Virus genome (UHGV): UHGV-1845973 | From: a virus | Length of the DNA stretch: 21,770 bases | Reading direction: 5' to 3' (one strand) | Part shown: in pieces, positions 1-21,770 of the stretch | How the letters are laid out: every line of letters starts with the position of its first letter | How positions within the stretch are numbered: the stretch's first letter is position 1 | Notes under the pieces: model-generated | Database searches by the model: none | The model's input: the letters and a program-made list of their open reading frames with translations, nothing else | Told to the model about the DNA's origin: nothing | Translations under genes and position numbers: made by a program

Positions 1-12
1 GGACATACCTCG

Positions 13-969
13 TTAACCGATTGCTTTCAGGCCATGAACAAGAGCAAGTTGCGGGTCATCCGCCACGAAGAAACGGTCATCACGAATATTAACTTGCTCG
101 CGAATTGCATCTGCCACCAGCGGTGCGCCACCACCGATCACCATGACATGCGTATATCCTTTAAAGTCGCCAATCACATCAAGAACGCGGGTACGCAGAC
201 GGTCAATGCTTGCGGCAATGGCCTTTTTCACATCACCAATCGCTGATGGGTCATTGATATTGTCGTTCAGATAATCTTCATCGTGGCGGTTAATAATGAG
301 CTGATCAACATTGTAATTGGACGTTTCGGTATTGGCTCTGGCAAGTGCTTGCCTTACTTCCCTGGTAACCAGAGAGACGCCAAGATTCGAATCGCCAAAA
401 ACACGGGAAACTGCCGTCATTTGCCCGGCGACCATTGAAACATCAAGGGTAGTTCCACCCAAATCGACGATAAGAACAGAATGGGCAGGGTTCAGATTGT
501 CGCACAGGCCAATTCCTGCCGGAATAGACTCCGGTCGTACCGTAACTTTCTTAATCGTGAACACATTGCCTTTATTCAACGTGACGGGGCGCATAAGACT
601 GGATTTCTTGCGCTCGATGTTATCGAGATTGTATTGCGCGTCGTCGTCGTAAAACTCCGCCAGAGGCAGCGTGACCACAATTTCTACTTCCTGCGGCTCA
701 ATGCCACTTGTCAGCAGGGCATGGTGAACAGCCAGGACGTTAAGCGGGCTGTATTGCCATTCCACGTTATTCGTCGGCAGAACATCTGGCGAGATCAAAT
801 CATACGAATACTTTTCGTCGTCAATGACATAGTTAAACGGCTTGCCAGCACAAAATGTTGCTGACCATCCGCGCTTAAAGCTGTTAGGGCTGATGTGAGT
901 GCGAGTTTCCCCGTCGTGCTCCCACAGCATTTTGATATTGGTTGAACCATCATCGATAAAAATGCGCAT
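13..969 (-). CDS. parM: ParM/StbA-family actin-like plasmid segregation ATPase (type II partition)
   Basis: N-terminus MRIFIDDGSTNIK... and C-terminus ...LVHGLKAIG match the ParM family as I recall it (R1 ParM begins MLVFIDDGSTNIK). ATG at 969 is preferred over the GTG at 993 used by the ORF track because GGAG lies 7 nt upstream of it. Stop TAA at 15..13. Confidence 0.85.
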   Translation of the reverse strand: MRIFIDDGSTNIKMLWEHDGETRTHISPNSFKRGWSATFCAGKPFNYVIDDEKYSYDLISPDVLPTNNVEWQYSPLNVLAVHHALLTSGIEPQEVEIVVTLPLAEFYDDDAQYNLDNIERKKSSLMRPVTLNKGNVFTIKKVTVRPESIPAGIGLCDNLNPAHSVLIVDLGGTTLDVSMVAGQMTAVSRVFGDSNLGVSLVTREVRQALARANTETSNYNVDQLIINRHDEDYLNDNINDPSAIGDVKKAIAASIDRLRTRVLDVIGDFKGYTHVMVIGGGAPLVADAIREQVNIRDDRFFVADDPQLALVHGLKAIG

Positions 970-993
970 CTTCTTGCTCCACTTCTGAGACAC

Positions 994-1190
994 ATTTGAG
1001 AATCAAAATGCAATTTTAAAAGAGAAGCACCCAAAAATCCACACCAAAAGAGATAATAAAGAGTGATTATTGAGTTCATTTTGAGAATATCTTAATCACC
1101 CAATGAATGATGGTCTGACAGTGAGATTTATTTGAGGATGAATTGAGAATACAAAAATATTCCGAAATTTTACTCTCAGTTTGAATGACG
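994..1190. repeat. Candidate parC-like centromere/promoter region upstream of parM with TTGAGAAT-like repeats
   Basis: AT-rich intergenic region between divergent parM and the PAAR gene. TTGAGAAT at 996, 1081 and 1143; related 8-mers at 1070 (ttgagttc), 1121 (gtgagatt) and 1132 (ttgaggat). Two clusters show exact 11-bp spacing (1070/1081 and 1121/1132/1143), as in the 11-bp iterons of R1 parC. Confidence 0.4.
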
Positions 1191-1235
1191 AAATAACAAA
1201 GTGATGACAATAGGAGGATAACCAGGAGGTGAAGA

Positions 1236-1520
1236 ATGAGCGCAATAGCCACCAGCGACACCCTTTGTTCTGGTCACGGAGGATTTCCGCCGCGACTGGT
1301 AGCTGAAACTGTTCCCTGGTTCACCGTTAACGGTAAGCCAATTGTTGTAGATGGTGCCATGTTTCCCAGTCACACTGACGGTAACAGTGCACATCCAGGG
1401 GCAGCTGTATCGACGCGAGTATGGTTTTCGATAGGTGGAAAGGGAGTTGTCTGTGTAGGCGATCCGCTTTCTTGTGGTTCTGTTATCGCCAACGGCGAGG
1501 ATATTTTTCAGGTTGCATAA
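1236..1520 (+). CDS. PAAR-domain protein (spike-tip sharpening protein)
   Basis: 94 aa. Contains the three PAAR-type motifs: SDTLCSGHGG, FTVNGKPIVVDG and VGDPLSCGSVIANGEDIF. Strong RBS AGGAGG 7 nt upstream of the ATG. Confidence 0.7.
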   Translation: MSAIATSDTLCSGHGGFPPRLVAETVPWFTVNGKPIVVDGAMFPSHTDGNSAHPGAAVSTRVWFSIGGKGVVCVGDPLSCGSVIANGEDIFQVA

Positions 1521-2326
1521 TGCTTGATTCAATAGGTGAAGTTAAAGCCTTCAAAATTCTGTCAGATGCCGGTATCTCTACACCAGAATCTATAACCATA
1601 AGCCGGGCAGCGTCTGTAAAAGCCTCATCACTCGCCAGCGCCATACAGGGAATAGTTCACGCCGATAAAACCTATCCTGATTCTGTTTCGGCCTGGACTA
1701 CTCAATTGCTTGGCTTTTCTGAACAGCTAAATGAGGCCAGCAAAGCGTCTTCATTACTGGCTGATTCTCTTTCCCCATACACCAAGCCATCAGAGCTGTT
1801 ACAGATGAAGATTGGCTGGGAATGCTACGTAAAAGGTAACGAGCTGACCCCCATACCTGCTTTCGCCCTTGTTGAGGGGATGGGGAATGTTTCCATTCCG
1901 CAATCTCTAACGGACGCATTGACGGCGCTAAAACTTGATGCTCTGAAAACCGCCATGAACGCCATTAACGCAAAAATAGAAGCTGCCGGAAGTGCTGGTG
2001 GTGGTGATAGCAATGGTGGACAGGGTGGTACTGGGGGCGCTCAGGCTCCAGTCATTACTCAGGATGAAATTGATGCTTTACGGGAAGCAGTGACAGCCGC
2101 CGAAGTTTTACTCTCCGAAATTAACTCAGCAAGTGAGAGTGTCGTAGCCCTTACAGGTCGCATTAAAACGTCAACCACTCAGGCAACCAAAGGTTTAGAA
2201 AACGCTGTCGCCATCACGTTAACTGGTTCTCTACTGGATGATGCAGTAATGAGTCCGGCAATCAGTTTAATCATGCCACAAGGCGTTATCGATGCGCTCC
2301 AAAAGAACACCAAAAAGGAACAATAG
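1520..2326 (+). CDS. Hypothetical protein, translationally coupled to the PAAR gene
   Basis: ATG at 1520 overlaps the PAAR stop (TAATG). 268 aa with a Gly-rich linker (AAGSAGGGDSNGGQGGTGGAQAP) separating an N-terminal ~160-aa part from a C-terminal ~90-aa part. No motif recognised. The ORF track start at 1421 overlaps the PAAR gene and is unlikely. Confidence 0.55.
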   Translation: MLDSIGEVKAFKILSDAGISTPESITISRAASVKASSLASAIQGIVHADKTYPDSVSAWTTQLLGFSEQLNEASKASSLLADSLSPYTKPSELLQMKIGWECYVKGNELTPIPAFALVEGMGNVSIPQSLTDALTALKLDALKTAMNAINAKIEAAGSAGGGDSNGGQGGTGGAQAPVITQDEIDALREAVTAAEVLLSEINSASESVVALTGRIKTSTTQATKGLENAVAITLTGSLLDDAVMSPAISLIMPQGVIDALQKNTKKEQ

Positions 2327-2381
2327 CAACACCACTTAGGAACACAAAAGGATGTGAATTGGTACATGTTTAACACCAAAA

Positions 2382-2855
2382 ATGAACCTGAAGAGGATGG
2401 TTTTGAAAAAGATAATTTTGATTGTAATTGCGCTTTTAGCCATTTCTGGAATTTACCGAACAACGACGGCAGTTATCGAACACATCAGGTATGTCCGATC
2501 GCTTGAAGACTCAAAATCACAACTGGAAAGCACGAACAACACGCTTTCTACCGCATTACAGTTAAGTGAGAACGCTCGCTCAGCCATGCTGACCGAAAAC
2601 GAAAGAATTAAAGCACTGGAAAAGGAGTACCAGCGCAAAACAGCAGAACTGAATGCCAACCTAATCAAACAACGAGAGGAAAGCCAGAATGAAATCACTC
2701 GCCTTGAAAATGCGTTACGCCGTGCTGGGATTAACGATGTGCGTGTGCCTGATGACGTTATCAGGATGCAGCGGGAACGGGCAAAAGCCATCAACCAGCG
2801 TGCCAGTGAAAATTACCGTAGAAGCCACCAGCAAGCCGCAGGCAAATCTGATTGA
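2382..2855 (+). CDS. Rz-like i-spanin (type II inner-membrane protein with coiled-coil periplasmic domain)
   Basis: N-terminal basic stretch followed by one hydrophobic TM segment (IILIVIALLAISGIY), then a long charged helical region rich in E/R/K/Q/L. A lipoprotein gene is embedded in the +1 frame, which is the spanin hallmark. The alternative start at 2397 is not excluded. Confidence 0.6.
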   Translation: MNLKRMVLKKIILIVIALLAISGIYRTTTAVIEHIRYVRSLEDSKSQLESTNNTLSTALQLSENARSAMLTENERIKALEKEYQRKTAELNANLIKQREESQNEITRLENALRRAGINDVRVPDDVIRMQRERAKAINQRASENYRRSHQQAAGKSD

Positions 2856-3021
2856 TTACTCCCCTTGTTTAGTGCCAGAGGACACGCCAGTGCTGTTAAA
2901 CAAGTATCCGACATACGCTGAACAGTTATTCAGCACGATCGACGAATGCAACCAACGAAACGCACTGAATAACCAAAAAAACAGGGAGATTTGGGAAGGG
3001 AAGGGGGATCAAGGCTCCTGA
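2689..3021 (+). CDS. Rz1-like o-spanin (outer-membrane lipoprotein), starts inside the Rz gene in another frame
   Basis: Signal peptide with lipobox: MKSLALKMRYAVLGLTMCVCLMTLSG|C. Mature part is Pro/Thr/Ser-rich. RBS GAGAGGA 8 nt upstream of the ATG. It begins within Rz and extends 166 nt beyond the Rz stop. Confidence 0.55.
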   Translation: MKSLALKMRYAVLGLTMCVCLMTLSGCSGNGQKPSTSVPVKITVEATSKPQANLIDYSPCLVPEDTPVLLNKYPTYAEQLFSTIDECNQRNALNNQKNREIWEGKGDQGS

Positions 3022-3467
3022 AGCCAGATGTCCTGGCTGTCAGCTTCTTCGAAACCGTGACAGACGTTAAAGTCACTCAAGCGATACTGACGCTGACGGC
3101 CTCTATTTCGCTCATGCCAATGCATGTATCCACCAGCAAATGCCAGCGGACAATCACTATAGTCTATGTAACCAATACCATTCCCCAAACGTGCTTCGCG
3201 CGCACCGGCTTTCCAGGACAGTAGAAAAGAGTCACGATCCGCCAGCATAACAACAAAATCGTCCGGATCTCCGATACAGTGAAGAATACCTGCCTTACAT
3301 AACTGCTTGAGCGCTTTGGGCTGGCTCAGGATGTCTTCTCCGTAATACTGAAAACAATCATCAACAACAGCGGGATAGCCTGCCGGGGGATTCAGGCTGG
3401 TTGGTATAGCTGACGCGATCGCCAGCATTAAGCGATATTGTGTTTTTGATGGGTTAACGTGACTCAT
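3009..3467 (-). CDS. Hypothetical protein (downstream gene of an unknown two-gene module)
   Basis: 152-aa ORF with ATG start, 16 nt after the stop of the upstream ORF on the same strand. Its 3-prime end overlaps the convergent Rz1 end by 13 nt. No motif recognised with confidence. Confidence 0.5.
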   Translation of the reverse strand: MSHVNPSKTQYRLMLAIASAIPTSLNPPAGYPAVVDDCFQYYGEDILSQPKALKQLCKAGILHCIGDPDDFVVMLADRDSFLLSWKAGAREARLGNGIGYIDYSDCPLAFAGGYMHWHERNRGRQRQYRLSDFNVCHGFEEADSQDIWLQEP

Positions 3468-3483
3468 TTTGTCCCTTGTTTAC

Positions 3484-3918
3484 TCATTGTCGCCATGCAT
3501 TTTTTAACTCAGGAATATCTGCCATTTCAATTAACTTGCGAAGTCCAGCACTGACTTTCCCATTGCCAACCATAGCAAGCCAATCTCTTACAGCTTTCGG
3601 CATGTAGAGCGTTGCAGTTACCGGCTCTTCAACCCTGGCAGGACATCCGCATACAGGCCATTTAATTGACTCCATAACTTCGGATGCCGGGGTGAGGGCG
3701 GGGACATTGAGTATATCTCTACCAGAAAACTGGATAACGATCCGTTCAGCGAGCGAGAGTATCTCACTTTCGGCAAGAATTGATGCCAACTGCGCCTCAA
3801 CAAGAAAGCGACTTGTTGTGTTCAGAGAGTGGCTCTTAGCGCCATTTTTATACGAAACAAAGATTCGATACGCCATAACTCTAATGATTTGTGTTAGAAA
3901 ACTAAAATTAAACCACAT
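3484..3918 (-). CDS. Hypothetical protein with a C-terminal segment resembling a ribbon-helix-helix DNA-binding motif (upstream gene of the module)
   Basis: ORF open from ATG 3918; an alternative ATG at 3876 would give MAYRIFVSY... (131 aa). C-terminal segment TATLYMPKAVRDWLAMVGNGKVSAGLRKLIEMA fits a beta-strand/helix/G-x-G turn/helix pattern. Neither start has a convincing RBS. Confidence 0.5.
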   Translation of the reverse strand: MWFNFSFLTQIIRVMAYRIFVSYKNGAKSHSLNTTSRFLVEAQLASILAESEILSLAERIVIQFSGRDILNVPALTPASEVMESIKWPVCGCPARVEEPVTATLYMPKAVRDWLAMVGNGKVSAGLRKLIEMADIPELKNAWRQ

Positions 3919-4034
3919 AACAACATGTGTGTTAATAGATTTTATTTTACTAAACCTATTGACTAAATCACAAAGTAGGTATTGTTAGTCCGTCAAAAGA
4001 ACCTTCACGCCGCGCCCGAATTTAGGGCTTAACC

Positions 4035-5732
4035 GTGAATAAAAACATTCAGCCAGCTCGTGATCGCGAGCGCGAGATTATGAATCGGGCGGCAAGCGTC
4101 ATGGCTATGACCGTCGATCCGACCACCGATGCAGCAGGCAACATGATTGCTGACCAGGCAGTAATGATGGAAAACCTGGATAAAGCAATCCAGAAAGTGC
4201 CTATGTTTGAAGGCGTAAATCCAGAGGTCGCTCGTCAGATCACTGGTGGGTGGGCTATGTCTCTGCATGAGTATAAACGTCAACATGGTCATTACCCGGC
4301 AAGTGACATCCTGGCGAACGCACACATGGCTCTTGAACGCCTAATGACTGAATGTGCCAGTGATACCCACGAAGGCACGGGTAAGGCAATGTTTGAGTCT
4401 GTCGCGCAATCAATGCGTAGCTCTGACGGCGTAATGAAAGTTGCTCAATATGCTGCTCTAATTCTGCCTGCCTCTCTGGGCGCTGCTACCAGTGATGCCT
4501 GTACTTTTGTTCCTTGTGATCGTGACGAGTCAAATATTTATGAACTGGTCAACGTAGCAGGCACAAAATTCGGCACCTTCAAACAAGGTGACGAACTGAA
4601 TATGCAGTCAGCTGGTGTTTATTCTCAAATGAAGCGCCTGTATACCCTTTCCACTAAAGGGGATGGCAGCACCAAAACCTTCCAGTTCGACATCCAAAAT
4701 TTTGAGGGACAATCCTGCCCGCTTCGCGCTGGTTATAGCAAACTGCTGATCAACCGCAAACCGTCCAAAGTTGACGACGGCGATGGCAACCTTTATTTCA
4801 ATGCTAAAGACAGCAAAGGTAAAGCTTTCTCAGCGACTGCCAAAGTCGCCTATGACACTGGTGTCATTGACATTACATTTACCCAGGCTCCGCCAGAAGG
4901 TACTGAAATTGCTGTTCAGGTCGAAATTAACATCGAGCGCAATCCAAGCCTGATTCCTGTGATCAACCAGGCTATGCGTAAGTACGAAGTTCGTCCGTCC
5001 CAGTACGTAATTGCTTCCGAACACACGGTAATGTCCGCATCCGATTTAAGCCGTGAGCACGGCCTTGAATTAGCGGCACTTCAGTTCTCCGCGATGCGTA
5101 ACTGGATCTCCCATGAAACCGACATCATGCGTCTGCGCACCCTGGTATTCCATACCGTTTATGGTCGTGAATTTGATGTGGCTCTGCCGGAAGCTCAAAA
5201 CTATGAGTCCTGGGTCGGCCTCCTGCGTCACGTAGTAAACGCTCTGTCTCAAGAAATGGCAAATCGTACCCTGACAACGGGTATTCGTGGCGGCTTTGCT
5301 GGTGGTGACGCCGCGAACTTCCTGCGCTCTCTGCCTCCACAGCACTTCCAGATCGCACCAGGTTACGTTCAGTCGCCGTATGTACAGTACATCGGCACCC
5401 TGTTTGGCACGATTCGTATTTACGAAGTGCCGCAACCTGTCTGTGAGCAATTCCAGGCACAGGGATATGACTTCGGGCTGGATGACATCTTCTTCTATGG
5501 GCGTGGCGAAGGCATCGGTAAAGCCGGTCTGATTGCTGGTGATGCAGTCCCAGCAATCCCTTACGTGCACGAAACCAATCCGTCTCTCGTTAACCGTACC
5601 ACTCTCTGGGGCAGTGCCATCAACGAAGTACATCCTCGCAACGGTGAAAACTACTTCACCCGCCTGCGTCTGACTCGCGCCAAAGAAGGTGCTATCGACA
5701 TGCTGACAGGCAAGGTTAACGAAAAAAAGTGA
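4035..5732 (+). CDS. Putative major capsid protein precursor (large head protein)
   Basis: 565-aa ORF with GTG start, the first gene of the long + strand structural operon, immediately upstream of an Ig-like protein gene and the sheath gene. The functional call rests on position and size only. Confidence 0.55.
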   Translation: MNKNIQPARDREREIMNRAASVMAMTVDPTTDAAGNMIADQAVMMENLDKAIQKVPMFEGVNPEVARQITGGWAMSLHEYKRQHGHYPASDILANAHMALERLMTECASDTHEGTGKAMFESVAQSMRSSDGVMKVAQYAALILPASLGAATSDACTFVPCDRDESNIYELVNVAGTKFGTFKQGDELNMQSAGVYSQMKRLYTLSTKGDGSTKTFQFDIQNFEGQSCPLRAGYSKLLINRKPSKVDDGDGNLYFNAKDSKGKAFSATAKVAYDTGVIDITFTQAPPEGTEIAVQVEINIERNPSLIPVINQAMRKYEVRPSQYVIASEHTVMSASDLSREHGLELAALQFSAMRNWISHETDIMRLRTLVFHTVYGREFDVALPEAQNYESWVGLLRHVVNALSQEMANRTLTTGIRGGFAGGDAANFLRSLPPQHFQIAPGYVQSPYVQYIGTLFGTIRIYEVPQPVCEQFQAQGYDFGLDDIFFYGRGEGIGKAGLIAGDAVPAIPYVHETNPSLVNRTTLWGSAINEVHPRNGENYFTRLRLTRAKEGAIDMLTGKVNEKK

Positions 5733-5836
5733 TGGTGGCGAACGTGTCGGTATCACCAACGTCACTTGACGTAGATGAAGGTGAAACTATCGCCGCGAAC
5801 ACTTCAAAGGCACAGAAAAAAACAAAGCAGAAGTAA
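5732..5836 (+). CDS. Small -1 frame ORF (34 aa) overlapping the capsid stop; possible frameshift extension or coupled small gene
   Basis: ATG overlaps the capsid TGA (TGATG). Encodes MVANVSVSPTSLDVDEGETIAANTSKAQKKTKQK; the VSVSPTSLDVDEGETIA part looks like the first beta-strands of a Big_2 domain. An A_AAA_AAG heptamer sits directly before the capsid stop. Confidence 0.3.
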   Translation: MVANVSVSPTSLDVDEGETIAANTSKAQKKTKQK

Positions 5837-5845
5837 GGCAAAAAC

Positions 5846-5866
5846 ACGCCCCTGATTAAGGGGCGT
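5846..5866 (+). terminator. GC-rich hairpin (8-bp stem ACGCCCCT/AGGGGCGT, 5-nt loop) without a U-tract
   Basis: Perfect inverted repeat read directly from the sequence. It is followed immediately by RBS AGGAG and the ATG at 5880, so it is more likely an attenuator or RNA-stability element than a full terminator. Confidence 0.3.
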
Positions 5867-5879
5867 TCAGGAGAAAAGA

Positions 5880-6158
5880 ATGGCAAACATTCAAGTAACT
5901 ATCACGCCATCTGACGCAACAGACAAATCTTTCACTGTTGAGTCAGATCACCCTGAAATTGTCCGGGTTGATGGCACTACATGTACCGCTCTTAAGGCCG
6001 GGCAGGCAGTGCTGACAATCAAAACAAATGACGGCAATAAAACCGCACAGTGCACAGTCACTGTTAGGGAGGCACATAAAAGCGTAAGCACCGTCAGTGT
6101 TGAACCAACTACGAAAGAAGTAACCGTAGGCGATAACTTCACGGTAAGCCAATCCTGA
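5880..6158 (+). CDS. Bacterial Ig-like (Big_2-type) domain protein, candidate capsid decoration protein
   Basis: ITPSDATDKSFTVESDHPEIVRVDGTTCTALKAGQAVLTIKTNDGNKTAQCTVTV matches the Big_2 core pattern. RBS AGGAG 6 nt upstream of the ATG. Confidence 0.65.
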   Translation: MANIQVTITPSDATDKSFTVESDHPEIVRVDGTTCTALKAGQAVLTIKTNDGNKTAQCTVTVREAHKSVSTVSVEPTTKEVTVGDNFTVSQS

Positions 6159-6162
6159 TCAG

Positions 6163-6189
6163 AGGCTGCCCATTAACCGTGGGTAGCCT
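6163..6189 (+). terminator. Hairpin (10-bp stem with one G-U pair, 7-nt loop) followed by a T/C-rich stretch
   Basis: AGGCTGCCCA ttaaccg TGGGTAGCCT followed by tgcctcgttctctcgcttt. Lies between the Ig-like gene and the sheath gene. Confidence 0.3.
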
Positions 6190-6225
6190 TGCCTCGTTCT
6201 CTCGCTTTAGAGGATAAGAACCAGC

Positions 6226-7884
6226 ATGAATAAGATTAGTTTTTCGGTAGGGCAGGCAGCTGGCGTTGCTGTAATGTCAGTAAATGCTGACGCTACCCTC
6301 ACCAATACCAGCGGTGGCGCATCCGTCTTTGCTGGGCTTGTAATATCGCGTCGTGGCGCACCGGGTAAGGTACTGAAAGTTGACGATACGACTTATCAAA
6401 GCGTATTAGGTTCACCGATTCACCCTCGCCAGGGCGCGGCATTTGAACCATATCGCCACGTGGAGCGTGCAGTAAAAGGCGGCTCTGGATATGTCGTTCG
6501 AGTTTGCGCTAAAGACATGAAGGTGCCGGGTATTTCTGTTTCCGTTGTGGGCAAAGCAAAAGCGGCAAAGGCGAGCAAAGAACTTTCCGTTGAACCTACT
6601 GAAACCACAGTAAATCCAGGTGACACATTAAGCGTTGGTGTTGCTTCAACTGCAACGACTCAATCAGTGACCTTCACACCCAAAGAGACGCCCCAGATTA
6701 AAGGTGAAGAGAAGGCATTATTCTTCATCAAAGATGGTGATGCATCTCAAAATCGCACGTTATCACTAACTCGCGATGATGAAGAAAGCGAACTCTTTAC
6801 GCTGACGCTGAAAGAAAAACAAACCGATGGGTCCATTGAGGTGCTGGAAAGCCACCAAGTGTCTTTCAATCCAGAAGGCACCAACGACATGGGCCAACCA
6901 GCATGGATTCCGACACTGCTTGAAAGCCAGTCCACTCGCATTGGTGCCGTACTGGCAGATAATGCAGAAGCATCCGCTGCTCAACTCATTTTTGAGGATG
7001 TAGCTTTTGAAGGTGGTACTGATGGAAATCTGTCCGAAATTAACGCTGCAGACTATCTGGAAGCATTAAAGGTTCTCGAAGCTTCAGAGGTTAATTACAC
7101 CGCATTGCTGTCACTGGGTTGTTATGACGCATCCGCCTTAGCCGCAATCAAAAAGCTGGCTGAAGATGTTCGCGTAGACATGTTCTATGACCTGAAGGGC
7201 AACCAGACACCTGAAAACGCTATTTCAGAAGCGAAAAGCCATAGTTTTGGCGGCTCACATCAACCAAGCCGTTACTACTTCCCGCTCTCCTGCCGAGATA
7301 CCTTCACTGGGATGAATGTCGTCTATGGCATTAGTTGCGACGCATTCGTAGCAAAAGCAAAAGGGGTAGCGCTGGTACCGGATGTTGGTGGTTGGCATTA
7401 CGCACCGGCAGGTATATCACGCGCGATTATTGATCGACAGAACATTGCCCGAATTCCAAATATCGGTGCAGTTGATCGTGAAGCGTTCGTTCTTGCGCGC
7501 ATTAATCCGGTTTCAGTTGCTGCTGATGGGTCCGTTTACATTGACGACTCTTTAACAACTTACAGCAAAAACAACTATCTGCGATTCCAGCATGTGTCTT
7601 CCTTGATGAACGCCATCGCCAGAGATTTCTATGAAGTAGCTCAGGCGATTAAGCACGAACCGGATGGCATTACCAAAGAAACGCTAATGAAAGCAATGAC
7701 TGAATTGCTTGACCGTTACGTTGCAGCCGGTGCGCTGGTTACTCCACGTGACAAGTCCCAGGGTGAAGATCCATACGTTGTTCAGGTTGTCCAAAAGGAC
7801 ATCGATCTGTGGGAAGTGTCCTGGTCTGTTTGTCCGACCGGTACAGCTCGCCGAATCGTCGGTAAGCCAATTCTGATGCGCTGA
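6226..7884 (+). CDS. Tail sheath protein (contractile tail) with an internal Ig-like segment
   Basis: 552 aa. The C-terminal region GWHYAPAGISRAIIDRQ...ARINPVSVAADGSVYIDDSLTTY...LRFQHVSSLMNAI follows the conserved sheath C-terminal pattern (SPAG..RG / INP / V..GD.T / RINVRRL in T4 gp18-type sheaths). An N-proximal segment ELSVEPTETTVNPGDTLSVGV is Big_2-like. Confidence 0.8.
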   Translation: MNKISFSVGQAAGVAVMSVNADATLTNTSGGASVFAGLVISRRGAPGKVLKVDDTTYQSVLGSPIHPRQGAAFEPYRHVERAVKGGSGYVVRVCAKDMKVPGISVSVVGKAKAAKASKELSVEPTETTVNPGDTLSVGVASTATTQSVTFTPKETPQIKGEEKALFFIKDGDASQNRTLSLTRDDEESELFTLTLKEKQTDGSIEVLESHQVSFNPEGTNDMGQPAWIPTLLESQSTRIGAVLADNAEASAAQLIFEDVAFEGGTDGNLSEINAADYLEALKVLEASEVNYTALLSLGCYDASALAAIKKLAEDVRVDMFYDLKGNQTPENAISEAKSHSFGGSHQPSRYYFPLSCRDTFTGMNVVYGISCDAFVAKAKGVALVPDVGGWHYAPAGISRAIIDRQNIARIPNIGAVDREAFVLARINPVSVAADGSVYIDDSLTTYSKNNYLRFQHVSSLMNAIARDFYEVAQAIKHEPDGITKETLMKAMTELLDRYVAAGALVTPRDKSQGEDPYVVQVVQKDIDLWEVSWSVCPTGTARRIVGKPILMR

Positions 7885-7891
7885 TTTATAA

Positions 7892-7913
7892 CCCCCGCTA
7901 AATGATGCGGGGG
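7892..7913 (+). terminator. GC-rich hairpin (7-bp stem CCCCCGC/GCGGGGG, 8-nt loop) downstream of the sheath gene, no U-tract
   Basis: Perfect inverted repeat 8 nt after the sheath stop. It is followed by the RBS GAGAGAGG of the next gene. Confidence 0.3.
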
Positions 7914-7927
7914 AGAGAGGTTTGAAT

Positions 7928-8662
7928 ATGAAAAATTATACTGCTGATCCTTTTATGCGTGCGATTTTCGGTTCTGGCTGCTTTGAAAGCGGTGATAAAT
8001 CCACGCAGGACAATAATGATAACGCCATGCTGGAAAGCGCAGGACAGAAAGGAAAGGACACTCAACCAAAGCCCAAAGACGACATTGAAACCGCGATGAT
8101 GGAAGCGGTTGAATCCCGTGCACAAGGTGATATGCGCAGCCTGGCAGCTTCCATGCTTGCTGGTTGGGTTGAAGATGGTGATCCGGAGGCTGACTCATTT
8201 GATGCATTAGCAATCACTATGGCTGGCCTGGCTGATATCGATGAAGACACCGATTTCACCGATGAGCAAATCGATGCTTATAACGATGCACTCGCAGCTC
8301 TTGCTGATGCAGCTGTTGCGCTTGGCGCTGATCAGGATGATGTAACCGAAATGATCGACGATGAAGATGACTCAGCTGCCGAACGTGTTTATGACGCTCT
8401 TTCCGAAAGCGACACCGACATGATGGAAACAGCTATTGCCATTTACACCGTTGCTGGTGGTGATAGCGCAATGCTGGAAGCGGTACGTAAAAAAGTGGTT
8501 CGTGATGGCAAGGTAACCATCATCCGTAAACGCCCGCGTCCTCGCCGCATGACGTCATTGCAAAAACAGGCGCTGAAAAAAGCACGCCGCAAAGCACATA
8601 CATCCGTAGCGAATATCAACCGCAAAAAATCAATGCGCATTCGCAAAAAACGCGGTTTGTAA
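7928..8662 (+). CDS. Hypothetical virion-associated protein with a strongly acidic body and a strongly basic C-terminal tail
   Basis: 244 aa from ATG 7928 (RBS GAGAGAGG upstream). About 190 D/E-rich residues (e.g. MIDDEDDSAAE) are followed by the basic tail RKRPRPRRMTSLQKQALKKARRKAHTSVANINRKKSMRIRKKRGL. Confidence 0.55.
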   Translation: MKNYTADPFMRAIFGSGCFESGDKSTQDNNDNAMLESAGQKGKDTQPKPKDDIETAMMEAVESRAQGDMRSLAASMLAGWVEDGDPEADSFDALAITMAGLADIDEDTDFTDEQIDAYNDALAALADAAVALGADQDDVTEMIDDEDDSAAERVYDALSESDTDMMETAIAIYTVAGGDSAMLEAVRKKVVRDGKVTIIRKRPRPRRMTSLQKQALKKARRKAHTSVANINRKKSMRIRKKRGL

Positions 8663-8711
8663 GTGACATAGGCCGTCTGCAAAGGTGGCCTCTACCTGGG
8701 AGAAATAGCGT

Positions 8712-9302
8712 TTGATTTGCGGCGCGATAATGCCTGACGGAATAAGTCCGTTAATGAAGGTTTATATCCTCTCTTCAGAGGATATGGTCGTCGGTTATAT
8801 CGGTGAAGGATCTACCGCAGAACTGTCATCAATGTGGCAATCACCATTTGAAAACCAGTCAGTAGGAGGTTTGCTTGGTGGTATTAGCGCTGCGGCTGGC
8901 TCTCTTGCAGATACGCTTCAGACCGCAACCGGCGTAACAACAAAAACCCTCTTCAACTCAATGCTTGTTTGGGAAGGTCAGCAACCGCCTGAATTTAATC
9001 TGGTAATTGATTTCATGGCGACAACGAACGCGCAACTTGAAGTAAACGCAGCCATTACAGCATTGCTGAAGATGGAATCGCCGGAACTGAACAATGTAGC
9101 GCCATTCGGTCGTCGCCCGGAGACAGTAACGTTAAACATAGGTAGGAACATAGCCCTTACCGACGTTGTTATCAAAAGCGTGAGTTACCAACTGGACGCC
9201 CCACGCACACCGGAAGGCTATTTCACTCATAACACGGTAACCCTGCAATGCAGCGGAAACACCTCGATTAACCGTAGCAACATATCATCTGTTTTTGTGT
9301 AG
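8712..9302 (+). CDS. Hypothetical tail protein
   Basis: 196-aa ORF in the sheath-to-tape-measure interval. TTG start with GGGAG 9 nt upstream; internal ATGs at 8730 and 8754 are possible alternative starts. No motif recognised. Confidence 0.45.
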   Translation: MICGAIMPDGISPLMKVYILSSEDMVVGYIGEGSTAELSSMWQSPFENQSVGGLLGGISAAAGSLADTLQTATGVTTKTLFNSMLVWEGQQPPEFNLVIDFMATTNAQLEVNAAITALLKMESPELNNVAPFGRRPETVTLNIGRNIALTDVVIKSVSYQLDAPRTPEGYFTHNTVTLQCSGNTSINRSNISSVFV

Positions 9303-9310
9303 GAGTATTT

Positions 9311-9802
9311 ATGTCCGGTTTTGCAAATACAAAAGCCGATATCGCTTTTCTGAAATCCCGGTTGAACAAAAACCTGGCAGCGGGCGAAAAACTTATTGGT
9401 TCAGAATTCTGGATGACTATTAAAGGTTACGAAAAACTATCTGTACTTGTTCGTACCACTCAGTTGCCGGAAATGACTCGCGAAGACGTGGAAGACTATG
9501 GTCCTGGCGGCATGAAGATCAACCAGCACGGGCCATTGCGTAACTCAGGTGAATTCCAGGTTACCTGCTCTGAAACCATCGAAGGGGATGTTCTGGCCGC
9601 CGTAAAACAAATGGTATATGGCAAAGAATATCTGGAAATTACCTTACAGGCAGCGGCTGAATCCAATAGCGGTAACCATAAAGGTCTGATCCGCACATAT
9701 TATCACTGCAAAGTGTATTCCGACGCAGTGGACTTCTCCACCGAAGACGTAACAGCAGTCGTTAAGCCTTCCCTGCGTATTGTTTACAACTGGGTAGAGT
9801 GA
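9311..9802 (+). CDS. Hypothetical tail protein (tube-sized)
   Basis: 163 aa. RBS AGGAG 5 nt upstream of the ATG, tightly packed after the previous gene. Function inferred from position and size only. Confidence 0.5.
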   Translation: MSGFANTKADIAFLKSRLNKNLAAGEKLIGSEFWMTIKGYEKLSVLVRTTQLPEMTREDVEDYGPGGMKINQHGPLRNSGEFQVTCSETIEGDVLAAVKQMVYGKEYLEITLQAAAESNSGNHKGLIRTYYHCKVYSDAVDFSTEDVTAVVKPSLRIVYNWVE

Positions 9803-9807
9803 TCTCT

Positions 9808-9828
9808 TTCCCGCCCTTGTGGCGGGAA
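9808..9828 (+). terminator. GC-rich hairpin (8-bp stem TTCCCGCC/GGCGGGAA, 5-nt loop), weak T content downstream
   Basis: Perfect inverted repeat 6 nt after the stop at 9802. Confidence 0.3.
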
Positions 9829-9854
9829 CTCCTTGTATTTGAGTTGTAGGTACG

Positions 9855-10406
9855 ATGACACCAACCGAATTATTAGAAAGCGTTAAAGTACGATTTAATC
9901 CACTGCTTGTGCGTGAAGAAGAAACGCTGAAAGCCTTCCTGATCAAAGCTCTGACCACGTATCAGGACAGGGCAGGGGTAGTGAAAACGTTAAAACTTGA
10001 AAAAGCTGGTGGTACTGCAATCCCATTACCAGAAGATTATCTCTCTCTGGTTCATGTTACCGACAACAATGGCCTGTTGGTCTATTCGGATGAATTATCC
10101 GGATTTATTGAATTAGAGCTAACAGGTTCAGAACGCTGGCCTTTTCGAATGCTGTATCTGGTTAATCTACGCGACAGAAAGCTGGATGAATGGCAAGTGC
10201 CTCCTGCAATCATTGGAATGCTGGAGGAATATCTGGAGGCGCTTATCAATGTAAGAAATGTCGCCCGGCAGCGTAGAGCGTCCATCGACGGGAAATTTGA
10301 CTACTCCGATCTGCCCGATGAAGCCACGCTATATGCCCGCGTGCAGGAGATTGAGGAAAAAATGTCCTCAAACCGGGCCATTATTCCGGGGGCTACCATT
10401 TTTTAA
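9855..10406 (+). CDS. Hypothetical tail protein
   Basis: 183-aa ORF in the tail gene block. No motif recognised. Confidence 0.45.
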   Translation: MTPTELLESVKVRFNPLLVREEETLKAFLIKALTTYQDRAGVVKTLKLEKAGGTAIPLPEDYLSLVHVTDNNGLLVYSDELSGFIELELTGSERWPFRMLYLVNLRDRKLDEWQVPPAIIGMLEEYLEALINVRNVARQRRASIDGKFDYSDLPDEATLYARVQEIEEKMSSNRAIIPGATIF

Positions 10407-10421
10407 CGCTGGAGGCGCAGA

Positions 10422-11129
10422 GTGAGTATTTTCAGCAGCGTTGGTAGAACGTTGACCACCGCATTGTCATTTAACACGAAATCATTCACCAGCAACCTCA
10501 TTAGCGACATTCTTGATAAAGCCATATCAGGCGGCGGGGTAAGCGGGAATTACAGTAGCGATATTGCCTACGGGAAAAATATTGTTGCTGCCGCTATGCG
10601 TATCCGTTACGCCCAGGGGTGGCAGTGGACCGTTGAAGTGGATGGCCTGAACGGCTTCGATATGTTCGTGAAGGATATCACCTACAGCAGTGGAAACATT
10701 GAGACAGAAAGCAAGGTGATCGGCAGCGTAGAATTCAGCAAGCCAACCTATGTTAGCGCTGGACCGGTCACTATGACCGTGAGGGATACCGAAGATGGCA
10801 AGATCATGGACTGGTTCAAAGAGCGTCGTTCTCGTGTAACAAATCCTGATGGAACAATAAACCTTCCTCCGGAATATCTGATGAAAATCCGTGTCTACCG
10901 GGTAACTCAGGACGGCGGAAAAGAACTGGAAGAAGAAATGCGCGTATTTCCTACACAACTTGGGGAAATCACTCGCTCACGTGATCAGGTGTCAGAGTTC
11001 TTGTCATACCCAATCACTTTCCAGAAATACACATCTGCAGGCTCAGGTGTTTCTGCCTTGGTCAACGGTGCCGCTGGCATGGCTACAAGTGCGTTAAAGG
11101 GGGCTATCAGTGGAGTGATCAAATTCTGA
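10422..11129 (+). CDS. Hypothetical tail protein (possibly tube, spike or baseplate-associated)
   Basis: 235 aa. GTG start with RBS GGAGG 6 nt upstream. It is the last + strand structural gene before the replicon. Confidence 0.5.
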   Translation: MSIFSSVGRTLTTALSFNTKSFTSNLISDILDKAISGGGVSGNYSSDIAYGKNIVAAAMRIRYAQGWQWTVEVDGLNGFDMFVKDITYSSGNIETESKVIGSVEFSKPTYVSAGPVTMTVRDTEDGKIMDWFKERRSRVTNPDGTINLPPEYLMKIRVYRVTQDGGKELEEEMRVFPTQLGEITRSRDQVSEFLSYPITFQKYTSAGSGVSALVNGAAGMATSALKGAISGVIKF

Positions 11130-11141
11130 AATGCTTTAATT

Positions 11142-11363
11142 ATGTGTGCTGTAGGGAAAGGTTTACGTTAAATGTGTGCTGCCGGGAAACCCCATTGCTC
11201 AAGATGTGTTGTAGAGGGAATGGTAATGGCAACATGTGTGCTGGAGGGGAATTTCGCATGTAAAGAGCGTCATTTATCCCTCCAGCACACATCTGAAATA
11301 AGCAATCCTCTGAAATTCCCTCCACCACACATCCAGACATGAAACTATCCCTTCAGCACACAT
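11142..11363. repeat. incA-like iteron array (7 P1-type RepA-binding iterons) downstream of repA
   Basis: Four copies in one orientation (ATGTGTGCTG[T/C/G]AGGGAAA-like at 11142, 11172, 11204 and 11234; the third is degenerate) and three in the opposite orientation (TCCCTCCAGCACACAT-like at 11277, 11317 and 11348). The core matches the P1 iteron consensus GATGTGTGCTGGAGGGAAA as I recall it. The last iteron overlaps the repA stop codon. Confidence 0.8.
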
Positions 11364-12224
11364 TTAATCTGTTGGTTTAAGTTTCGGATTCCGAGAGTGA
11401 ACGATAATGAAGTTTTCACGACCTTGCTTTTCAATGGTGCAATCGAGATAACCTATTGTTTTTAACTGGTCTATAGCTTTTTTTATCGTTCTGTTTTGCT
11501 CACTTACCGATGACATCAAGGCTAATCTTTCACGTATTCTGGCAAATGAAATAGGTATTGGACGTGCCGGGAGGCTTTCTATAAAGGTATATATGGCCTG
11601 GGCTGCTTCTTTTTTAGGTAAAGCGCGAAGTGCGTGTTGCTGTAGAAGCACCCGATAGTCTAGCTGGAAGATTTCCCATAACTTGGAATCAGCCTCCAGT
11701 TCAACGACATCTGTTTCAAAGTCAAAATATCCCGTTTTAAGCAGGCCAGTATTGTAGCTTCCACGAGCACTTTTCCCTCTTTTGAATGAGATGCCTTTGT
11801 TGCGTAACCGACCTAAAGAATCGTGGATCGTGTTTCTTAATTTCCCATCAAGTCGCTTAGATGGAAATCCGCACGCCTTTGCAAATTCTTGAAAAGAAAG
11901 GCGAATTGTATTCGATGATAAGCCATACTTGCTAAATGAGTAGATTACCCCAATCCAGACTTTGAAATCAGTATCCATGTCCAAGCGAGGGCCAGTGATC
12001 TTGATGTTGTCGTAGCCTTCTGCTTGAGCTATTTCCAATTTGGAAAAAACAGATGATGCATCTATCTCGTTGTTTTCACCCTGTTTTTTAGTTGGTTTAG
12101 GGACGAAAACACCAAGCCGCATAAGTGCGACAGGTTGAACAGTATTGTTCGAATTAACTGTTAATTCTTTAGCCTTGCTTTCAATGTCAGCATAAAGAAT
12201 ATCAGAGATAAATGACTTATCCAT
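11364..12224 (-). CDS. repA: RepA replication initiator, P1 / IncY-type iteron plasmid family
   Basis: 286 aa beginning MDKSFISDILYADIESKAKELTVNSN..., which I recognise as P1 RepA-like, and flanked on both sides by P1-type 19-bp iterons. ATG at 12224; the ORF track adds one upstream TTG codon. Confidence 0.9.
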   Translation of the reverse strand: MDKSFISDILYADIESKAKELTVNSNNTVQPVALMRLGVFVPKPTKKQGENNEIDASSVFSKLEIAQAEGYDNIKITGPRLDMDTDFKVWIGVIYSFSKYGLSSNTIRLSFQEFAKACGFPSKRLDGKLRNTIHDSLGRLRNKGISFKRGKSARGSYNTGLLKTGYFDFETDVVELEADSKLWEIFQLDYRVLLQQHALRALPKKEAAQAIYTFIESLPARPIPISFARIRERLALMSSVSEQNRTIKKAIDQLKTIGYLDCTIEKQGRENFIIVHSRNPKLKPTD

Positions 12225-12262
12225 CAATAAGTTACCGTCATGTTGTGAATAAAGTTTACGAC

Positions 12263-12495
12263 AGTGGATATCCGGCTTTTTTTCCCGTCAGCACACATCC
12301 TACATCCCGTCAGCACACATGTAAAACCCTCCAGCACACATATTTTTCCCGTCAGCACACATCGTTCTCCCTCCAGCACACATCTGAATAGTGGTTAAAG
12401 CCTTATGTGGCGCGGCCTGAAGAGCTACGGGATCTATTTGGTACTATATGGATCTAATCAGGATCTATATATTGGATCTATCCTGTGGATAAAAA
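12263..12495. other. oriR-like replication origin: iterons, GATC-heptamer cluster and DnaA box
   Basis: Perfect DnaA box TGTGGATAA at 12484..12492. Four GATC sites inside GGATCTA heptamers at 12431, 12451, 12462 and 12475. A degenerate DnaA-like box AGTGGATAT at 12263. This DnaA box / methylatable GATC repeats / 5 iterons / repA layout matches the P1 R origin as I recall it. Confidence 0.7.
12283..12385. repeat. incC-like origin iterons (5 direct repeats) covering the repA promoter region
   Basis: Five copies of CCC[G/T][T/C]CAGCACACAT at about 12283, 12305, 12326, 12348 and 12368, regularly spaced at ~21-22 bp and all in the same orientation, immediately upstream of repA. Confidence 0.85.
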
Positions 12496-12578
12496 AGAAG
12501 AATTACAAAGCTCCACCCAATTTCACACACTACCTATCCTCCAACGAATAAACAGACATCTGCTTATCGGAGGAATAC

Positions 12579-13400
12579 TTGAACATTCCAAAATTCCCAT
12601 TGCCTTCCCGTCCTGAGACAGAAATTCAGTTCCACGCCCCTACCGTGAAGGATGCGCTGAAATATTCTGACCTGAACCCGGCAGAAGATGAGGCAACTAC
12701 TACAGAGTACCTTAACTCTATGCAGGATGGTGAAATTAACGACAGTGCTTACTGGACAGTCCAGGATCGCAGAACTGCCCTTTGGTGGATATTTGTTAAT
12801 TCGCGCCCCGATGCAGTAATGACCTACTCCTATGAGTGCAGTCACTGCGGTAATACGCATCATGCAGATATTAACCTGAGCGACCTGGCCCAAACAGTAG
12901 AAATACTCACTGTACCTCCTTACGTGAAAACCAACGTACCAGTAAATGGAGTACCAACTGACTGGATACTTAAACCATTAACCGGGAAAGGTGCGGAACT
13001 CCTTGAACGAATGCGAGCGTCACTTCCTGATATGAAAAGTCCCGAATACAGTGCTGGCGTAGCACGGATGCGAATTGCTGAACTCGCTTTATGCACGGCG
13101 CTTGAAGACGATCCGGAGGACTTCACGCAGGCCGCTAACCGACGCTTTGACATCATTGAAAGCATGGCGCTTGAAACCGAATTTACTCCGCTTGTGGCTC
13201 GCATACAGCTTATGCAAAAAGACCTACGTCACGGCCTGAAAATGTCTATTGAGAGAGGCTCAAGCCGACTGATCCTGCCTCCGCAACATTGCAAAAACGC
13301 TAAGGAGGGTGCAGATGTGACAACCACACTGTACGTCCCCTTTCTCAATAGAGAGTTTATCCCATCAATTAGATCTGAATGGATGGCTAACCATTATTAA
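12579..13400 (+). CDS. Hypothetical protein with a Cys/His cluster, immediately upstream of the tape-measure gene
   Basis: 273 aa. TTG start with strong RBS GGAGG 6 nt upstream. Contains YECSHCGNTHHADINL. Possibly a tail assembly or tail structural protein by position. Confidence 0.5.
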   Translation: MNIPKFPLPSRPETEIQFHAPTVKDALKYSDLNPAEDEATTTEYLNSMQDGEINDSAYWTVQDRRTALWWIFVNSRPDAVMTYSYECSHCGNTHHADINLSDLAQTVEILTVPPYVKTNVPVNGVPTDWILKPLTGKGAELLERMRASLPDMKSPEYSAGVARMRIAELALCTALEDDPEDFTQAANRRFDIIESMALETEFTPLVARIQLMQKDLRHGLKMSIERGSSRLILPPQHCKNAKEGADVTTTLYVPFLNREFIPSIRSEWMANHY

Positions 13401-13414
13401 CAACCTGACTCTGT

Positions 13415-16400
13415 ATGGATATCAGCCCATTAGTGACGTTGAACAATTACCGCAATGGCGAGCACTCCATATGTCAAAAGCCCTGGAAGAAAAATACAAA
13501 GCTCAAGCCGGGAAACGTTGATCGCGCTGGTAAAAGAGAGGTTATTTTGAAAGAGAATAAAGACCGTATCGCAATAATTGACGCTATTCAGGAAGCGAGC
13601 ACAAACGAACTTAAAGCTCTTGCTGAGGTAAAAGACGCCATTCTTTCTGGGGCAAGCACCATAACTCAACAGGACGAAAGGCAAGGCAGAGTTAGCAACA
13701 GACTATCACGCAGGCGTAAAGAGTACGAGCAAAGTACATCTGATAGCGTTAGAGATGTCCAAACTAACCCATATAAAAAACGTCTCCCTGCTAAAAAGGA
13801 GAGGGCACCGATAAACCAAACCGTGGACCGCTCTATCGTTGCAACGAACACACCAGAAAGTGTTCGCTCCGTGCAATCACGTCAGACCATCCGAAAATCG
13901 GACGGTTTTATACCGGTAGCTGCTAATTCAGCCCCTCTTGAACCACAATCCCCCCAAAGTCTAAAAGGCCCGCTGCGGGATAGTAATGGACGTTTTGTAT
14001 CCCAAAAAAGCAATGAGGATGTAGCCAGAAAAAAAGAATTGCAGAACGCACGTAAAGCCGACGCAAAATTACAAGCTGGCTTTCTCAGAAAGCTAGGTTC
14101 CATTATGGGGGTAGATGGCAATCGGTCTTCCAGTGAAGAGTCTTTAACAAATGCAGCTGGTGTCGGTGCTGGTGGGCCGTTCTGGATGGCGGCTCGTGGC
14201 ATGTACGACATAACTAAAGAGATCACAGGTAAAGCAGAATCTCTTAAAGAATGGGTAGAAAAGGGGAAAAAAGAAACATCAACCTCGAAAGCAATATCAC
14301 CAGTAATTACTTATCCGGCGGCGGTGAATTCTCAAAAAGCAACATCTGCAAAAGCGTTCAATAACGCTGTTGAGACAAAATCCGCACAAGCAGTAGAAGA
14401 GCAAACCAAAATCCTTCAGACCAATGACAACAAAATAATTGATGGTCTGGAAAATGTTTCTGACGAGATAGTTAAGCTTCGGAAATCAGTGTCTTCTGGA
14501 AATAAGTTCGGCTTAAGTGATCTCTGGAAAAATCGAGCAAGCAGAAGAAATAAAATCAATATTGGTGATCAGACGGGAAAAAATAAACGGAACAAATCGA
14601 AAAGGAAAGGACGCAATCTTGGGAAAAAAGCACTCTCCGCTGGCGAAAAAGTTGCTGCCGGTAGCGCTGCGGCTGGCACTGGTGTCGGAGCAGCAAAAGT
14701 AGTTAAAAATAAGATCAGCAAACCCAAAGATGTAAGCACTATCAGCGATACATCAAAGGGGATTGCAAAGGAAACAAAAAATACTGCTAAGGCCGTGAAG
14801 TCAGCTGGTGTTGTGGCTGAAGATGCCACCATTAAAACCGGCGAAGCCATTGCAAAGAAAAAAACTGAATCTGTAGCCCTCAAAAGTGCTGCAAAAATAG
14901 GTGTTAAATCAGCAGCATCCACAGCGGCAAGAGCGGTCCCTATCATCGGTTCGCTGGCAATGGCTGGATATGACGCCATAGATGGTTACACAGATACAGA
15001 GGCGCAAAAGGCAGCCTTTGGATTAAGTGACGATAATGCTGTATCCGAACAGCAAAAAACGGCTTACGCAACAGCTAATGTGCTCGATATGGGGGGCTTG
15101 GTGTCGGGCGCAACGAACTTGATAGGGAAAGGAATTTCTGCGCTAGGATTTGAAAGAGCAGGTGAAAAACTTCAGAATTTTGATACCGGAGATATTGCTC
15201 GTGGTGTTAACGGCGCGGTAGATATCACCAAATCTGTTTTTGGTAGCCTTAAGGATACATTTTTATCCACTGATGAAAACACGAAACAAGTAAAAAAAGC
15301 TGTTGAAGACGGCACCAAAAAAACTGTCGATGCGATTCATTCTCTAGGTGAACAATTACAAGGTGGGCGTAATGGCGAGGATGGAGTTGGTGAGCACGGG
15401 TATACTTCTCCAACTGAATTTAGTGCACCTGCCAACAACACCATTGCAGCGGATCTGAATATTGGCGGCAGCAACGCTAAAAACCGCAATTACCGAAATA
15501 ATAATCTCGGCAATCTTGTTTTTGCCAACCAGGAAGGGGCGACGCTGGAATCGCCAAATGCAAAAGGTGAACAACGTTTTGCGCGATTTAACACACCTGA
15601 AGAAGGGATCAGGGCACTGGCAAACCAGGTTTCCAGCTATTACAACGGCACCAGTGCCGCAGCGGGATATCAGAAGTTACAGACGGTATCCAGCATCATT
15701 TCAAAATGGGCACCGCCAAATGAGAACAATACTAACCAATATATTGATAACGTCAGTAAATATCTTGGTGTATCGCCTAATGAAAAAATAGATGTCAGCA
15801 AACCAGAGGTTATGACGCAATTAGTTCGTGCAATTGCGACGAAAGAAGGCGGAAATCCGGCAGTTAATAATGAGTTCATTAAGAACGCACTTGGAGCATT
15901 TAACACAAACACTGGTCGATGGGAGGGACAATTCTCTGACGAAACATTGGCGCGGATTAATAAAATTCAGAAAGAAAATGGTGGTCAGCTAATTGCCCGC
16001 GATTCGCAATATAGTGTTGGTCGCAAGGTAAAATATGCTAATGGAAAATCTCCAGCTCAACCAGTTTTGAATGCCGTTCCGACAGCAACACAACAGCCAA
16101 TTGAGGTTGCACAACATGCCCAGGCAGTCAAAAAGCCACAAAAAACAGGTAACCAACCACAACCGATTAATCCAGAGAACGCTGATGTTAATACCGGCTC
16201 TCCATCGAGTTTGCTTGAGCGGTTAATCACAATAAATGAAAGCGGAATCAGTGGTGCAAGTAATTTATTTGGCGGCGCGGCTACCAGCCTTGCTGGAACA
16301 AGTCTGGACCTGGTAAAGGATTTTGCGTTGGCTACTTCGTTTGGTTCTATATCTTCGCTTTCCGAAAAAGCGAAAGGAATGGATCAGGCTCTTACTGAAA

Positions 16401-17359
16401 AGATATCCGGCTTAACCGGTAAATCTTTTGGATTTAAAATAGCTTCTCAAGTGGCTGATATCGCAACAGCCATACAACAAAAACGCACTGTTAATCACGA
16501 TACAGAAATCATTGATCTACTTCCGGGAGATCAAGTATCCCCTTCTACTCCGAAAACCCCACAGCAGGAGCAGGCTCTAGCAATCAGCCAGGCTATGGAG
16601 GGCTTTTCATCTGCAGCGCCAGCACCGAAAACCCCACAGCAGGAGCAGGCTCTAGCAATCAACCAGGCTATGGCGGGAGCTGCGCCAGTAGTTACCTCTG
16701 GAAAACGAACTATCACGGCACCAAGTGATGTGCAGATTTATGACAACGGCTACAAGGTGGTTACAGGTGAGGATAAGAGCTTCTTTGGTTCGCTATTTGA
16801 TTCCACGGTGTCAGGGCTTAAACAGACAGGAACCGCAGTAATTCCTGCCGTTGGCGATAACCTTTCACGACTTGTTGGGGGGATTGATAGTACAGGGATA
16901 TTGAACGATCTTGTAATGCAGTCTACTGGGCAGAATAGTGCGATTGCGCGAGCTATTAGCCCATTAACAAGAAATGTTGGAGACTGGCTGAATGGGGGGA
17001 TTCAACAAACCGCTAATAGCATTAGGGGAATAGCAACTGGTGCCAATAACGCCATATTTGGCTCTGCTTCAGCTGTGCAAGAACCTTTTCTTGCTATGCC
17101 GCCACAACTCCCTACTGTAACCGATCTCGCACGAAGCGGAATAAGACAACCATTAACTACTGACACTATAAATAACGATCCTGCTATGTTGAAGGCGCTG
17201 GATAACATCTGCTCTATCCTGAACGATCTGCTGAATGTGAACAAGAACAATACAAAAGGCGATCCGGATAATGTTGTCAAAACATCGCAGCCGCAGCCGC
17301 GACCACGTGCGAGCACAACTATTAATGACCAGTCGCTGGATGCTCTGCTTGAGGATTAA
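13415..17359 (+). CDS. Tail tape-measure protein with an embedded globular domain
   Basis: 1314 aa. Long Ala/Lys/Gly-rich low-complexity helical regions, central hydrophobic Gly-rich segments, and a position between tail genes and baseplate genes. A globular segment (about nt 15480..15900) differs from the rest. Confidence 0.8.
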   Translation: MDISPLVTLNNYRNGEHSICQKPWKKNTKLKPGNVDRAGKREVILKENKDRIAIIDAIQEASTNELKALAEVKDAILSGASTITQQDERQGRVSNRLSRRRKEYEQSTSDSVRDVQTNPYKKRLPAKKERAPINQTVDRSIVATNTPESVRSVQSRQTIRKSDGFIPVAANSAPLEPQSPQSLKGPLRDSNGRFVSQKSNEDVARKKELQNARKADAKLQAGFLRKLGSIMGVDGNRSSSEESLTNAAGVGAGGPFWMAARGMYDITKEITGKAESLKEWVEKGKKETSTSKAISPVITYPAAVNSQKATSAKAFNNAVETKSAQAVEEQTKILQTNDNKIIDGLENVSDEIVKLRKSVSSGNKFGLSDLWKNRASRRNKINIGDQTGKNKRNKSKRKGRNLGKKALSAGEKVAAGSAAAGTGVGAAKVVKNKISKPKDVSTISDTSKGIAKETKNTAKAVKSAGVVAEDATIKTGEAIAKKKTESVALKSAAKIGVKSAASTAARAVPIIGSLAMAGYDAIDGYTDTEAQKAAFGLSDDNAVSEQQKTAYATANVLDMGGLVSGATNLIGKGISALGFERAGEKLQNFDTGDIARGVNGAVDITKSVFGSLKDTFLSTDENTKQVKKAVEDGTKKTVDAIHSLGEQLQGGRNGEDGVGEHGYTSPTEFSAPANNTIAADLNIGGSNAKNRNYRNNNLGNLVFANQEGATLESPNAKGEQRFARFNTPEEGIRALANQVSSYYNGTSAAAGYQKLQTVSSIISKWAPPNENNTNQYIDNVSKYLGVSPNEKIDVSKPEVMTQLVRAIATKEGGNPAVNNEFIKNALGAFNTNTGRWEGQFSDETLARINKIQKENGGQLIARDSQYSVGRKVKYANGKSPAQPVLNAVPTATQQPIEVAQHAQAVKKPQKTGNQPQPINPENADVNTGSPSSLLERLITINESGISGASNLFGGAATSLAGTSLDLVKDFALATSFGSISSLSEKAKGMDQALTEKISGLTGKSFGFKIASQVADIATAIQQKRTVNHDTEIIDLLPGDQVSPSTPKTPQQEQALAISQAMEGFSSAAPAPKTPQQEQALAINQAMAGAAPVVTSGKRTITAPSDVQIYDNGYKVVTGEDKSFFGSLFDSTVSGLKQTGTAVIPAVGDNLSRLVGGIDSTGILNDLVMQSTGQNSAIARAISPLTRNVGDWLNGGIQQTANSIRGIATGANNAIFGSASAVQEPFLAMPPQLPTVTDLARSGIRQPLTTDTINNDPAMLKALDNICSILNDLLNVNKNNTKGDPDNVVKTSQPQPRPRASTTINDQSLDALLED
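16550..16680 (+). repeat. Tandem ~75-bp duplication inside the tape-measure gene
   Basis: CCGAAAACCCCACAGCAGGAGCAGGCTCTAGCAATCA[G/A]CCAGGCTATGG[A/C]GGG occurs at 16550 and again at 16625 with two mismatches (protein repeat KTPQQEQALAI[S/N]QAM[E/A]G). Confidence 0.75.
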
Positions 17360-17364
17360 TACTG

Positions 17365-17739
17365 ATGCTTTACGAAATAGACGCAAGACTTCAAACGAAT
17401 GAGAGCGGTGTCATTATTGCAGAAGGAAGTACCGCAGCATGGATGGCCCGACTTGACGAGTGGCTACGAACCCCTGAAGGGAGTGTTTATGGTTTACCCT
17501 CTTGGGGGAGTCCAATGGAAGAATTTAAGCATGAACCATTCGGCTCTGAAACTTCGCACATAGTTGAAGTGGCTATTGAAGGGAGAATGATGAAAAAACT
17601 ACGACAAGACTTGCCAGGTTTGGATGTGCAGGGGATTCGTTGCACATCAATTTCTGAAGATTCTTTATTAATTAGTTTTTATGCGAAAGGTGGGAGCATG
17701 GATATTGTTATGCAGAAATCAAGTGGGGTGGGCGCGTGA
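17365..17739 (+). CDS. Baseplate wedge protein, gpW / gp25-like
   Basis: 124 aa. The segment WLRTPEGSVYGLPSWGSPMEEF resembles the conserved LRTP.GSR core of the P2 gpW / T4 gp25 family. RBS GAGGA 9 nt upstream. Lies directly after the tape-measure gene. Confidence 0.6.
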   Translation: MLYEIDARLQTNESGVIIAEGSTAAWMARLDEWLRTPEGSVYGLPSWGSPMEEFKHEPFGSETSHIVEVAIEGRMMKKLRQDLPGLDVQGIRCTSISEDSLLISFYAKGGSMDIVMQKSSGVGA

Positions 17740-19166
17740 CGATTACAGAATTACTGGACAAATTTAACGCCAAGTTAAACGAAAACACATGGTGGTCACG
17801 ATTTGTAAATAGTCAGTTTGTGCAGATGCACGCTATATTCGGAGCGCAGCTTATTTATATTGCCCGTACATTTGCAAGCCGCGGCCTCACTGAGGGACTT
17901 ATTTCAACGGCAACGCGTCGCTCAAGTATTTTAGCGGTTGCTGAAGACCGTAGCTACGTAGGGCGATTTGTTAGTGCTTCATACGGAACAACGTCTATAA
18001 CCAATAAAACTGATCGGGATATTACGTTACCAGCCGGGGCTGAATTGCTTGCCAATGACCAAACACCTTTGGCAATTATTAACAGTGTTGTAATTCCTGC
18101 TGGAGGAACTGTTTCTGGCGTAGAAACTAAACAGCATGAAGCTGTTAGCATTACATTTGATATTGAGAAGGAAACTTTATTTCTGACATTGTTGCTTTCC
18201 AGAGAGTTAACAAAAGAAGTCTCTAGCCTGGATGTTTATGTTATTACAGATGGAGTAGAAGAAAAATGGACATATAACCCATTATTTAGAATGTCCAGAG
18301 ACAAGAGTAAGCACTATTCATTGGCATATAAACCTACAGAACAACTTGGAGTCAAGTTTGGTGATGGTTCTATGGGTATGATGCCTCCAGCAGGCTGTCA
18401 GGTTCGAATCGATGTTATGGCTAGCCTTGGCGACTATACTTTGGCTGAAGGACAAAAGTTAGAACCGGCTGGAAATATCGCTCAATATGCGGAGTCACTA
18501 GAGTTTAAAACTGATTCGATCATTACCGGTGGTAGTGGTATGGAAACTACAGAAGAAACTCGAAATCGTGCTCAGTATTATGTTGCATACGATGAACAAG
18601 TGGTATGGGGCGGTGATTATCGCCAATTCATTCAGAATGTTGTTCATGGAACTTCATGGTTGAACGTTTGGGGCGAAGCGTTACAAGAGAAAATAACTGG
18701 GTTTGACGTTCGAAACATCAACAAAATTTTCTTTTGCGGACATAAGCCGGGTGTAAGCCAGGCTCAGCTAAAATCAGAAATACTGAAAGCCCTGGAGAAT
18801 GTTCCAAATGAGTTGAACAAGCGGTTCGAGTATGTAGATACAAATGAACAGCCATTTACTATAAAATTTATAGGTATTGCACGTAAAAATGTTCTGATAG
18901 ACGATGCTCAAAATGCTATTAAAGCAGCGTTGGAAGATAATTTTGGCCGTGATTCGTCATCATTCAGTTTATTACTACAGAGTGATGATGATTCCCAGCA
19001 ATGTTATGCACAGGTAAAAGTTAAAGATATTTGGCGAGTAATAGAGTCTCTGGATATGTTTCTGTCTTACGACATAACAATACAAAATATGAAAGATGCT
19101 GTTTACTTTAATGACTTCATTTATCTTAACGTAAAATCTTCAACGTTCAGCATTTCTTACCCGTAA
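17736..19166 (+). CDS. Baseplate J-like protein (P2 gpJ / T4 gp6 family)
   Basis: 476 aa. GTG start overlapping the upstream stop (GTGA). The N-terminal region ...ILAVAEDRSYVGRFVSASYGTTSITNKTDRDITLPAGAELLANDQ fits the Baseplate_J pattern. Conserved W then J gene order. Confidence 0.6.
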   Translation: MTITELLDKFNAKLNENTWWSRFVNSQFVQMHAIFGAQLIYIARTFASRGLTEGLISTATRRSSILAVAEDRSYVGRFVSASYGTTSITNKTDRDITLPAGAELLANDQTPLAIINSVVIPAGGTVSGVETKQHEAVSITFDIEKETLFLTLLLSRELTKEVSSLDVYVITDGVEEKWTYNPLFRMSRDKSKHYSLAYKPTEQLGVKFGDGSMGMMPPAGCQVRIDVMASLGDYTLAEGQKLEPAGNIAQYAESLEFKTDSIITGGSGMETTEETRNRAQYYVAYDEQVVWGGDYRQFIQNVVHGTSWLNVWGEALQEKITGFDVRNINKIFFCGHKPGVSQAQLKSEILKALENVPNELNKRFEYVDTNEQPFTIKFIGIARKNVLIDDAQNAIKAALEDNFGRDSSSFSLLLQSDDDSQQCYAQVKVKDIWRVIESLDMFLSYDITIQNMKDAVYFNDFIYLNVKSSTFSISYP

Positions 19167-19176
19167 TGAGGTTAGC

Positions 19177-20022
19177 ATGAAAGATAATTGGCTTAAGGAA
19201 CGATTAACTAAAGTAAAACAGGATTCACATCTCTGGAGTGCATTTATAGACGCTTTACAGGATGTCTGGAATGAGGCAGTAGAACCAATATTAACAAGAA
19301 TAAGTAACAGAAAATCCTTCTTCACTATGGACAGTGAGGATATGGATGCCCGCATTGCTGAATACGGGCGTTTTTTCGTTATCACTGAAAAAGATAATGC
19401 CCGTAGGCCAATGCTTCTGGCGCAGCGTTTAGATGAAGTGCACTTTAAAGGTACTATCTTGCCTATTGAGCAGACATTCTGGCGTGAATTCGGTTGTATT
19501 CCTGTTAGTTGGGAACCGCTGTATGCACCTGTAAATATAGAAAAACACCCCTATGGTTCATATTTTGCGACCGAAATAGAAATACCTACGGCACAGGCTC
19601 AATTCGGTGAGCTCTTCCTGACATCAAGGGGGCTGGTCGTTGTTGATCAGAACAAGCTATATCGCTCATATGGAGAGCAGGATAAAGAAGCCGCTGTGCA
19701 GAAATTGTTATCTGACTTCGAAACAGTAATAGCCCCTTTGTTGCCATTGCATATTGTTTTTGATGGCGTCTCGTTTCGGCTTAGTGCTGTATTCCCTGAA
19801 GTGGCAGAAATATTAAATTACCTGTCTACGGATGTTTCGGTAATTGAAGGTGTTTATGTTACTGAGAGTATGGCTGATATGCTATCCCGTAGTGATACCT
19901 CCTGCCAGGCAGACAATATTTCTCTTAATGCCATACCGAACCGAACGGCAGAAAAGCAATTACATCTTGATGTAACCCCACTCGATGCGTGGCCTTTGGA
20001 TTACCACCTTCAACCTGTTTAA
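19177..20022 (+). CDS. Hypothetical baseplate / tail protein (gpI-position)
   Basis: 281 aa. RBS GAGG 6 nt upstream of the ATG. Occupies the position after the J-like gene and before the fibre genes. Confidence 0.45.
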   Translation: MKDNWLKERLTKVKQDSHLWSAFIDALQDVWNEAVEPILTRISNRKSFFTMDSEDMDARIAEYGRFFVITEKDNARRPMLLAQRLDEVHFKGTILPIEQTFWREFGCIPVSWEPLYAPVNIEKHPYGSYFATEIEIPTAQAQFGELFLTSRGLVVVDQNKLYRSYGEQDKEAAVQKLLSDFETVIAPLLPLHIVFDGVSFRLSAVFPEVAEILNYLSTDVSVIEGVYVTESMADMLSRSDTSCQADNISLNAIPNRTAEKQLHLDVTPLDAWPLDYHLQPV

Positions 20023-20025
20023 TAA

Positions 20026-20051
20026 TTCTTCCCCCGCATTTGGGGGAAGAA
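20026..20051 (+). terminator. GC-rich hairpin (10-bp stem TTCTTCCCCC/GGGGGAAGAA, 6-nt loop), no U-tract
   Basis: Perfect inverted repeat 4 nt after the stop at 20022. Confidence 0.3.
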
Positions 20052-20116
20052 CAACGGAAATCACAAACTGAGCATACTCTCCTTTGGTTCATTGCTTATG
20101 AAGGGGCTATGTTCGT

Positions 20117-20563
20117 ATGGCTGAAAATTTAAAGGTAAGAGATGGTAACCGCCTGTATAAGGCGCAATTACTTTCCTACTATTATTCACGCCGCGCAGAG
20201 TCGGCGATCGGCAAAGGTGCGCGTTTTGTTATCTCTAAGGCGTATTGGTGCAAATCTAGTCTGGTAACTGCTAATGGTGCAGGAGGCTGGAATATAGCGG
20301 ACATTCCGCTCGATTTTAAATTGAGTGGCGCTCAACAGTTTGCTGTGTCCGATCTGATATTGTCCAGCGTGGATGGGATTATCACGATCAATGCAGCCTT
20401 CCCTCAAGAAAGAATGCCGGATAACACGCCTTACGACTTTAACACGCTTGTGCTTGTTGATGCTGAGGAACAGGCTTTTGGTGTGCTTTGCACCCAGCAA
20501 GATACCCTCTATAAAGGTAAACGTTACAGTATTCTCATGACAATCGAGCAAGTTGAGGGTTGA
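20117..20563 (+). CDS. Hypothetical tail-fibre-associated structural protein
   Basis: 148 aa. Its stop lies 3 nt before the tail fibre start. The functional guess is from position only. Confidence 0.45.
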   Translation: MAENLKVRDGNRLYKAQLLSYYYSRRAESAIGKGARFVISKAYWCKSSLVTANGAGGWNIADIPLDFKLSGAQQFAVSDLILSSVDGIITINAAFPQERMPDNTPYDFNTLVLVDAEEQAFGVLCTQQDTLYKGKRYSILMTIEQVEG

Positions 20564-20565
20564 TT

Positions 20566-21770
20566 ATGGGGGCTGATAAAACGAACAACATAATGACACT
20601 ATCCTCTGGTGTCTCACAGTCGTTGCTTGCTGATGTTCAATATTTCGAACTCTATAGTAGTCTGGCTCTTAACAGAAAACTAAAAAATATTGTTTTGCCT
20701 GGCTTTTACTGTGGATTTGAACCGGTTCCCGGCACAGGGTTGAGTGTCCGCATAACTTCTGAAAACTCCGAAGGTAAAGGGGCTGCTTCAGTAGATGTAA
20801 ATAATGTTCAGATATCCGTTCAGCAAATAGAAGATGTGACTGTCTCGGTAAAGGCAGGGGCTACCAACATTATTGTGCTGGAAGCCAATTTTGAACATGG
20901 TGTAAAAACGACACAGGTAGATAGCGCATCTTCTGTCAGTGCTGCAAGAATTTACGCGCGTACGGACAATACTATTGGGCAGAATCAAATTGAATTATGT
21001 CGAGTTATCGTGCCTAGCGGCGCAACGGCTGTGACTAAAGAAATGATTGTGCTTAAATACCGGGTTAACCGTGCTGTTGGTGTCGAATTCTCTAATGAAA
21101 TAAGCAGTACAGAAGAAAGAAAAGCGGCTACACCGAAAGCTGTCAAGGCTGCATATGACCTGGCTAACGGGAAGTATACAGCCCAGGATGCAACCACGAC
21201 ACAAAAAGGGATAGTTCAGCTCAGTAGCGACACCAACAGCACTTCTGAAACATTAGCTGCAACTCCAAAAGCGGTTAAAGCTGCATACGATCTAGCAGCC
21301 GGAAAGGCACCATCCAGTCATACACATCCCTGGAATCAGATCACTGGTGTGCCAACAGCTTCATTGACAGCGAAAGGCATCACTCAGCTCAGTAGTGCCA
21401 CTAACAGCACGTCTGAAGTGCTGGCCGCTACACCGAAAGCTGTCAAGGCTGCATATGACCTGGCTAACGGGAAGTACACAGCCCAGGATGCAACCACGAC
21501 ACAAAAAGGGATAGTTCAGCTCAGTAGCGACACCAACAGCACTTCTGAAACATTAGCTGCAACTCCAAAAGCGGTTAAAGCTGCATACGATCTAGCAGCC
21601 GGAAAGGCACCATCCAGTCATACACATCCCTGGAATCAGATCACTGGTGTGCCAACAGCTTCATTGACAGCGAAAGGCATCACTCAGCTCAGTAGTGCCA
21701 CTAACAGCACGTCTGAAGTGCTGGCCGCTACACCGAAAGCTGTCAAGGCTGCATATGACCTGGCTAACGG
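20566..21770 (+). CDS. Tail fibre protein (P1 S / P2 H-type, PF03406-type repeats), 3-prime partial
   Basis: ATG at 20566 with RBS GAGGG 6 nt upstream; the ORF is open to the window end. Repeated motifs SSxTNSTSExLAATPKAVKAAYDLAxGK are the hallmark of the phage tail fibre repeat. Confidence 0.8.
   Translation, partial: MGADKTNNIMTLSSGVSQSLLADVQYFELYSSLALNRKLKNIVLPGFYCGFEPVPGTGLSVRITSENSEGKGAASVDVNNVQISVQQIEDVTVSVKAGATNIIVLEANFEHGVKTTQVDSASSVSAARIYARTDNTIGQNQIELCRVIVPSGATAVTKEMIVLKYRVNRAVGVEFSNEISSTEERKAATPKAVKAAYDLANGKYTAQDATTTQKGIVQLSSDTNSTSETLAATPKAVKAAYDLAAGKAPSSHTHPWNQITGVPTASLTAKGITQLSSATNSTSEVLAATPKAVKAAYDLANGKYTAQDATTTQKGIVQLSSDTNSTSETLAATPKAVKAAYDLAAGKAPSSHTHPWNQITGVPTASLTAKGITQLSSATNSTSEVLAATPKAVKAAYDLAN
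21127..21770 (+). repeat. Near-identical 300-bp tandem repeat (at least 2.1 copies) inside the tail fibre gene
   Basis: 21127..21426 is repeated at 21427..21726 with a single mismatch (21177 T versus 21477 C). A third copy begins at 21727 and is cut by the window end. Each 300-bp unit encodes 100 aa and itself contains diverged copies of the fibre repeat motif. Confidence 0.9.

Follow-up and report, generated by a model that had tools for sequence, protein, structure and literature searches.

The 21,770-nt stretch of viral DNA analysed here (the window) begins with a minus-strand locus that holds a complete parM gene, the first codons of its adaptor gene parR and, upstream of parM, an array of phased direct repeats with the appearance of a parC centromere. 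The features of this locus are as follows:

1..6, minus strand: extreme 5′ end of parR, the adaptor gene, which leaves the window (in-frame ATG at 6..4; relatives; PF10784, 3.3e-11)
8..11, minus strand: parR ribosome-binding site GAGG, read directly
13..969, minus strand: parM, actin-like segregation ATPase of 318 aa (Pfam, PDB R1 ParM, motif alignment)
977..980, minus strand: parM ribosome-binding site GGAG, read directly and invariant in relatives
985..1006, plus strand: putative parC iteron pair A (CTGAGACACAT, TTGAGAATCAA), units at 985 and 996, 20 and 31 nt 5′ of the parM ATG
1013..1041, minus strand: candidate par promoter, located by eye, with −10 TAAAAT at 1018..1013, a 17-nt spacer and −35 TGGATT at 1041..1036
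1048..1091, plus strand: putative cluster B of parC, with four iterons of 11 bp (first bases 1048, 1059, 1070 and 1081)
1092..1120, no strand: 29-bp spacer between clusters B and C, conserved in length and variable in sequence
1121..1153, plus strand: putative cluster C of parC, with three iterons of 11 bp (first bases 1121, 1132 and 1143)

The parM and parR genes and the upstream repeats

The parM gene is intact, from its ATG at 969..967 to a TAA stop at 15..13 of the minus strand, and a gene survey with Pfam bore out the original prediction that it is the sole partition gene within the window. Its product matches the StbA_N (1.5e-68) and ParM C-terminal (3.3e-55) domains of Pfam and aligns over its full length with the solved structures of R1 ParM (PDB 4a62/1mwk; E values from 5e-110 to about 1e-110). 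Identity to the R100/R1 protein reaches 53%, with the phosphate-binding motifs DDGSTN, DLGGTT and IGGGA aligned. The assignment to the type II ATPases made beforehand is upheld by this family search and, judged by its domains and motifs, the protein is a bona fide R1-family ParM. NCBIfam offers no above-threshold name for ParM, ParR or the RepA protein described below, and the Pfam and PDB matches are the decisive ones. ParM homologues of about 47% identity also occur in Escherichia and Citrobacter phages of 31-40 kb (the P88 group: P88, 520873, Xuanwuvirus P884B11 and others), which indicates that parM genes are not confined to P1-family phage-plasmids.

At the left edge, the minus strand reads TAA CGAGGT ATG TCC up to the end of the window and ATG TCT CAG beyond it, so that two in-frame ATGs are available to parR. 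The one at 6..4 lies 1 nt past the GAGG motif, and the one just outside position 1 lies 7 nt past it. The latter is the start annotated in phage D6 and in most plasmids (112 aa), whereas one record uses the upstream ATG (114 aa). The start codon proposed originally at 6..4 is therefore real and in frame, but the likelier start, from the sequence and its annotated relatives, would be 6 nt farther along, outside the window; with either codon, parR starts at the edge of the window. The expectation that a leftward extension would reveal a ParR gene was confirmed in eight of eight related records, one of them 99.97% identical to the window, which itself holds the first parR codons only: in all of them a ParR/StbB reading frame of 112-126 aa directly follows parM, 12 nt past its stop. 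These proteins belong to the family PF10784 (Plasmid_stab_B; 3e-11 to 1e-14 across the relatives), match pB171 ParR (PDB 2JD3, E 1.6e-6) as the only solved structure and show 31% identity to R1 ParR. Their N-terminal strand-helix region and a C-terminal tail (LADSLPD) are the parts conserved across lineages. In pB2C_96, parR (112 aa) lies at 44757..45095.

Upstream of parM, nine direct repeats lie on one strand in 11-bp phase, grouped in clusters of two, four and three units. Five 8-mers listed in the original prediction are exact (TTGAGTTC at 1070, TTGAGAAT at 1081, GTGAGATT at 1121, TTGAGGAT at 1132 and TTGAGAAT again at 1143), but its division of the array into two clusters was incomplete, with four iterons missed (985/996 and 1048/1059). 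The core of the iterons is TGAG; if the base before GAG may be A or T, two AGAG units are gained, at 1048 and 1059, which keep the register of those at 1070 and 1081. The two AGAG units are weaker, and D6 has lost them. The region is AT-rich, as had been stated, with 29-30% GC at 1001..1200 versus about 50% in the flanks, and the likeness to R1 parC that had been pointed out stands, the upstream repeats being both 11-bp phased and clustered.

Clusters B and A are 41 bp apart, and the candidate par promoter is situated between them. It agrees with the consensus at 8 of 12 positions, and most positions of its hexamers fall in invariant alignment columns. On the other hand, a sigma-70 scan of 940..1260 returned one hit, TTAAGA-18-AATAAT at 1095..1066, which overlaps cluster B, a number equal to chance expectation. 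By analogy with R1, the position of the TAAAAT/TGGATT pair would mirror that of the R1 promoter between its iteron sets, and pair A would then lie just past the transcription start.

The P1-type replicon and the D6-like background

A P1-type repA replicon had been predicted about 10 kb from the partition gene, and the following features are found there:

11141..11364, both orientations: incA-like array of P1-type 19-bp RepA iterons, 3′ of repA
11364..12224, minus strand: repA, P1-type replication initiator of 286 aa (ATG at 12224; Pfam Rep3_N match)
12281..12500, minus strand: oriR-like origin, with five incC-type 19-bp iterons at 12281..12384, a GATC cluster and a DnaA box (TTATCCACA) at about 12485..12493

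The RepA protein shows 83.7% identity to P1 and P7 RepA over 99% of its length. Its incA-like array comprises six or more iterons, six of which, divided equally between the strands, differ from the P1 consensus at no more than 4 positions; both orientations occur, as in P1 incA, while iteron spacing and layout in the oriR-like origin are those of the annotated P1 oriR/incC, with a repeated AGATCC. In total, eleven 19-bp sites are found at this threshold, and they have in common with P1 the core ATGTGTGCTG-N2-GGGA. On these sequence features, the replicon at 11141..12500 is truly P1-type, as had been proposed. Like the maintenance region of P1 (oriR-repA-incA-parA-parB-parS), it combines RepA, five incC iterons, a bidirectional incA, the DnaA box and the GATC cluster. 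In P1, however, parA, parB and parS follow incA in a module located between gene 23 and upfA, whereas in the window no such genes follow incA and tail genes flank the cassette, which is inserted between pmgB and tub with incA abutting tub. P1 ParA (398 aa) and ParB were also used as tblastn queries on the window and on the complete sequences of pB2C_96 (the nearest complete replicon) and D6, with nothing but noise as the result (E ≥ 0.35). The original view of a P1-type RepA without the P1 ParABS system, and with ParMRC instead, is consequently correct.

The sequence relatives place this combination within a known group of elements. The whole window is 99.97% identical to the E. coli plasmid pB2C_96 (NZ_CP035876.1, 44756 to 22987) and, outside the rep cassette, 96-98% identical to phage D6. 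Its first 1,300 bases show 96.3% identity to D6 (MF356679), with ParM proteins 99.1% identical, and match about 120 E. coli, Salmonella and Shigella plasmids, non-mobilizable and some 90-97 kb in size, at up to 99.6% identity. Among 5,426 complete E. coli genomes, the par locus is carried by plasmids in 101, always as a single copy per genome and never on the chromosome. The remaining genes of the window are those of a P1-like virion (upfC, upfB, 23, 22, 21, pmgG, bplB, pmgC, tub, pmgB, sit, pmgA, bplA, 16, R and S), and the par cassette is positioned between upfC and dmt.

This arrangement of ParMRC with a P1-type RepA replicon, correctly read from the window, has already been annotated and described in the D6-like group. 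The GenBank record of D6 labels orf58 and orf59 as "StbA type" and "StbB type plasmid stability protein", and a study of pYU39_89 gave its partition system as cop, parA, stbB and parM. The StbA/StbB locus of D6 and those of pYU39_89 and pB2C_96 are the same locus, with the common synteny upfB-upfC followed by parM-parR-ParA-orf61-glnS-dmt. A survey of phage-plasmids reported partition and replication genes as co-localised in the P1 subfamily and, in the D6-like elements (P1-g2), as "separated by 14 persistent genes"; the window shows the D6-like order, in which a block of structural genes keeps the two apart. The mosaic maintenance module proposed originally does exist, but as a layout already known from D6-like phage-plasmids. 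As a separate observation, D6-like elements have a full-length glutaminyl-tRNA synthetase gene, glnS (584..2245 of L008, the pB2C_96 sequence), with the partition genes on one side of it and dmt on the other; it is already annotated in D6.

The window differs from D6 in its replicon. The alignment of the two breaks exactly at 11157..12522: in D6 and most D6-like plasmids an unrelated Rep occupies the site between pmgB and tub, the D6 protein (orf42) having no significant similarity to the RepA of the window, and the P1-type cassette is found there in only about 9 of 117 flank-matching D6-like plasmids of PLSDB (five full matches and four split by the record origin). The relatives are typed in PLSDB as rep_cluster_2221, 1704 or 2164. 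This polymorphism of the rep cassette is a modest new detail. From the common iteron core only, an IncY-type incompatibility with P1 is predicted, by which a minority of D6-like prophages would be incompatible with P1 through incA/incC and the others compatible, a matter that bears on the co-residence of resistance-carrying phage-plasmids in E. coli and Salmonella.

Two further observations concern the tail genes. A 300-bp tandem repeat spans 21124..21770, with 99.4% self-identity at a 300-bp offset, within a tail-fibre gene that leaves the right end of the window, and pB2C_96 contains several further copies. The reading frame of a Sit-like tail transglycosylase (13415..17359, 1314 aa, compared with 1260 aa in D6) includes a stretch of about 400 bp, at 16443..16844, that does not align with D6.

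Probable partition function of the cassette and its alternatives

ParM, ParR and phased upstream iterons, the components by which a type II ParMRC system is recognised at the sequence level, are all present at this locus. The most probable reading, to which we give a probability of about 0.9, is that parC-parM-parR constitutes the type II (actin-like) partition cassette of a D6-like phage-plasmid of the P1 family.

The alternative that survives best starts from a second gene pair outside the window. In pB2C_96, a type Ib ParA-like ATPase of 213 aa and an overlapping protein of 95 aa are encoded on the minus strand (2514..3435 of L008), about 290 bp past parR and behind a terminator-like hairpin with a T-run; the same pair occurs in D6 and in four other variants. 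It may represent a second partition system, of type Ib, in tandem with parMRC, so that the partition of the replicon may not depend on parMRC alone. Carried further, the argument would make the ParA pair the working system and parMRC redundant, auxiliary or devoted to another role, such as positioning during lytic growth. The ParA does match the family NF041546 (ParA_partition, 8.5e-48) and ParF of TP228 (PDB, 1e-18), and tandem systems recall the double par locus of pB171; its score, however, is 162.6 bits, whereas NCBIfam sets the cutoff at 180. Neither Pfam nor the PDB yields a match to the 95-aa partner even at E = 10, and its ribbon-helix-helix character is a reading of the sequence only. 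A search for repeats upstream of the ParA gene gave short two-copy matches, with no convincing second centromere or clear array. Moreover, an Enterobacter relative (L007) keeps parMR and lacks the ParA pair, and different lineages conserve parM, parR and parC in intact form. The displacement of parMRC by the ParA pair is for these reasons improbable, although it is the strongest of the competing explanations.

The reading of the upstream repeats as a centromere was weighed against a second alternative, in which they would serve as operator sites, bound by a phage regulator or belonging to the divergent upfC-upfB operon. The intergenic region is indeed common to parM and the divergent PAAR gene upfC, at 1236, and the equivalent intergenic region of P1 holds a C1 operator. 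Against this, all the repeats are parM-proximal (985..1153), with none in the 80 bp next to upfC, and their architecture of clustered 11-bp direct repeats matches parC; an operator array is accordingly very unlikely. C1-repressor operators in particular were rejected as the identity of the repeats, as no site with the P1 operator consensus exists in the window with 3 mismatches allowed.

The upfC side of the region shows features of its own. Upstream of this gene, at 1188..1224, is a conserved block (TTTGAATGACGAAATAACAAAGTGATGACAAT) that includes AAGTGA, the letters with which the −22 box of LP23 (AAGTGACTT), an annotated late promoter of P1, begins; the block may serve upfC-upfB as a late promoter. 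Also considered upstream of upfC, and discarded, was a recurrent late-promoter box, AACAAAGTGA: it is not enriched in the window, and only AAGTGA is common to it and the LP23 −22 box.

Comparison among relatives supports selection on the phased core of what would be the parC repeats. Six variants can be aligned, with intergenic identities of 75-100%; in them, 21 of the 22 positions of pair A are invariant, and its core positions are kept even in two plasmids that cannot be aligned, L006 from E. coli and L007 from Enterobacter. Neither G of the core varies in any unit of clusters B and C, while at repeat positions 8-9 only 0-14% of the units show no variation. Of five variants in which cluster B was compared, three (the window, p1_000837 and W444) maintain its four cores in register; from the other two, D6 and pHX138, one or both distal (AGAG) units have been lost. 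The step from the last core of cluster C to the first core of cluster B stays at 40-41 bp in six lineages, despite differing spacer sequences. In L006 and L007 the upstream DNA becomes unalignable past the first 55-87 nt of the query, but both still carry 3+3 units at 11-bp steps, with the related cores AGAGAC and TGAGA, and L006 also retains the 40-bp step between clusters. Finally, the plasmid of E. coli W444 (L004, region 2521..2812) has one additional exact 11-bp iteron (TGAGAACAATT) in cluster C, which would represent a copy-number polymorphism of the presumed centromere.

Within 970..1235, TGAG occurs 7 times against about 1 expected, with 4 pairs at exactly 11-bp spacing and none at other spacings of 5-21 bp, and pairs of this kind are absent from the rest of the 21.8-kb window on either strand. 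The last alternative, that such repeats arose by chance in intergenic DNA that is AT-rich and of low complexity, could appeal to the low GC content and to the full 8-mer, which with 2 mismatches is not enriched window-wide, but it is refuted by 20,000 composition-matched shuffles, none of which reaches the observed number of 11-bp pairs, by the conservation of phase and core where the surrounding sequence is not conserved, and by the gain of a whole 11-bp unit in one variant.

With the repeats regarded as parC, the main use of these data is a correct annotation, in which a D6-like plasmid prophage would be segregated by an actin-like ParMRC system and not by the ParABS of P1. The presumed centromere is mapped to base level (985..1153) and could be used in incompatibility or stability experiments. 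This base-level map, the tandem ParA pair and the polymorphism of the rep cassette are useful annotation details, not discoveries, and the current understanding of partition systems is unchanged by these results.

A wider and rather speculative proposal would join the two halves of the mosaic: D6-like elements could have a fixed tandem double par region, formed by a ParMRC with an unusual three-cluster parC, whose pair A abuts the ribosome-binding site, followed by the ParA and 95-aa genes, together with swaps between P1/IncY-type and D6-type replicons at one site among the tail genes. If both par systems were active and specialised, and if the swapping of replicons altered incompatibility with P1 while par specificity stayed constant, the lineage would offer a natural experiment and illustrate the uncoupling of replication-based and partition-based incompatibility in a phage.

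Proposed mechanism and comparison with known systems

Following the R1 and pB171 paradigm, segregation by this cassette would start with the cooperative binding of ParR dimers to the iterons through their N-terminal ribbon-helix-helix, which would wrap parC into a ring or a helix-like segrosome. The resulting ParR-parC complex would capture and stabilise the growing ends of dynamically unstable ParM-ATP filaments. Insertional polymerisation between two of these complexes would finally push sister plasmid prophages to opposite cell halves. The binding of ParR to the iterons would also auto-repress parMR, as expected from iterons that flank or overlap the par promoter.

The closest functional model is the ParMRC system of R1/R100, with which the locus has in common the gene order parC-parM-parR, the identities of ParM and ParR given above (53% and 31%) and the use of 11-bp direct repeats in clusters with promoter-sized gaps that reach the ribosome-binding site. 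In R1, the promoter core of parC spans 39 bp and has a set of five 11-bp direct repeats on either side, a layout visible in R100 DNA; ParR binds there at about one dimer to each iteron, and the promoter is thereby repressed. The sequence of the iterons is, however, unrelated, with a T/A-GAG-A core here (ATTCTCAA in the parM sense) and an A/C-rich AACCC in R1. The layout also differs, with clusters of 2+4+3 units separated by 41 and 29 bp in the window and of 5+5 units separated by 39 bp in R1, as does the host replicon, a phage-plasmid in one case and an IncFII conjugative plasmid in the other. As for the neighbouring ParA pair, there is a parallel in pB171, where type II and type Ib par systems are found side by side. 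The two par loci of pB171 are divergent and have a common centromere region, whereas the two gene pairs of the D6-like elements are in tandem and co-oriented, with the terminator-like hairpin between them.

Follow-up and report, generated by a model that had tools for sequence, protein, structure and literature searches.

Organization of the locus

The DNA analyzed is a stretch of 21,770 nucleotides from the viral genome UHGV-1845973, which is referred to here as the window. The region exhibited 97.8% identity to the Escherichia phage D6, which identifies the element as a phage-plasmid of the D6 type, distantly related to P1. Plasmid records matching the region numbered 114 and came from Escherichia, Salmonella, and Shigella; two E. 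coli plasmids were identical to it at 100%. A sequence-only reading of this DNA had proposed a gene for a PAAR spike-tip protein of 94 residues joined to a second gene for a 268-residue protein, located next to a partition gene and spanin genes. Both open reading frames and the TAATG overlap between them were present as claimed, and the neighbors were confirmed to be the partition gene ParM and a pair of overlapping spanin genes, of which the o-spanin gave a weak match to the Pfam family O_Spanin_T7 and contains the lipobox LSGC in its translation (Table 1). In the overlap, the stop codon TAA of the PAAR gene (1518–1520) and the start codon ATG of the second gene (1520–1522) have the base A1520 in common. 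A longer in-frame reading frame of 301 residues begins at ATG 1421, which is not regarded as a real gene since every homolog begins with M-L-D at the ATG of position 1520. Chance can be dismissed as the origin of the two open reading frames because each of them is under purifying selection, as described below. The D6 record already labels these genes "similar to P1 gene upfC" and "similar to P1 gene upfB". The GC content of the pair is ordinary and native to the element, and an Rfam scan of positions 1–4100 gave zero matches.

Table 1. Positions of the PAAR–upfB pair, its signals, and its neighbors in the window.
Feature	Position	Strand	Remarks
ParM partition gene	13..993	minus	
Candidate late promoter	1192..1211	+	Motif AATAACAAAGT at 1192-1202, then -10-like GACAAT at 1206-1211
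Shine-Dalgarno sequence AGGAGG of the PAAR gene	1224..1229	+	Visible in the sequence, 6 nt ahead of ATG 1236
PAAR spike-tip gene	1236..1520	+	94 aa, ATG start; P1 UpfC ortholog and T4 gp5.4 analog
Putative coupling site	1510..1522	+	SD-like AGGT within the 3' end of the PAAR gene, then TAATG
UpfB-family gene (upfB)	1520..2326	+	268 aa, predicted all alpha-helical; "tripod" on the spike tip reported for P1
Predicted disordered Gly-rich linker of UpfB	1997..2038	+	Residues 160-173; from pLDDT and variation among homologs
i-Spanin gene, Rz-like	2382..2855	+	Next after upfB in the same orientation; PHROG 214/89
o-Spanin gene, Rz1-like lipoprotein	2689..3021	+	Overlaps the i-spanin gene in another frame; PHROG 456/30284
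Wedge genes pmgA, bplA, and 16	from 17365		16.1 kb downstream

The PAAR spike-tip protein

The identification of the 94-residue product as a PAAR protein was upheld by the homology search. The P1 UpfC chain (PDB 9vyi_A) matched it with an E-value of 1.8e-35 and T4 gp5.4 (5iv5_ZA) with an E-value of 1.8e-5, and an E-value of 0.021 was obtained for the VCA0105-type protein (4jiv_D). P1 UpfC shares 55% identity with the D6-type PAAR protein, which also matched PHROG 281 (E = 1.3e-28). The score against the Pfam PAAR_motif (PF05488) was 26.4 bits, which is marginally under the cut-off of 27. Its relatives among the phage records consist of the P1/D6 group and the gp5.4 proteins of T4-like phages. 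The residues H14, H46, H53, and C80 are aligned with those of gp5.4 and UpfC, and they are invariant across 19 divergent copies of the protein. Such a three-histidine-one-cysteine set constructs a metal site near the apex in the published PAAR structures. The length was exactly 94 residues in 45 of 45 distinct copies, and the protein is composed of a single domain with neither an N- nor a C-terminal extension. By these sequence criteria, the 94-residue product is a phage-type single-domain PAAR spike tip, which would bind to the blunt end of the gp5 spike in the manner of T4 gp5.4 and P1 UpfC.

The UpfB-family protein and its predicted structure

The 268-residue protein was aligned with P1 UpfB at 27% identity over residues 1–262, i.e., over its full length, and the homology was detected with E-values of 7e-7 against all phage records and 1e-21 locally. 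The protein is also a full-length member of PHROG 1559, a family of unknown function (E = 4.5e-111). This full-length homology indicates that it is the ortholog of P1 UpfB. The previous statement that it contains no recognizable domain was correct for Pfam and NCBIfam, where searches gave no domain match, and has to be amended by its membership in PHROG 1559 and the UpfB family. When 1.84 billion representative proteins were searched exhaustively with a profile, only 73 members of the family were found, nearly all of which are full-length single-domain proteins of ~240–265 residues or shorter fragments thereof, representing one architecture. Only 14 phage records were matched by tblastn with UpfB, all of which were of the P1/D6 type and none T4-like.

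A monomer model of UpfB was constructed using AlphaFold2 with an input alignment of 25 homologs, which gave a pLDDT of 89.3 and a pTM of 0.81. The predicted structure is wholly helical, in which an N-terminal helical domain (residues 5–158) is connected by a disordered linker (160–173) to a C-terminal part composed of a 58-residue helix (181–238) and two short helices that follow it. The pLDDT values below 50 were limited to this linker and the C-terminal tail. The linker falls within the stretch AAGSAGGGDSNGGQGGTGGAQAP (residues ~155–177), so the Gly-rich linker noticed in the sequence-only reading is real; among homologs it differs in both length and composition, being Gly-, Pro-, or Ala-rich. 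For this all-helical protein, searches of the PDB found neither a sequence relative nor a fold relative. It was also observed that UpfB is an acidic protein, and that its monomer model contains no independent sign of trimerization.

Two candidate properties of UpfB were examined and rejected. One is membrane insertion, since no 19-residue window reached transmembrane hydropathy; the top value was 1.39, and neither a transmembrane segment nor a signal peptide was detected. The other is kinship with DUF7217, a family of helical proteins of Ackermannviridae, which were matched weakly over the full length (E = 1e-3, TM ~0.5) in a Foldseek comparison with viral models. These matches were ascribed to generic helical similarity, and the hhalign comparison between the DUF7217 and UpfB profiles gave a probability of 0.3%. 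In Serratia phage 3M, ~45 kb separates the DUF7217 gene (3M_074) from the genes for hub and spike, and none of the ten genes upstream of it was a PAAR gene.

Linkage, translational coupling, and selection

The linkage between the two genes was evaluated in 42 loci, which comprise D6, P1, and 40 viral contigs containing a UpfB relative at 99% down to 28% identity. A 94-residue PAAR gene was located directly upstream of upfB in all 42, and the two genes overlapped by one base, as TAATG or TGATG, in 39 of them, with a conserved AGGT or GAGGT ahead of the overlap. This conservation indicates that the PAAR–UpfB pair, joined by translational coupling, belongs to the core of the P1-like group as a whole. 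The PAAR protein was always more conserved than UpfB, as shown by identities of 88 versus 60%, 64 versus 44%, and 52 versus 28%. Between the D6-type and P1, the value for UpfB (27%) is far under those of the other virion proteins (40–57%). The dN/dS values were 0.05–0.06 for the PAAR gene and 0.15–0.19 for upfB, while 0.03–0.05 was obtained for the capsid protein. The gene upfB is hence under weaker, relaxed purifying selection compared with the PAAR gene, similar to the i-spanin gene, and its product is functional yet loosely constrained, as expected of helical bundles. Positive selection on UpfB was rejected at the whole-gene level, where its dN/dS corresponds to relaxed constraint.

These data bear on the suggestion that the gene behind PAAR is a cargo or effector slot, or that the pair is the remnant of a secretion-system-like cassette. 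In type VI secretion systems (T6SS), genes downstream of PAAR genes are often effectors, and it is this general analogy that speaks for a T6SS-like PAAR gene captured by the plasmid together with an effector or adaptor gene. The 94-residue protein scored 33.7 bits against the T6SS PAAR equivalog NF033420, whose cut-off is 124, and its closest relatives are phage spike tips. UpfB contains no toxin, immunity, or adaptor domain detectable with Pfam or NCBIfam, including DUF4123, DUF1795, and DUF2169, and no T6SS genes were found nearby. The gene following PAAR encodes the same single-architecture family of ~240–285 residues in every locus, and its presence, position, and architecture are conserved among the relatives while its sequence drifts quickly, which does not resemble a variable cargo. 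Considering the native base composition and the place of the pair in the conserved core of the P1-like morphogenetic set as well, an origin from a T6SS cassette is extremely improbable, and the cargo and remnant proposals were abandoned.

Gene order and separation from the baseplate genes

The sequence-only reading had regarded the pair as detached by ~16 kb from the baseplate cluster. This distance holds for the wedge genes; it does not apply to the partners of the PAAR protein, the hub (gene 6) and spike (gene 5), which are absent from the window and in D6 precede the PAAR gene by ~7.3 kb. The D6 interval between gene 5 and the PAAR gene contains hrdC, methyltransferases, glnS, ParA, and ParM, and the corresponding interval of P1 is occupied by ~8.8 kb of different accessory genes. 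Four more distant UpfB relatives, which show ~19–31% identity to P1 UpfB in local alignments, were examined for their gene order. Two of these lineages exhibited the order 7-24-6-5-PAAR-(0–4 small genes)-UpfB-23-22, in which tblastn searches using the D6 proteins verified the hub and spike, and lysis genes are placed in one of them between UpfB and genes 23 (capsid) and 22 (sheath). In the other two, PAAR and UpfB belong to one string of genes, separated by 1.4–3 kb of lysis-like and other small genes. The PAAR gene was located 0–3 kb upstream of UpfB on the same strand in all four lineages. This order indicates that the ancestral layout was one contiguous morphogenetic cluster. Because PAAR follows gene 5 directly in distant relatives, the separation in D6 and P1 is ascribed to inserted accessory and plasmid genes. 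These insertions, which separated PAAR from spike gene 5, also brought about its position beside the partition genes, and the detachment has no special meaning of its own.

The same comparison helps to evaluate whether UpfB belongs to the following lysis cassette, perhaps regulating the action of spanin or holin from the cytoplasm, such that its adjacency to PAAR is incidental. A pair of spanin genes follows upfB in 40 of the 42 loci, and distant relatives possess amidase and small lysis-like genes between PAAR and UpfB or right after UpfB, both of which would suit such a role. However, the lysis genes shift among lineages, being placed before UpfB, after it, or nowhere, while PAAR and UpfB stay between genes 5 and 23. 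The one-base coupling of upfB is to PAAR, and a 55-nt gap separates it from the spanin gene. UpfB also lacks the transmembrane segment and signal peptide searched for above. A function of UpfB in lysis is thus very unlikely.

A candidate late promoter

The motif upstream of the PAAR gene (Table 1) belongs to the class AATmACAAAsT, of which exactly three copies exist in the window, all on the plus strand and intergenic; since the pattern was derived from those same three sites, their count alone is not significant. They precede the PAAR ATG by 44 nt, the capsid gene 23 by 69 nt, and gene R of the tail-fibre operon by 58 nt. Independent support for the motif was obtained from 13 divergent loci, in which AATCACARA was located 41–50 nt upstream of PAAR and was almost absent elsewhere in the 8.8-kb loci. 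This motif may therefore be a late promoter of the D6 type, consistent with an operon for virion and lysis proteins. The late promoters of P1 were described with a 9-bp inverted repeat for Lpa. Scans of positions 900–4100 for sigma-70 promoters and terminators gave nothing above the expectation from shuffled sequences.

Reported placement of the pair in the P1 virion

The cryo-EM study of P1 (PLoS Pathog 2026, PMC12810830) built UpfC on the trimeric gp5 spike and assigned UpfB to three trimers anchored on the spike tip, which were termed a "tripod". The UpfB placement was made by fitting an AlphaFold3 trimer to medium-resolution density and did not include the building of an atomic model; the same paper proposed, as speculation, that UpfB pierces the membrane. 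The PDB contains no UpfB chain. A preprint of 2025 also modeled UpfC as the needle tip. According to Gonzales et al. 2022 (PMC9024508), P1 UpfC was predicted to be a gp5.4-like spike tip whose deletion is harmless, and LC-MS/MS of P1 virions named 23 structural proteins, including gp6, with UpfC undetected. Both upfB and upfC scored as nonessential in a CRISPRi screen of P1. The P1 knock-outs or knock-downs of these genes plaque normally, which means that no phenotype ties either gene to penetration. The tip association that had been proposed for the downstream protein agrees with this P1 arrangement of orthologs, namely UpfC on gp5 and UpfB on the tip (PMC12810830), though UpfC is more firmly established as a virion protein than UpfB.

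Proposed role of the pair

The locus can be understood as an operon expressed late by a D6-like phage-plasmid, which would produce the distal end of the tail puncturing device. The 94-residue product would be a monomeric PAAR cone capping the blunt end of the trimeric gp5 β-helical spike, and UpfB is presumed to be translated by coupling right behind it. By orthology with P1, UpfB of the D6-type most likely forms trimers that dock onto the PAAR tip as a "tripod", so that upon sheath contraction these trimers would reach the cell envelope ahead of every other part of the phage. The downstream spanins would be lysis proteins encoded on a common late transcript and located outside the tip. A probability of about 65% was assigned to this reading, in which the PAAR cone and the coupled UpfB are products of one late operon, and helical trimers of UpfB sit on the tip as in P1.

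An assembly factor offers a different account of the same coupling. UpfB could be a chaperone dedicated to PAAR, which loads it onto gp5 or shields it there, and is then lost. The tight coupling suits a dedicated partner of either kind, and the P1 virion assignment of UpfB is a medium-resolution model fit (PMC12810830). The main text of the paper on the P1 virion proteome (PMC9024508) also contains no mention of UpfB, though gp6 was detected, a hub protein modeled as a trimer of three copies in the cryo-EM paper (PMC12810830). The same proteomics (PMC9024508) however missed gp5, gp26, PmgA, and UpfC as well, despite their presence in the cryo-EM structure (PMC12810830). An assembly factor that is lost would moreover leave unexplained the extra density seen at the tip in mature extended P1 virions, into which the UpfB trimer model fits (PMC12810830). 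The 94-residue protein is also a PAAR without an extension domain, and such proteins, exemplified by T4 gp5.4 and the class 1 PAAR proteins, are not known to require a chaperone, which argues against a dedicated one here. The assembly factor is hence considered rather unlikely, and UpfB trimers on the spike tip are preferred.

A further extension was considered, though doubtful, in which UpfB would be shed from the tip or injected and would be important only on natural hosts, where its three flexible helical trimers on the PAAR cone sense or breach the outer layers of the envelope or enter the periplasm before the tube. If this were true, the P1/D6 group would be the first phages with a PAAR-mounted accessory functionally comparable to T6SS cargo. 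Loose attachment would then account for UpfB not appearing among the proteins of CsCl-purified virions, and its fast divergence would mirror the diversity of host envelopes.

The pair itself is already explained by published work, i.e., the D6 annotation and the P1 cryo-EM. What is new here is the strict linkage of the two genes, the ancestral gene order, the common promoter-like motif, the helical character of UpfB without a solved relative, and the contrast in selection between the two proteins. The role of a dispensable, nine-copy helical decoration of the spike tip is a question that extends beyond this window and is better approached in P1; for structural biologists working on phages, its interest is moderate.

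Comparison with known systems

The UpfC–UpfB pair of P1 is the closest known counterpart of the D6-type pair. Its genes are orthologous (55% and 27% identity), their order and the downstream spanins are common to both, and both pairs adjoin a plasmid replication and partition region. The P1 genes differ in that an 8-nt gap separates upfC from upfB, which has its own ribosome-binding site in place of the one-base overlap. The T6SS modules resemble the P1-type tip in that a PAAR cone on a trimeric β-helical spike bears an extra tip protein. That protein is a variable toxin in T6SS, in contrast to the invariant structural family of the D6 pair, which has no adaptor or immunity gene.

Aeromonas phage ZPAH140, an example of the arrangement canonical for small myophages, possesses a PAAR gene of the same size as that of D6 (32% identity), which follows genes for 208- and 424-residue proteins. 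These are probably the spike and hub as judged from size and position, all being annotated as hypothetical. Unlike in D6, a 116-residue gene comes after PAAR, and no UpfB candidate of ~250 residues was found there. T4 gp5.4 (PDB 5iv5, 4ku0) is similar to the D6 PAAR protein in forming a single cone of ~95 residues with matching His/His/His/Cys positions, and it is comparable to P1 UpfC in that plaque formation was reported without either protein. The location of gp5.4 inside the baseplate gene cluster distinguishes T4 and the listed T4-like phages from D6.

The PAAR Gene and Its Surroundings

All 45 distinct UpfB-linked PAAR proteins among the loci L001–L051 have the same length, each read at exactly 94 aa, although their identities fall to about 30%. 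For the protein of the distant P1-like locus L045, this length is counted from an ATG within a longest ORF of 101 aa. This uniform length points to a very tight constraint on the size of the PAAR cone. In the distant P1-like contigs (L045, L047, and L051), PAAR and UpfB are separated by lysis-type genes, namely Amidase_3 and small membrane proteins, and the intervening genes also include a DUF4160/DUF2442 pair. The PAAR–UpfB interval is therefore a recurrent landing site, in which lysis and accessory genes are repeatedly inserted.

Two convergent genes of PHROG 8101 and 7830 occupy the stretch from the spanins to the capsid gene, and the first of them, at 3009-3467, overlaps the 3' end of the o-spanin gene by 13 nt. 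This overlapping gene was found in the D6-like loci; of the more divergent relatives compared, one locus (L024, 83% identity) also carries it, and most lack it. The two genes look like an inserted pair of the moron type. The motif upstream of PAAR recurs before capsid gene 23 and before gene R, and these two copies are candidate late promoters of the D6 type.

Features identified in the window, or in the contig named
Feature	Position	Strand	Remark
TTGAGAAT repeat	996, 1081, 1143		three exact copies
TTGAGGAT, variant of TTGAGAAT	1132		one copy
PHROG 8101/7830 pair, gene without known function	3009-3467	−	
PHROG 8101/7830 pair, gene without known function	3484-3918	−	
Promoter-like motif (AATCACAAAGT / AATCACAAACT)	3966-3976		69 nt before capsid gene 23
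Promoter-like motif (AATCACAAAGT / AATCACAAACT)	20059-20069		58 nt before gene R, tail-fibre operon
repA	11364..12227	−	
Tandem iterons, n = 5	12279-12384		21-22 bp, core CCCGTCAGCACACAT; directly upstream of repA
sit, tape-measure/transglycosylase gene	13415-17359		1314 aa
PAAR–UpfB interval with intervening genes, distant P1-like contigs	L045 3265-5753; L047 1683-5753; L051 3168-5765		

Partition, Replication, and Tail Genes

The AT-rich spacer of 242 bp between parM and PAAR holds the three exact copies of TTGAGAAT and the TTGAGGAT variant, which are embedded in longer, imperfect 18-nt repeats. Only 1.1 copies of TTGAGAAT are expected by chance in the whole window, and three exact ones lie within 996-1150. 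These repeats upstream of parM likely constitute a parC-type centromere with putative ParR binding repeats. The five iterons are followed by clustered GGATCTAT repeats with GATC sites; together, they form a plasmid origin resembling oriR of P1. The sit product is longer in the window than in the phage D6 record (1260 aa, 3783 nt), and this difference of 54 residues could alter the tail length.

Follow-up and report, generated by a model that had tools for sequence, protein, structure and literature searches.

Two overlapping genes on the + strand

The sequence analyzed here, referred to as the window, is a stretch of 21,770 nucleotides of virus genome UHGV-1845973. Over its whole length, it shows 100% identity to the E. 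coli plasmid pB2C_96, one of the phage-plasmids related to D6; its identity to phage D6 itself is 98.9%, and each of its genes has a counterpart in D6 or pB2C_96. Between positions 2382 and 3021, the + strand carries two genes, the second of which is read in the +1 frame and begins before the first has ended. [quoted passage not shown]

The i-spanin gene (2382-2855) is a 157-codon open reading frame from ATG 2382, assigned by its PHROG matches and its synteny with P1 ppfA. Two alternative starts have been annotated, ATG 2397 (RefSeq WP_000243176.1, 152 aa) and TTG 2403 (D6 GenBank orf55, 150 aa), and with all three options the membrane segment is preceded by a cytoplasmic tail that is short and basic. 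The Kyte-Doolittle mean over 19 residues reaches its maximum of 2.48 at residues 6-24, the single segment of this kind, which is preceded by a K/R-rich N-terminus. We place the transmembrane segment at about residues 8-25 (LKKIILIVIALLAISGIY, 2403-2456). Because basic residues precede it, an N-in/C-out topology is predicted, and by hydropathy the product has the one N-terminal transmembrane domain of a type II inner-membrane protein.

The periplasmic domain is predicted to be mainly helical, with two segments joined by a linker. In the AF2 model (mean pLDDT 87), a helix extends from residue 2 to 114, breaks at residues 115-123 and is followed by another at residues 124-153; block-mean pLDDT is 88-96 over residues 11-110 and 82 over residues 111-120. 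Periplasmic helix 1 (residues 26-114, 2457-2723) has a heptad-like hydrophobic periodicity, with the heptad contrast windows falling within residues 33-92. A preliminary description of the locus had proposed an N-terminal transmembrane and coiled-coil protein here and called for a coiled-coil prediction; the single hydrophobic segment, the periodicity at residues 33-92 and the modeled helices all agree with that proposal. The non-helical hinge (residues 115-123, AGINDVRVP, 2724-2750) contains G116 and P123, both invariant with P1 included, and P123 is the sole fully invariant i-spanin column among 21 representatives. Periplasmic helix 2 (residues 124-153, 2751-2840) bears the conserved family motif DDVIRMQRERAKAIN. 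The i-spanin contains no cysteine.

The o-spanin gene (2689-3021) is identified by its open reading frame, profile matches and conservation, and would encode a 110-aa prolipoprotein. A Shine-Dalgarno-like GAGAGG (2674-2679) is read 9 nt 5′ of its ATG 2689. The predicted lipoprotein signal peptide (residues 1-26, MKSLALKMRYAVLGLTMCVCLMTLSG, 2689-2766) has a basic N-region and a hydrophobic core, modeled by AF2 as a helix at residues 2-25, and it leads into the lipobox L24-S25-G26-C27 (2758-2769), with the Cys27 codon at 2767-2769 and CSG following cleavage. With a signal peptide, a lipobox Cys and a residue other than Asp at +2, the product is predicted from its sequence to be a lipoprotein. 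As the +2 residue is Ser rather than the Lol-avoidance Asp, sorting to the outer membrane is predicted.

The mature o-spanin has 84 residues (2767-3018), of which 8.3% are Pro. Its Pro-containing N-terminal part is predicted to be disordered up to about residue 60, with pLDDT below 50 at residues 26-48, and its C-terminal part (residues 66-102) is helical, with helices at residues 66-72 and 74-102 and a block-mean pLDDT of 86-89 over residues 61-100. Two periplasmic cysteines, Cys60 (2866-2868) and Cys87 (2947-2949), are invariant in D6-type sequences, and C60 is aligned in P1 as well. The pair thus has no cysteine in the i-spanin and two in the mature o-spanin. Among known spanin pairs, 507 of 528 have at least one periplasmic Cys for homotypic disulfide linkage, and 0 + 2 is the commonest i-/o-spanin combination among the 526 pairs for which cysteines are tallied (PMC6139136).

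Constraint in both reading frames

The two genes share a dual-coding overlap of 167 nt (2689-2855), and the o-spanin gene then continues for 166 nt past the i-spanin stop (2856-3021), an overhang that is single-coding except for its last 13 nt. The preliminary description had read a +1-frame lipoprotein gene of 110 codons with lipobox LSG|C and extending 166 nt beyond the i-spanin stop, and the open reading frames are as it described. It had called the layout embedded; the published term for an o-spanin gene that starts inside the i-spanin gene and ends beyond it is ‘overlapped’, as distinct from embedded and separated architectures (PMC6139136), and this pair is overlapped.

Could the i-spanin gene alone be real, and the +1-frame lipoprotein open reading frame be an untranslated chance frame? 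Existing annotation leans that way, as RefSeq pB2C_96 lacks the o-spanin gene and D6 orf54 starts only at GTG 2800, giving a truncated 73-aa version that has lost the signal peptide; PHROGs 17138 and 17671 likewise match only truncated o-spanin parts. Moreover, when the i-spanin gene was resampled with synonymous codons, the +1 frame stayed open across the overlap in 16% of the resamples. On the other hand, it was both open and equipped with a lipobox in only 1.3%, and the Shine-Dalgarno-like element is well spaced. Because such a single-sequence test of chance is only moderately informative even at 1.3%, the case for the o-spanin frame rests on comparative data.

The +1-frame open reading frame with LSGC is conserved in six other lineages (L004, L005, L007, L016, L019 and P1), among them relatives whose partner i-spanin is no more than 22-46% identical. 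LSGC is invariant in 7/7 lineages, and the o-spanin ATG and the C-terminal motifs PC-x-x-PE, YP-x-Y and N-x-x-N are retained in the seven together with it. Compared with L007, pS is 0.15-0.16 in the overlap, 0.39 in the unique i-spanin part and 0.62 in the overhang. Substitution is thus depressed in both frames of the overlap, indicating that both are under constraint. In the overhang, the comparison with L007 gives a dN/dS of about 0.10, and those with L004 and L005 give a pN of 0.21-0.27 with pS saturated at about 1.0. These rates indicate that the o-spanin sequence 3′ of the i-spanin stop is under purifying selection. Because the second frame is conserved across diverged lineages and its overhang has a dN/dS of about 0.1, we regard it as real. 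The comparative data effectively refute the chance frame, to which we give next to no credence.

The lipobox codons, TTA TC[A/C] GGA TGC, are invariant, and in the i-spanin frame their nucleotides also specify V126-I127-R128-M129, within the most conserved motif of that protein, V-I-R-M-Q. The pair is of use as a clean example of dual-coding constraint.

Family matches, gene neighborhood and expression

Two-component spanins are a functional class defined in Kongari 2018 and, reportedly, in Summer 2007, and the criteria used here are those of the class. For P1, the spanin assignment follows Bednarek 2022 and SpaninDB, the supplement to Kongari 2018. The i-spanin matches phrog_214 ‘Rz-like spanin’ (7.6e-16) and phrog_89 (1.8e-7), and the o-spanin matches phrog_456 ‘Rz-like spanin’ (4.3e-5) and phrog_30284 (6e-4), scores that may be inflated by composition where a membrane anchor and a coiled coil are matched. 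Of 21 family representatives, 20 match phrog_214. P1 PpfA belongs to phrog_89 and P1 Mlp to phrog_30284.

Curated models gave no hit at cut-off for spanins in Pfam or NCBIfam: O_Spanin_T7 (PF17531) scored 16.3 vs 25 bits and P2_Rz1 (NCBIfam) 12.9 vs 27 bits, LysB (TIGR03495) and LysC (NF038368) were matched weakly below threshold, and Pfam PF03245 Phage_lysis (Rz) was not matched by the pair. Because the scores are below the curated cut-offs, the pair stands outside the PF03245, PF17531, TIGR03495 and NF038368 families. A literature search for D6 spanins returned no discussion of them.

Comparison with P1 was more productive for the lipoprotein. The o-spanin profile aligns with P1 Mlp at an hhalign probability of 96% (E 3.8e-9, 86 columns), while tblastn by itself gives a marginal match (30% identity, E 0.3-0.8). 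The i-spanin aligns with P1 PpfA at a probability of 31% (E 5e-4), a weak match confined to the C-terminal 33 columns, and both proteins match phrog_89 and phrog_214.

Upstream of the pair and on the same strand are the gene for a PAAR protein (1236-1520, a P1 upfC homologue by D6 annotation and PAAR matches) and a upfB homologue (1520-2326, by D6 annotation); downstream in the window are two convergent unknown genes. The order PAAR, UpfB, i-spanin is common to P1, L004, L005, L007 and L016. In L019, a 94-aa gene with no Pfam match on record lies directly 5′ of the i-spanin gene, and its size equals that of the PAAR gene elsewhere. The pair was found in 101 of 5,426 complete E. coli genomes (about 2%), always borne on a phage-plasmid. 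Distant homologues were checked for a location in a lysis cassette, and all of them (22 representative clusters and the loci examined) were in a P1/D6-type phage-plasmid context. Because all relatives found share this context, independent guilt by association with a lysis cassette is absent.

Late promoters were searched for with patterns modeled on the P1 elements LPsit and LP23 (P1 annotation). A 17-nt motif, TGACNNAATNACAAAGT, occurs upstream of the PAAR gene (at 1186) and of the capsid gene (at 3960), and nowhere else in the window or the complete D6 genome. The P1-style pattern of a -22 box and a -10 box has one site only in D6. A scan of 900-4100 for sigma-70 promoters and terminators found no promoter-like site on the + strand, with counts below those in shuffled sequence, and from 1520 to 2382 this strand had neither terminator-like nor sigma-70-like sites. 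The PAAR and UpfB genes (1236-2326) are probably co-transcribed with the spanin pair.

This linkage invites the idea that the pair acts with the PAAR spike tip and UpfB in assembling virions or injecting DNA, for example in tail-tip assembly at the membrane or in remodeling of the envelope at entry, lysis not being its main role. P1, D6-type and more distant phage-plasmids do all retain the gene order PAAR, UpfB, i-spanin, o-spanin, and the stretch from upfB to the pair contains no predicted terminator or promoter. However, a lysis gene outside a lysis cassette would be expected to be transcribed along with late structural genes, and the homology evidence favors spanins. We know of no virion role for any Rz-like protein, which also counts against the idea, and we hold it to be highly unlikely.

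As the preliminary description had said, no holin or endolysin gene is present in the window, by D6/pB2C_96 annotation of every window gene; the sole peptidoglycan-degrading product annotated there is a Sit-like ‘putative tail injection transglycosylase’. The label ‘orphan’ that it had attached to the pair does not hold for the complete replicon. When holin and endolysin genes were sought elsewhere, as it had suggested, pB2C_96 proved to have a LydA holin gene (phrog_1527, 2.3e-38) and a LydB antiholin gene (PF16084, 1e-24) about 22.7 kb from the pair, and a CHAP/TIGR02594 hydrolase gene (PF05257, 2.7e-7) about 36 kb away. The lysis-gene layout in D6 is the same. The pair thus lacks the adjacency to a lysis cassette that is usual, not defining, for spanins. 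Such a location is not required of them, because the T4 and P1 pairs are unlinked. P1 has unlinked, dispersed lysis loci (PMC9025707), and the pair lies apart from the other lysis genes because P1-like phages scatter theirs. Its separation from holin and endolysin is the normal layout of the P1 family and no sign of a different role.

Nevertheless, a pair unlinked from holin and endolysin could be seen as a superinfection-exclusion or envelope-modifying module (cf. T5 Llp, phi80 Cor), expressed by the prophage to protect the lysogen and having no part in lysis. The promoters annotated directly upstream of ppfA in P1 would suit it, being only predicted sigma-70 promoters and not late ones. So would the CRISPRi knock-down in which P1 mlp and ppfA were scored non-essential (PMC10695390), and the spanin function of the P1 family is itself putative (PMC9025707). 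We consider exclusion quite unlikely. For each of the two proteins, matches to several ‘Rz-like spanin’ PHROGs cover almost the entire sequence, and +1 overlapped genes, a helix-hinge-helix and 0 + 2 cysteines are spanin hallmarks. To our knowledge, exclusion lipoproteins need no coiled-coil inner-membrane partner in an overlapping frame. A PADLOC scan for defense functions gave no significant result, the lone match being a weak one to RmuC, compositional in nature, at 17 bits over the anchor and the coiled coil. Spanins, too, are expected to be non-essential in the laboratory (PMC9025707).

A broader proposal takes the PAAR/UpfB linkage, the separation from holin and endolysin and the P1 sigma-70 promoters as functional, reflecting expression in the prophage state or a non-lysis envelope role such as exclusion of other phages or a remodeling of the envelope tied to tail-tip delivery. 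If true, it would mean a second biological role for spanin-type membrane-bridging proteins; we rate it as very unlikely.

Proposed function and comparison with known spanins

The two genes very probably encode a two-component overlapped spanin of a D6-like, P1-related phage-plasmid, the counterpart of PpfA (i-spanin) and Mlp (o-spanin). Spanins of this kind disrupt the outer membrane of the bacterium as infection ends. The preliminary description had arrived at an Rz/Rz1-like two-component pair, and the topology, the PHROG matches and the homology and synteny with P1 ppfA/mlp now substantiate it. The spanin mechanism was reportedly established with lambda Rz/Rz1 and T4 PseT.3/PseT.2 by Berry, Rajaure, Kongari, Young and co-workers.

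Applied to this pair, it would proceed as follows. First, initiation at the internal start in the +1 frame would produce the o-spanin as a prolipoprotein. Second, by analogy with lambda and T4 spanins, the o-spanin would be lipidated at Cys27 and Lol-sorted to the inner leaflet of the outer membrane, and the 0 + 2 cysteine pattern of the pair suggests that the o-spanin homodimerizes via disulfides. Third, as in established spanins, the periplasmic domains of i-spanin and o-spanin would associate into a complex that passes through the peptidoglycan mesh and bridges the periplasm. The LydA holin would then fire, and an endolysin encoded elsewhere on the replicon, probably the CHAP/TIGR02594 hydrolase, would remove the murein. 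Once the murein is gone, the spanin complexes would collapse and the inner and outer membranes fuse, completing lysis.

The main value of the finding is in annotation, as the i-spanin was labeled ‘hypothetical protein’ in the three annotated records inspected. The putative spanin pair would complete the lysis set of the D6-like phage-plasmid, consisting of LydA/LydB, the CHAP-type hydrolase and the spanins. It is an unannotated addition to a known spanin type, and leaves the understanding of spanins or lysis unchanged.

Lambda Rz/Rz1 resembles the pair in combining a type II inner-membrane protein, which has a helix-linker-helix periplasmic domain, with a +1-frame outer-membrane lipoprotein, and the mechanism of a periplasm-spanning complex that fuses the membranes after murein degradation is presumably shared. 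Unlike this o-spanin, however, lambda Rz1 is short, has no predicted helices and lies entirely within Rz; Rz has two periplasmic cysteines whereas this i-spanin has none; and the lambda pair closes an S-R-Rz/Rz1 cassette. Sequence similarity between the two pairs is not significant, as there is no Pfam Phage_lysis match.

In T4, the genes for the spanins lie apart from those for holin t and endolysin e. T4 PseT.3/PseT.2 also resembles this pair in having no Cys in the i-spanin and two periplasmic cysteines in a comparatively large o-spanin (PMC6139136). PseT.2 is bigger than lambda Rz1 and has a predicted C-terminal helix (Kongari et al., PMC6139136), a feature in common with the AF2 model of this o-spanin. 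On the other hand, the T4 genes have the ‘separated’ architecture, and sequence homology to this pair was not detected. P2 LysB/LysC and Bcep1 gp25/gp26 belong to the overlapped class but, unlike this pair, are located in lysis cassettes. Bcep1 gp26 is a long o-spanin like this one, with 106 aa and an 89-aa mature part (SpaninDB), and P1 Mlp has 110 aa, so that a length of 110 aa is not unusual for the class, contrary to the preliminary description.

The closest likeness in organization is to P1 PpfA (gp064) and Mlp (gp063), listed in SpaninDB as an overlapped i-/o-spanin pair and regarded as putative spanins by Bednarek et al. (PMC9025707). The sequences have diverged, to 30% identity for the o-spanin and 20% for the i-spanin, and the D6-type o-spanin has two periplasmic cysteines where P1 Mlp has one. 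Downstream, P1 has upfA and the oriR/repA/par region in place of the two convergent unknown genes. The P1 endolysin is the SAR lysozyme Lyz (PMC9025707), whereas the hydrolase here is of CHAP/TIGR02594 type without a membrane segment.

In organization the two pairs agree. The P1 pair is likewise unlinked from holin and endolysin (PMC9025707), and occupies the same place after upfC (PAAR) and upfB in the same strand order, an arrangement identical in P7. P1 ppfA/mlp also has a 167-nt overlap, a 166-nt overhang and an annotated o-spanin of 110 aa, with an LSG|C lipobox in Mlp and CSG after cleavage. The codon register of the lipobox is identical in P1 and all D6-type lineages, LSGC being read over x-x-R-[M/L] of the i-spanin frame. 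By gene order and overlap geometry, this pair is identified as the syntenic counterpart of P1 ppfA/mlp.

Two overlapping reading frames

[quoted passage not shown] The second starts within the first in the +1 frame, shares 167 nt with it and continues 166 nt beyond its stop. This layout had been called embedded, but under published definitions it is 'overlapped'. A Shine-Dalgarno sequence, GAGAGG, lies 9 nt upstream of the o-spanin ATG (2689).

The i-spanin has a short, basic N-terminus followed by its sole strongly hydrophobic segment (residues 6-24, best 19-residue Kyte-Doolittle mean of 2.48). Charged residues, Gln and Ala abound in the remainder, which lacks cysteine and has one proline. 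The o-spanin begins with MKSLALKMRYAVLGLTMCVCLMTLSG-CSG, comprising a basic N-region, a hydrophobic core and the lipobox L-S-G-C with Cys27 and Ser at +2, which leaves a mature part of 84 aa.

When the first gene was resampled with synonymous codons, the +1 frame stayed open across the overlap in 16% of versions, and only 1.3% had an open frame plus a lipobox. From this single sequence alone, the case against chance is only moderate. Comparison was extended to i-spanin homologues at 82% (locus L007), 46% (L004), 43% (L005), 30% (L016) and 22% (L019) identity and to phage P1. At each of these loci the +1 frame holds an ORF that has a start codon, encodes a signal-like N-terminus and carries the identical LSGC lipobox. 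Further downstream, C-x-x-P-E is conserved in all of them, as are a Pro/aromatic motif (P-E-F in L019, P-x-Y in most lineages) and an Asn-rich C-terminal stretch.

In the 166-nt overhang, where the second frame alone is coding, dN/dS against L007 is 0.10 (pS 0.62, pN 0.12). Against L004 and L005, pS is ~1.0 with synonymous sites saturated, and pN is only 0.21-0.27. Within the overlap both frames show lowered substitution (pS 0.15-0.16), the pattern that dual coding would produce. The conserved lipobox ORF and motifs, together with the low dN/dS of the overhang, argue that the second ORF is a real gene, and on this question the comparative evidence is decisive.

Assignment as a predicted two-component spanin

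The i-spanin matches the 'Rz-like spanin' families phrog_214 (7.6e-16) and phrog_89 (1.8e-7), and the o-spanin matches phrog_456 (4.3e-5) and phrog_30284 (6e-4). P1 PpfA is a member of phrog_89 (5e-25), and phrog_30284 includes P1 Mlp (6.5e-79). Searched exhaustively with a profile, 1.84 billion representative proteins yielded no more than 22 clusters of the i-spanin family. Among 21 scanned members, 20 matched phrog_214, and all relatives found occupy the same phage-plasmid context. When curated Pfam and NCBIfam spanin models were searched with the pair, none scored at or above cut-off.

AlphaFold2 models the i-spanin (mean pLDDT 87) as two helices, 2-114 and 124-153, separated by a break at 115-123 (AGINDVRVP), a predicted plan of anchor, helix, hinge and helix that is typical of i-spanins. 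In the o-spanin model, the signal helix is followed by a Pro-containing region of disorder and by helices in the C-terminal part (66-102). The T4 o-spanin PseT.2, which Kongari et al. (PMC6139136) describe as comparatively larger than lambda Rz1, is also predicted to have a C-terminal helix. The absence of cysteine from the i-spanin and two conserved cysteines in the mature o-spanin (C60, C87) form the commonest combination among known pairs (PMC6139136). The o-spanin length, once considered unusual, is ordinary for the class, and so is its 84-aa mature part, as P1 Mlp has 110 aa and Bcep1 gp26 in SpaninDB has 106 aa (mature part, 89 aa).

Thus, the Rz/Rz1-like assignment itself holds, with PHROG matches, predicted topology and structure, cysteines and P1 homology and synteny agreeing on a predicted two-component spanin, while its framing as orphan, embedded and unusually long does not. 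By extension from lambda and T4 spanin work, the o-spanin would be lipidated at Cys27, sorted by Lol to the outer membrane and joined into dimers by disulfides, and would form with the i-spanin a complex bridging the periplasm. Once the endolysin clears the murein, the inner and outer membranes would fuse. The sequence analysis itself shows the topology signals, helical architecture, lipobox and conserved cysteines, dual coding under selection, P1 homology and synteny, and a holin, an antiholin and a hydrolase encoded on the same replicon.

Source replicon and missing annotation

Over its full length the window matches E. coli B2C plasmid pB2C_96 (NZ_CP035876.1, 96 kb, human stool) with 100% identity; in the pair region, identity to Escherichia phage D6, a plasmid prophage related to P1, is 98.9%. 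The pair sequence is carried by 101 of 5,426 complete E. coli genomes, plasmid-borne in every case.

In the D6 record the pair is orf55 and orf54, each 'hypothetical', and orf54 is annotated only from GTG 2800 (about residue 38), a start that leaves out the signal peptide and lipobox. RefSeq pB2C_96 has the first gene as 'hypothetical protein' and lacks the second. For each protein the best PHROG match is an 'unknown function' family (PHROGs 17138 and 17671) covering the C-terminal part only, namely o-spanin residues 40-110 (window 2800-3021), in agreement with the truncated orf54, and i-spanin residues 69-157 (window 2586-2855). Such truncated families hide the lipobox and membrane anchor, which is probably why the pair has remained unannotated.

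In E. coli O45:H2 phage-plasmid NZ_CP031917.1 (622-1089 of its locus, L015), the annotation splits the i-spanin into two short hypothetical proteins and marks the upfB homologue upstream as frameshifted, which suggests decay or sequencing errors in this copy.

Gene neighbourhood and comparison with P1

Upstream of the pair are homologues of P1 upfC (PAAR) and upfB. Because the gap after the UpfB gene is only 55 nt and a sequence scan found no promoter-like or terminator-like site between these genes and the pair, we infer co-transcription. On the plus strand, a 17-nt motif, TGACNNAATNACAAAGT, closely precedes both the PAAR/upfB/spanin group (1186-1202) and the major capsid gene (3960-3976), and neither the window nor the D6 genome as a whole contains a further copy. 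Over its TGAC portion it agrees with the -22 box of P1 late promoters (AAATGACTA at LPsit, AAGTGACTT at LP23) at 7/9 positions. The motif may act as a late regulatory site at both places, although the pattern was itself drawn from these two sites.

Downstream are two convergent minus-strand genes, 3009-3467 and 3484-3918 (D6 orf53 and orf52; phrog_8101 and phrog_7830), with no Pfam or PADLOC match. The orf53 homologue overlaps the o-spanin gene tail-to-tail by 13 nt (3009-3021), leaving no space for a terminator between the convergent units. P1 instead has upfA, oriR, repA and parAB here. Also unlike P1, the plasmid-maintenance module of the window, with a Rep3/RepB-type replication initiator (11364-12227, minus strand; D6 orf42), lies amid the tail gene block on the opposite strand, between the tail-tube gene and the pmgB/sit genes.

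In P1, upfC and upfB are followed by ppfA (140 aa) and mlp (110 aa), whose 167-nt overlap and 166-nt overhang are identical to those here. The D6-type o-spanin profile aligns with P1 Mlp (hhalign probability 96%, E 3.8e-9), and the i-spanins align with PpfA through a C-terminal motif alone (31%, E 5e-4). Read in the i-spanin frame, the lipobox codons TTA TC(A/C) GGA TGC give V-I-R-M-Q in every D6-type lineage; those of P1, CTC AGC GGT TGC, give T-Q-R-L-L in the same codon register. The near-invariant i-spanin Arg and following Met/Leu are thus fixed by the lipobox Gly and Cys codons (NGG, Arg; NTG, Met/Leu). In SpaninDB (supplement of Kongari et al. 2018, PMC6139136), P1 gp064/gp063 is entered as an i-spanin/o-spanin pair of the overlapped ('ovl') type whose lipobox is TLSG-C. 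The pair is the D6-type counterpart of P1 ppfA/mlp, so far unannotated. Both P1 genes scored non-essential by CRISPRi (PMC10695390), compatible with spanins under laboratory conditions.

Bednarek et al. (PMC9025707) give PpfA and Mlp the reverse roles to those from the sequences and SpaninDB, in which PpfA (gp064), with a membrane anchor, is the i-spanin and Mlp (gp063), with a lipobox, is the o-spanin. The annotated Mlp start (3908-4240 of the P1 locus, L011) yields a 39-residue signal peptide, flagged 'too long signal sequence' in SpaninDB; alignment with D6-type o-spanins suggests internal Met28 (MFASVFLLTLSG-C) as the true start.

P1 is atypical in having lysis genes over several unlinked operons, the spanin genes being 'in yet another unlinked operon' (Bednarek et al. 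2022, PMC9025707). On pB2C_96 the pair lies at 41.7-42.4 kb, LydA holin (phrog_1527, 2.3e-38) and LydB antiholin (PF16084, 1e-24) at 18.2-19.0 kb, and a 161-aa CHAP/TIGR02594 peptidoglycan hydrolase without membrane or SAR segment at 5223-5708 (locus L013; D6 orf16). The layout in D6 is the same. Therefore, the pair is not orphan; the rest of the replicon was beyond the view of the preliminary description. Among PHROGs, the hydrolase best matches a family of baseplate hub/tail lysozymes (phrog_1259, 7.9e-47), over the C-terminal part of that family. This hydrolase is likely the endolysin of D6-like phage-plasmids, whereas that of P1 is the SAR lysozyme Lyz, so the endolysin would have been exchanged, with LydA/LydB and the spanin lineage retained.

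What the first reader, a model, noticed from the sequence alone, without database searches (positions are those of the whole stretch)
3009..3918. Unannotatable two-gene module on the - strand between the spanins and the capsid operon
Two tightly linked - strand ORFs (16-nt gap) are convergent with the spanin genes and divergent from the capsid operon. I recognise no family for either. The upstream protein ends with a segment that fits a ribbon-helix-helix style DNA-binding motif (YMPKAVRDWLAMVGNGKVSAGLRKLIEMA); the downstream protein is Cys/His/Trp-rich (CIGDPDD, YIDYSDCPLAFAGGYMHWHE). A DNA-binding protein followed by a small partner, sitting at the boundary between maintenance/accessory genes and late genes, is the typical layout of toxin-antitoxin, abortive-infection or immunity/regulatory modules carried as cargo by phage-plasmids.
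Basis: inference. Interest (0 to 1): 0.6.

Follow-up and report, generated by a model that had tools for sequence, protein, structure and literature searches.

The report
Repressor-controlled early phage gene pair
Two small genes of unknown function beside the capsid gene of a D6-like phage-plasmid are real and conserved, but they look like ordinary repressor-controlled early phage genes that only happen to be neighbours, not a toxin-antitoxin or defence cassette.

Summary
The window is a D6-like (P1-related) phage-plasmid. The two minus-strand ORFs are D6 orf53 (3009-3467, 152 aa) and orf52. The true orf52 start is 3876 (130 aa), not 3918. Both are real, conserved genes with no Pfam, NCBIfam, PADLOC or PDB match.

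They are not an obligate pair. In Citrobacter, Pantoea and Vibrio-type relatives, orf52 sits alone, divergent from the capsid gene. The orf53 homolog lies elsewhere, after cre and usually before ref, 30 kb away in Citrobacter. About 10% of D6-like plasmids have orf53 cleanly replaced by an icd-antirepressor cassette while keeping orf52.

An 11-bp motif (TTTTCTAACAC) lies 15-25 nt upstream of the orf52 start. In D6 the same motif marks c1, lpa, ref and hrdC, plus a site between repL and icd. I read it as the D6 C1 operator, which makes this a prophage-silenced early operon. The neighbouring late promoter faces the capsid gene.

Orf52 is basic, with weak in-register support for a C-terminal ribbon-helix-helix. 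Orf53 is acidic, with a confident model (pLDDT 94) of a winged-helix-like domain plus a helical domain and no informative structural neighbour.

Toxin-antitoxin, abortive-infection and cargo readings are not supported. Biochemical function remains inferred. Interest is modest.

The parts
3009..3467 (-). orf53 (D6 orf53 homolog), 152 aa. Acidic protein with an N-terminal winged-helix-like domain and a C-terminal helical domain. H116, C136 and H137 are invariant.
3468..3483 (-). 16-nt spacer containing the AAGGGA ribosome-binding site for orf53. No terminator, so the two genes are probably co-transcribed.
   Evidence: Sequence. No terminator-like site here.
3484..3876 (-). orf52 (D6 orf52 homolog), 130 aa from ATG 3876. 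Basic protein with an N-terminal alpha/beta domain and a C-terminal beta-alpha-alpha (ribbon-helix-helix-like) segment at residues ~85-118.
   Evidence: PHROG 7830 matches residues 15-144 of the 144-aa reading. Homologs are 130-131 aa. AF2 model pLDDT 74. hhalign to RHH proteins is in register. Family pI 8-9.7 in six of seven aligned members; the exception (pI 4.76) is an N-terminally truncated 101-aa sequence.
3886..3908 (-). Putative C1 repressor operator. The core TTTTCTAACAC lies at 3901-3891, 15-25 nt upstream of the orf52 start codon.
   Evidence: Single exact hit in the window. 15 sites with <=1 mismatch in D6 against 2.3 expected. Thirteen of the 15 are intergenic, including sites upstream of c1, lpa, hrdC and ref, between repL and icd, and upstream of pdcB and orf117; two lie inside annotated genes (pmgM, simB). 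The core is invariant in five divergent relatives. P1 has annotated C1 operators at ref, mat and lpa.
3944..3973 (-). Candidate sigma-70 promoter for orf52-orf53 (TTGTGA, 18-nt spacer, TAAAAT). Prediction only.
   Evidence: Consensus scan. An alternative -10 (TAGTTT, 3904-3899) overlaps the operator but is TGGTTT in D6.
3965..3985 (+). Late promoter of the capsid operon (AAATCACA box, 7-nt spacer, TATTGT). It faces away from orf52.
   Evidence: The same box lies 50-70 nt upstream of the D6 late genes prt, ddrB, R, pmgB, gene 7, gene 23 and orf16. Conserved in relatives.
2382..3021 (+). Context: overlapping i-spanin (2382-2855) and o-spanin candidate (2800-3021, lipobox LSGC), convergent with orf53.
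   Evidence: PHROG 214 Rz-like spanin, E 7.6e-16. Lipobox read from the translation.

Best explanation
The two ORFs are a short early transcription unit of a D6-type phage-plasmid. It is read leftward from the capsid/orf52 intergenic region and is kept silent in the plasmid prophage by the C1 repressor, through an operator placed just upstream of the orf52 start codon. It is expressed when C1 is inactivated, independently of the Lpa-type late promoter next door, which drives the capsid operon the other way. The unit joins two functionally independent genes. Orf52 is a basic protein whose most conserved part is a C-terminal ribbon-helix-helix-like segment. It is always encoded divergently from the capsid gene in D6-, Citrobacter- and Pantoea-type elements. 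It most likely acts as a dimeric DNA-binding regulator on that intergenic region, on its own promoter and/or the capsid late promoter. Orf53 is an acidic winged-helix-like plus helical protein. In most relatives it is an early gene downstream of cre, usually in the stretch leading to ref. It most likely binds a protein partner (host or phage) rather than DNA. Shown here: the genes are real and conserved, the two genes are unlinked in relatives, the motif distribution is as described, and the fold predictions exist. Inferred: C1 binding, timing of expression, DNA binding by Orf52, and the partner of Orf53.
For: Identity and conservation. The slot is the same in divergent D6-lineage elements. 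Independence of the two genes: orf53 homologs lie after cre (before ref in most loci) without orf52 in 14 of 15 IMG/VR loci. In a Citrobacter plasmid the two genes are 30 kb apart. Pantoea shows the same separation, with orf53 after cre and before HTH-dut-umuDC. Vibrio phage douglas has only an orf53 homolog. About 12 D6-like plasmids keep orf52 but carry icd-antirepressor in place of orf53. Operator: TTTTCTAACAC occurs 15 times in D6 against 2.3 expected. Thirteen sites are intergenic, at c1, lpa, hrdC, ref, between repL and icd, and upstream of pdcB and orf117. One site is at orf52 and is invariant in relatives. P1 has C1 operators at ref, mat and lpa, and D6 C1 is annotated as a P1 C1 homolog. 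No late-promoter box faces orf52. Orf52 is basic, has helices 94-103 and 108-118 after a conserved PVxxxxYxP strand, and aligns in register with RHH proteins, beating 200 of 200 shuffles. Orf53 has a confident model with a winged-helix-like N-domain, is uniformly acidic, and is the most conserved protein of the region between D6 and a distant relative (83.6% against capsid 80.6% and orf52 44.5%).
Against: Nothing here is experimental. The operator assignment rests on motif distribution and analogy to P1. The motif was defined post hoc from the same genome, and it does not match the P1 operator consensus beyond a shared TCTAA core. Two of the 15 D6 sites lie inside annotated genes (pmgM, simB). 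The orf52 promoter is poorly defined: the distal prediction scores 9 of 12, and the -10 overlapping the operator is degenerate in D6. No Pfam RHH model matches Orf52 even at E = 10. The AF2 monomer leaves the putative strand disordered. No conserved candidate Orf52 binding site was found in the intergenic region apart from the C1-type motif and the late promoter. The role of Orf53 is only a guess from its charge and fold.
Confidence: 0.55

Rival explanations
1. One reading: a type II toxin-antitoxin, abortive-infection or defence pair. Orf52 is the DNA-binding antitoxin or regulator, and Orf53 is the toxin or effector, carried as cargo.
Against: Orf53 homologs occur without any Orf52 homolog in most lineages, and their upstream neighbours are unrelated to each other. 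Both genes exist 30 kb apart on one Citrobacter plasmid. There is no hit to any toxin, antitoxin or defence model. The family is confined to P1/D6-like phage-plasmids and a few vibriophages: 23 clusters among 1.84 billion representatives, unlike the promiscuous distribution of toxin-antitoxin or defence genes. The RHH-like element is C-terminal, whereas in RHH antitoxins it is N-terminal. A C1-type operator implies silence in the prophage. GC content is not anomalous. D6 already carries phd-doc and relE-higA.
Confidence: 0.06
2. Orf53 is a lysis-lysogeny switch factor, for example an antirepressor or C1 inactivator analogous in role (not sequence) to P1 Coi or Ant. It is made from a C1-controlled promoter and feeds back on immunity. 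Orf52 is an accessory regulator.
For: The putative C1 operator. In relatives orf53 sits just beyond c1 and cre, the position occupied in P1 by c8 ('establishment of lysogeny'). In about 12 D6-like plasmids orf53 is replaced, with exact gene boundaries, by an operator-icd-antirepressor cassette, which hints at exchange of functional analogs. Orf53 is acidic and therefore suited to binding a basic DNA-binding protein. The D6 annotation lists no coi.
Against: There is no sequence or profile similarity to P1 C8 or to any antirepressor family. Cassette replacement is also expected from plain mosaicism. Vibrio phage douglas, which is not P1-like, carries a homolog among replication and recombination genes.
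Confidence: 0.15
3. Orf53 (and perhaps Orf52) is an early host-takeover or counter-defence protein that inhibits a conserved host component such as RecA or recombination proteins, RNA polymerase or the ribosome.
Against: The structural matches are near noise. RMF is not recovered by Pfam, by PDB profile search or by hhalign. P1 and P7 lack the gene, and about 10% of D6-like plasmids have lost it, so it is dispensable. No anti-defence family matches.
Confidence: 0.15
4. The genes are late or morphogenetic accessory genes belonging to the neighbouring capsid or lysis modules.
For: They sit between the spanins and the capsid gene. Orf52 is always next to the capsid gene.
Against: They are on the opposite strand to both neighbouring modules. 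No AAATCACA late-promoter box faces them. Orf53 homologs map to early regions elsewhere. There is no PHROG structural annotation.
Confidence: 0.03

Closest known systems
C1-controlled early operons of phage P1 (ref, lpa, ban, kilA-repL, c4-icd-ant)
   Same: There is a short asymmetric operator next to the promoter or start codon. The same motif recurs at c1, lpa, ref and hrdC, and between repL and icd, in D6. The P1 record annotates C1 operators at ref, mat and lpa. The repressor is a P1 C1 homolog.
   Different: The operator sequence differs: TTTTCTAACAC against the P1 consensus ATTGCTCTAATAAATTT, with only the TCTAA core shared. P1 has no orf52 or orf53 homolog. Binding was not tested.
Ribbon-helix-helix regulators (Arc, Mnt, CopG, ParG, omega, NikR N-domain)
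   Same: The Orf52 C-terminus shows a strand-helix-turn-helix pattern with a Gly-rich turn followed by Ser. Its alignment to these proteins is in register and beats shuffled controls. The protein is basic.
   Different: No Pfam RHH model matches. Helix A is about 3 residues shorter. The motif lies at the C-terminus, behind a 70-residue alpha/beta domain of unknown fold.
Type II toxin-antitoxin modules with RHH antitoxins (ParDE, CcdAB, RelBE types)
   Same: Two small adjacent co-oriented genes, with the first plausibly DNA-binding.
   Different: The genes are not genetically linked across relatives. The second protein matches no toxin family. The RHH position is reversed. Expression is predicted to be silenced in the prophage.
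P1 immunity accessory genes (coi, c8, and ant/icd of immI)
   Same: Orf53 homologs occupy the position just beyond c1 and cre, as c8 does in P1. Orf53 is exchanged for an icd-ant cassette in some D6-like plasmids.
   Different: There is no detectable sequence similarity. The function is untested.
Winged-helix proteins (MarR/SarA/ArsR, Cdc6/ORC WH) and ribosome modulation factor

Membership tests
Type II toxin-antitoxin module | The two genes are co-inherited as an adjacent pair across homologs | tested here: not met
   Orf53 homologs lack an adjacent Orf52 homolog in 14 of 15 IMG/VR loci and in Citrobacter, Pantoea and Vibrio phage douglas. Orf52 stands alone in Pantoea and in about 12 D6-like plasmids.
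Type II toxin-antitoxin module | The toxin belongs to a recognised toxin superfamily | tested here: not met
Type II toxin-antitoxin module | The toxin arrests growth and the cognate antitoxin neutralises it | not testable with these tools
   Requires expression experiments.
Anti-phage defence system (PADLOC catalogue) | A match to a known or candidate defence protein model | tested here: not met
   0 families for either protein at E <= 1.
Phage-plasmid cargo in a variable hotspot | The content of the slot varies among otherwise syntenic relatives | tested here: inconclusive
   Orf52 is present in all 121 Escherichia, Salmonella and Shigella D6-like plasmids. Orf53 is present in 109 of them and is replaced by an icd-antirepressor cassette in about 12. 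Divergent lineage members keep both genes.
Ribbon-helix-helix (MetJ/Arc/CopG) superfamily (Orf52 C-terminus) | A beta-alpha-alpha sequence pattern alignable to known RHH proteins | tested here: inconclusive
   hhalign is in register, with score 15.1 against 7.85 +/- 1.58 and 0 of 200 shuffles as high. However, hhalign probability is 7.6% and no Pfam RHH hit appears at E <= 10.
Ribbon-helix-helix (MetJ/Arc/CopG) superfamily (Orf52 C-terminus) | An intertwined dimer with a two-stranded antiparallel sheet that binds DNA | not testable with these tools
   Only a monomer model was possible. The putative strand (residues 85-92) has low confidence.
P1-type C1-repressed operon | A copy of the phage's repeated asymmetric operator at the promoter or leader | tested here: met
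   TTTTCTAACAC lies at 3891-3901. It is one of 15 D6 sites against 2.3 expected. Thirteen are intergenic, including sites at c1, lpa, ref and hrdC and between repL and icd, and two lie inside genes. The core is invariant in relatives.
P1-type C1-repressed operon | C1 protein binds the site and represses transcription | not testable with these tools
   Requires EMSA or footprinting and expression assays.
P1/D6 late (Lpa-dependent) operon | A late-promoter box upstream on the coding strand | tested here: not met
   The AAATCACA-N7-9-TAnnnT boxes in the intergenic region both face the capsid gene. None faces orf52.
Winged-helix DNA-binding regulators (Orf53 N-domain) | A winged-helix fold | tested here: inconclusive
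Winged-helix DNA-binding regulators (Orf53 N-domain) | A basic DNA-contacting surface | tested here: not met
   Family pI is 4.8-6.2, net charge -2 to -11, and both halves are acidic.
Rmf/CrpP (ribosome modulation factor) family (Orf53 C-domain) | A match to the family profile or sequence | tested here: not met

The most novel reading that the evidence does not exclude
Orf53 founds a previously undescribed family of acidic, repressor-controlled early proteins of P1/D6-type phage-plasmids, with a winged-helix-like plus helical fold and an invariant His/Cys/His cluster. It would act by binding and inactivating a protein. The target would be either the C1 immunity repressor (a new kind of antirepressor, interchangeable with the icd-ant cassette) or a conserved host factor. 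Orf52 would be a new two-domain RHH regulator tied to the capsid late promoter.
Probability: 0.15. Interest if true: 0.55.

Novelty: new member of a known kind. Interest (0 to 1): 0.3.

Why it matters
D6-like phage-plasmids are common in E. coli, Salmonella and Shigella: 121 complete plasmids in PLSDB carry this region. Most of their early genes are unannotated. This work shows that the pair is not a toxin-antitoxin or defence cassette, which prevents a mis-annotation. It also provides a working map of the regulatory signals: a candidate D6 C1 operator motif, a D6 late-promoter box, and a corrected orf52 start. Finally, it defines two small protein families, one with a confident but unmatched fold, whose distribution is restricted to P1/D6-type elements. 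That makes them reasonable targets for studying how these elements control the switch from plasmid to lytic growth. The matter is of specialist rather than general interest.

Tried and rejected
1. Family searches found nothing. Pfam, NCBIfam and PADLOC gave no hits on either protein, on 22 orf53 family members, or on C-terminal fragments of orf52. PDB sequence and profile searches gave only chance hits.
4. The idea that orf52 or orf53 is the late activator was rejected, because D6 has its own lpa homolog elsewhere.
5. The P1 C1 operator consensus ATTGCTCTAATAAATTT gave no match in the window at <=3 mismatches and only chance-level matches in D6 at <=4. The D6 motif had to be found de novo.
6. 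A palindromic P1-style -22 late box (AAGTGACTT in P1 LPmat) is not present upstream of the capsid gene. D6 uses an AAATCACA box instead.
7. P1 C8, which occupies the position between cre and ref, is not related to Orf53.
8. I looked for a conserved partner gene next to orf53 homologs. The neighbours fall into several unrelated families, including membrane proteins and PadR-like proteins.
9. Rfam found nothing in 2900-4200.
10. The module shows no GC anomaly.
11. A literature search by accession numbers and locus tags found nothing relevant. The D6 genome paper and the P1 genome paper are not held.
Full report
**What the window is.** The region 2900-4050 is 100% identical to E. coli plasmid pB2C_96 (NZ_CP035876) and 98.3% identical to phage D6. 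D6 is a P1-related plasmid prophage. The D6 record shows the local order as parM/stbB, upfC (PAAR), upfB, orf55, orf54, then orf53 and orf52 on the other strand. After them come gene 23 (major capsid), 22 (sheath), 21 and so on. The finding's two ORFs are therefore D6 orf53 (window 3009-3467) and orf52 (window 3484-3876/3918).

**Checking the observation.** Both ORFs exist as described.
- They are separated by 16 nt containing an AAGGGA ribosome-binding site.
- orf53 is convergent with an overlapped spanin pair, and their 3' ends overlap by 13 nt. The i-spanin matches PHROG 214, 'Rz-like spanin', at E 7.6e-16. The o-spanin candidate has an LSGC lipobox.
- orf52 is divergent from the capsid gene (GTG 4035).
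- Both match PHROGs of unknown function almost end to end: 8101 at E 3.8e-97 and 7830 at E 1.1e-78.
- Both have homologs in about 140 complete plasmids.
- Neither matches Pfam, NCBIfam, PADLOC or any PDB sequence.

One correction is needed. The upstream gene starts at ATG 3876 (130 aa), not 3918 (144 aa).
- The PHROG profile begins at residue 15 of the long form.
- Homolog clusters are 130-131 aa.
- The 42 nt in question carry 4-nt and 13-nt indels between relatives and hold a conserved regulatory motif.
- RefSeq's 144-aa call for this plasmid is probably too long.

**Is it a two-gene module?** Within the D6 lineage the pair keeps its slot. This holds in divergent members such as pEC361_3 (capsid 79% nucleotide identity), a Shigella dysenteriae plasmid, and the metagenomic contigs L008, L009 and L017.

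Outside that lineage the two genes separate.
- A scan of IMG/VR with the orf53 family alignment returned 15 loci on contigs of 46-106 kb, most of them about 90 kb. In 14 of them the homolog lies downstream of cre, in most followed by (dut), ref, mat and genes 26, 25 and 7. No orf52 homolog is nearby, and the immediate neighbours belong to several unrelated families.
- In Citrobacter portucalensis plasmid NZ_CP099368 both genes are present but 30 kb apart. The orf52 homolog (35% identity) is the first gene divergent from the capsid gene, and the orf53 homolog follows cre.
- Pantoea plasmids show the same separation. There orf52 is a single gene wedged between the capsid gene and convergent genes, and the orf53 homolog follows cre and precedes an HTH gene, dut and umuDC.
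- Vibrio phage douglas 12A4 has only an orf53 homolog (34% identity), among rdgC and oligoribonuclease genes.
- tblastn finds orf52 in all 121 Escherichia, Salmonella and Shigella D6-like plasmids but finds orf53 in only 109.
- In pAPEC201603, window ~3008-3488 (orf53 plus the spacer) is cleanly replaced by an opposite-strand cassette, while orf52 is retained. The cassette holds an operator-like site, an icd-like gene, a 332-aa antirepressor and a hairpin terminator.

Each gene therefore exists without the other. They are two independent genes that are adjacent only in the D6 lineage.

**Regulatory anatomy.** I aligned the orf52/capsid intergenic region from five relatives. Three conserved blocks stand out.

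The first block is TGTTAGAAAA on the plus strand, which reads TTTTCTAACA(C) on the orf52 strand at window 3891-3901. It lies 15-25 nt upstream of the orf52 ATG.
- Inspection of all D6 upstream regions and a genome scan show that this 11-mer, with an extended AT-rich consensus, occurs 15 times in D6 at <=1 mismatch. Markov simulations predict 2.3 (maximum 5 in 30 runs).
- Thirteen of the 15 sites are intergenic. They lie upstream of c1, lpa, hrdC (two inverted copies), ref (two copies), pdcB, orf117 and pmgS/pmgR, and between repL and icd. Two lie inside annotated genes (pmgM, simB).
- In P1 the record annotates C1 operators at ref, mat and lpa. From my own knowledge of the P1 literature, C1 operators also control c1, coi, ban, kilA-repL and c4-icd-ant.
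- D6 C1 is annotated as a P1 C1 homolog.
- The D6 motif shares only a TCTAA core with the P1 consensus, which itself finds nothing significant.

I therefore read the motif as the D6 C1 operator, and orf52-orf53 as a C1-repressed early unit. This is an inference from distribution, not a demonstration of binding.

The second block is AAATCACA, a 7-nt spacer, then TATTGT (window 3965-3985, plus strand). The same box followed by a -10-like hexamer lies 50-70 nt upstream of the D6 late genes prt, ddrB, R, pmgB, gene 7, gene 23 and the orf16 hydrolase. This looks like the D6 late promoter element. It faces the capsid gene, and no such box faces orf52.

The third block is the capsid leader, discussed under items noticed in passing.

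The sigma-70 promoter of orf52 itself is uncertain. A 9-of-12 match lies at 3973-3944. A -10-like hexamer overlapping the operator is degenerate in D6.

Pfam RHH models do not match it. However, hhalign of this block against a small alignment of Arc, Mnt, CopG, ParG, ParD, NikR and omega aligns strand, helix A, turn and helix B in register. The score is 15.1, against 7.85 +/- 1.58 for 200 column-shuffled controls, none of which reached it. I regard an RHH-type DNA-binding dimer as likely but unproven.

**The proteins: Orf53.** The family is small. A profile search of 1.84 billion representatives finds 23 proteins at E <= 1e-3, all of them 46-152 aa, except one spurious repetitive translation. 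It is uniformly acidic (pI 4.8-6.2). It is the best conserved protein of the region, at 83.6% identity between D6 and L017. With a 22-sequence alignment AF2 gives a confident model, with pLDDT 93.8 and pTM 0.89. The model has a helix/beta-hairpin N-domain, helices 78-93, 98-103 and 107-121, and short C-terminal strands.

**Explanation and rivals.**
- Best supported (about 0.55 as a whole): this is a C1-silenced early operon that joins two independent genes. Orf52 is a probable RHH regulator anchored to the capsid-promoter region. Orf53 is a probable protein-binding early accessory factor.
- The toxin-antitoxin, abortive-infection or defence reading is poorly supported (about 0.06). The genes are unlinked. 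No toxin or defence model matches. The taxonomic range is narrow. The RHH sits at the wrong end. Expression is predicted to be silent in the prophage. GC content is unremarkable. D6 already has phd-doc and relE-higA.
- Two more specific readings of Orf53 remain open, each at about 0.15. One is an antirepressor or lysis-lysogeny factor, suggested by its position next to c1 and cre in relatives and by its exchange for an icd-ant cassette. The other is a host-takeover or counter-defence protein.
- A late or morphogenetic role is unlikely (about 0.03).

**Novelty and interest.** The ORFs are already annotated as hypothetical proteins in D6, and PHROGs exist for both. Nothing is published on their function as far as the held literature shows. 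What is new here:
- the two genes are shown to be unlinked in relatives;
- there are candidate D6 operator and late-promoter motifs;
- the orf52 start is corrected;
- Orf53 has a confident predicted fold without informative neighbours.

This is a new member of a known kind, namely repressor-controlled early genes of P1-type phages. It is of modest specialist interest.

Noticed in passing
window ~3008-3488, compared with L034 (NZ_CP127300.1) 2050-3680: In about 12 of 121 D6-like plasmids, orf53 plus its 16-nt spacer is replaced by a ~1.6-kb opposite-strand cassette, with breakpoints exactly at gene ends. The cassette holds an operator-like ATGTTAGAAAA, an icd-like gene (71 aa), a 332-aa antirepressor and a GC hairpin. 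It is the same module as D6 icd2/orf82. orf52 is kept and gains a 4-residue tail.
   Followed up: partly
window 3965-3985 (+), and D6 upstream regions: There is a candidate D6-type late promoter: an AAATCACA box, 7-9 nt, then a TAnnnT hexamer. It lies 50-70 nt upstream of prt, ddrB, R, pmgB, gene 7, gene 23 and the orf16 hydrolase. It differs from the 9-bp palindromic -22 box annotated in P1 (AAGTGACTT at LPmat).
   Followed up: partly
window 3992-4039 (+): The capsid-gene leader GTCAAAAGAACCTTCACGCCGCGCCCGAATTTAGGGCTTAACCGTG is almost invariant in five relatives whose coding regions differ by 20% or more. It folds into a hairpin (4004-4039, -13.6 kcal/mol, z -2.56) that encloses the SD-like AGGG and the GTG start codon. 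This suggests translational control of the major capsid protein. No covariation is available, and there is no Rfam match.
   Followed up: partly
window 3877-3918 (-): RefSeq annotates the upstream gene of this plasmid as 144 aa (WP_224465488.1). That extension runs across the conserved operator-like motif and is not supported by homologs. The 130-aa start used in the D6 GenBank record fits better.
   Followed up: yes
D6 genome (L001/L003/L004), 15 sites; window 3891-3901: The motif TTTTCTAACAC (extended form AWTTWRTTTTCTAACAYA) appears to define the D6 C1 regulon. Sites lie at c1, lpa, hrdC (inverted pair), ref (two), pdcB, orf117 and the pmgS/pmgR region, between repL and icd, and at orf52; two further sites lie inside pmgM and simB. 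The pmgS/pmgR-region sites and the two sites in the unannotated stretch at D6 8900-9085 are unexplained.
   Followed up: partly
window 1236-2326 (+): A PAAR-motif protein (upfC homolog, PHROG 281) and upfB lie directly upstream of the spanin pair on the same strand. This is an unusual neighbour for lysis genes. The arrangement is conserved in Pantoea and Citrobacter relatives.
   Followed up: no
L025 4561-4995 and L021 5464-5997: In several Vibrio-type relatives the gene immediately before or after the orf53 homolog encodes a PadR-like winged-helix regulator. In others it encodes a small membrane protein. No partner is consistent across lineages.
   Followed up: partly

Follow-up and report, generated by a model that had tools for sequence, protein, structure and literature searches.

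The heptamer A_AAA_AAG, which in E. coli is decoded by a single tRNA-Lys and does not strictly need a stimulatory element, is said to be the most slippery −1 ribosomal site known in that host. In the E. coli dnaX gene (tau/gamma), this identical heptamer lies close to a zero-frame or −1-frame stop codon and two products are made from one gene in a set ratio. Phage structural proteins have also reportedly gained C-terminal Ig-like domains by programmed frameshifting, and capsid frameshifts occur in Lactobacillus phage A2 (gp5A/5B), Listeria phage PSA and T7/T3 (capsid 10A/10B). Small, non-essential Ig-like modules sit on the surface of phage heads or tails, as in T4 Hoc, the C-terminal domain of lambda gpV and T5 pb10. 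P1 itself appears to be without a decoration protein (PMC9024508).

In this study, we analyzed a 21,770-nt stretch, the UHGV virus genome UHGV-1845973 (the window), with the analysis centered on positions 4,035 to 5,836, where the same heptamer lies at the end of a major capsid protein gene. An earlier note on this DNA had described an in-frame A_AAA_AAG at the capsid stop with a 35-residue −1 extension, a TGATG overlap and an AAGG (5712..5715) 7 nt 5' of the heptamer, all of which we confirmed from the sequence. From sequence comparison, we infer both slippage on the capsid mRNA and assembly of the pieces of an Ig-like domain in trans. The best explanation of the locus, to which we give a probability of roughly 0.5, is that a frameshifted capsid tail would complete this split Ig domain in trans.

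Results

The source phage and its relatives

Over the compared 1-kb region (5300..6300), the window and Escherichia phage D6 share 99.3% identity, and by sequence the source of the window is a D6-type (P1-like) plasmid phage. In the D6 record, the capsid gene is annotated as 'major capsid protein, similar to P1 gene 23' and the −1 ORF is entered just as 'orf50, hypothetical protein', starting at ATG 5732; the GenBank record carries no comment on a frameshift at the capsid end. The RefSeq annotation of related plasmids lists no gene at the position of the −1 ORF. We found no description in the literature on frameshift/capsid/Ig-like proteins, donor strand/phage decoration or D6-like frameshifts, and the D6 genome paper may comment on the site (Gilcrease and Casjens 2018, PMC5800970). 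The predicted frameshift at the capsid end is overlooked in current annotation.

The comparison set consisted of 34 distinct D6-like sequences from about 60 loci, together with the additional lineages L006/JBIWA008, L103 and L106-L110 and a Serratia clade (L014, L061, L062, L068 and L095). Capsid identity to the window was 67-91% where measured (L003, L011, L006 and L103), and 121 plasmid records had at least 80% coverage of the 1-kb query. The features discussed below are collected in Table 1.

Table 1 Features of the capsid-sheath region, in window coordinates
Feature	Position	Strand	Evidence
Major capsid protein gene (P1 gp23 homologue, D6 orf51)	4035..5732	+	ORF list, D6 annotation
Slippery heptamer A_AAA_AAG in X_XXY_YYZ register, proposed −1 slip site	5723..5729	+	Sequence, conservation
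−1 frame extension, 35 codons + TAA (D6 orf50)	5729..5836	+	Pfam, pN/pS
Zero-frame stop directly 3' of the heptamer (TGA here)	5730..5732	+	Sequence
Candidate stimulatory stem-loop, GUGGCGA (5735..5741) + UCGCCGC (5790..5796)	5735..5796	+	RNAfold
G+C-rich hairpin 3' of the capsid/extension coding region, 5' of the orf49 ribosome-binding site	5846..5866	+	Sequence
GGAG ribosome-binding site of orf49, 6 nt 5' of ATG 5880	5870..5873	+	Sequence
orf49, 92-aa Ig-like protein	5880..6158	+	Pfam, AlphaFold2, Foldseek
Second hairpin, between orf49 and the sheath gene	6164..6188	+	Sequence
Tail sheath gene (P1 gp22 homologue)	6226..7884	+	ORF list, D6 annotation
Sheath insertion, residues about 109-142, GKAKAAKASKELSVEPTETTVNPGDTLSVGVAST	6550..6651	+	HMM, sheath comparison

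A conserved slippery heptamer at the capsid stop codon

The zero-frame capsid product has 565 aa and the C-terminus ...GKVNEKK, and is 47% identical to P1 gp23 across the C-terminal 200 aa. The 3' end of its ORF reads AAC GAA AAA AAG TGA. By itself the AAAAAAG heptamer is not unusual in the window, which contains 12 copies where 8.4 ± 2.9 are expected, and only the copy at 5723 is placed in register where a long ORF ends and the −1 frame stays open beyond it. The significance of the heptamer comes from its conservation. A_AAA_AAG is invariant in the 34 distinct D6-like sequences, in L103, L106-L110 and L006, and in the Serratia clade; among the sequences compared it is kept in every relative having the neighboring Ig gene. 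The zero-frame stop in the relatives is TAA or TAG, and in other lineages it lies two codons farther on.

The codon before the heptamer is GAA, GGA or GCA (E, G or A), indicating that the amino acid changes while the third-position A stays. With AAA AAG invariant and the upstream codon variable, the heptamer is kept at the nucleotide level beyond what the peptide requires. The capsid C-terminal tail flanking it is hypervariable in both sequence and length.

Coding signature of the −1 frame

Read from G5729, the −1 frame encodes VMVANVSVSPTSLDVDEGETIAANTSKAQKKTKQK and stops at the TAA at 5834..5836. The predicted trans-frame junction is ...VNEKK-VMVANVSVSPTSLDVDEGE, within the predicted trans-frame sequence ...LTGKVNEKKVMVANVSVSPTSLDVDEGETIAANTSK. 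Upstream, this frame is closed by the TAA at 5717..5719, so entry is possible at the heptamer only. The −1 ORF is open for 23-45 codons in all ten lineages. Its pN/pS is 0.35-0.55 in the D6 clade, where the other frames are at or above 1, and 0.64 across the ten lineages vs 1.07 and 1.18 in the other two frames. Position 3 is the least conserved codon position in the −1 frame (0.57 vs 0.75 and 0.79). A pN/pS of about 0.5-0.6 indicates moderate constraint on the encoded peptide and no more.

From the conserved heptamer and this coding signature, we predict a −1 programmed ribosomal frameshift at the capsid stop, as the earlier note had proposed, and regard it as highly probable. The suggestion in the same note that the site might be decayed or partial does not fit an extension that, short as it is, keeps its coding signature in ten lineages. 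The orthologue comparison called for in that note came out as predicted: the heptamer and the −1 ORF proved to be conserved, and one relative clade has a full in-frame Ig domain.

Candidate stimulatory elements and neighboring hairpins

We found no stimulatory hairpin, pseudoknot or SD element that is conserved across the lineages compared. The candidate stem-loop in Table 1, whose outer stem begins 5 nt past the heptamer, is weak and restricted to the D6 clade, where three of five sequences gave RNAfold z-scores of about −2.5 to −3.4 (90 nt). RNAalifold over 8 and 6 lineages returned no conserved structure (−6.3 and −1.5 kcal/mol, with positive, that is, unfavorable covariation terms), in agreement with the lack of a convincing downstream hairpin reported earlier, and the Rfam scan at the site gave sub-threshold noise and no match to a frameshift element. 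The SD-like AAGG was rejected as a stimulator, being absent in the marmotae (GGGCAAATC) and fergusonii (GGGCAGATC) types and not conserved in position elsewhere. Without a conserved stimulator, the efficiency of frameshifting would depend on the heptamer and on the stop close by.

A further option, that ribosomes read through or straight on into orf49, was rejected because stop codons lie in between and because orf49 and the capsid gene are not in the same relative phase at every locus. The hairpin at 5846..5866 is kept, with compensatory changes, in relatives that include the Ig-less Pantoea type and the P1 and Serratia types. It has no U-tract on the + strand, and the terminator scan found a T-run on the minus strand only, so it is not a canonical + strand terminator. 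Equivalents of the hairpin at 6164..6188 are likewise present in relatives.

The extension and orf49 as a split Big_2 domain

In the Pfam Big_2 profile (PF02368), residues 3-23 of the extension cover strands A and A' and the beginning of strand B (profile positions 2-21), which supports the earlier reading of this peptide as the first strands of an Ig-like domain. What that reading missed is the rest of the domain in the next gene, as well as further copies of the strands in the orf49 C-terminus and the sheath. Residues 1-62 of orf49 form the Big_2 core (positions 22-79) without strands A and A'. orf49 matches only positions 22-79 of 79, with 34.1-35.7 bits (35.7 bits for the core alone; gathering cut-off, 22.8 bits), and the extension alone gives no match to Pfam Big_2, while the extension spliced to the core matches positions 2-79 with 42.8 bits. 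Splicing raises the score by 7 bits in D6 and by 5 bits in L103. Neither piece as a separate polypeptide matches the whole profile, and the profile coordinates (2-21 vs 22-79) are exactly complementary in every lineage tested. As judged by these profile matches, the capsid extension and orf49 are the two parts of a split Big_2 Ig domain.

The AlphaFold2 model of orf49 (pLDDT 89) has just five strands, at residues 18-62, and is a confidently predicted partial Big_2 sandwich. In Foldseek, the best matches are the Big_2 domain 7quz (rmsd 1.0 Å over 58 columns) and the lambda gpV C-terminal Ig domain (2l04), which structurally matches the orf49 core; the orf49 tail lies outside the 58-column match. 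Together, the model and the profile suggest an Ig-like fold that is missing one edge strand (profile 1-21 absent). GGAG sites equivalent to that of orf49 are present in all lineages, and L103 has, beside its 91-aa ORF, a second acceptor ORF of 68 aa that has no tail.

A search of protein representatives with the orf49 profile was dominated by giant tandem Big_2 proteins. Compared with these tandem arrays, orf49 corresponds to one repeat period with its boundaries shifted by about 20 residues.

Further copies of the donor motif

The Big_2 strand A-B motif occurs a second time in the tail of orf49, from about residue 69 and after the linker REAHKS (hmmsearch match, nt 6084..6152), and the VGDxFxV of this tail is among the invariant alignment columns. 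A third copy, with a Lys/Ala-rich linker ahead of it, is found in the sheath insertion. In a six-frame scan of the whole window with an HMM derived from the tail, this insert was the best non-self match (13.5 bits, iE 0.0016) and no further donor copies were found. Scored alone against the same HMM, it reached 19.7 bits, and the inserts overall reached 13.5-22 bits. The insert is specific to this clade, being missing in Pantoea-, Xenorhabdus-, Serratia- and P1-type sheaths, and is shortened in the JBIWA008- and L110-type lineages. In the AlphaFold2 model, it is unstructured and of low confidence (pLDDT 46-67), as no other internal part of the sheath is.

There are therefore three candidate donor peptides, the capsid −1 extension, the orf49 tail and the sheath insert, and the motifs considered in them are VMVANVSVSPTSLDVDEGETIAA, VSTVSVEPTTKEVTVGDNFTV and ELSVEPTETTVNPGDTLSVGV. 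These motifs co-occur with the split Ig gene, and about 5 of their residues overlap with the N-terminal end of the core. Similarity of the extension to the tail and sheath donors is weak in the D6 clade (0.8-4.2 bits) and reaches 11-14 bits in four other lineages.

Three states of the module

In the Serratia clade, the same heptamer is followed by a complete Big_2 domain in the zero frame (positions 2-79, 59.8 bits). This geometry is dnaX-like in that a −1 slip would yield the shorter product. P1 has neither an Ig gene nor the heptamer at this locus, and in the capsid tree the split arrangement is monophyletic. Judging from these sequences, the module exists in three states in related phages: fused in frame (Serratia), split with a frameshifted plug (D6) and absent (P1, Pantoea). 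This series is a natural case for the gain, splitting and head/tail redeployment of decoration domains.

Discussion

Proposed mechanism

We propose that a fraction of the ribosomes translating the capsid gene would slip back by one base on the heptamer, before the zero-frame stop, and would read 35 more codons, which would give a minor isoform of the capsid protein, gp23-ext. The peptide gained in this way is the N-terminal part of a Big_2 domain (strands A and A' and the beginning of B), detached from the rest, and the orf49 core would be completed in trans by it through beta-strand, or 'donor-strand', complementation. Such complementation would anchor the Ig protein on those capsid subunits, a minority, that arise by frameshifting. 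On the phage tail, the same core could be docked or chained by two more donors, the C-terminal end of orf49 and the disordered surface loop inserted in the sheath. We give the attachment of orf49 by beta-strand complementation nearly even odds. The broader scheme of modular, non-covalent attachment, in which orf49 would dock on the capsid extension, the sheath loop and other orf49 tails, is a tentative proposal that falls slightly short of even odds.

If the proposal is true, the frameshift rate would set the number of Ig modules on the head, recoding would deliver merely the 'plug' of a domain, and, as far as we know, no donor-strand-type assembly has been described in a virus before. Should trans-complementation be real, it would introduce a new way to attach proteins to virions and would offer a ready peptide/domain pair for phage display or nanoparticle decoration. 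With regard to recoding, the locus presents a deeply conserved −1 site that apparently works without a conserved stimulator, in a tractable family of E. coli phage-plasmids. D6-like plasmids are frequent in clinical and livestock E. coli, Salmonella and Shigella.

Alternative explanations

The alternative that survives best, which we consider unlikely, accepts the frameshift and gives the extension another role, such as a short surface tag or a basic tail with an influence on how the capsid assembles or how stable it is, the strand likeness being a historical trace of the fused domain found in the Serratia clade. All of the recoding evidence applies equally to it. The final 12 residues of the extension are Lys-rich, a feature that the strand-completion proposal leaves without explanation, and a Lys/Arg-rich end is found in several lineages. 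However, the basic tail is absent in JBIWA008, L103 and L110, and it is the strand-like part that is common to all ten lineages. The weak similarity of the D6 extension to the other donor motifs and the confident AlphaFold2 core of orf49 without strand A would also suit another role, whereas the exact profile complementarity in every lineage tested and the co-occurrence of the extension with a strand-deficient Ig ORF and the sheath insert argue against it.

It is improbable that the slip occurs in transcription, with RNA polymerase adding one A in the A7 run to give an A8 mRNA and the junction ...EKK-VMVAN.... Efficient transcriptional slippage usually requires runs of at least nine A or T. 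In all lineages, moreover, exactly A_AAA_AAG is kept in the X_XXY_YYZ register and never a longer run, and the heptamer is, as reported, the most slippery of −1 sites for the E. coli ribosome. In its favor, the site contains seven consecutive A (5722..5728), slippage on A/T runs is said to be known in bacteria and IS elements (Thermus dnaX), and a second A7 run at 5814..5820, with an A6 variant in one locus (L028), adds to the case for it.

That no recoding takes place at all seems very unlikely to us. The heptamer would then be an inherited coding accident of E/G/A-K-K, and the −1 ORF an untranslated relic of a broken capsid-Ig fusion that would need to have kept 23-45 open codons, third-position wobble and a pN/pS below 1 in that frame only. 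The first base of the heptamer is kept while the encoded residue changes, and the Big_2 strand pattern is kept even though the orf49-type Ig ORFs have diverged to 43-54% identity between lineages. In favor of a relic, the window does not contain fewer copies of the heptamer than chance would give, shared ancestry inflates its apparent conservation and a stimulatory element was not found across the lineages.

We can give hardly any credence to orf50 as an independent gene expressed by initiation or termination-reinitiation at TGATG, the coupled small ORF of the earlier note: its ATG at 5732 does overlap the TGA in the D6 subclade, and the D6 record lists a CDS, but this start is restricted to that subclade, codon 2 elsewhere being GCA (as in the marmotae, fergusonii and Shigella types), ATG, GTG and TTG are missing from the whole −1 ORF of L006 and L106 and no start codon lies near its 5' end in L107-L110, there is no SD at a functional distance, and, as far as these sequences tell, own initiation cannot express the downstream −1 ORF.

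Comparison with known systems

The frameshift product would be the longer one in the D6-type capsid, unlike in dnaX, and neither the upstream SD-like element nor the strong downstream hairpin of dnaX is conserved at the D6 capsid site. The predicted D6-type product resembles the frameshifted phage Ig proteins in that the capsid C-terminus would be extended, the domain is of the Big_2 Ig-like type and the extended form would be a minority isoform. Those proteins add a whole domain in cis, whereas the D6-type slip would add about 20 residues (2-21), and the remaining 58 positions come from another gene, which has a ribosome-binding site of its own. The modules of T4 Hoc, gpV and pb10 are fused in cis or bound by a dedicated capsid-binding domain, unlike what we propose for orf49.

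Reconstitution of an Ig-like domain, cut at a terminal strand, from a peptide and the remainder has been engineered in SpyTag/SpyCatcher (CnaB2) and isopeptag/pilin-C. These pairs are artificial and isopeptide-locked, and we saw no sign of covalent chemistry in the D6-type pieces. In chaperone-usher pili (PapD/FimC; Yersinia F1), an incomplete Ig-like subunit is completed by a donated beta-strand, as we propose for orf49. In both cases, a subunit with an acceptor groove and a donor extension could chain, and the 68-aa ORF of L103, which has no donor, would be a chain end. No periplasmic chaperone or outer-membrane usher is encoded between the capsid and sheath genes, which places the site outside the chaperone-usher family, so the likeness would be one of mechanism only, with in-trans assembly as its premise. 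The polarity also differs: pilins are without the C-terminal G strand and donate an N-terminal extension, whereas orf49 is without the N-terminal A/A' strands and its candidate donors are C-terminal or internal.

Gene order and slippery heptamer at the capsid stop codon

The window matches Escherichia phage D6, a P1-like plasmid prophage, at 99.3% identity over the 1-kb stretch 5300..6300, and an E. coli plasmid matches the same stretch at 100% identity. No frameshift is marked in the current annotations of D6 and related plasmids. An IS605-type OrfB/TnpB gene (Pfam Cas12f1-like_TNB) lies directly 5' of the small genes ahead of the capsid gene in two D6-like contigs (L018:1..401, L019:1..401). 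The match to the orf49 homologue of NZ_CP031917.1 (H107) is broken in two pieces, so this homologue may contain a frameshift, and the region in NZ_MK356557.1 (L008) is annotated solely as short hypothetical ORFs, reflecting a degraded prophage or a low-quality assembly.

Positions of the features in the window and of the heptamers in Serratia-type loci
Feature	Position	Source
Major capsid protein, D6 orf51, P1 gp23-like	4035..5732	D6 annotation
TAA closing the −1 frame upstream of the heptamer	5717..5719	
Heptamer A_AAA_AAG	5723..5729	
Second A7 run	5814..5820	
TAA stop of the −1 frame	5834..5836	
orf50, 34-aa hypothetical protein	between orf51 and orf49	D6 annotation
Hairpin after capsid/extension	5846..5866	
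orf49, 'structural protein with Ig domain'	5880..6158	D6 annotation
Hairpin after orf49	6164..6188	
Tail sheath, P1 gp22-like	6226..7884	D6 gene order
Sheath insert GKAKAAKASKELSVEPTETTVNPGDTLSVGVAST	residues ~109-142, nt 6550..6651	sheath alignment
Serratia-type heptamers	L014:5156, L061:4656, L062:4656, L068:4656, L095:4656	

The capsid ORF ends in AAC GAA AAA AAG TGA, which places the heptamer in the X_XXY_YYZ register. From G5729, the −1 frame encodes a 35-codon extension (VMVANVSVSPTSLDVDEGETIAANTSKAQKKTKQK); a TGATG overlap is present and an AAGG lies 7 nt 5' of the heptamer. The elements from which the earlier note had proposed a −1 frameshift at the capsid stop were all recovered where it had placed them. 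The −1 frame is closed immediately upstream of the heptamer. The heptamer is unremarkable by itself (12 copies in the window, 8.4 expected), and no other copy combines the right register with a position at the close of a long ORF and an open −1 frame. The second A7 run lies within the Lys-rich end of the extension; in one IMG/VR locus (L028) it is A6 and the tail becomes ...KAQKKQSRSKAKTRP followed by a stop, which is either a length polymorphism or a homopolymer assembly error. Both intergenic hairpins are G+C-rich. The one following the capsid/extension is kept even in P1 and in relatives that lack the Ig gene, and it shows compensatory changes; because its T-run is on the minus strand only, it resembles an attenuator or an element for RNA stability and not a canonical plus-strand terminator.

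The SD-like AAGG, counted earlier as an element of the site, is not conserved among relatives, and a role for it is not supported. In the D6 clade, a stem starting 5 nt past the heptamer pairs GUGGCGA (5735..5741) with UCGCCGC (5790..5796), with a CACC/GGUG helix inside it; the stem has modest z-scores, and the residues encoded by its two arms are conserved. RNAalifold found no convincing structure conserved across the lineages (−6.3 and −1.5 kcal/mol, with positive, i.e., unfavourable, covariation terms), and an Rfam search returned only noise. Of the −1 sites in E. coli, A_AAA_AAG is reportedly, by itself, the one that shifts most readily, in work attributed to Weiss in 1989, Tsuchihashi and Brown in 1992 and Gurvich in 2003; a low-percentage −1 shift without a stimulator is therefore plausible, and the stop codon next to the heptamer may contribute to it.

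Conservation of the heptamer and the −1 frame

More than 100 related loci were gathered from plasmids, phage records, species genomes, IMG/VR, metagenomes and Logan assemblies. GAAAAAAAG is retained in 34 of 34 distinct D6-clade sequences, with TGA, TAA or TAG directly after it. The in-frame heptamer is also found in the related loci L006/JBIWA008 (capsid identity of 80% to that of the window), L103 (69%), L106, L107, L108, L109 and L110, most of which have the zero-frame stop two codons 3'. In the distant lineages, the capsid C-terminal tail around the heptamer is wholly different in length and sequence. The codon preceding AAA AAG is GAA, GGA or GCA, encoding E, G or A, and its third-position A, which is the first heptamer base, is invariably retained. 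Selection thus appears, from these alignments, to act on the heptamer nucleotide and not on the encoded residue. A_AAA_AAG is absent from the capsid genes of relatives that have no Ig gene, namely the Pantoea/Acinetobacter type, L055-L059, Xenorhabdus, L098 and P1. Xenorhabdus-type capsid genes carry an in-frame A_AAA_AAC near the C-terminus (L013:5252, L013:5267, L060:4782) with a −1 continuation of just 1-2 codons and no Ig gene, which probably merely reflects Lys/Asn-rich tails.

In each lineage, the −1 ORF spans 23-45 open codons. Comparison inside the D6 clade gives it a pN/pS of 0.35-0.55 and comparison of ten lineages one of 0.64, versus 1.07 and 1.18 in the two alternative frames of this DNA, and its least conserved codon positions are the third. 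Only the D6 subclade has the ATG of orf50, which is replaced by GCA in the marmotae, fergusonii and Shigella types. In L107-L110, the −1 ORF lacks any ATG, GTG or TTG near its 5' end, and in L006 and L106 it lacks these codons throughout. The heptamer, the −1 coding signature and the loss of start codons support the −1 frameshift that the earlier note proposed, and since homologues in the D6 clade and in distant lineages with a separate Ig gene keep both the heptamer and the −1 ORF, the contrary outcome it named, loss of either one in homologues, was not observed. Its two fallback readings are not supported: a decayed recoding site is at odds with a −1 ORF open in every lineage with frame-specific pN/pS below 1, and a coupled small ORF (TGATG) with an ATG found in the D6 subclade only.

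Big_2 pieces in the extension and orf49, and a similar sheath insert

The orf49 protein covers only positions 22-79 of the 79 of Pfam Big_2, and the extension by itself has no Pfam match. When the extension is spliced to the orf49 core, the match spans 2-79 and the score rises from 35.7 to 42.8 bits; the L103 splice likewise reaches 2-79 (23.4 to 28.4 bits), and the JBIWA008 splice, for which the spliced score alone is given, matches 2-79 with 28.5 bits. Since the spliced match grows in both span and score, the extension represents the A and A' strands and the beginning of strand B of the Big_2 domain whose other strands lie in the next gene. The AlphaFold2 model of orf49 (pLDDT 89) has five strands only, at residues 18-62, and Foldseek matched it to Big_2 structures (7quz, rmsd 1.0 Å) and the lambda gpV C-terminal Ig domain (2l04) over ~58 columns, leaving out the C-terminal 30 residues. 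This tail (…KSVSTVSVEPTTKEVTVGDNFTVSQS) repeats the 2-21 piece of the profile; joined to the core, it too gives a Big_2 2-79 match, and its VGDxFxV is among the invariant columns of the family. The entire orf49 protein aligns with one repeat period of a tandem Big_2 array, ~20 residues out of phase. A pair of Ig ORFs separates the capsid and sheath genes of L103. One encodes a 68-aa core that lacks the strand tail (2738..2944), the other a 91-aa core that has it (3001..3276); the two could be chain-terminating and chain-extending subunits, respectively.

The sheath alignment shows an insertion of ~30 aa in the split-Ig clade, except that it is absent from the P0038 sheath and shortened in the JBIWA008 and L110 types; Pantoea-, Xenorhabdus-, Serratia- and P1-type sheaths lack it. 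An HMM built from orf49 tails only was run against the entire window translated in all six frames, and its best non-self match was the sheath insert (13.5 bits, iE 0.0016; 19.7 bits scored alone), with no further donor copies. The insert resembles the Big_2 strand A-B motif and would be its third copy. In the AlphaFold2 sheath model (64-sequence alignment, pLDDT 84), no other internal stretch is both unstructured and of low confidence (pLDDT 46-67); confident strands flank the insert, and it is predicted to be a disordered surface loop.

Relatives with an unsplit Ig domain, and proposed mechanism

In a Serratia-type clade (Serratia sp. PL17 and four viral/metagenomic contigs, capsid identity 53-55%), the zero frame runs on past GAA AAA AAG through a linker into a full-length Big_2 domain (59.8 bits, 2-79), with the usual hairpin and the sheath gene 3' of it. 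This in-frame domain shows both that the capsid C-terminus tolerates an Ig domain and that the D6 extension is homologous to the start of a domain carried by the capsid. The −1 frame ends here after 1-5 codons; a −1 slip would yield an Ig-less capsid protein, a dnaX-like geometry. In the capsid tree, the split arrangement (L103, JBIWA008 and the D6 types) is monophyletic, and its sister, the Pantoea type, lacks the module.

A strand-deficient Ig core gene thus co-occurs with three donor-like peptides, namely the extension, the core's own tail and the sheath loop, and the capsid extension is reachable via −1 slippage only. We put the probability of functional −1 recoding at the heptamer at roughly 0.8. 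Ribosomal slippage would produce a minor capsid isoform, and the donor peptides may complete the orf49 core in trans via β-strand complementation, by which the Ig module would be anchored on both head and tail and Ig modules possibly chained; the frameshift rate would then set Ig occupancy on the head. We regard trans-complementation of a split Ig domain as close to an even bet, if slightly under it. The frameshift could be genuine with the extension serving another role, and several observations weaken complementation: against the tail HMM, the D6 extension reaches only 0.8-4.2 bits (those of JBIWA008, L107, L109 and L110 score 11-14 bits), the sheath inserts are shortened in some lineages, donor and core N-terminus overlap by ~5 residues, and the basic end of the extension is unaccounted for. 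Transcriptional slippage on the A7 run would give the same protein; the shortness of the run and the conservation of the X_XXY_YYZ register make it less likely. An untranslated relic would hardly be expected to show a coding signature in one frame only and a heptamer conserved at the nucleotide level. An independent orf50 is rejected in view of the loss of its start codon.

Comparison with known systems

A literature search, which did not extend to the D6 genome paper, found no published description of the site or of such an attachment mode. P1 was reported without decoration proteins (PMC9024508). The dnaX heptamer is identical to that at the capsid site and the signal would work alike, but the dnaX stimulators are absent here. 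Gain of an Ig-like domain by structural proteins via programmed frameshifting is known from phages A2 and PSA and from T7 10A/10B, as Fraser et al. reportedly described in 2006. The nearest mechanistic analogues of the proposed complementation would be donor-strand complementation in chaperone-usher pili and engineered split Ig domains (SpyTag/SpyCatcher). The capsid/orf49 site belongs to neither family, because a different strand is missing, chaperone and usher are absent, and there is no isopeptide chemistry. What is new is that the frameshift would add the first strands only, the remaining domain being a separate protein, and that further donor copies are present on the orf49 protein and the sheath.

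Follow-up and report, generated by a model that had tools for sequence, protein, structure and literature searches.

The DNA analysed here (hereafter the window) is a 21,770-nt stretch of the viral genome UHGV-1845973. Judged by its sequence it is a D6-like phage-plasmid of the P1 family, being 99.3% identical to phage D6 with a shared ORF layout, and the locus described below is present in 83 of 5426 complete E. coli genomes (~1.5%), plasmid-borne in every case. The major capsid protein (MCP) of the window is 99.5% identical to that of D6 and 44% identical to P1 gp23, and matches Gp23 of PDB 9ukm (E=1.5e-164); the sheath protein encoded downstream is 41% identical to P1 gp22 and matches Gp22 of PDB 8jaj (E=7e-122). 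Between these two genes lie a short open frame that overlaps the end of the capsid gene and an ORF (5880..6158) for a protein of 92 aa with the C-terminus ...VSTVSVEPTTKEVTVGDNFTVSQS (Table 1).

Table 1. Features of the capsid-sheath interval and its flanking genes in the window.
Feature	Position	Strand	Remarks
Major capsid protein (MCP) gene, P1 gp23 homologue, 565 aa	4035..5732	+	Zero frame, stop TGA 5730-5732; from the ORF list
-1 slippery heptamer A_AAA_AAG	5723..5729	+	In phase; zero-frame codons GAA AAA AAG, then stop
-1 frame extension VMVANVSVSPTSLDVDEGETIAANTSKAQKKTKQK	5729..5836	+	35 codons and TAA; Big_2 strands A/A', then Lys-rich tail
Predicted frameshift-stimulatory stem-loop	5735..5796	+	5-nt spacer after heptamer
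Conserved intergenic hairpin ACGCCCCT-GATT-AAGGGGCGT	5846..5866	+	Between extension end and next gene; without U-tract on + strand
Shine-Dalgarno (SD) AGGAG	5869..5873	+	6 nt before ATG of 92-aa gene; GGAG conserved in all clades
92-aa protein codons 1-64, Big_2 strands B-G	5880..6071	+	Strand A/A' missing
92-aa protein codons 65-92 and stop	6072..6158	+	Linker, strands A, A' and first 7 residues of B of a second, truncated Big_2 domain
Tail sheath gene, P1 gp22 homologue, 552 aa	6226..7884	+	Context only, outside split domain
Sheath residues ~119-158	6580..6699	+	ELSVEPTETTVNPGDTLSV aligns with a hairpin also in P1 gp22; then D6-lineage insertion

Residues 4-60 of the 92-aa protein match positions 22-79 of the 79-position Pfam Big_2 profile (PF02368) at 34.1 bits, above the gathering threshold of 22.8 bits for this family. 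The start of this match at profile position 22 bears out the first-pass annotation, which had described a Big_2 core without its first strand. A complete domain would cover profile positions 1-79 in one polypeptide; here, positions 2-21 come from the -1 extension of the capsid gene, and in alignments with natural repeats M1 of the 92-aa protein sits directly after the A'-B turn. A word-indexed homologue search returned D6-family proteins only, and in a deep protein search for relatives giant tandem arrays predominated. Continuing the alignment without a break, the C-terminal segment of the 92-aa protein falls on the following repeat of these arrays, the best stretches covering query residues 2-90, and its linker of ~4-6 residues is as in ordinary tandem arrays. 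On these alignments, the 92-aa protein corresponds to a single period of such an array of Big_2 domains, with its ends displaced by ~20 residues from the domain boundaries.

Two further peptides near this core had been described as resembling the absent strand: an upstream peptide, VSVSPTSLDVDEGETIA, encoded at 5744..5794 in frame -1 relative to the capsid gene, and the C-terminal segment of the 92-aa protein itself. Grafting the upstream peptide onto the core raised the Pfam score from 35.2 bits (profile 23-79) to 44.2 bits (2-79), and grafting the C-terminal segment gave 38.3 bits (2-79); the match was not lengthened by any of the controls, which comprised three shuffled peptides, two capsid beta segments and the P1 sheath equivalent. 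With a custom HMM made from natural tandem Big_2 repeats, the core alone scored 72.1 bits, the core with the upstream peptide 89.2 and the core with the tail 84.1, and the segment scores were reached by none of 500 shuffles per segment and none of 2190 background 19-mers. In a scan of the 18,373 19-mers drawn from six-frame ORFs of the window, the upstream peptide ranked first and the tail third, the second-ranked 19-mer being from the Big_2 core of the 92-aa ORF. Both resemblances hold up, and no part of the window matches the Big_2 first strand better than the first 19 residues of the extension do.

The capsid gene ends in a conserved sequence cassette of the bacterial -1 programmed ribosomal frameshift type, combining an in-phase heptamer, a conserved open -1 ORF and a predicted structure within 5-9 nt downstream. 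The heptamer is invariant in 34/34 D6-like loci and 10 haplotypes, and the stop adjoining it keeps its position across loci, varying between TGA, TAG and TAA. A TAA at 5717 closes the -1 frame, which is open from 5720 on, only 4 nt before the heptamer; the extension ORF that it contains is exactly 35 codons long in 33 of the 34 independent loci, many of which lack an ATG at this place. The predicted stem-loop (stems 5735-5741/5790-5796, 5749-5751/5786-5788 and 5754-5757/5780-5783) has a dG of -25.1 kcal/mol (z = -3.1), with 0/200 shuffles equally stable (RNAalifold, RNAfold). All 14 pairs are kept in the 10 haplotypes, one of them compensatory, a thin covariation signal in that 12 of the 14 are invariant and the compensatory pair is not significant against shuffles (170/500). 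Synonymous divergence is low over the stem-loop (pS 0.21, against 0.40-0.54 in the flanks). The stem overlaps codons of the extension, such that conservation of the peptide may partly reflect RNA constraint. The predicted trans-frame product is the MCP followed by VMVANVSVSPTSLDVDEGETIAANTSKAQKKTKQK, with …NEKK joined to VMVANVSVSPTSLDVDEGETIAANTSK at the junction. E. coli dnaX, a gene of the same host, has the identical A_AAA_AAG heptamer, read by a single tRNA-Lys, and likewise a stem-loop after a short spacer. Unlike dnaX, the capsid cassette is without a conserved upstream SD-like stimulator, its zero-frame stop directly follows the heptamer, and its predicted frameshift product is a longer protein rather than a shorter one.

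The A7 run that underlies the heptamer (5722..5728, as read from the sequence) had been flagged in the first-pass annotation as a possible homopolymer error. Two long-read-type assemblies do carry A5 or A6 at this place and are annotated with fused or altered capsid proteins. Nevertheless, that such an error breaks an otherwise continuous ORF, or that the first-strand resemblance is fortuitous, is scarcely credible and is already refuted by the relatives: A7 is found in 34 independent sequences, including phage D6, finished plasmids, IMG/VR and metagenome contigs, the A5 assembly has other single-base deletions nearby, and after frame correction the extension still ends at 35 codons. Chance resemblance is excluded for both the extension and the tail by the shuffles and the window-wide scan. 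Since the A7 run is a conserved -1 slippery site, the upstream peptide, correctly placed by the first-pass annotation in a different frame, is most likely part of the capsid protein today, joined to it by frameshifting, and not a relic.

In D6 the -1 extension is annotated as a separate 34-aa hypothetical gene, 'orf50', and the frame at 5729/5732..5836 could accordingly be a small gene entered by termination-reinitiation at TGATG, yielding a free 34-aa peptide. The TGA/ATG overlap in the window/D6 clade and the TAATG of L021 and L031 would suit such a gene, as does the call of a CDS by the D6 annotators. We find this improbable, as two clades have GCA in place of the ATG and only a GTG without an SD, although ORF, heptamer and stem-loop are all retained there; moreover, an upstream SD is absent in every clade and the -1 frame opens exactly at the heptamer.

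When the extension and the 92-aa protein are joined, the resulting sequence can be aligned over its full length both to 507 natural repeat stretches and to the Big_2 domain in the solved structure 7quz, and 16 residues, TIAANTSKAQKKTKQK, form an insertion exactly at the A'-B turn. The extension residues after the first 19 are a Lys-rich tail that is probably disordered. An AlphaFold2 model of the two pieces covalently linked, guided by an intact-domain alignment, had a mean pLDDT of 75, with 77-83 for the extension strands, 77-87 for the core and <50 for the Lys loop, and the C-terminal segment of the 92-aa protein was not confidently docked (pLDDT 55-72). This model superposes on the Big_2 domain of 7quz at 1.1 Å and matches lambda gpV structurally; it shows compatibility of the pieces, not binding. 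A single-sequence AlphaFold2 prediction of the extension with the 92-aa protein was uninformative (pLDDT 34.7). Taken together, the two predicted products read as a tandem Big_2 array cut out of register, and the pieces do look like an originally continuous capsid-Ig arrangement, as had been suggested.

For the extension, dN/dS is 0.35 when it is read in the -1 frame, and 3.5 and 0.83 when it is read in the remaining frames; for the 92-aa protein it is 0.084 in the core and, in frame, 0.235 in the C-terminal segment, which gives >1.5 in other frames. By this measure, both orphan pieces, the extension and the C-terminal segment, are under purifying selection. The first-pass annotation had held that relatives sharing these ORF boundaries around an intact single-domain decoration protein would speak against a split domain. 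All relatives at 75 to 99% identity do share the boundaries, but none of them has an intact single domain. Because of this, and because both orphan segments are under purifying selection, the shared boundaries do not make the arrangement an ordinary one. The Ig module is absent from P1, from JK004 and from MCP relatives at 55-66% identity, and MCP relatives at 39-66% identity (Pantoea, Enterobacter, Citrobacter, Rosenbergiella, Xenorhabdus and others) are without it; an uninterrupted capsid-frameshift-Big_2 arrangement was sought in more distant relatives and not found.

Downstream of the extension, the 92-aa gene is predicted to be translated independently from its own SD. The distance from the extension stop to the 92-aa ATG varies (37, 38, 39, 42 or 43 nt), and thus the extension and the 92-aa gene have no fixed frame relation. 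A hairpin occurs at the equivalent place after the MCP stop in Pantoea, Enterobacter, Citrobacter and Xenorhabdus relatives; in the L008-L013 clade, one C-G base pair of the intergenic hairpin becomes A-T. This hairpin (5846-5866) was considered as a minus-strand terminator and rejected, as the T-run is deleted in other clades. The same spacer would also have to be crossed if recoding occurred twice, with ribosomes that had shifted to the -1 frame taking off at the last Lys codon (AAG-TAA, 5831-5836), as in T4 gene 60, and landing beyond the hairpin on the in-frame AAA just before the ATG, to give a continuous capsid-Big_2 fusion with a Lys-rich loop. The features such a hop would use, namely a stop after the take-off Lys codon, a hairpin in the gap and a GGAG 5' of an in-frame AAA, are present in every clade, and according to the model the fused sequence could form an intact Big_2 fold. 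Each of them is, however, explained by the normal punctuation between genes: the stop as such, the hairpin as one that follows the capsid gene ancestrally in relatives, and the GGAG as an SD before an A-rich spacer. In addition, the gap varies in length from 34 to 40 nt, and bypassing of the T4 gene 60 type is extremely rare. We therefore rate double recoding as very improbable, and equally so its expected product of ~690 aa, in which ...KTKQK would be joined to (R)MANIQVTITPSDATDK. An 88-nt insertion with target duplication was also considered, suggested by the direct repeat GCGAACA(C)TTCAA(A)G at 5795 and GCAAACATTCAAG at 5883; removal of the 88-nt interval between the repeats restores an in-frame complete domain. 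This reading was not relied on, as the repeat is degraded in other clades and the length of the interval varies, as reflected in the 37-43 nt between stop and ATG.

The explanation we favor, and to which we give about an even chance of being correct, is that a capsid gene with a frameshift-appended Ig extension has become split and that its pieces re-assemble non-covalently. Its ancestor would have carried a frameshift-appended capsid Ig extension as in T3 and Lactobacillus phage A2, which was presumably interrupted by a stop codon, the post-capsid hairpin and a new translation start. In the present-day phage, slippage of some ribosomes at the pair of Lys codons would take them past the stop and through 35 further codons, yielding a minor capsid species of ~600 aa beside the major one of 565 aa. 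Of the 35 added residues, the first 19 would contribute strands A/A' with the turn of a Big_2 domain; strands B-G would come from the next gene, which would continue into A/A' and the beginning of strand B of another domain. Given the purifying selection that still acts on the two orphan strand segments, the role of the extension is probably to dock the 92-aa protein on the capsid surface by giving it the missing edge strand in trans, with VANVSVSPTSLDVDEGETIAAN as the candidate donor peptide, and frameshift efficiency would then set the number of capsid subunits with a docking strand. The C-terminal strand of the 92-aa protein would be free to bind a further copy or another partner, because its linker of ~4-6 residues is too short for it to reach the vacant site of its own domain. 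Self-complementation by the tail, a circular permutation, was rejected on these geometric grounds, by reasoning rather than computation, since the linker between strand G and strand A of the tail would need to span the length of the domain. As a tentative extension of this scheme, the lone A/A' strand on a minority of capsid subunits may complete the Ig domain of the 92-aa protein in trans and the tail of each 92-aa protein may capture further copies, forming short non-covalent Ig chains on the head, with frameshift efficiency determining how many there are per virion. Loss of strand A need not unfold an Ig domain, as titin I27 exemplifies, and complementation may therefore be dispensable.

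It is also possible, though in our view doubtful, that the orphan pieces are evolutionary debris, left over from imprecise recombination of a promiscuous Ig module, in which case the 92-aa protein would be a stand-alone Ig-like decoration or adhesion protein without strand A, and any frameshifting would be incidental, giving the capsid protein a tail of no functional relevance. Non-homologous shuffling of Ig domains of the type described by Fraser is accepted background (PMC5009743), the module is restricted to one clade, and MCP C-termini in this family bear arbitrary, lineage-specific low-complexity tails, as if almost anything were tolerated there. Such an origin would also be consistent with a tail that is not confidently placed in the model and with an extension whose conservation may owe something to RNA structure. 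On the other hand, the heptamer, the adjoining stop, the stem-loop and the exact length of 35 codons are kept across clades whose flanking genes show differences at 40-70% of their synonymous sites, both segments have a dN/dS clearly under 1 in the proposed frames only, and a useless shifty A_AAA_AAG would be expected to be lost from a very highly expressed gene (PMC5009743).

A comparison with other phages shows what is shared and what is peculiar in the split arrangement. Frameshift-added Ig-like capsid extensions are documented in the T3 coat protein, in Lactobacillus phage A2 gp5A/5B and in Listeria phages A118 and A500 (Fraser et al. 2006; PMC5009743). In these, a -1 shift late in the capsid gene produces a minor, C-terminally extended species that is Ig-like, at a ratio set by shift efficiency, and the predicted system here is of the same kind. 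Unlike the T3 and A2 type, the piece added here is not a whole domain and consists of strands A/A' and a Lys-rich tail only, the rest of the domain being a separate gene product that is predicted to be independently initiated. In phage contigs, the closest non-D6 relatives of the 92-aa protein (36-45% identity) are the C-terminal Big_2 domains of tail tube proteins (lambda gpV, PDB 2l04/7t4f; T5 pb6), which, unlike the 92-aa protein, are complete and covalently attached to their carrier. T4 Hoc, T5 pb10 and N4 gp17 resemble it in being small Ig-like proteins encoded beside head genes, and surface display is probable here as well. These proteins bind via a dedicated capsid-binding domain; in contrast, the 92-aa protein is without one and has only an incomplete Ig domain and an orphan strand.

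Chaperone-usher pili and the type V pili of Bacteroidia contain incomplete Ig-like folds from which an edge strand is absent, its match being carried by a second polypeptide; the type V donor is the C-terminal strand of one subunit, which occupies the groove vacated by the removed N-terminal strand of the next. The geometry expected here, with the N-terminal strand missing and a C-terminal donor, would be the same by analogy, and both the sequence and the model are compatible with donor-strand complementation. Unlike in pili, neither a chaperone nor a protease is found here, and the likeness rests on sequence compatibility.

Recognition of the frameshift corrects the capsid gene model across a widespread phage-plasmid family, and the locus documents the fate of a frameshift-appended Ig module after its interruption, in which both halves persist under selection. 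Should the halves re-associate, they would constitute a natural split-domain tag. If the strand-donation scheme is true, this would be, to our knowledge, the first known case of an Ig decoration protein anchored via strand donation from a recoded capsid subunit, and it would place donor-strand complementation in a virus particle and couple it to recoding. Such a system would be of interest to phage display, capsid engineering and the dosing of Ig-like surface domains on virions.

A third first-strand-like segment had been noted in the sheath protein at about 6586..6650; this segment, ELSVEPTETTVNPGDTLSVGV, is actually located at 6580..6642. It does extend the match of the core when grafted (45.6 bits, profile 5-79) and raises the custom HMM score to 82.6 bits, a value that none of its 500 shuffles and none of the 2190 background 19-mers attained, but in the window scan it is outscored by two chance matches from non-coding frames (83.4 and 82.7). 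An hhalign comparison of the segment with Big_2 strands A-C gave a weak 39-column match (P ~0.001, probability 22%), a suggestive likeness. With a hairpin equivalent in P1 gp22 and with these chance matches elsewhere in the window, the segment was downgraded as a third orphan strand. A D6-lineage insertion, of ~29 residues in one alignment and 34 gap residues in another, follows ELSVEPTETTVNPGDTLSV, and the segment probably belongs to the sheath's own beta-sandwich.

Over positions 5400-6900, the window shares 99.3% identity with Escherichia phage D6, a plasmid prophage of the P1 family, and 100% with an E. coli plasmid. Of 5426 complete E. coli genomes, 83 carry the locus, which is plasmid-borne in every case. 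The Ig module is absent from P1 and Cronobacter phage JK004, where gene 23 directly adjoins gene 22. In some D6-like contigs (L009 and L010, positions 1-401), the capsid gene is preceded at a distance of a few genes by an IS605 OrfB/TnpB-like gene with a Cas12f1-like TNB domain; the window lacks this gene.

Features from the capsid gene to the sheath gene, with dN/dS computed across three clades
Feature	Coordinates	Strand	Remark	dN/dS, proposed frame	dN/dS, other frames
Major capsid protein (MCP, P1 gp23 homologue)	4035..5732	+			
MCP, C-terminal 200 codons				0.071	
A_AAA_AAG heptamer	5723-5729	+	exact phase required for tandem -1 slippage		
35-codon ORF (D6 'orf50'), the -1 extension	5729..5836	+		0.35	3.5 and 0.83
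Stem-loop, outer helix GUGGCGA/UCGCCGC	5735-5741/5790-5796	+	5 nt past heptamer		
92-aa Ig-like protein (D6 'orf49')	5880..6158	+			
92-aa protein, core (codons 1-64)				0.084	
92-aa protein, tail (codons 65-92)				0.235	1.6 and 2.6
Tail sheath (P1 gp22 homologue)	6226..7884	+			

The first-pass annotation proposed that a Big_2 Ig-like domain is split over ORF boundaries here, with first-strand-like segments encoded upstream of the 92-aa protein, at its C-terminus and in the sheath. The peptides it quoted are all present where it placed them, and the Big_2 core of the 92-aa protein does lack its first strand: residues 4-60 match Pfam Big_2 positions 22-79 of 79, leaving the first ~21 positions missing. 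When candidate 18-19-mers were placed N-terminal to this core, the Pfam score rose from 35.2 bits for the core alone to 44.2 with the upstream peptide, 38.3 with the C-terminal segment and 45.6 with the sheath segment, each carrying the match to the profile start; none of the controls (three shuffled peptides, two beta segments of the capsid protein and the equivalent segment of the P1 sheath) extended it. Using a custom HMM made from 61 natural tandem Big_2 repeats, the respective gains over the core were +17.1, +12.0 and +10.5 bits, values reached by 0 of 1500 shuffles and 0 of 2190 background 19-mers. Among all 18,373 19-mers of six-frame ORFs in the window, the upstream peptide ranked first and the C-terminal segment third, above the latter being a 19-mer within the 92-aa ORF's own Big_2 core, while two obviously fortuitous matches outscored the sheath segment. 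First-strand likeness is thus borne out for two of the three segments, the upstream and the C-terminal one; it is not established for the sheath segment.

An HMMER search of the full library, with the 92-aa protein as query, returned 19,121 matches headed by giant tandem Big_2 arrays, the best stretches of which span query residues 2-90 unbroken, so that the protein is, as judged by alignment, one Big_2 repeat period read out of register. Joined together, the extension and the 92-aa protein align over their full length with the Big_2 domain solved in 7quz, and also with 507 repeat stretches in tandem Big_2 arrays. In the multiple alignment, VMVANVSVSPTSLDVDEGE corresponds to strands A/A' plus the Gly turn, and the 92-aa protein begins (M1) at the first residue past that turn. 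KSVSTVSVEPTTKEVTVGD-NFTVSQS corresponds to A, A' and the first seven B residues of the next repeat, and TIAANTSKAQKKTKQK is an insertion at the A'-B turn. Among phage contigs, the closest relatives outside D6, at 36-45% identity, are tail tube proteins of the lambda gpV type, in which the Big_2 domain is complete and C-terminal. The concatenated chain was not predictable from single sequence (pLDDT 34.7), and a 68-row alignment gave a model with mean pLDDT 75 and pTM 0.59. In this model, extension residues 1-20 have pLDDT 77-83 with strands at 5-9, 12-16 and 20-24, the Lys-rich loop (27-34) falls below 50, the core lies at 77-87, and the C-terminal segment (55-72) is mostly coil. Superposition on the Big_2 domain of 7quz gives 1.1 A across 99 columns, and lambda gpV and T5 pb6 are further structural matches. 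The model, computed on fused chains and from an alignment of intact domains, serves only as a test of compatibility.

The MCP gene ends in GAA AAA AAG TGA, and the 35-codon ORF lies in its -1 frame. This frame is closed by a TAA at 5717 and open only from 5720; thus, the frame overlap is essentially the heptamer itself. The comparison covered 36 D6-like loci, drawn from phage and plasmid sequences and from IMG/VR, ENA, NCBI and Logan. The heptamer is present in 34, and in 33 of these the -1 ORF is exactly 35 codons long, the single exception differing in a second A-run. The other two loci are assemblies in which the homopolymer length differs (A5 in one, A6 in the other), and the one with A5 has further single-base deletions close by. 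The suspicion that the A7 run is a homopolymer error is thereby dispelled; the run is, on this conservation, a predicted frameshift site, and artefact or chance is the least credible explanation we considered. In the two A5/A6 assemblies (L004, NZ_CP031917, and L005, NZ_CP122593; aligned to 5721-5729), the altered run yields annotated 'capsid proteins' of 599 and 577 aa, the former being essentially the predicted trans-frame product made by an assembly indel. A second A7 run, at 5816-5822 within the extension ORF, is confined to the D6/window clade (GAAAACA in other clades), and one IMG/VR contig with another run length there has a 41-aa extension ending in ...KKQSRSKAKTRP.

The zero-frame stop is always directly 3' of the heptamer, as TGA, TAG or TAA depending on haplotype. 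[quoted passage not shown] The 35-codon ORF could instead encode a separately initiated small peptide, but two clades read GTA GCA GTG... with no ATG, so a separate gene is unlikely there, and we consider this explanation improbable overall. Further AAAAAAG heptamers, phase aside, occur in the window at 8489, 8576, 14030 and 15293 (+) and at 12282 and 11483 (-). The outer helix of the downstream stem-loop encloses two inner helices, and the 80-nt segment has a folding energy of -25.1 kcal/mol (z = -3.1; 0 of 200 shuffles as stable). All 14 stem pairs are retained in 10 haplotypes; 12 are invariant, and one shows a G-C to A-U exchange that alone is not significant (170 of 500 shuffles). Here synonymous divergence drops to roughly half its level in the flanks (pS 0.21 versus 0.40-0.54), as expected for an RNA element.

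The orphan pieces might be functionless debris, a reading that we regard as possible but doubtful. The same ORF boundaries occur in all relatives of 75 to 99% protein identity, and together with the dN/dS values this argues that the orphan segments are not drifting. The 92-aa gene has a start of its own, with GGAG 6-7 nt 5' of its ATG in every clade. The distance from the extension stop to this ATG is 37, 38, 39, 42 or 43 nt, so the frame relation of the two is not conserved; a frameshift followed by a gene-60-like hop, giving a continuous fusion, is very improbable. The gap between the extension stop and the ATG holds a hairpin (5846-5866), one base pair of which has changed in a compensatory manner between clades. 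Relatives from Pantoea, Enterobacter, Citrobacter and Xenorhabdus have an equivalent hairpin immediately 3' of the MCP stop; the extension therefore belongs to the capsid gene unit, whereas the 92-aa gene lies outside it.

The signals, the register of the pieces, their conservation and the separate start of the 92-aa gene are shown by the sequences; beyond these, we infer that the split Ig domain may be complemented in trans. A few percent or more of capsid subunits would gain the 35-aa extension, whose A/A' strand would complete the strand-deficient domain of the 92-aa protein and tether it to the head. The C-terminal strand of the 92-aa protein probably cannot fold back on its own domain, because the linker is short, of normal inter-domain length; the strand would therefore be free to engage another 92-aa copy or a different partner. 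In P1, gp23 has an HK97 fold with an outward-facing I-domain and is present in 775 copies in a T=13 capsid, and the head proteins listed by the authors of that work include no decoration protein (PMC12810830). Frameshift-added Ig-like capsid extensions are established in T3, A2 and Listeria phages and are thought to originate from promiscuous Ig modules landing out of frame (PMC5009743). The D6-type locus would share recoding and Ig origin with these but lacks their defining feature, a whole appended domain, and it resembles the donor-strand systems of pili in logic only.

MCP homologues in other relatives (L058-L065, L068, L071) have hypervariable, lineage-specific, low-complexity C-terminal tails, T/G/A-rich in Pantoea and Enterobacter, E/P/D/K-rich in Citrobacter and K/N/D-rich in Xenorhabdus; in L071 an in-frame extension of ~70 aa is rich in S/T/D/N. 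The C-terminus of the capsid protein appears to serve as a permissive site for display. In a Rosenbergiella metrosideri contig (L061:4690-4925; MCP 60% identical), the MCP gene ends in GCG GGA AAG TGA, with an in-phase G_GGA_AAG heptamer of the lambda G/GT type, the stop immediately 3', a 9-bp hairpin (CGGTAGACG/CGTCTACCG) downstream, and a -1 ORF of ~75 codons encoding an Ala/Lys/Asp-rich low-complexity tail. To judge from these features, the phage family seems to have a second candidate capsid frameshift that is independent of the D6-type one and carries another payload.

Compared with P1 gp22, the D6-type sheath has lineage-specific extra residues at ~109-158 (window 6550-6700) in a surface-exposed region, amounting to 34 gap residues pairwise and about 29 in the multiple alignment. 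The sheath ELSVEPTETTVNPGDTLSV aligns with P1 SALPYGSEIELDSGEAFAI, and the lineage-specific insertion comes after it, so this hairpin was already present in the sheath. A profile-profile comparison matched the segment to Big_2 strands A-C over 39 columns (P about 0.001, probability 22%). We assign it to the surface beta-sandwich of the sheath itself, perhaps carrying an old Ig-derived patch, and exclude it from the split domain. Among D6-like relatives, the sheath varies most at residues ~109-158. Just 3' of the 92-aa gene stop, at 6163-6189, a hairpin (AGGCTGCCCA-ttaaccg-TGGGTAGCCT) may be a terminator or attenuator ahead of the sheath gene; an S. dysenteriae relative has a different, also self-complementary sequence (GGACTCCTCAC/GTGGGGAGTCC) at the same place.

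Follow-up and report, generated by a model that had tools for sequence, protein, structure and literature searches.

A charge-segregated protein encoded after the sheath gene of a D6-like phage-plasmid is a probable substrate of the head protease and a probable prohead core protein

The DNA analysed here (the window, 21,770 nucleotides) belongs to a D6-like phage-plasmid of the P1 family, with 96.7% nucleotide identity to Escherichia phage D6 across window positions 7000-10500. The open reading frame under study encodes a protein of 244 amino acids, and its ATG lies 44 nt beyond the stop codon of the sheath gene (7882-7884). The ORF finder had listed a TTG start at 7922, which was discarded because the spacing from the ribosome-binding site and the annotation of D6 both favour the ATG at 7928. 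The features of the locus are collected in Table 1. Downstream of BplB the order is PmgC, Tub, the plasmid gene repA on the opposite strand, PmgB and the tape measure Sit, and five genes, repA among them, stand between the reading frame and the pair formed by pmgB and the tape measure gene. The first-pass annotation, made from sequence alone, had described a charge-split protein encoded directly after the sheath gene, and the description holds in both respects.

Table 1. Features of the locus, with predicted protein domains and protease sites
Feature	Coordinates	Strand	Remark
Capsid protein gene, gp23-like	4035-5732	+	
Capsid-protein maturation site A118-M-F-E121 / S122, in the gp23-like gene	4386-4397	+	comparator
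Small Ig-domain protein	5880-6158		late operon, between capsid and sheath genes
Sheath gene, gp22-like	6226-7884		
Ribosome-binding site GGAGAGAGG	7912-7920	+	7 nt upstream of the ATG; read from sequence
CDS of the 244-aa P1 gp21 / D6 orf47 homologue, proposed prohead core protein	7928-8662	+	
N-terminal peptide, aa 1-36	7928-8035	+	predicted disordered; C-terminal end is predicted protease site 1
Predicted Pro cleavage site 1, A33-M-L-E36 / S37	8024-8035	+	
Predicted Pro cleavage site 2, A56-M-M-E59 / A60	8093-8104	+	
Acidic helical core domain, aa 60-184 (125 aa, net charge −32, pI 4.05)	8105-8479	+	
Predicted Pro cleavage site 3, A181-M-L-E184 / A185	8468-8479	+	linker directly before the basic module
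Basic C-terminal module, aa 185-244 (net charge +24)	8480-8659	+	beta-hairpin and two helices
PmgG	8712-9302		next gene after the 7928-8662 reading frame
Tube protein BplB	9311-9802		after PmgG
pmgB homologue	12579-13400		directly precedes the tape measure gene
Tape measure Sit	13415-17359		

The protein belongs to a known gene family without characterisation. It is identical in amino acid sequence to D6 orf47 (YP_009914724), the two genes differing at 3 nucleotides, all synonymous, and it is about 41-44% identical to P1 gp21 (gene 21, YP_006524) in tblastn matches spanning 74-87% of the query. Both are orthologues of the 244-aa protein: their genes likewise follow the sheath gene, they too join an acidic to a basic part, and nothing structural sets them apart from it. 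The whole protein (residues 1-244) matched PHROG 1053 over profile positions 1-230 of 230 (E 3.4e-85), a family whose function is not annotated in the database. Searching 1.84 billion representative proteins with a family profile returned 490 clusters (50% identity) at E ≤ 1e-3. Pfam gave no match for the protein or for its basic tail, and a PDB sequence search with its family profile gave nothing meaningful. In the window, in D6 and in P1 the gene lies 3' of the sheath gene and 5' of pmgG and bplB, and this order (sheath, gp21 homologue, pmgG, bplB) is kept in distant lineages. Most lineages have the family gene flanked by the sheath and tail-tube-initiation genes; one distant relative stands after terminase genes instead. 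The genes for Pro, the head protease, and for the portal are about 25 kb away in D6, and the gp21 homologue, preceded by the capsid, Ig-protein and sheath genes, does not lie in a block of portal, protease, scaffold and capsid genes.

The charge of the protein is sharply divided. Residues 1-184 contain 46 Asp or Glu and 10 Lys or Arg (net −36, pI 4.05), and residues 185-244 contain 25 Lys or Arg and a single acidic residue (net +24, pI 12.0). The boundary at residues 184/185 bears out the first estimate of about 190 acidic followed by about 55 basic residues. The same account had spoken of long runs of Asp and Glu; the region is strongly acidic, but run length was slightly overstated, the longest run in the 244 residues being DDEDD. 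The charge split is a family property and not due to chance: in 170 full-length relatives, median net charges are −32 for the N-terminal part (range −41 to −16) and +22 for the C-terminal module (range 14 to 30).

Structure prediction with AF2 from the family alignment gave a model with a mean pLDDT of 74. Disorder prediction, which had been proposed as a check, placed disorder (pLDDT < 50) at the N-terminus, in residues 1-7 and in residues 14-47 with site 1, and in a linker at residues 180-187, which holds site 3. Between them, helices cover residues 50-176, with blocks from residue 61 to 160 at pLDDT 83-94. The basic module is modelled as strands at residues 188-199 followed by helices at 210-242; between residues 201 and 244 the pLDDT, taken over blocks of 10 residues, is 81-90. 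The model as a whole consists of helices and one hairpin, without a tube-type beta-sandwich. The acidic domain is predicted to form a compact helical bundle, which disfavours describing the protein solely as a classical capsid scaffold with an elongated coiled coil. Foldseek searches of the 244-residue model against PDB and BFVD gave no match at E ≤ 0.001. Two marginal viral matches were returned, one of them from Bacillus phage SP-15, and these probably reflect sequence similarity in the basic module and not a shared fold. An SP-15-type homologue, LIS04_64, carries the basic module.

P1 gp21, D6 orf47 and their relatives are labelled in databases as ‘baseplate or tail tube’, ‘tail tube protein Gp21’ or ‘tail protein’. 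In the cryo-EM structure of the P1 tail the tube is BplB (PMC10304247), and the PHROG tube families match BplB and Tub but not the 244-aa protein, in keeping with the earlier view that this is not the tube protein expected after a sheath gene. In the 2026 structure of the whole P1 virion, gp21 is never mentioned, and other proteins take the places of initiator, linker, hub, spikes, plug and wedges as well as those of adaptor, stopper and portal (PMC12810830). The solved P1 tail and baseplate thus leave no place for gp21, and the tail and baseplate labels are not supported by structure prediction, by the P1 cryo-EM models or by the motif analysis described below. In the LC-MS table of the P1 virion the flanking products BplB, PmgG, gp22 and gp23 are present and gp21 is absent (PMC9024508). 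This non-detection says little, because a simulated trypsin digest of P1 gp21 contains no more than 5 peptides in the range of 7-35 residues, 3 of which lie across predicted Pro sites, and leaves the acidic core as a single tryptic peptide of 102 residues.

Amber mutants have been reported for P1 gene 21. The ‘baseplate or tail tube’ label reportedly goes back to a mutant study by Walker and Walker in 1983, and lysates of gene 21 ambers are said to have contained heads, with tails missing; a full-text literature search for a P1 gene 21 phenotype found nothing. Ambers in the gp21 reading frame would be expected to lower expression of pmgG and bplB and therefore to reproduce a phenotype without tube or baseplate, so that the ‘tail’ genetics of gene 21 plausibly reflect polar effects on these two genes. 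Alternatively, the old alleles may sit in pmgG or bplB themselves. In a CRISPRi screen P1 gene 21 was scored as essential, its knock-down abolishing plaques (PMC10695390). That result is uninformative for gene 21 because the roadblock is polar on the essential downstream genes pmgG and bplB, and the authors of the screen themselves term such polar results uninformative.

These data bear on one alternative, that the protein is a non-structural factor which starts or builds the complex of baseplate and tube, its M-x-E motifs being coincidental features of helices. The annotations of P1 and D6, the conservation in distant lineages of the order sheath, gp21 gene, pmgG and bplB, and the loss of plaques on knock-down could all be taken in its favour, subject to the polarity just described. 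Tail assembly chaperones are typically acidic, and those of the lambda gpG/GT type are, like gp21, missing from virions and encoded among tail genes, so that the absence of gp21 from virions would suit a chaperone. However, the slot before the tape measure gene is occupied by PmgB, the proposed P1 chaperone, and not by the gp21 homologue, and no overlapping extension of the 244-aa gene was noticed in the list of open reading frames of the window. The option of a tail-assembly factor, raised in the first-pass annotation, also has to account for motifs of head-protease type, considered next.

Three sites in the protein resemble the maturation site of the capsid protein encoded upstream. The P1 capsid protein gp23 is cut at E120/S121, as mapped by Edman sequencing, and no other cut by the P1 head protease has been mapped by experiment (PMC9024508). 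The P1 site reads AMLE/S and its counterpart in the window AMFE/S. When the annotated D6 proteome (115 proteins, 27,078 residues) was searched for M-[LFMIV]-E-[SA], 9 motifs were found, compared with a mean of about 2.2 in a global shuffle, and they were confined to four proteins: Pro (4), DarA (1), the capsid protein gp23 (1) and orf47 (3). For the 244-aa protein itself, 3 motifs were observed and 0.046 expected, and 0 of 2000 shuffles reached 3. A six-frame scan of the window gave 4 strict motifs, namely the 3 in the 244-aa protein and the 1 at the capsid site. The motifs of P1 gp21 are looser (L-M-E, I-L-E, L-T-E), with 4 observed and 0.66 expected (p ~0.002); the enrichment is weaker in P1 than in D6.

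The motif also agrees with what is known of other head proteins. The DarA motif of D6 aligns with LLE68/A69 of P1 DarA, and the cryo-EM model of P1 DarA lacks residues 1-69 (PMC12810830); Edman sequencing had yielded no cleavage site for DarA. Hdf is reported to be unprocessed, and no protease motif was found in its sequence. Present in gp23 and DarA and absent from Hdf, the motif therefore tracks the known Pro substrates. On this evidence the recognition motif of the head protease would be defined as [A]-M-[LFM]-E/[S/A] in D6 and, more broadly, as hydrophobic-x-E/D. The 244-aa protein and the mapped capsid site share one lineage-specific motif, and sites 1 and 3 of the protein fall in segments predicted to be disordered. 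The case that it is a Pro substrate is made at the level of sequence, and its cleavage is put forward accordingly as a prediction.

Pro itself had no match in Pfam, and PDB sequence searches with the single sequence and with a profile gave nothing meaningful. A model of Pro made from its own family alignment had as its closest folds the herpesvirus assemblins/proteases and the T4 head protease gp21 (PDB 5JBL), with marginal but consistent match scores, which suggests an assemblin fold. The T4 protease cuts after Glu in L/I-x-E, a site of the same type as those in D6 and P1, and so the two systems appear alike in using an assemblin-fold protease that cuts after Glu.

The predicted sites are well conserved. 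E36 and E184 are invariant in the family alignment (A1), and when 26 diverse members were scored by the T4-type pattern [LIM]-x-E-small, sites 1, 2 and 3 were kept in 25/26, 23/26 and 25/26 of them. A cleavage-like site lies at most 14 residues upstream of the basic module in 161 of the 170 relatives.

We next set the capsid-protein site, as aligned, against the three sites of the gp21-family protein encoded in the same genome, in 51 distinct sequences from IMG/VR and assemblies that had a capsid gene on the same contig. Where the capsid site was AM[FL]E/S, the gp21-family sites were AM[LMF]E/[SA]. A capsid site MLLE/S was accompanied by MLLE/S, LLLE/A and ELFE/A, and a site GIFE/A by LILE/N and TILE/A. 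Likewise, MVLE/S went with IVFE/T and TILE/A, and LVLE/S with DIFE/A and SIFE/S. Two lineages had Asp instead of Glu in both proteins, the capsid site VTLD/S being paired with AMLD/A and EMLD/A, and QLLD/A with LTLD/S and QVLD/A. Changes of M to L, I or V and of E to D thus occur jointly in the two proteins, in lineages that are related to one another, so that the counts are not independent events. Even so, it is difficult to account for such recurrent paired changes without a single protease that recognises both proteins. In one Asp lineage, pattern matching counts six [ILV]-L-D sites, mostly within a long N-terminal extension.

The basic module, where the family is best conserved, resembles the C-terminal half of the T4 prohead core protein gp68. 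Remote homology had been suggested as a check on the protein. In hhalign, a 30-member alignment of the gp21 family (A3) matched a 12-member gp68 alignment over residues 187-244 and 70-141, respectively, in register up to a C-terminal GL, with E 1.5-2.9e-6 and a probability of 88-90%, which is under the usual 95% comfort level and refers to a similarity of only about 58 highly basic residues. Because basic low-complexity sequence can inflate hhalign scores, the columns of the basic region of the gp68 alignment were permuted 200 times; the real score was 45.0, and the permuted scores had a mean of 20.8, a standard deviation of 4.9 and a maximum of 37.7. The reversed alignment scored 16.2. With HMMER, a profile of the module gave T4 gp68 a non-significant E of 0.24, and the module had no match to PHROG 1049, the T4 gp68 family (PF26830 in the precomputed table). 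Taken together, a relationship between the module and the C-terminal half of T4 gp68 is probable, though not proven.

The architecture of gp68 points the same way. T4 gp68 has 141 residues, with an acidic N-terminal half containing L/I-x-E sites, L-N-E at the junction and a basic C-terminal half that ends in ...RRKALGLS. Like the 244-aa protein it is acidic at the N-terminus and basic at the C-terminus, with a hydrophobic-x-E site of protease type where the two parts meet. T4 gp68 is a prohead core protein that is non-essential, is present at about 240 copies in the core, has a probable part in head-size determination and is degraded by the T4 protease gp21 to small peptides, most of which exit the head (PMC9958956, PMC9026906). 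The module also occurs, in one or two copies, within the otherwise different proteins P0194, P0249 and LIS04_64, flanked by L/I-x-E sites. LIS04_64 (gene 64 of Listeria phage LIS04, a Thornevirus phage) lies in a head-neck block, adjoining genes for a T4-type protease and capsid, and its module is bordered by L-E-E and I-K-E. Two other T4 core proteins, gp22 and gp67, are similar to the 244-aa protein in being acidic, helical and removed by the head protease, but hhalign gave no relationship to either (probability 0.5% for gp22 and 0.2% for gp67), and gp22, the major scaffolding protein of the core (269 residues, pI 4.58, 16 L/I-x-E sites), is without a basic tail.

A tail assembly factor with coincidental M-x-E motifs would leave unexplained the restriction of the motif to Pro substrates, the covariation of E-to-D and M-to-L/I/V changes with the capsid site, and the gp68-like module. 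We therefore consider that alternative decidedly unlikely. The first-pass annotation had held that a match to a scaffold family together with absence from virions would speak against its proposal, and much of this was found: the module aligns with gp68, and gp21 is missing from the P1 proteome, subject to the low yield of tryptic peptides.

A second alternative is that the protein is the precursor of an internal peptide bound to DNA. The product that matters would be the 60-residue basic module, which Pro would free and which would be retained on the DNA in the filled head, and the acidic part would be a removable, neutralising pro-piece; adenovirus pVII/mu or protamine would be the models. 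This proposal shares location and processing with the reading as a core protein and differs from it in purpose. The frequent cleavage-like site at the acidic/basic boundary (161/170 relatives) speaks for it, as do the conservation of the module and its recurrence in P0194, P0249 and LIS04_64 with flanking sites, and low-resolution density inside the P1 head is without an assignment. A peptide with net charge +24 in 60 residues would also escape tryptic LC-MS. However, the specific sequence of the module is well conserved and its predicted fold is confident, which suggests a defined protein partner rather than a generic coating of DNA, and the fragments of T4 gp68 mostly leave the head. We regard this alternative as rather unlikely. 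It can be extended to the idea that the module is a widespread phage ‘protamine’, released by the protease, kept on the packaged DNA, perhaps ejected with it, and common to P1-like phage-plasmids, T4-like phages (as gp68) and Thornevirus jumbo phages. Trypsin would cut such a peptide into very small fragments, so that it would go unnoticed in routine proteomics; taken with all its parts, this extension seems to us unlikely.

The acidic domain raises a third alternative, already listed among the first suggestions, in which it is freed in the head, ejected and blocks restriction enzymes as a DNA mimic in the manner of Ocr or ArdA. Those proteins also have a small, very acidic domain, and the domain here has 125 residues and a net charge of −32; moreover, P1-like heads carry ejected anti-restriction proteins of the Dar system. 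Against this, PDB sequence searches and Foldseek searches of PDB and BFVD found no fold or sequence match to solved mimics, and the Dar studies consulted, which define the components of restriction protection, do not name gp21. Rather than being a variable accessory gene, the gp21 homologue behaves as a conserved, syntenic core gene of morphogenesis across about 490 clusters. A DNA mimic is accordingly very improbable.

The best explanation is that the 244-aa protein is a Pro-processed, head-internal core protein of the gp68 type, to which we assign a probability of about 0.68. It would most likely be the counterpart of T4 gp68 in D6/P1-like phage-plasmids, enlarged by an acidic helical domain. 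Among the options first listed for the protein, that of an internal or scaffolding protein is thus the one favoured, through the head-protease motifs and the gp68-like module. In this scheme the protein would be expressed late from the capsid-sheath operon and would be assembled inside the immature head along with Pro, DarA and the delta domain at the N-terminus of the capsid protein. The basic module would probably serve as a docking element for the shell, for another core component or later for DNA; other candidate partners are the portal, the delta domain of the capsid protein and Pro, through its long C-terminal helix. Once activated, Pro would cut after E36, E59 and E184 to give two short N-terminal peptides, an acidic domain of 13 kDa and a basic peptide of 7 kDa, and this cleavage would dismantle the core before or during DNA packaging. 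The location in the prohead, like the cleavage, is a deduction from the motifs and the likeness to gp68, and we hold specific roles such as head-size control with lower confidence than the assignment as a core protein.

Several observations count against this assignment. T4 gp68 is non-essential and P1 gene 21 was scored as essential; there is also the classical ‘baseplate or tail tube’ annotation, and the gene lies among tail genes. Its position is the weaker objection because the operon already mixes capsid and sheath genes, and because one distant relative follows terminase genes and the Thornevirus homologue sits in a head-neck block.

The 244-aa protein differs from T4 gp68 in length (244 and 141 residues), the additional part being the helical acidic domain of about 125 residues. 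The genes differ in position as well, that of T4 gp68 lying between the portal and protease genes and the gp21 homologue between the sheath and tube-initiation genes. In the scaffolds of P22 (gp8) and herpesviruses, a basic C-terminal helix-turn-helix or short tail docks to the coat protein. The herpesvirus protease cuts just upstream of this docking tail and so releases the scaffold, whereas the P22 scaffold is recycled uncleaved. Site 3 followed by two basic helices has the same geometry as these tails, although the PDB searches gave no sequence or fold match between the P22 and herpesvirus scaffolds and the 244-aa protein.

What is new here is the reassignment of the protein from tail to head core, the definition of a protease motif with predicted sites, and the probable link to T4 gp68. 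If the assignment is true, it corrects a long-standing label that has spread over P1 gene 21 and several hundred relatives (490 clusters). P1 has been said to have no separate scaffolding or core protein (PMC9024508, PMC12810830), and the 244-aa protein is a concrete candidate for the one reported as lacking. Heads of three sizes are formed naturally by P1, and in T4 gp68 is regarded as a likely influence on head size. In addition, the motif predicts exactly where DarA, and Pro itself, would be cut. Since P1 is under development as a vehicle for protein delivery by means of capsid-targeting signals, a head-internal protein and a list of such sites may be of practical use.

The D6 prohead protease, Pro, has an assemblin-like N-terminal domain (about residues 1-155) followed by a C-terminal extension of approximately 160 residues, in which a very long helix is predicted at residues 191-263. 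Four conserved copies of the cleavage motif that Pro itself recognises lie in this extension: LMLE|S, AMLE|S, AMME|S and AMLE|S, the bar marking the predicted cut. Pro has the appearance of a protease fused to a scaffold and processing itself. The 'tail fiber protein' label attached to Pro, both in PHROG 1801 and in the D6 RefSeq record, is wrong.

Further motif-like sites were found in two other head proteins. In the delta domain of the capsid protein, VMME|N (residues 44-47) and PMFE|G (57-60) both lie upstream of the capsid maturation site, which suggests that this domain would be cut into several pieces, as happens in T4. The P1 portal contains an I-L-E|S site (residues 557-560) within its C-terminal segment 534-569, a segment not visible in the cryo-EM map; this site could be an additional target of Pro or could have arisen by chance.

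Coordinates of the features discussed
Feature	Sequence	Position	Strand	Remark
pro	D6 (L003)	22494-23492	-	beyond the window
Portal gene prt	P1 (L005)	12751-14460		beyond the window
Capsid delta domain	window	4035-4397	+	capsid protein residues 1-121
Ig-like (Big_2) protein	window	5880-6158	+	92 aa; gene between capsid and sheath genes
GC hairpin	window	7892-7913		between sheath stop codon and gp21-homologue RBS
bplB (tube)	window	9311-9802	+	
repA (Rep3 family)	window	11364-12227	-	
sit (tape measure)	window	13415-17359	+	1314 aa
gp21-like gene region	metagenomic relative (L008)	7071-10768		

Relatives of the P1 gp21 homologue, the proposed prohead core protein, vary in architecture. Among P0194, P0249 and P0262, the basic C-terminal module is present twice in some, and one is extended at its N-terminus by about 200 residues, a stretch in which the majority of that protein's six [ILV]-L-D sites lie. 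In one metagenomic relative, what precedes the gp21-like gene is not a sheath gene but the terminase genes pacA and pacB, with a 59-aa ORF in between; downstream of the gp21-like gene comes an IS605-type transposase.

Upstream of the gp21 homologue in the window is a strong hairpin, CCCCCGC-N8-GCGGGGG, with a free energy of -17.4 kcal/mol (z = -3.4 against shuffled sequences). A classical terminator is ruled out because there is no T-run. Since its 3' arm adjoins the RBS, the hairpin may tune expression; alternatively, given its place after the abundant sheath gene, it may make the mRNA there more stable.

Within the tail-gene run, the plasmid replication initiator gene repA lies on the opposite strand, between tub and pmgB. 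The tube gene bplB differs from that of D6 at 64 of 492 nucleotides (12 amino acids), far above the 3-16 nucleotide differences of each of its neighbours, a pattern that suggests a recombinational patch. The tape measure protein Sit is longer than the 1260-aa protein of D6, implying from its length a slightly longer tail.

At the position of the window's Ig-like gene P1 has no gene, and P1 is reported to lack a decoration protein. The Ig-like protein may be a head decoration protein of the D6 lineage.

Follow-up and report, generated by a model that had tools for sequence, protein, structure and literature searches.

Between the tail gene tub and the pmgB homologue of UHGV-1845973 lies a repA gene with an array of iterons on either side (Table 1). 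The window, by which we mean the whole analysed stretch of 21,770 nucleotides, is 99.97% identical to the E. coli plasmid pB2C_96. Judged by its sequence, it is a D6-like (P1-g2) phage-plasmid. Positions 11142-12495 hold a complete plasmid replication unit of the P1 family, apparently a working one. An Rfam scan of the window found no RNA families.

Table 1. Replicon features and neighbouring genes in the window (iterons from the iteron scan; promoters are predictions).
Feature	Position	Strand	Details
parM	13-993	-	Backbone partition gene of the actin type; distance to the replicon about 10 kb; Pfam StbA_N / ParM
tub	10422-11129	+	Major tail tube protein homologue (ORF; D6 annotation "similar to P1 gene tub"); closes the late block upstream and forms the slot's left flank
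incA-like array	11141-11364		Seven 19-bp iterons (16-mer core 11142-11363)
incA iterons, inverted	11141-11159, 11171-11189, 11203-11221, 11233-11251	+	Four iterons (16-mer core at 11142, 11172, 11204, 11234)
incA iterons, direct	11275-11293, 11315-11333, 11346-11364	-	Three iterons (16-mer core at 11277, 11317, 11348)
repA	11364-12224	-	ATG start, 286 aa, Rep_3 family initiator; Pfam Rep3_N above threshold
DnaA-box-like site	12244-12252	-	TTATTCACA, one mismatch; between iterons and repA start
oriR/incC-like array	12281-12384	-	Five iterons, 21-22 bp spacing (16-mer core 12283-12383)
Putative repA promoter	-35 12325-12320, -10 12302-12297	-	TTTACA and TAGGAT, 17-bp spacer; inside the origin array
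G+C-rich spacer	12385-12429	-	Iterons to GATC heptamers; aligned with P1/JK004 spacer GCAGGCCGCGCCAC
GATC heptamers	12430-12480	-	Four GGATCTA: 12430, 12450, 12461, 12474
Perfect DnaA box	12484-12492	-	TTATCCACA; outer end of P1 homology
Junction segment	12495-12522		Common to the p0111-like slot variant CP042620, absent from D6
Candidate late promoter for pmgB-sit	12523-12540	+	TCACACACT-ACC-TATCCT; TATCCT at 12535-12540
pmgB homologue	12579-13400	+	ORF and D6 annotation; right flank of the slot
sit	13415-17359	+	Tape measure/transglycosylase (ORF and D6 annotation); follows pmgB

The RepA protein has the same length as the RepA of P1/P7 and is 84% identical to it in amino acid sequence (over 283 of 286 residues). 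It is 92.6% identical to the RepA of the Cronobacter phage JK004. At the DNA level repA is about 70% identical to P1, with 36% identity at the third-codon position. Against P1, JK004, Enterobacter L020 and Salmonella L021, third-codon-position identity is 35-46%, which is near saturation. Proteins that remain 84-93% identical while the third-codon positions are nearly saturated indicate strong purifying selection on repA. With all of these relatives, among which L021 is a plasmid of the conjugative type, close to saturation there, no donor of the gene can be named. The gene is more A+T-rich than its flanks (GC3 37% vs 46-53%). In the 96-kb plasmid pB2C_96 this RepA is the sole plasmid initiator that we found; a RepL homologue is also present. 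The D6 RepA, used as a tblastn query against pB2C_96, gave no match.

Iterons were located by scanning for the P1 19-mer GATGTGTGCTGGAGGGAAA with at most three mismatches, with 100 shuffles as the control. The scan returned nine matches, all within the two arrays on either side of repA, where none are expected from the shuffles. With the 16-mer core and the same tolerance the total rises to 12 iterons. Tandem Repeats Finder describes the origin iterons as 5.0 copies with a period of 21. The earlier note had described five origin iterons, a GATC-heptamer cluster and one perfect DnaA box to one side of repA, and seven incA-like iterons to the other; the iteron, heptamer and DnaA-box scans recover all of these, the origin elements 5' of repA and the seven control iterons 3' of it, the latter arranged as three direct and four inverted copies. 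The overlap that the note had reported between the last control iteron and the repA stop codon is real as well: the innermost iteron (11346-11364) touches the TAA at 11364-11366. The perfect DnaA box occurs once in the window.

The P1/P7 R replicon (IncY) has the same parts in the same order and orientation: DnaA box, GATC heptamers, G+C-rich spacer, iterons, repA and incA. It also has five 19-bp iterons at 21-bp spacing around the repA promoter, a RepA of 286 aa, and a control array that begins at the repA stop, with the iteron orientation changing after the third copy. The iteron core ATGTGTGCTGGAGGGA is the same in P1 and in the window, and iteron 9 of P1 likewise begins at the last base of the repA coding sequence. 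An alignment of the window with P1 and JK004 is collinear from oriR through repA to incA, in agreement with the claim that this is a full P1-type R replicon. The differences lie in the details. The window has seven control iterons (3+4) compared to nine (3+6) in P1 incA, and one outer DnaA box compared to two in tandem in P1 and JK004. Four heptamers stand where the P1 record has five Dam sites; at the fifth heptamer position the GATC has been lost. The P1 promoter PrepA (TTGCTA / TAGGAT) occupies the equivalent position between iterons, and the -35 of the putative promoter here differs from it. The DnaA-box-like site next to repA has a P1 counterpart that also reads like a DnaA box (TATCCACA), where the P1 record carries no DnaA annotation. 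Of the features of a P1-type replicon, the RepA orthologue, the iterons, the promoter and incA are all present, and the GATC/DnaA cluster is present in reduced form.

By homology with P1, RepA monomers would bind the five origin iterons and DnaA the box or boxes beside them. The neighbouring stretch of Dam-methylated heptamers, presumably the Dam-dependent opening region, would be opened. Iteron-bound RepA would repress its own promoter within the array. The seven downstream iterons would keep the copy number down through titration of RepA and through RepA-mediated pairing with the origin (handcuffing). The roles of iterons, DnaA and Dam in the P1 replicon are established, as are autorepression and handcuffing; the P1 feature positions used here are those of its annotated record. 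In one strain that we examined, the element shares its host with a P1-like plasmid, but the latter has a p0111-type replicon and so does not bear on compatibility with IncY.

Partition functions would come in trans from the ParM locus about 10 kb away. A linkage of parA-parB-parS to the replicon was not found, and the window and pB2C_96 contain no ParA or ParB homologues, so the claim that no partition genes are attached to the replicon stands. Linkage to par is a mark of the P1 maintenance region and not of the replicon proper. The annotation of pB2C_96 lists parM together with a partitioning/stability protein, and parM is conserved in the Enterobacter relative described below. About 14 genes separate parM from repA in the window. 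For P1-g2 it has been reported that replication and partition are split by 14 persistent genes (Pfeifer et al. 2021, PMC7969092).

The earlier note had placed the replicon between a tail gene and the gene that precedes the tape-measure gene, transcribed against the structural genes. The flanks tub, pmgB and sit, and the opposite strands of repA (-) and tub/pmgB (+), confirm this. The note is also right that P1 is laid out differently: in the P1 record repA has upfA on one side and parA on the other, close to gene 23, with the neighbours parA-parB-23-22. In P1, pmgC-tub-pmgB-sit are contiguous behind the late promoter LPsit; the gap between tub and pmgB is only 14 nt within a single LPsit-driven operon, and relative to P1 this operon is interrupted here. 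From this layout the note had concluded that either the backbone is rearranged or an insertion has split the operon. The analysis does not support that conclusion. Instead, we found what the note itself had named as counting against it: the placement is standard in a described lineage. Phage D6 (NC_050154) is annotated with tub, a replication initiation protein and pmgB in this order, the initiator gene having the same orientation as repA, and a replicon occupies the position at 22 of 22 loci anchored on pmgB. Thus the slot between tub and pmgB is the D6 lineage's standard place for a replicon and not a fresh insertion. The orientation of the initiator gene is the same in the window, D6, CP042620 and the Enterobacter relatives.

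At least three different replicons alternate in the slot: a D6-type Rep_3 replicon in the majority of cases, a P1/IncY-like one and a p0111-like one. In PLSDB we count about 111 D6-type, nine P1-type and at least one p0111-type slot; the P1/IncY-like type accounts for nine of 124 D6-like plasmids. Phage D6 itself has flanks that are 96-98% identical to the window. Its orf42 also encodes a Rep_3 initiator, and here too there are five iterons at the origin, control iterons downstream and a site resembling a DnaA box. However, the D6 RepA has 251 aa and no significant similarity to the RepA studied here (28% over 46 aa, E about 0.3), and its 22-bp iterons TTGAGGGCAAATCTTACACC are unrelated to those of P1. 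Of P1-type iterons D6 keeps just two relics, adjoining tub.

Enterobacter hormaechei p60214CZ_1 (L020) carries a P1-type repA (93% amino acid identity) in the same slot and orientation, flanked by five iterons at the origin and about ten in the control array. Its backbone DNA is about 70-73% identical to that of the window lineage. In this plasmid parA-parB follow incA inside the slot, and its ParM locus lies elsewhere. The two par products are 57% and 44% identical to those of P1, and the genes are about 81% identical in DNA to Klebsiella plasmid par genes.

The p0111 type is known from P1-like phage-plasmids such as RCS47, and we also found it in the D6 slot (CP042620, L049). Its RepA has 294 aa, is 41% identical to the RepA of the window, and is accompanied by different iterons. 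The origin end of CP042620 (GATC heptamers, DnaA box and pmgB junction) is 85% identical to the window over 172 nt. The slot of CP042620 is built of three layers: a P1-type relic, a remnant of D6-type control iterons and a p0111-like unit. Switching between IncY and p0111 replicons in P1-like elements has already been reported (PMC7969092, PMC11165635). Since the p0111 type also turns up here, both families that alternate in P1-like elements occur in the D6 slot.

According to the earlier note, late transcription would have to traverse the origin or terminate within it. This is probably unnecessary, because a promoter-like motif lies outside the replicon at 12523-12540, exactly where homology with D6 resumes. 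With this motif in front of pmgB, it is probably not necessary for late transcripts to run through the origin. The core of the motif occurs only three times in the window, always on the + strand; the copies lie 56-67 nt in front of the capsid, pmgB and R genes. The capsid and R copies have the same positions as LP23 and LPs of P1. The motif is conserved in D6 and in Enterobacter p60214CZ_1; upstream of the capsid gene, no exact copy was found in the Enterobacter relative. We derived the motif post hoc from the three sites in the window, and its spacing differs from that of P1 late promoters. A search of the window with the P1 consensus AAGTGACTT-N3-5-TAnnnT returned nothing relevant. No intrinsic terminator is predicted on the + strand across 11130-12580, and the same scan found none downstream of repA. 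The slot would then be the boundary of two late units, with capsid-to-tub ending on one side and pmgB-sit starting on the other. Because repA runs against the late genes, lysogenic repA transcription should not be able to read into the tail genes. Late read-through would be antisense to the replicon, which is presumably dispensable for lytic growth. The candidate promoter may explain how a replicon can sit inside the structural gene cluster without disturbing it.

It is hardly conceivable that the replicon is a dead remnant or a mis-join, with maintenance by other means. Such a remnant could account for the reduced numbers of DnaA boxes, GATC sites and control iterons relative to P1. Yet the repA reading frame is intact and under strong purifying selection, and its product is the only plasmid initiator in a complete plasmid. 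The same 1.45 kb is found in nine complete PLSDB plasmids and seven complete E. coli genomes at 99.5-100% identity, and the same arrangement recurs in numerous closed assemblies that are independent of each other and come from different hosts and countries. The exact RepA protein is listed in 1,459 blocks of an index of public assemblies, with the same neighbours in all ten contexts that we sampled. The assembly error that the earlier note had considered is not borne out by these data. A pmgB search of GTDB genomes returned one locus, in a MAG labelled Roseburia, which is probably a binning error.

A recent insertion, in which a co-resident P1/P7-like prophage gave its R replicon to the tail operon, is more plausible at first sight. 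The uninterrupted operon of P1 would fit such a transfer. So would the base composition of repA, and so would the 84% identity of RepA to P1, compared to 40-57% for the backbone proteins (Tub 51%, PmgB 40%). However, repA shares only 70% of its nucleotides with P1, and 36% at third-codon positions. A megablast search with the cassette matched no P1-like record. Conversely, a search with the P1 cassette returns 361 E. coli genomes, none below 90% identity, and therefore the replicon types of P1 and of the window form separate clusters. In addition, D6 and its relatives have other replicons in this slot, and in the Enterobacter lineage it is occupied by the replicon family seen here. A recent move from P1 into this element is thus largely refuted, and we consider it very unlikely.

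The slot could also have been D6-type ancestrally in the D6 group. The P1 type would have arrived later, perhaps more than once, and the relics in D6 would record a transient P1-type episode. This order of events is favoured by the MIN14-like backbone, which has a D6-type replicon and lacks relic iterons, by the far greater number of D6-type records and again by the deviating composition of repA. Three observations make us doubt it. On the D6 backbone, 16 of 16 D6-type loci keep two P1-type iterons directly after the tub-proximal junction; each sampled locus of this kind thus has the relic at the junction of the intact cassette, so that on this backbone the P1 type came first. Two backbones whose Tub proteins share only 83-84% identity carry D6-type RepA proteins that are 98.4% identical. 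As it is far less diverged than the backbones, the D6-type replicon seems to be the recent mover. Finally, the distant Enterobacter lineage has the P1 type in the slot. We regard a late arrival of the P1 type as unlikely, albeit less so than the recent insertion. Tracing the relic pair of D6 to particular origin iterons we judged to be an over-interpretation.

The relic iterons in D6-type loci, together with the Enterobacter repA in the slot, therefore point to the P1 type as probably the earlier of the slot's occupants on the D6 backbone. Where the root of the whole D6 group is concerned, the MIN14-like backbone is a counter-case. Our main reading, to which we assign a probability of about 0.82, is that the region is a functional low-copy plasmid replicon of the P1/IncY family in the standard slot of a D6-like phage-plasmid, and that the P1 type was probably there earlier than the D6 type. 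The replicon is a variant of a known system. A new kind of insertion is not indicated, and the presence of a P1-type replicon in the D6 slot overturns nothing in current understanding.

The replicon matters for typing. IncY typing uses the PlasmidFinder reference K02380 with a 95% identity threshold (PMC8085198), and at about 70% DNA identity to P1 this repA is not typed as IncY. Surveillance for D6 uses D6 repB as a screening marker (10.1101/2025.09.12.675607), and the initiator shows no significant similarity to it. The MOB-suite assignment is rep_cluster_2221. Because the replicon is about 70% identical to P1 in DNA and unrelated to D6, schemes with D6 repB or IncY repA as reference would miss or mis-type elements that are common in E. 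coli and Salmonella.

In compact form, the slot shows replicon switching in phage-plasmids as it occurs in nature, and its relic iterons give the order of events. We lean slightly towards a stronger view: the tub-pmgB gap may be a dedicated slot for replicon exchange, delimited by the end of one late operon and the next one's promoter, where whole iteron replicons (P1/IncY-like, D6-type and p0111-like, with or without parAB) have been swapped repeatedly and relics record the order. The P1 family would then have been the original occupant on the D6 backbone. If this is true, then the D6-like and P1-like plasmid lifestyles would draw on one pool of replicons at different genome positions.

Judged by its sequence, the window is part of a D6-like phage-plasmid of the P1-g2 subgroup (Pfeifer et al. 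2021, PMC7969092). It is 99.97% identical to the E. coli plasmid pB2C_96 (NZ_CP035876) over the full 21.8 kb, its flanks outside the replicon match phage D6 at 96-98% identity, and it has the gene order of D6, whose record labels genes by their P1 counterparts (see table).

Coordinates of the features discussed and gene order around the D6 slot
Feature	Record	Position	Strand	Remark
ParM/ParR-type partition locus	window	13-993	-	conserved backbone partition system
same, continuing upstream	pB2C_96	43788-45095		
glnS	pB2C_96	46573-48234		full-length glutamine-tRNA ligase gene
tub	window	10422-11129	+	
repA	window	11364-12224	-	286 aa, as P1 RepA
Perfect DnaA box	window	12484-12492		
pmgB	window	12579-13400	+	
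sit	window	13415-17359		tape-measure protein
Motif (A)AATCACAMAST-N3-YATNNT	window	3968-3985	late	upstream of capsid gene
same motif	window	12523-12540	late	upstream of pmgB
same motif	window	20061-20078	late	upstream of R
same motif	pB2C_96	60069-60052, 15308-15291		upstream of two other genes
300-bp tandem repeat	window	21127-21770		to window end
Three-layered slot	CP042620 (locus L007)	2231-4065		
Left of slot	D6			upfC, upfB, 23 (capsid), Ig-domain protein, 22 (sheath), 21, pmgG, bplB, pmgC, tub
Slot	D6		opposite	replication initiation protein (D6 annotation)
Right of slot	D6			pmgB, sit, pmgA, bplA, 16, R, S

The 300-bp unit at the window end is present in 2.1 copies (99% identical) within the homologue of the tail-fibre gene S, and the array extends beyond the window, since this region of pB2C_96 gives several more matches shifted by 300 bp. 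The sit protein is 1034, 1260, 1289 or 1314 aa long among otherwise near-identical elements (loci L009-L018). One D6-like contig (CALWLV010000256.1 in GTDB, 99% PmgB identity) is filed as an 'uncultured Roseburia sp.' MAG, almost certainly a binning error.

The position of the replicon is unusual relative to P1, but not relative to its own lineage. P1 has the order upfA / oriR-repA-incA / parA parB parS / 23 / 22, and its pmgC-tub-pmgB-sit genes are contiguous, led by the late promoter LPsit; 14 nt separate tub from pmgB. Phage D6, in contrast, carries its initiator in the identical tub-pmgB gap and orientation, and about 111 D6-type plasmids in PLSDB also have theirs in this gap. In a survey of IMG/VR and GTDB with PmgB as query, the gap held a replicon at 22 of 22 loci; tub adjoined pmgB at none. 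A conserved layout of this kind is what the earlier note named as refuting its own reading, a rearranged backbone or an operon-splitting insertion. An assembly error is excluded as well, because the junctions recur in many independent closed plasmids and the exact RepA protein (1,459 index blocks) has identical neighbours in all ten contexts shown. The site is instead where replicons normally lie in an already known lineage, and in the window it contains a diverged P1-family replicon. Rep and par loci lie 14 persistent genes apart in P1-g2 (PMC7969092), in agreement with the position of parM in the window.

Every part of a P1-type replicon that the earlier note had listed is present: two iteron blocks, heptamers, DnaA box and repA. 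The P1 iteron core occurs 12 times in two blocks (0 expected by chance). Five origin copies lie upstream of repA at a spacing of 21-22 bp (Tandem Repeats Finder: period 21, 5.0 copies). Seven control copies lie downstream, three oriented as the origin copies and four inverted. Outward of the origin iterons follow a G+C-rich spacer, four GGATCTA heptamers and the perfect DnaA box; a second box with one mismatch lies between these iterons and the repA start. The annotated P1 record lists oriR with a DnaA site, five Dam sites, five incC iterons around PrepA, repA and nine incA iterons. Between the DnaA box and the last iteron, the reverse strand of the window aligns collinearly with P1 and Cronobacter phage JK004, and a promoter scan places a putative repA promoter (TTTACA-17-TAGGAT) at the position of PrepA (TTGCTA/TAGGAT). 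In both P1 and the window an iteron touches the repA stop codon. P1 differs in having two tandem outer DnaA boxes instead of one, five GATC sites instead of four, and nine control iterons instead of seven.

RepA is 84% identical to that of P1 and P7 and 92.6% to that of JK004, whereas backbone proteins are only 40-57% identical to P1. Third codon positions of repA, compared with P1, JK004, an Enterobacter plasmid and an ordinary Salmonella plasmid, are 35-46% identical to every relative, which is near saturation. At the sequence level, such high protein identity with near-saturated third positions shows that RepA is under strong purifying selection, and it leaves no identifiable donor. A recent gift of the replicon from P1 would account for the high RepA identity, but these third positions contradict it, as does the finding that P1-like IncY replicons of E. 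coli genomes, none below 90% identity to P1, cluster apart from the window's type. The window repA is richer in A+T than its flanks.

Replication from the P1 replicon involves RepA bound to iterons, DnaA and an opening region that is Dam-methylated; RepA also represses its own gene, and the iterons downstream control copy number. By analogy, the window's replicon would use the same components, RepA would repress its own gene, and the downstream iterons would set copy number through titration and handcuffing. By tblastn, pB2C_96 contains no other plasmid initiator, only a RepL homologue (lytic replicon) and ParM; on this gene content the window's replicon must be what maintains the plasmid. The Enterobacter plasmid p60214CZ_1 has two partition systems, since a ParA-ParB pair adjoins repA in addition to a ParM/ParR-type locus. 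In pB2C_96, glnS adjoins the partition region just past the window's left end.

No terminator is predicted on the late strand between tub and pmgB. Within the window the 9-mer TCACAMAST has only three occurrences, always on the late strand and 56-67 nt upstream of a gene, and a -10-like hexamer follows each of them at a constant distance. The whole 96-kb plasmid has four exact sites of the extended motif and one variant, all intergenic and facing a gene. The capsid and R sites occupy the positions of the P1 late promoters LP23 and LPs; the pmgB site starts exactly where D6 homology resumes and is conserved in D6 and the Enterobacter plasmid. Derived post hoc from the same data, the motif may serve D6-type phages as a late-promoter signal, different in sequence and spacing from the -22 box/-10 of P1. 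We infer a separate late promoter for pmgB-sit, which would place the slot between operons and not inside one. repA is antiparallel to the late genes in all four slot variants examined (perhaps not independent), an orientation that fits a need to stop repA transcription in the lysogen from entering the tail genes.

The contents of the slot vary. Homology between window and D6 stops at 11157 and restarts at 12523. The D6 initiator is a 251-aa Rep_3 protein without significant similarity to the window RepA, and its iterons, 22 bp long (TTGAGGGCAAATCTTACACC), bear no relation to those of P1. In CP042620 the initiator is of a third kind, a 294-aa protein that matches the p0111-type RepA of RCS47, a P1-like phage, at 85% identity; this plasmid shares with the window the GATC/DnaA-box end and the junction to pmgB. 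The 22 loci comprise 18 D6-type, three P1-type and one p0111-type replicon; the window's type occurs in 9 of 124 D6-like PLSDB plasmids and 7 of 5,426 complete E. coli genomes. E. coli O111:H8 strain 8234 harbours two phage-plasmids (NZ_CP077453 and NZ_CP077454), one D6-like with the window's replicon and one P1-like with p0111-type RepA and ParAB, whose replication and partition modules do not overlap. Three Salmonella contigs (L021-L023) combine a 92%-identical RepA and P1-type iterons with ordinary plasmid genes (ParA/KorB, umuDC-like, ArdA antirestriction), so the replicon family is not limited to phage-plasmids.

The D6 initiator has been described as 'repB associated with iteron sequences' (PMC6799933) and serves as a screening marker (10.1101/2025.09.12.675607). 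IncY/p0111 switching is known in P1-like elements (PMC7969092, PMC11165635), and NZ_CP066033, a carrier of the window's replicon, served as P1g2 outgroup (PMC10879196). These five papers do not mention alternative replicons in the D6 slot.

Relics in the slot suggest an order of replacement. In D6 and in each of the 16 D6-type loci on the D6 backbone, the same 12-nt tub-proximal junction leads straight into a P1-type iteron, ATGTGTGCTGGAGGG, and a degenerate inverted iteron comes after it; the pair does not match D6's own iterons. The CP042620 slot has three layers: two relic P1-type iterons, then about 300 bp left over from the control iterons of a D6-type unit, then a complete p0111-like replicon. 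A more distant, MIN14-like backbone (PmgB 90%, Tub 83-84% identical) carries a D6-type replicon and no relic P1-type iterons in its slot. Its RepA is 98.4% identical to that of D6 despite the diverged backbone, so the D6-type unit looks like a recent traveller. Enterobacter hormaechei plasmids, whose backbone DNA is only about 70-73% identical to the window, nevertheless have a P1-type repA of 93% identity in this slot; parA-parB come after it, and a ParM locus lies elsewhere. From relics, layers, the MIN14-like RepA and the Enterobacter repA we infer that a P1-family unit was the older occupant of the D6 backbone, a claim that stops short of the root of the whole group. The finding is otherwise modest; its main interest is this evidence for serial replicon replacement.

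What the first reader, a model, noticed from the sequence alone, without database searches (positions are those of the whole stretch)
15480..15900. Globular domain embedded in the tape-measure protein
Within the otherwise low-complexity helical tape-measure protein there is a compact, composition-distinct segment (…NRNYRNNNLGNLVFANQEGATLESPNAKGEQRFARFNTPEEGIRALANQVSSYYNGT…IISKWAPPNENNTNQYIDNVSKYLGVSPNEKIDV…). Tape-measure proteins of contractile-tailed phages sometimes carry cell-wall hydrolase or binding domains used during injection. This segment does not show the canonical lytic-transglycosylase motif, so it may be a different enzymatic or wall-binding fold.
Basis: inference. Interest (0 to 1): 0.4.

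Follow-up and report, generated by a model that had tools for sequence, protein, structure and literature searches.

The report
Cell-wall-cutting domain inside phage tape measure
The segment is a real, folded cell-wall-degrading enzyme domain of a recently solved type (phage Enc34 endolysin), built into the tail tape-measure/injection protein of a D6-like plasmid-prophage of E. coli; it sits where the related phage P1 carries a different wall-cutting domain, which is a neat but unsurprising case of module exchange.

Summary
Residues ~688-850 (nt 15476-15964) of the 1314-aa ORF 13415-17359 form a compact all-helical domain. The conserved module runs to residue 866.

- **Origin.** The window is 100% identical to E. 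coli plasmid pB2C_96, a phage-D6-like, P1-related phage-plasmid. The ORF is the D6-type ortholog of P1 Sit, the putative tape-measure protein, and is already annotated "transglycosylase".
- **Domain identity.** It is not an SLT domain: there is no Pfam hit, while P1 Sit hits SLT at 2.2e-26. It belongs to the Enc34-endolysin / PM2-P5 lysin family (PDB 7q47, E 1.4e-15; Foldseek probability 1.0). That family has measured muralytic activity on E. coli peptidoglycan.
- **Active site.** The proposed catalytic residues are kept: E811, Y776, W765.
- **Conservation.** The domain is the best-conserved part of 26 divergent Sit-like proteins. These lie in conserved tail-gene synteny across Enterobacterales.
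- **Parallel case.** T7 gp16 (SLT) and Kayfunavirus gp16 (Enc34-type) show the same exchange.
- **Likely function (inferred).** Local peptidoglycan digestion after the protein is expelled from the contracted tail.

This is a new member of a known kind, of low-to-moderate interest. One oddity is a clade-specific RNNNPGN to RNNN[L/I/F]GN change.

The parts
13415..17359 (+). sit-like gene (putative tape-measure / 'tail injection transglycosylase'), 1314 aa as annotated (EW998_RS24450, WP_032323032.1)
   Evidence: ORF list and translation. It is 94.6% nt and 88% aa identical to phage D6 gp087, noted 'similar to P1 gene sit'. PGAP annotation is. phrog_7182 matches at E=0.
13547..13549 (+). probable true start codon (TTG, residue 45 of the annotated ORF)
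   Evidence: AGAGAGG lies 6 nt upstream, while ATG 13415 has no Shine-Dalgarno sequence. The phrog_7182 profile begins at residue 45 and several of the closest homologs start at the equivalent residues. This is an inference.
14837..15307 (+). Gly/Ala-rich hydrophobic block (aa 475-631), the only part clearly shared with P1 Sit
   Evidence: 43% identity to P1 Sit aa 379-523, E 3e-29. It matches phrog_2533/24683/21630. The only hydropathy peaks of the protein are at aa 499-522 and 561-579. It is the second most conserved region in the Sit-like family.
15476..15964 (+). Enc34-type (PHA02564 / PM2 P5-like) muralytic domain, aa 688-850
   Evidence: PDB 7q47 at E 1.4e-15 and 9vvp_L at 3e-13. The family profile scores 2.4e-23 and 4e-31. 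AF2 core pLDDT is 76-95 with six helices. Foldseek top hit is 7q47 at E 3e-8, probability 1.0, TM 0.60-0.64, with no other PDB hit below E=1.
15494..15514 (+). RNNNLGN motif (aa 694-700), a clade-specific variant of the family's RNNNPGN
   Evidence: Pro is present in at least 90% of alignment A3. All 27 Sit-like sequences (window plus 26) have L, I or F here, while most other embedded or free homologs keep P.
15707..15709 (+). Trp765, equivalent of Enc34 Trp79
   Evidence: Read from the alignment, where chain numbering is +1 relative to the paper. The position is W/Y/F in all 27 Sit-like sequences. Its role is described in PMC8943055.
15740..15742 (+). Tyr776, equivalent of Enc34 Tyr95
   Evidence: Alignment. 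Invariant in all 27 Sit-like sequences.
15845..15847 (+). Glu811, equivalent of the proposed catalytic Glu131 of Enc34
   Evidence: Alignment. Invariant in A3 with 121 sequences and in all 27 Sit-like sequences.
15965..16012 (+). C-terminal extension conserved only among Sit-like proteins (aa 851-866, end of the ...GRWEGQFSDETL...DSQYS block)
   Evidence: Conserved in alignments. It is absent from Enc34 and the free-standing homologs. AF2 places a helix at aa 842-854 with lower confidence.
17105..17359 (+). conserved C-terminus of the protein (aa 1231-1314)
   Evidence: Conservation rises again at aa 1231-1290 in the Sit-like family. There is weak similarity to the P1 Sit C-terminus, E 0.003.
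12579..13400 (+). pmgB homolog (proposed tape-measure chaperone in P1), directly upstream
   Evidence: phrog_1854 at 1.3e-134. D6 annotation. The proposed role comes from PMC9024508. It is syntenic in 13 further loci.
17365..19166 (+). pmgA and bplA homologs (baseplate wedge proteins), directly downstream
   Evidence: phrog_1896 and phrog_1369 'baseplate protein'. D6 annotation. Synteny.
6226..7884 (+). tail sheath gene, showing the contractile-tail context
   Evidence: phrog_1036 'tail sheath' at 8.3e-197. PGAP 'tail sheath protein'.

Best explanation
The segment is an Enc34-type (PHA02564 / PM2-P5-like) peptidoglycan-degrading domain. It is embedded at about 55-65% of the length of the D6-type Sit protein, the putative tape-measure and injection protein of a P1-related contractile-tailed phage-plasmid.

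**Shown here**
- The domain is homologous to, and predicted to fold like, an enzyme with measured lytic activity on E. coli peptidoglycan.
- The proposed catalytic Glu, together with the Tyr and aromatic residue, is conserved.
- It is the most strongly conserved part of the protein across divergent relatives.
- It occupies the place, in domain order, that an SLT lytic transglycosylase holds in P1 Sit.

**Inferred mechanism**
1. The protein lies inside the tail tube.
2. After sheath contraction drives the tube through the outer membrane, the protein is expelled into the periplasm.
3. The domain folds or is exposed there and cuts glycan strands locally, opening a hole in the murein.
4. The tube tip and the hydrophobic parts of the same protein (aa 475-631) can then reach and breach the inner membrane for DNA passage.

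Which bond is cut is not known for this family. It could be a muramidase, a glucosaminidase or a lytic transglycosylase. The database label 'transglycosylase' is inherited from P1 and is unproven.
For: **Domain identity**
- Sequence matches.
- Predicted fold.
- BFVD matches to virion proteins and to an 'internal virion protein D'.

**Activity of the family**
- Enc34 ORF39 catalytic domain lyses outer-membrane-permeabilised E. coli, P. aeruginosa and H. alvei. Glu131, Trp79 and Tyr95 line the groove (PMC8943055).
- The same triad was noted in PM2 P5 (PMC9502842).
- Here E811 and Y776 are invariant and W765 is W/Y/F in the 27 Sit-like sequences (window plus 26 homologs).

**Selection**
- Domain blocks score 0.56-0.73 identity to the window residue, against 0.07-0.56 elsewhere.
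- In 13 loci from Pantoea, Serratia, Xenorhabdus, Citrobacter, Erwinia, Enterobacter and Rosenbergiella, the domain is 49-62% identical. The N-terminal part is 24-39% and the C-terminal part 30-38% identical.
- Tub-PmgB-Sit-PmgA-BplA-gp16 synteny is kept in these loci.

**Virion and tape-measure context**
- Gene context.
- P1 Sit was detected in virions and is assigned as the tape measure, with an SLT at ~750-900 that is thought to replace a gp5-type tail lysozyme (PMC9024508; PMC12810830).

**Functional equivalence with SLT**
- P1 Sit has SLT at aa 748-867 where the D6 type has the Enc34-type domain.
- Independently, T7 gp16 (SLT at 15-127) and Kayfunavirus LS2 gp16 (Enc34-type N-terminus, no SLT) are 53% identical from aa ~130/157 onward and differ only in that N-terminal domain.

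**Other tape measures with this domain**
- phrog_2276 'tail length tape measure protein'.
- The tape measure of Bordetella phage IFTN9.
Against: - No experiment exists on this protein or on D6 Sit.
- The tape-measure role of Sit is itself an inference. Sit was not resolved in the P1 cryo-EM maps.
- The N-terminal lid region, aa 689-718, is modelled at only pLDDT 52-61.
- That region carries a Pro to Leu change in a motif that is near-invariant in the wider family. This could affect activity.
- How a ~16-kDa folded domain is accommodated inside the tail tube is unknown.
- Similarity to P1 Sit outside aa 487-630 is weak. 'Same position' therefore means same order of modules, not alignable boundaries.
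Confidence: 0.8

Rival explanations
1. The domain is a catalytically inactive derivative that only binds peptidoglycan, anchoring or orienting the ejected protein in the periplasm.
For: The near-universal RNNNPGN motif is RNNNLGN here, and RNNN[L/I/F]GN in the whole Sit-like clade. The loop carrying it is modelled with low confidence. No activity data exist.
Against: The proposed catalytic Glu, the Tyr, E770, N771 and the EGGNP stretch are invariant or nearly so across 27 divergent Sit-like sequences (window plus 26). The aromatic position is always W, Y or F. Dead enzymes usually lose exactly these residues. The substituted residue is not one of the proposed catalytic residues (PMC8943055).
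Confidence: 0.08
2. The domain is enzymatically active but serves mainly another stage. It could help lysis from within as a second endolysin, or act as a structural plug or length-determining element during tail assembly, rather than helping entry.
For: The family was first characterised as an endolysin (PMC8943055). About 800 SSU5-like plasmids carry a related domain in a 'membrane protein' that looks like a lysis enzyme. In D6, no gene in the annotation is labelled as a lysozyme-type endolysin; I ran no sequence search for one.
Against: The domain is fused inside a 1314-aa tail-module protein with no signal or lysis-cassette context. D6 has holin genes elsewhere and a separate CHAP-domain protein that could be its endolysin. 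In P1 and in T7-like phages the equivalent position holds an SLT. In T7 that SLT is known, from established literature (Moak and Molineux), to act at entry.
Confidence: 0.07
3. The host protein is not the length-determining tape measure. It is another ejected virion protein, as suggested by the label 'protein inside capsid D' on P1 Sit in one record. The domain's wall-cutting role is unchanged.
For: The closest solved full-length relative of the domain is a 1295-aa Gp29 (9vvp). It matches T7-like gp16 internal core proteins in size and domain position. No Pfam tape-measure family hits the protein. Sit was unresolved in P1 maps.
Against: Similarity to gp16-type proteins is confined to the lysin domain. 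The gene sits in the tail/baseplate cluster after a chaperone-like gene, in conserved synteny. No other protein of suitable length is known in P1 (PMC9024508).
Confidence: 0.1

Closest known systems
Hafnia phage Enc34 ORF39 endolysin catalytic domain (PDB 7q47; family PHA02564), with Salmonella phage BSPM4 M4Lys
   Same: Homologous domain (E 1.4e-15 by sequence; Foldseek probability 1.0). Both are all-helical with about six helices. Glu131/Tyr95/Trp79 correspond to E811/Y776/W765.
   Different: Enc34 ORF39 is a 26-kDa lysis-cassette protein with a C-terminal two-helix membrane domain. Here the domain is internal to a 1314-aa tail protein, has RNNNLGN instead of RNNNPGN, and carries a Sit-specific C-terminal extension at aa ~851-866. 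Identity is about 30%.
Phage P1 Sit (structural injection transglycosylase; putative tape measure)
   Same: Same gene position (pmgB-sit-pmgA-bplA) and similar size (1140 against 1314 aa). They share a hydrophobic block with 43% identity over 146 aa, and have weak C-terminal similarity. The module order is the same, with a muralytic domain downstream of that block.
   Different: P1 Sit carries a Pfam SLT (GH23-type) domain at aa 748-867 (2.2e-26). The window protein has no SLT and carries the Enc34-type domain instead. The remainder of the two proteins is barely alignable.
gp16-type internal virion (ejectosome) proteins of Kayfunavirus and related T7-like phages; probably PDB 9vvp Gp29 (1295 aa)
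   Same: The same lysin family is fused to a large protein that is ejected from the virion into the cell envelope. It likewise replaces the SLT found in the T7 ortholog.
   Different: There the domain is at the extreme N-terminus of a podovirus head-core protein. The rest of that protein is unrelated to Sit. I could not find the paper behind 9vvp.
Tape-measure proteins with embedded muralytic modules: T5 Pb2, mycobacteriophage TM4 Tmp, and tape measures in phrog_2276 such as Bordetella phage vB_BaM-IFTN9
   Same: The general design is the same: a tail-lumen protein that carries its own peptidoglycan hydrolase for entry (cited in PMC9024508). phrog_2276 and the IFTN9 tape measure carry the very same domain family.
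   Different: T5 Pb2 and TM4 use other enzyme families, as stated from general knowledge and not tested here. In IFTN9 the domain is C-terminal in a 559-aa protein.
PM2 structural protein P5 and vibriophage NO16 GP11 (tailless membrane-containing phages)
   Same: Same fold and catalytic triad, and both are virion-associated (PMC9502842, PMC13552765).
   Different: These are free-standing small proteins of non-tailed viruses.

Membership tests
Enc34-type lysin domain (PHA02564 / PM2 P5-like) | Significant sequence similarity to characterised members or the family profile | tested here: met
   7q47 at E 1.4e-15. The profile of 121 homologs including the window scores 2.4e-23 against 7q47. phrog_873 scores 1.5e-38.
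Enc34-type lysin domain (PHA02564 / PM2 P5-like) | All-alpha, roughly six-helix fold resembling the alpha-lobe of lysozyme, without a beta-lobe | tested here: met
   The AF2 model has six helices and only short bridge strands, with core pLDDT 76-95. 7q47 is the only significant PDB match, with TM 0.60-0.64 normalised to the target. This is a prediction, not a solved structure.
Enc34-type lysin domain (PHA02564 / PM2 P5-like) | Proposed catalytic Glu (Enc34 Glu131) plus Tyr95 and Trp79 equivalents | tested here: met
   E811, Y776 and W765 align to these positions. They are conserved across homologs.
Enc34-type lysin domain (PHA02564 / PM2 P5-like) | N-terminal RNNNPGN motif (my own reading of the family alignment; not named as defining in the paper) | tested here: not met
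   The window has RNNNLGN, with Pro replaced. The same holds for all 27 Sit-like sequences (L, I or F), whereas at least 90% of A3 and most other homologs keep Pro. All other motif residues are kept.
Enc34-type lysin domain (PHA02564 / PM2 P5-like) | Peptidoglycan-degrading activity | not testable with these tools
   Activity has been shown only for Enc34 ORF39 (PMC8943055).
SLT / GH23 lytic transglycosylase (the family implied by the database label 'transglycosylase') | Match to Pfam SLT (PF01464) or related lysozyme-like models | tested here: not met
   There is no SLT hit at E<=1 for the whole protein or the segment. Positive controls hit: P1 Sit at 2.2e-26 and T7 gp16 at 1.7e-31. No GH23 structure appears in sequence or fold searches.
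SLT / GH23 lytic transglycosylase (the family implied by the database label 'transglycosylase') | Product chemistry (1,6-anhydro-MurNAc ends) | not testable with these tools
   The Enc34 study, as far as I read it (Results and first part of the Discussion), reports only turbidity-reduction assays and does not say which bond is cleaved (PMC8943055).
P1 Sit-type tape-measure protein | Gene in the tail module between tube/chaperone genes and baseplate genes | tested here: met
   The order tub-(rep)-pmgB-sit-pmgA-bplA-gp16 is seen in the window, in D6 and in 13 other loci.
P1 Sit-type tape-measure protein | Homology to P1 Sit | tested here: inconclusive
   Only aa 487-630 (43% identity, E 3e-29) and a weak C-terminal stretch (E 0.003) align. 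The two fall in different PHROGs, 7182 and 2533.
P1 Sit-type tape-measure protein | Extended, mostly helical protein whose length sets tail length; present in virions | not testable with these tools
   Single-sequence AF2 was uninformative, with mean pLDDT 37.6. Virion presence is shown only for P1 Sit (PMC9024508). No tail-length genetics are available.
T7 gp16-type internal core protein | Homology along the ~1300-aa body of gp16 | tested here: not met
   Matches to gp16-type proteins cover only query aa ~722-833. The gp16 body is conserved between T7 and LS2 but has no counterpart here.

The most novel reading that the evidence does not exclude
The Sit-like clade has replaced the otherwise near-invariant proline of the RNNNPGN lid motif by Leu, Ile or Phe, and has added a conserved ~35-residue C-terminal extension (aa ~830-866). 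These could be adaptations of the enzyme to life inside a tail tube. One possibility is a lid that keeps the enzyme inactive or partly unfolded while packed in the lumen, and that allows rapid refolding and activation once it is expelled into the periplasm. That would make this a regulated, 'spring-loaded' variant of the lysin rather than a simple fusion.
Probability: 0.1. Interest if true: 0.4.

Novelty: new member of a known kind. Interest (0 to 1): 0.2.

Why it matters
**Annotation.** The finding corrects an annotation. D6-type Sit proteins occur in 136 full-length plasmid copies in PLSDB and in many Enterobacterales genomes. They are labelled 'transglycosylase' by analogy with P1, but they carry a different enzyme family whose bond specificity is unknown.

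**Module exchange.** SLT and Enc34-type lysin domains appear to be interchangeable cassettes in virion proteins that cross the cell wall. This is seen twice independently: P1 against D6 tape measures, and T7 against Kayfunavirus gp16. It supports a role at entry for a family so far studied mainly as an endolysin.

**Practical value.** It offers natural chimeras for testing what such domains contribute to host range or to infection of non-growing cells. The practical value is modest, and none of this would surprise a phage biologist.

Tried and rejected
- **Pfam and NCBIfam** gave no meaningful hit for the protein or the segment. The weak DHQ_synthase and terpene-synthase hits are below threshold and were ignored. 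PADLOC gave none.
- **First word-indexed homolog search** returned almost only near-identical fragments. A profile search and the exhaustive search were needed.
- **Recent horizontal insertion visible in base composition:** rejected. GC is 0.40-0.48 across the domain, like its flanks.
- **Pro to Leu/Ile/Phe change as a general mark of domains embedded in large proteins:** rejected. Most long proteins with an internal copy keep RNNNPGN. The change tracks the Sit-like clade, apart from a few other long proteins.
- **Single-sequence AlphaFold2 of aa 45-1244**, run to test 'the rest is helical', was too poor to use (mean pLDDT 37.6).
- **Tandem Repeats Finder** found nothing relevant in the gene. 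A two-copy 75-nt duplication was found with the repeat finder instead.
- **Literature.** The D6 genome paper (Gilcrease and Casjens 2018, PMC5800970) is not held. I therefore could not check whether the authors already noted the non-SLT nature of D6 Sit. No paper was found for PDB 9vvp.
- **Weak archaeal matches** (L025, L026; 30-33% over 67 aa, E values relative to candidates only) were treated as probable chance and not pursued.
Full report
**What the window is.** The 21.8-kb window is 100% identical to plasmid pB2C_96 of E. coli B2C (NZ_CP035876.1). The sit-gene stretch used as query (nt 13415-17359) is 94.6% identical in nucleotides to Escherichia phage D6. D6 is a P1-related phage whose prophage is a circular plasmid.

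It carries the tail and baseplate module of a contractile-tailed phage:
- major capsid protein, 4035-5732
- tail sheath, 6226-7884
- tube proteins
- pmgB, 12579-13400
- the long ORF 13415-17359
- pmgA, bplA and gp16 homologs

A plasmid rep gene is inserted in the middle. The long ORF is annotated 'transglycosylase' by PGAP (WP_032323032.1). Its D6 ortholog, 88% identical in amino acids, is 'tail injection transglycosylase, similar to P1 gene sit'.

**Checking the observation.** It is a real domain.
- phmmer against all PDB chains returns two hits. One is the catalytic domain of the phage Enc34 endolysin (7q47, E 1.4e-15, aa 688-817). The other is the N-terminus of a 1295-aa 'Gp29' (9vvp_L, E 3e-13, aa 690-829).
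- PHROGs gives 'endolysin' (phrog_873, 1.5e-38). It also gives a 'tail length tape measure protein' family that contains the same module (phrog_2276, 1.7e-25).
- AlphaFold2 on aa 670-880 with 121 homologs gives a six-helix core with pLDDT 76-95 (aa ~719-849). The N-terminal loop is less certain and both flanks are disordered.
- Foldseek against the PDB finds 7q47 (E 3e-8, probability 1.0, TM 0.60-0.64). Nothing else scores below E=1.
- Against predicted viral structures it finds 'virion proteins' and an 'internal virion protein D'.

Protein composition is mildly distinct, with more aromatics and higher entropy. Nucleotide composition is not.

**What the family is.** Cernooka et al. (PMC8943055) showed several things about the Enc34 ORF39 N-terminal domain (family PHA02564).
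- It lyses outer-membrane-permeabilised E. coli, P. aeruginosa and Hafnia.
- It places Glu131, Tyr95 and Trp79 where GH73 and GH23 enzymes have their catalytic Glu and substrate-positioning aromatics.

In the parts of the paper I read, only turbidity assays are reported and the bond cleaved is not stated. The same fold and triad were recognised in structural protein P5 of PM2 and relatives (PMC9502842). They were also seen in virion protein GP11 of vibriophage NO16 (PMC13552765).

Reading the HMMER alignment, where chain numbering is one higher than the paper's, the equivalents here are E811, Y776 and W765. The family is very large. There are 6823 50%-identity cluster representatives at E<=1e-3 and more than 4700 90%-identity clusters in a profile search. 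None has a Pfam assignment.

**The host protein and the domain exchange.** P1 Sit (1140 aa) hits Pfam SLT at aa 748-867 (2.2e-26). The window protein and D6 gp087 do not. The two proteins share only a Gly/Ala-rich hydrophobic block and a weak C-terminal stretch. The block is at window aa 487-630 and P1 aa 379-523, with 43% identity.

P1 Sit is a virion protein by mass spectrometry. It is taken to be the tape measure, and its SLT is thought to replace the missing tail-lysozyme domain of the gp5 needle (PMC9024508). It was not resolved in recent cryo-EM maps (PMC12810830). The D6 type therefore has the same module order as P1 Sit, but with a non-homologous wall-degrading domain.

A cleaner instance of the same exchange exists in podoviruses.
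- T7 gp16 has SLT at aa 15-127.
- The Kayfunavirus LS2 ortholog has the Enc34-type domain there and no SLT.
- The two proteins are 53% identical from residue ~130/157 to the end.

The 1295-aa Gp29 of 9vvp is probably such a protein. This is an inference from length and domain position, since no paper was found.

**Conservation and distribution.** The exhaustive search found 26 full-length or near-full-length long proteins (1095-1455 aa) with the domain at a comparable internal position; a 27th Sit-like representative, P0141, is a 688-aa fragment and was left out of the alignment. Aligned with the window protein, the domain is the most conserved region. It scores 0.56-0.73 identity to the window residue per 30-aa block. 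The hydrophobic block scores 0.45-0.56 and most of the rest 0.1-0.35.

E811, Y776, E770, N771, R691, R694, the three Asn and G699/N700 are invariant. W765 is always W, Y or F.

A scan of one genome per species found 15 Sit-like loci (L008-L022) among 19 matches, on contigs of 4.9-156 kb, most of them about 80-105 kb. They come from Pantoea, Serratia, Xenorhabdus, Citrobacter, Erwinia, Enterobacter, Rosenbergiella and Chimaeribacter. In 13 of them the order Tub-PmgB-Sit-PmgA-BplA-gp16 is kept. In these loci the domain is 49-62% identical and the N- and C-terminal parts of Sit 24-39%.

In PLSDB, 136 plasmids carry a copy covering at least 80% of the domain query. About 800 further plasmids, mostly ~110-kb Klebsiella, E. 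coli and Enterobacter plasmids, carry a more distant copy under a gene labelled 'membrane protein'. That is presumably an Enc34/M4Lys-type lysis enzyme.

**A clade-specific peculiarity.** In at least 90% of the family the N-terminal motif is RNNNPGN. The window, D6 and all 26 aligned Sit-like proteins have L, I or F instead of P. I tested whether this goes with being embedded in a large protein. It does not: most long proteins with an internal copy keep the proline. Its meaning is unknown. It lies in the loop that the Enc34 authors suggest may act as a lid over the groove.

**Most likely mechanism.**
- Shown: domain identity, predicted fold, conserved active-site residues, strong purifying selection, and the tail-module context.
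- Taken from the literature on relatives: muralytic activity of the family, and the virion location and tape-measure assignment of P1 Sit.
- Inferred: after sheath contraction the protein leaves the tube lumen and the domain digests peptidoglycan locally. The hydrophobic blocks of the same protein then help form the passage through the inner membrane.

D6 has holin genes and a separate CHAP-domain protein that could be the endolysin. The Sit domain therefore need not serve in lysis.

The rivals are each given 0.1 or less:
- an inactive binding module
- a role at lysis or in assembly
- a host protein that is ejected but is not the tape measure

**Comparison with what is known, and verdict.** The domain meets the tested criteria of the Enc34/PHA02564 family except for the proline of the RNNNPGN motif. 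It fails the test for SLT/GH23, the family implied by its database name. The host protein is a P1 Sit-type protein by synteny and partial homology. Its tape-measure function is not testable here.

Tape measures and ejection proteins with built-in wall hydrolases are well known: T5 Pb2, TM4 Tmp, P1 Sit and T7 gp16. This lysin family is already catalogued in tape-measure PHROGs. It is a new member of a known kind, of low-to-moderate interest (0.2). The useful take-home points are the mislabelled enzyme family and the repeated SLT to Enc34-type cassette exchange.

Noticed in passing
window 11142-11368 and 12280-12388 (flanking rep, 11364-12227, minus strand): The plasmid replicon sits inside the tail gene cluster. 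About 12 iterons with core TCCC(T/G)(C/T)CAGCACACAT flank the rep gene. Five lie at 21-22-bp spacing upstream of rep and look origin-like. Seven lie downstream, four in one orientation and three in the other. This is reminiscent of P1 incC/incA.
   Followed up: partly
window 16550-16602 and 16625-16677: There is a 75-nt-spaced direct duplication, 96% identical, encoding PKTPQQEQALAI(S/N)QAM twice. It lies in the most variable part of sit (aa ~1030-1100), which phage D6 lacks. Window and D6 are only 55% identical over aa 901-1100, against 97-99% over the N-terminal 900 aa except aa 632-687, which are 91% identical.
   Followed up: partly
window 13415 vs 13547: The annotated ATG start of sit has no Shine-Dalgarno sequence. 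A TTG at 13547 (residue 45) has AGAGAGG 6 nt upstream and coincides with the start of the PHROG profile and with the N-termini of several of the closest homologs. The first 44 residues may not be translated.
   Followed up: partly
L003 (Escherichia virus LS2) 4411-8298 vs L027 (T7) 2596-6552: T7 gp16 and Kayfunavirus gp16 are 53% identical from aa ~130/157 onward but have unrelated N-terminal wall-degrading domains, SLT against Enc34-type. Kayfunavirus records still label the protein 'peptidoglycan lytic exotransglycosylase'.
   Followed up: yes
PLSDB hits H82-H101 (about 110-kb Klebsiella/E. coli/Enterobacter plasmids): About 800 plasmids, probably SSU5-like phage-plasmids, carry a ~41%-identical copy of the domain under genes labelled 'membrane protein' or unannotated. 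These are presumably Enc34/M4Lys-type endolysins with a membrane anchor.
   Followed up: no
L006 (phage D6) 19271-19756: D6 gp111 is labelled 'baseplate hub subunit and tail lysozyme' in RefSeq. It is a 161-aa protein whose only Pfam hit is CHAP (2.7e-7). It is more likely an amidase/endopeptidase-type endolysin than a tail lysozyme.
   Followed up: partly
L002 (MH422554.1, Punavirus P1) 2367-5789: In this P1 record, Sit is labelled 'protein inside capsid D'. That is a T7-gp16-style name, apparently transferred through the shared lysozyme-like domain.
   Followed up: no
L008 (CALWLV010000256.1): An 11-kb contig that is 96-99% identical in protein to this D6-like tail module is filed in a metagenome bin named 'uncultured Roseburia sp.'. 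This is almost certainly a binning error.
   Followed up: no
window beyond ~20566 vs NZ_CP035876.1: The 100%-identical match to pB2C_96 spans 22,070 nt of the record for 21,770 nt of window, in two pieces. Gene coordinates agree up to 20563. A ~300-nt difference therefore lies in the tail-fibre gene at the window's end.
   Followed up: no
L025 (Halorubrum vacuolatum) and L026 (Natrialbaceae MAG), match at 8001-8192 / 5186-5377: There are weak matches, 30-33% over 67 residues, of the N-terminal part of the domain in two haloarchaeal contigs. The E-values are relative to the candidate set only, so these are possibly chance.
   Followed up: no
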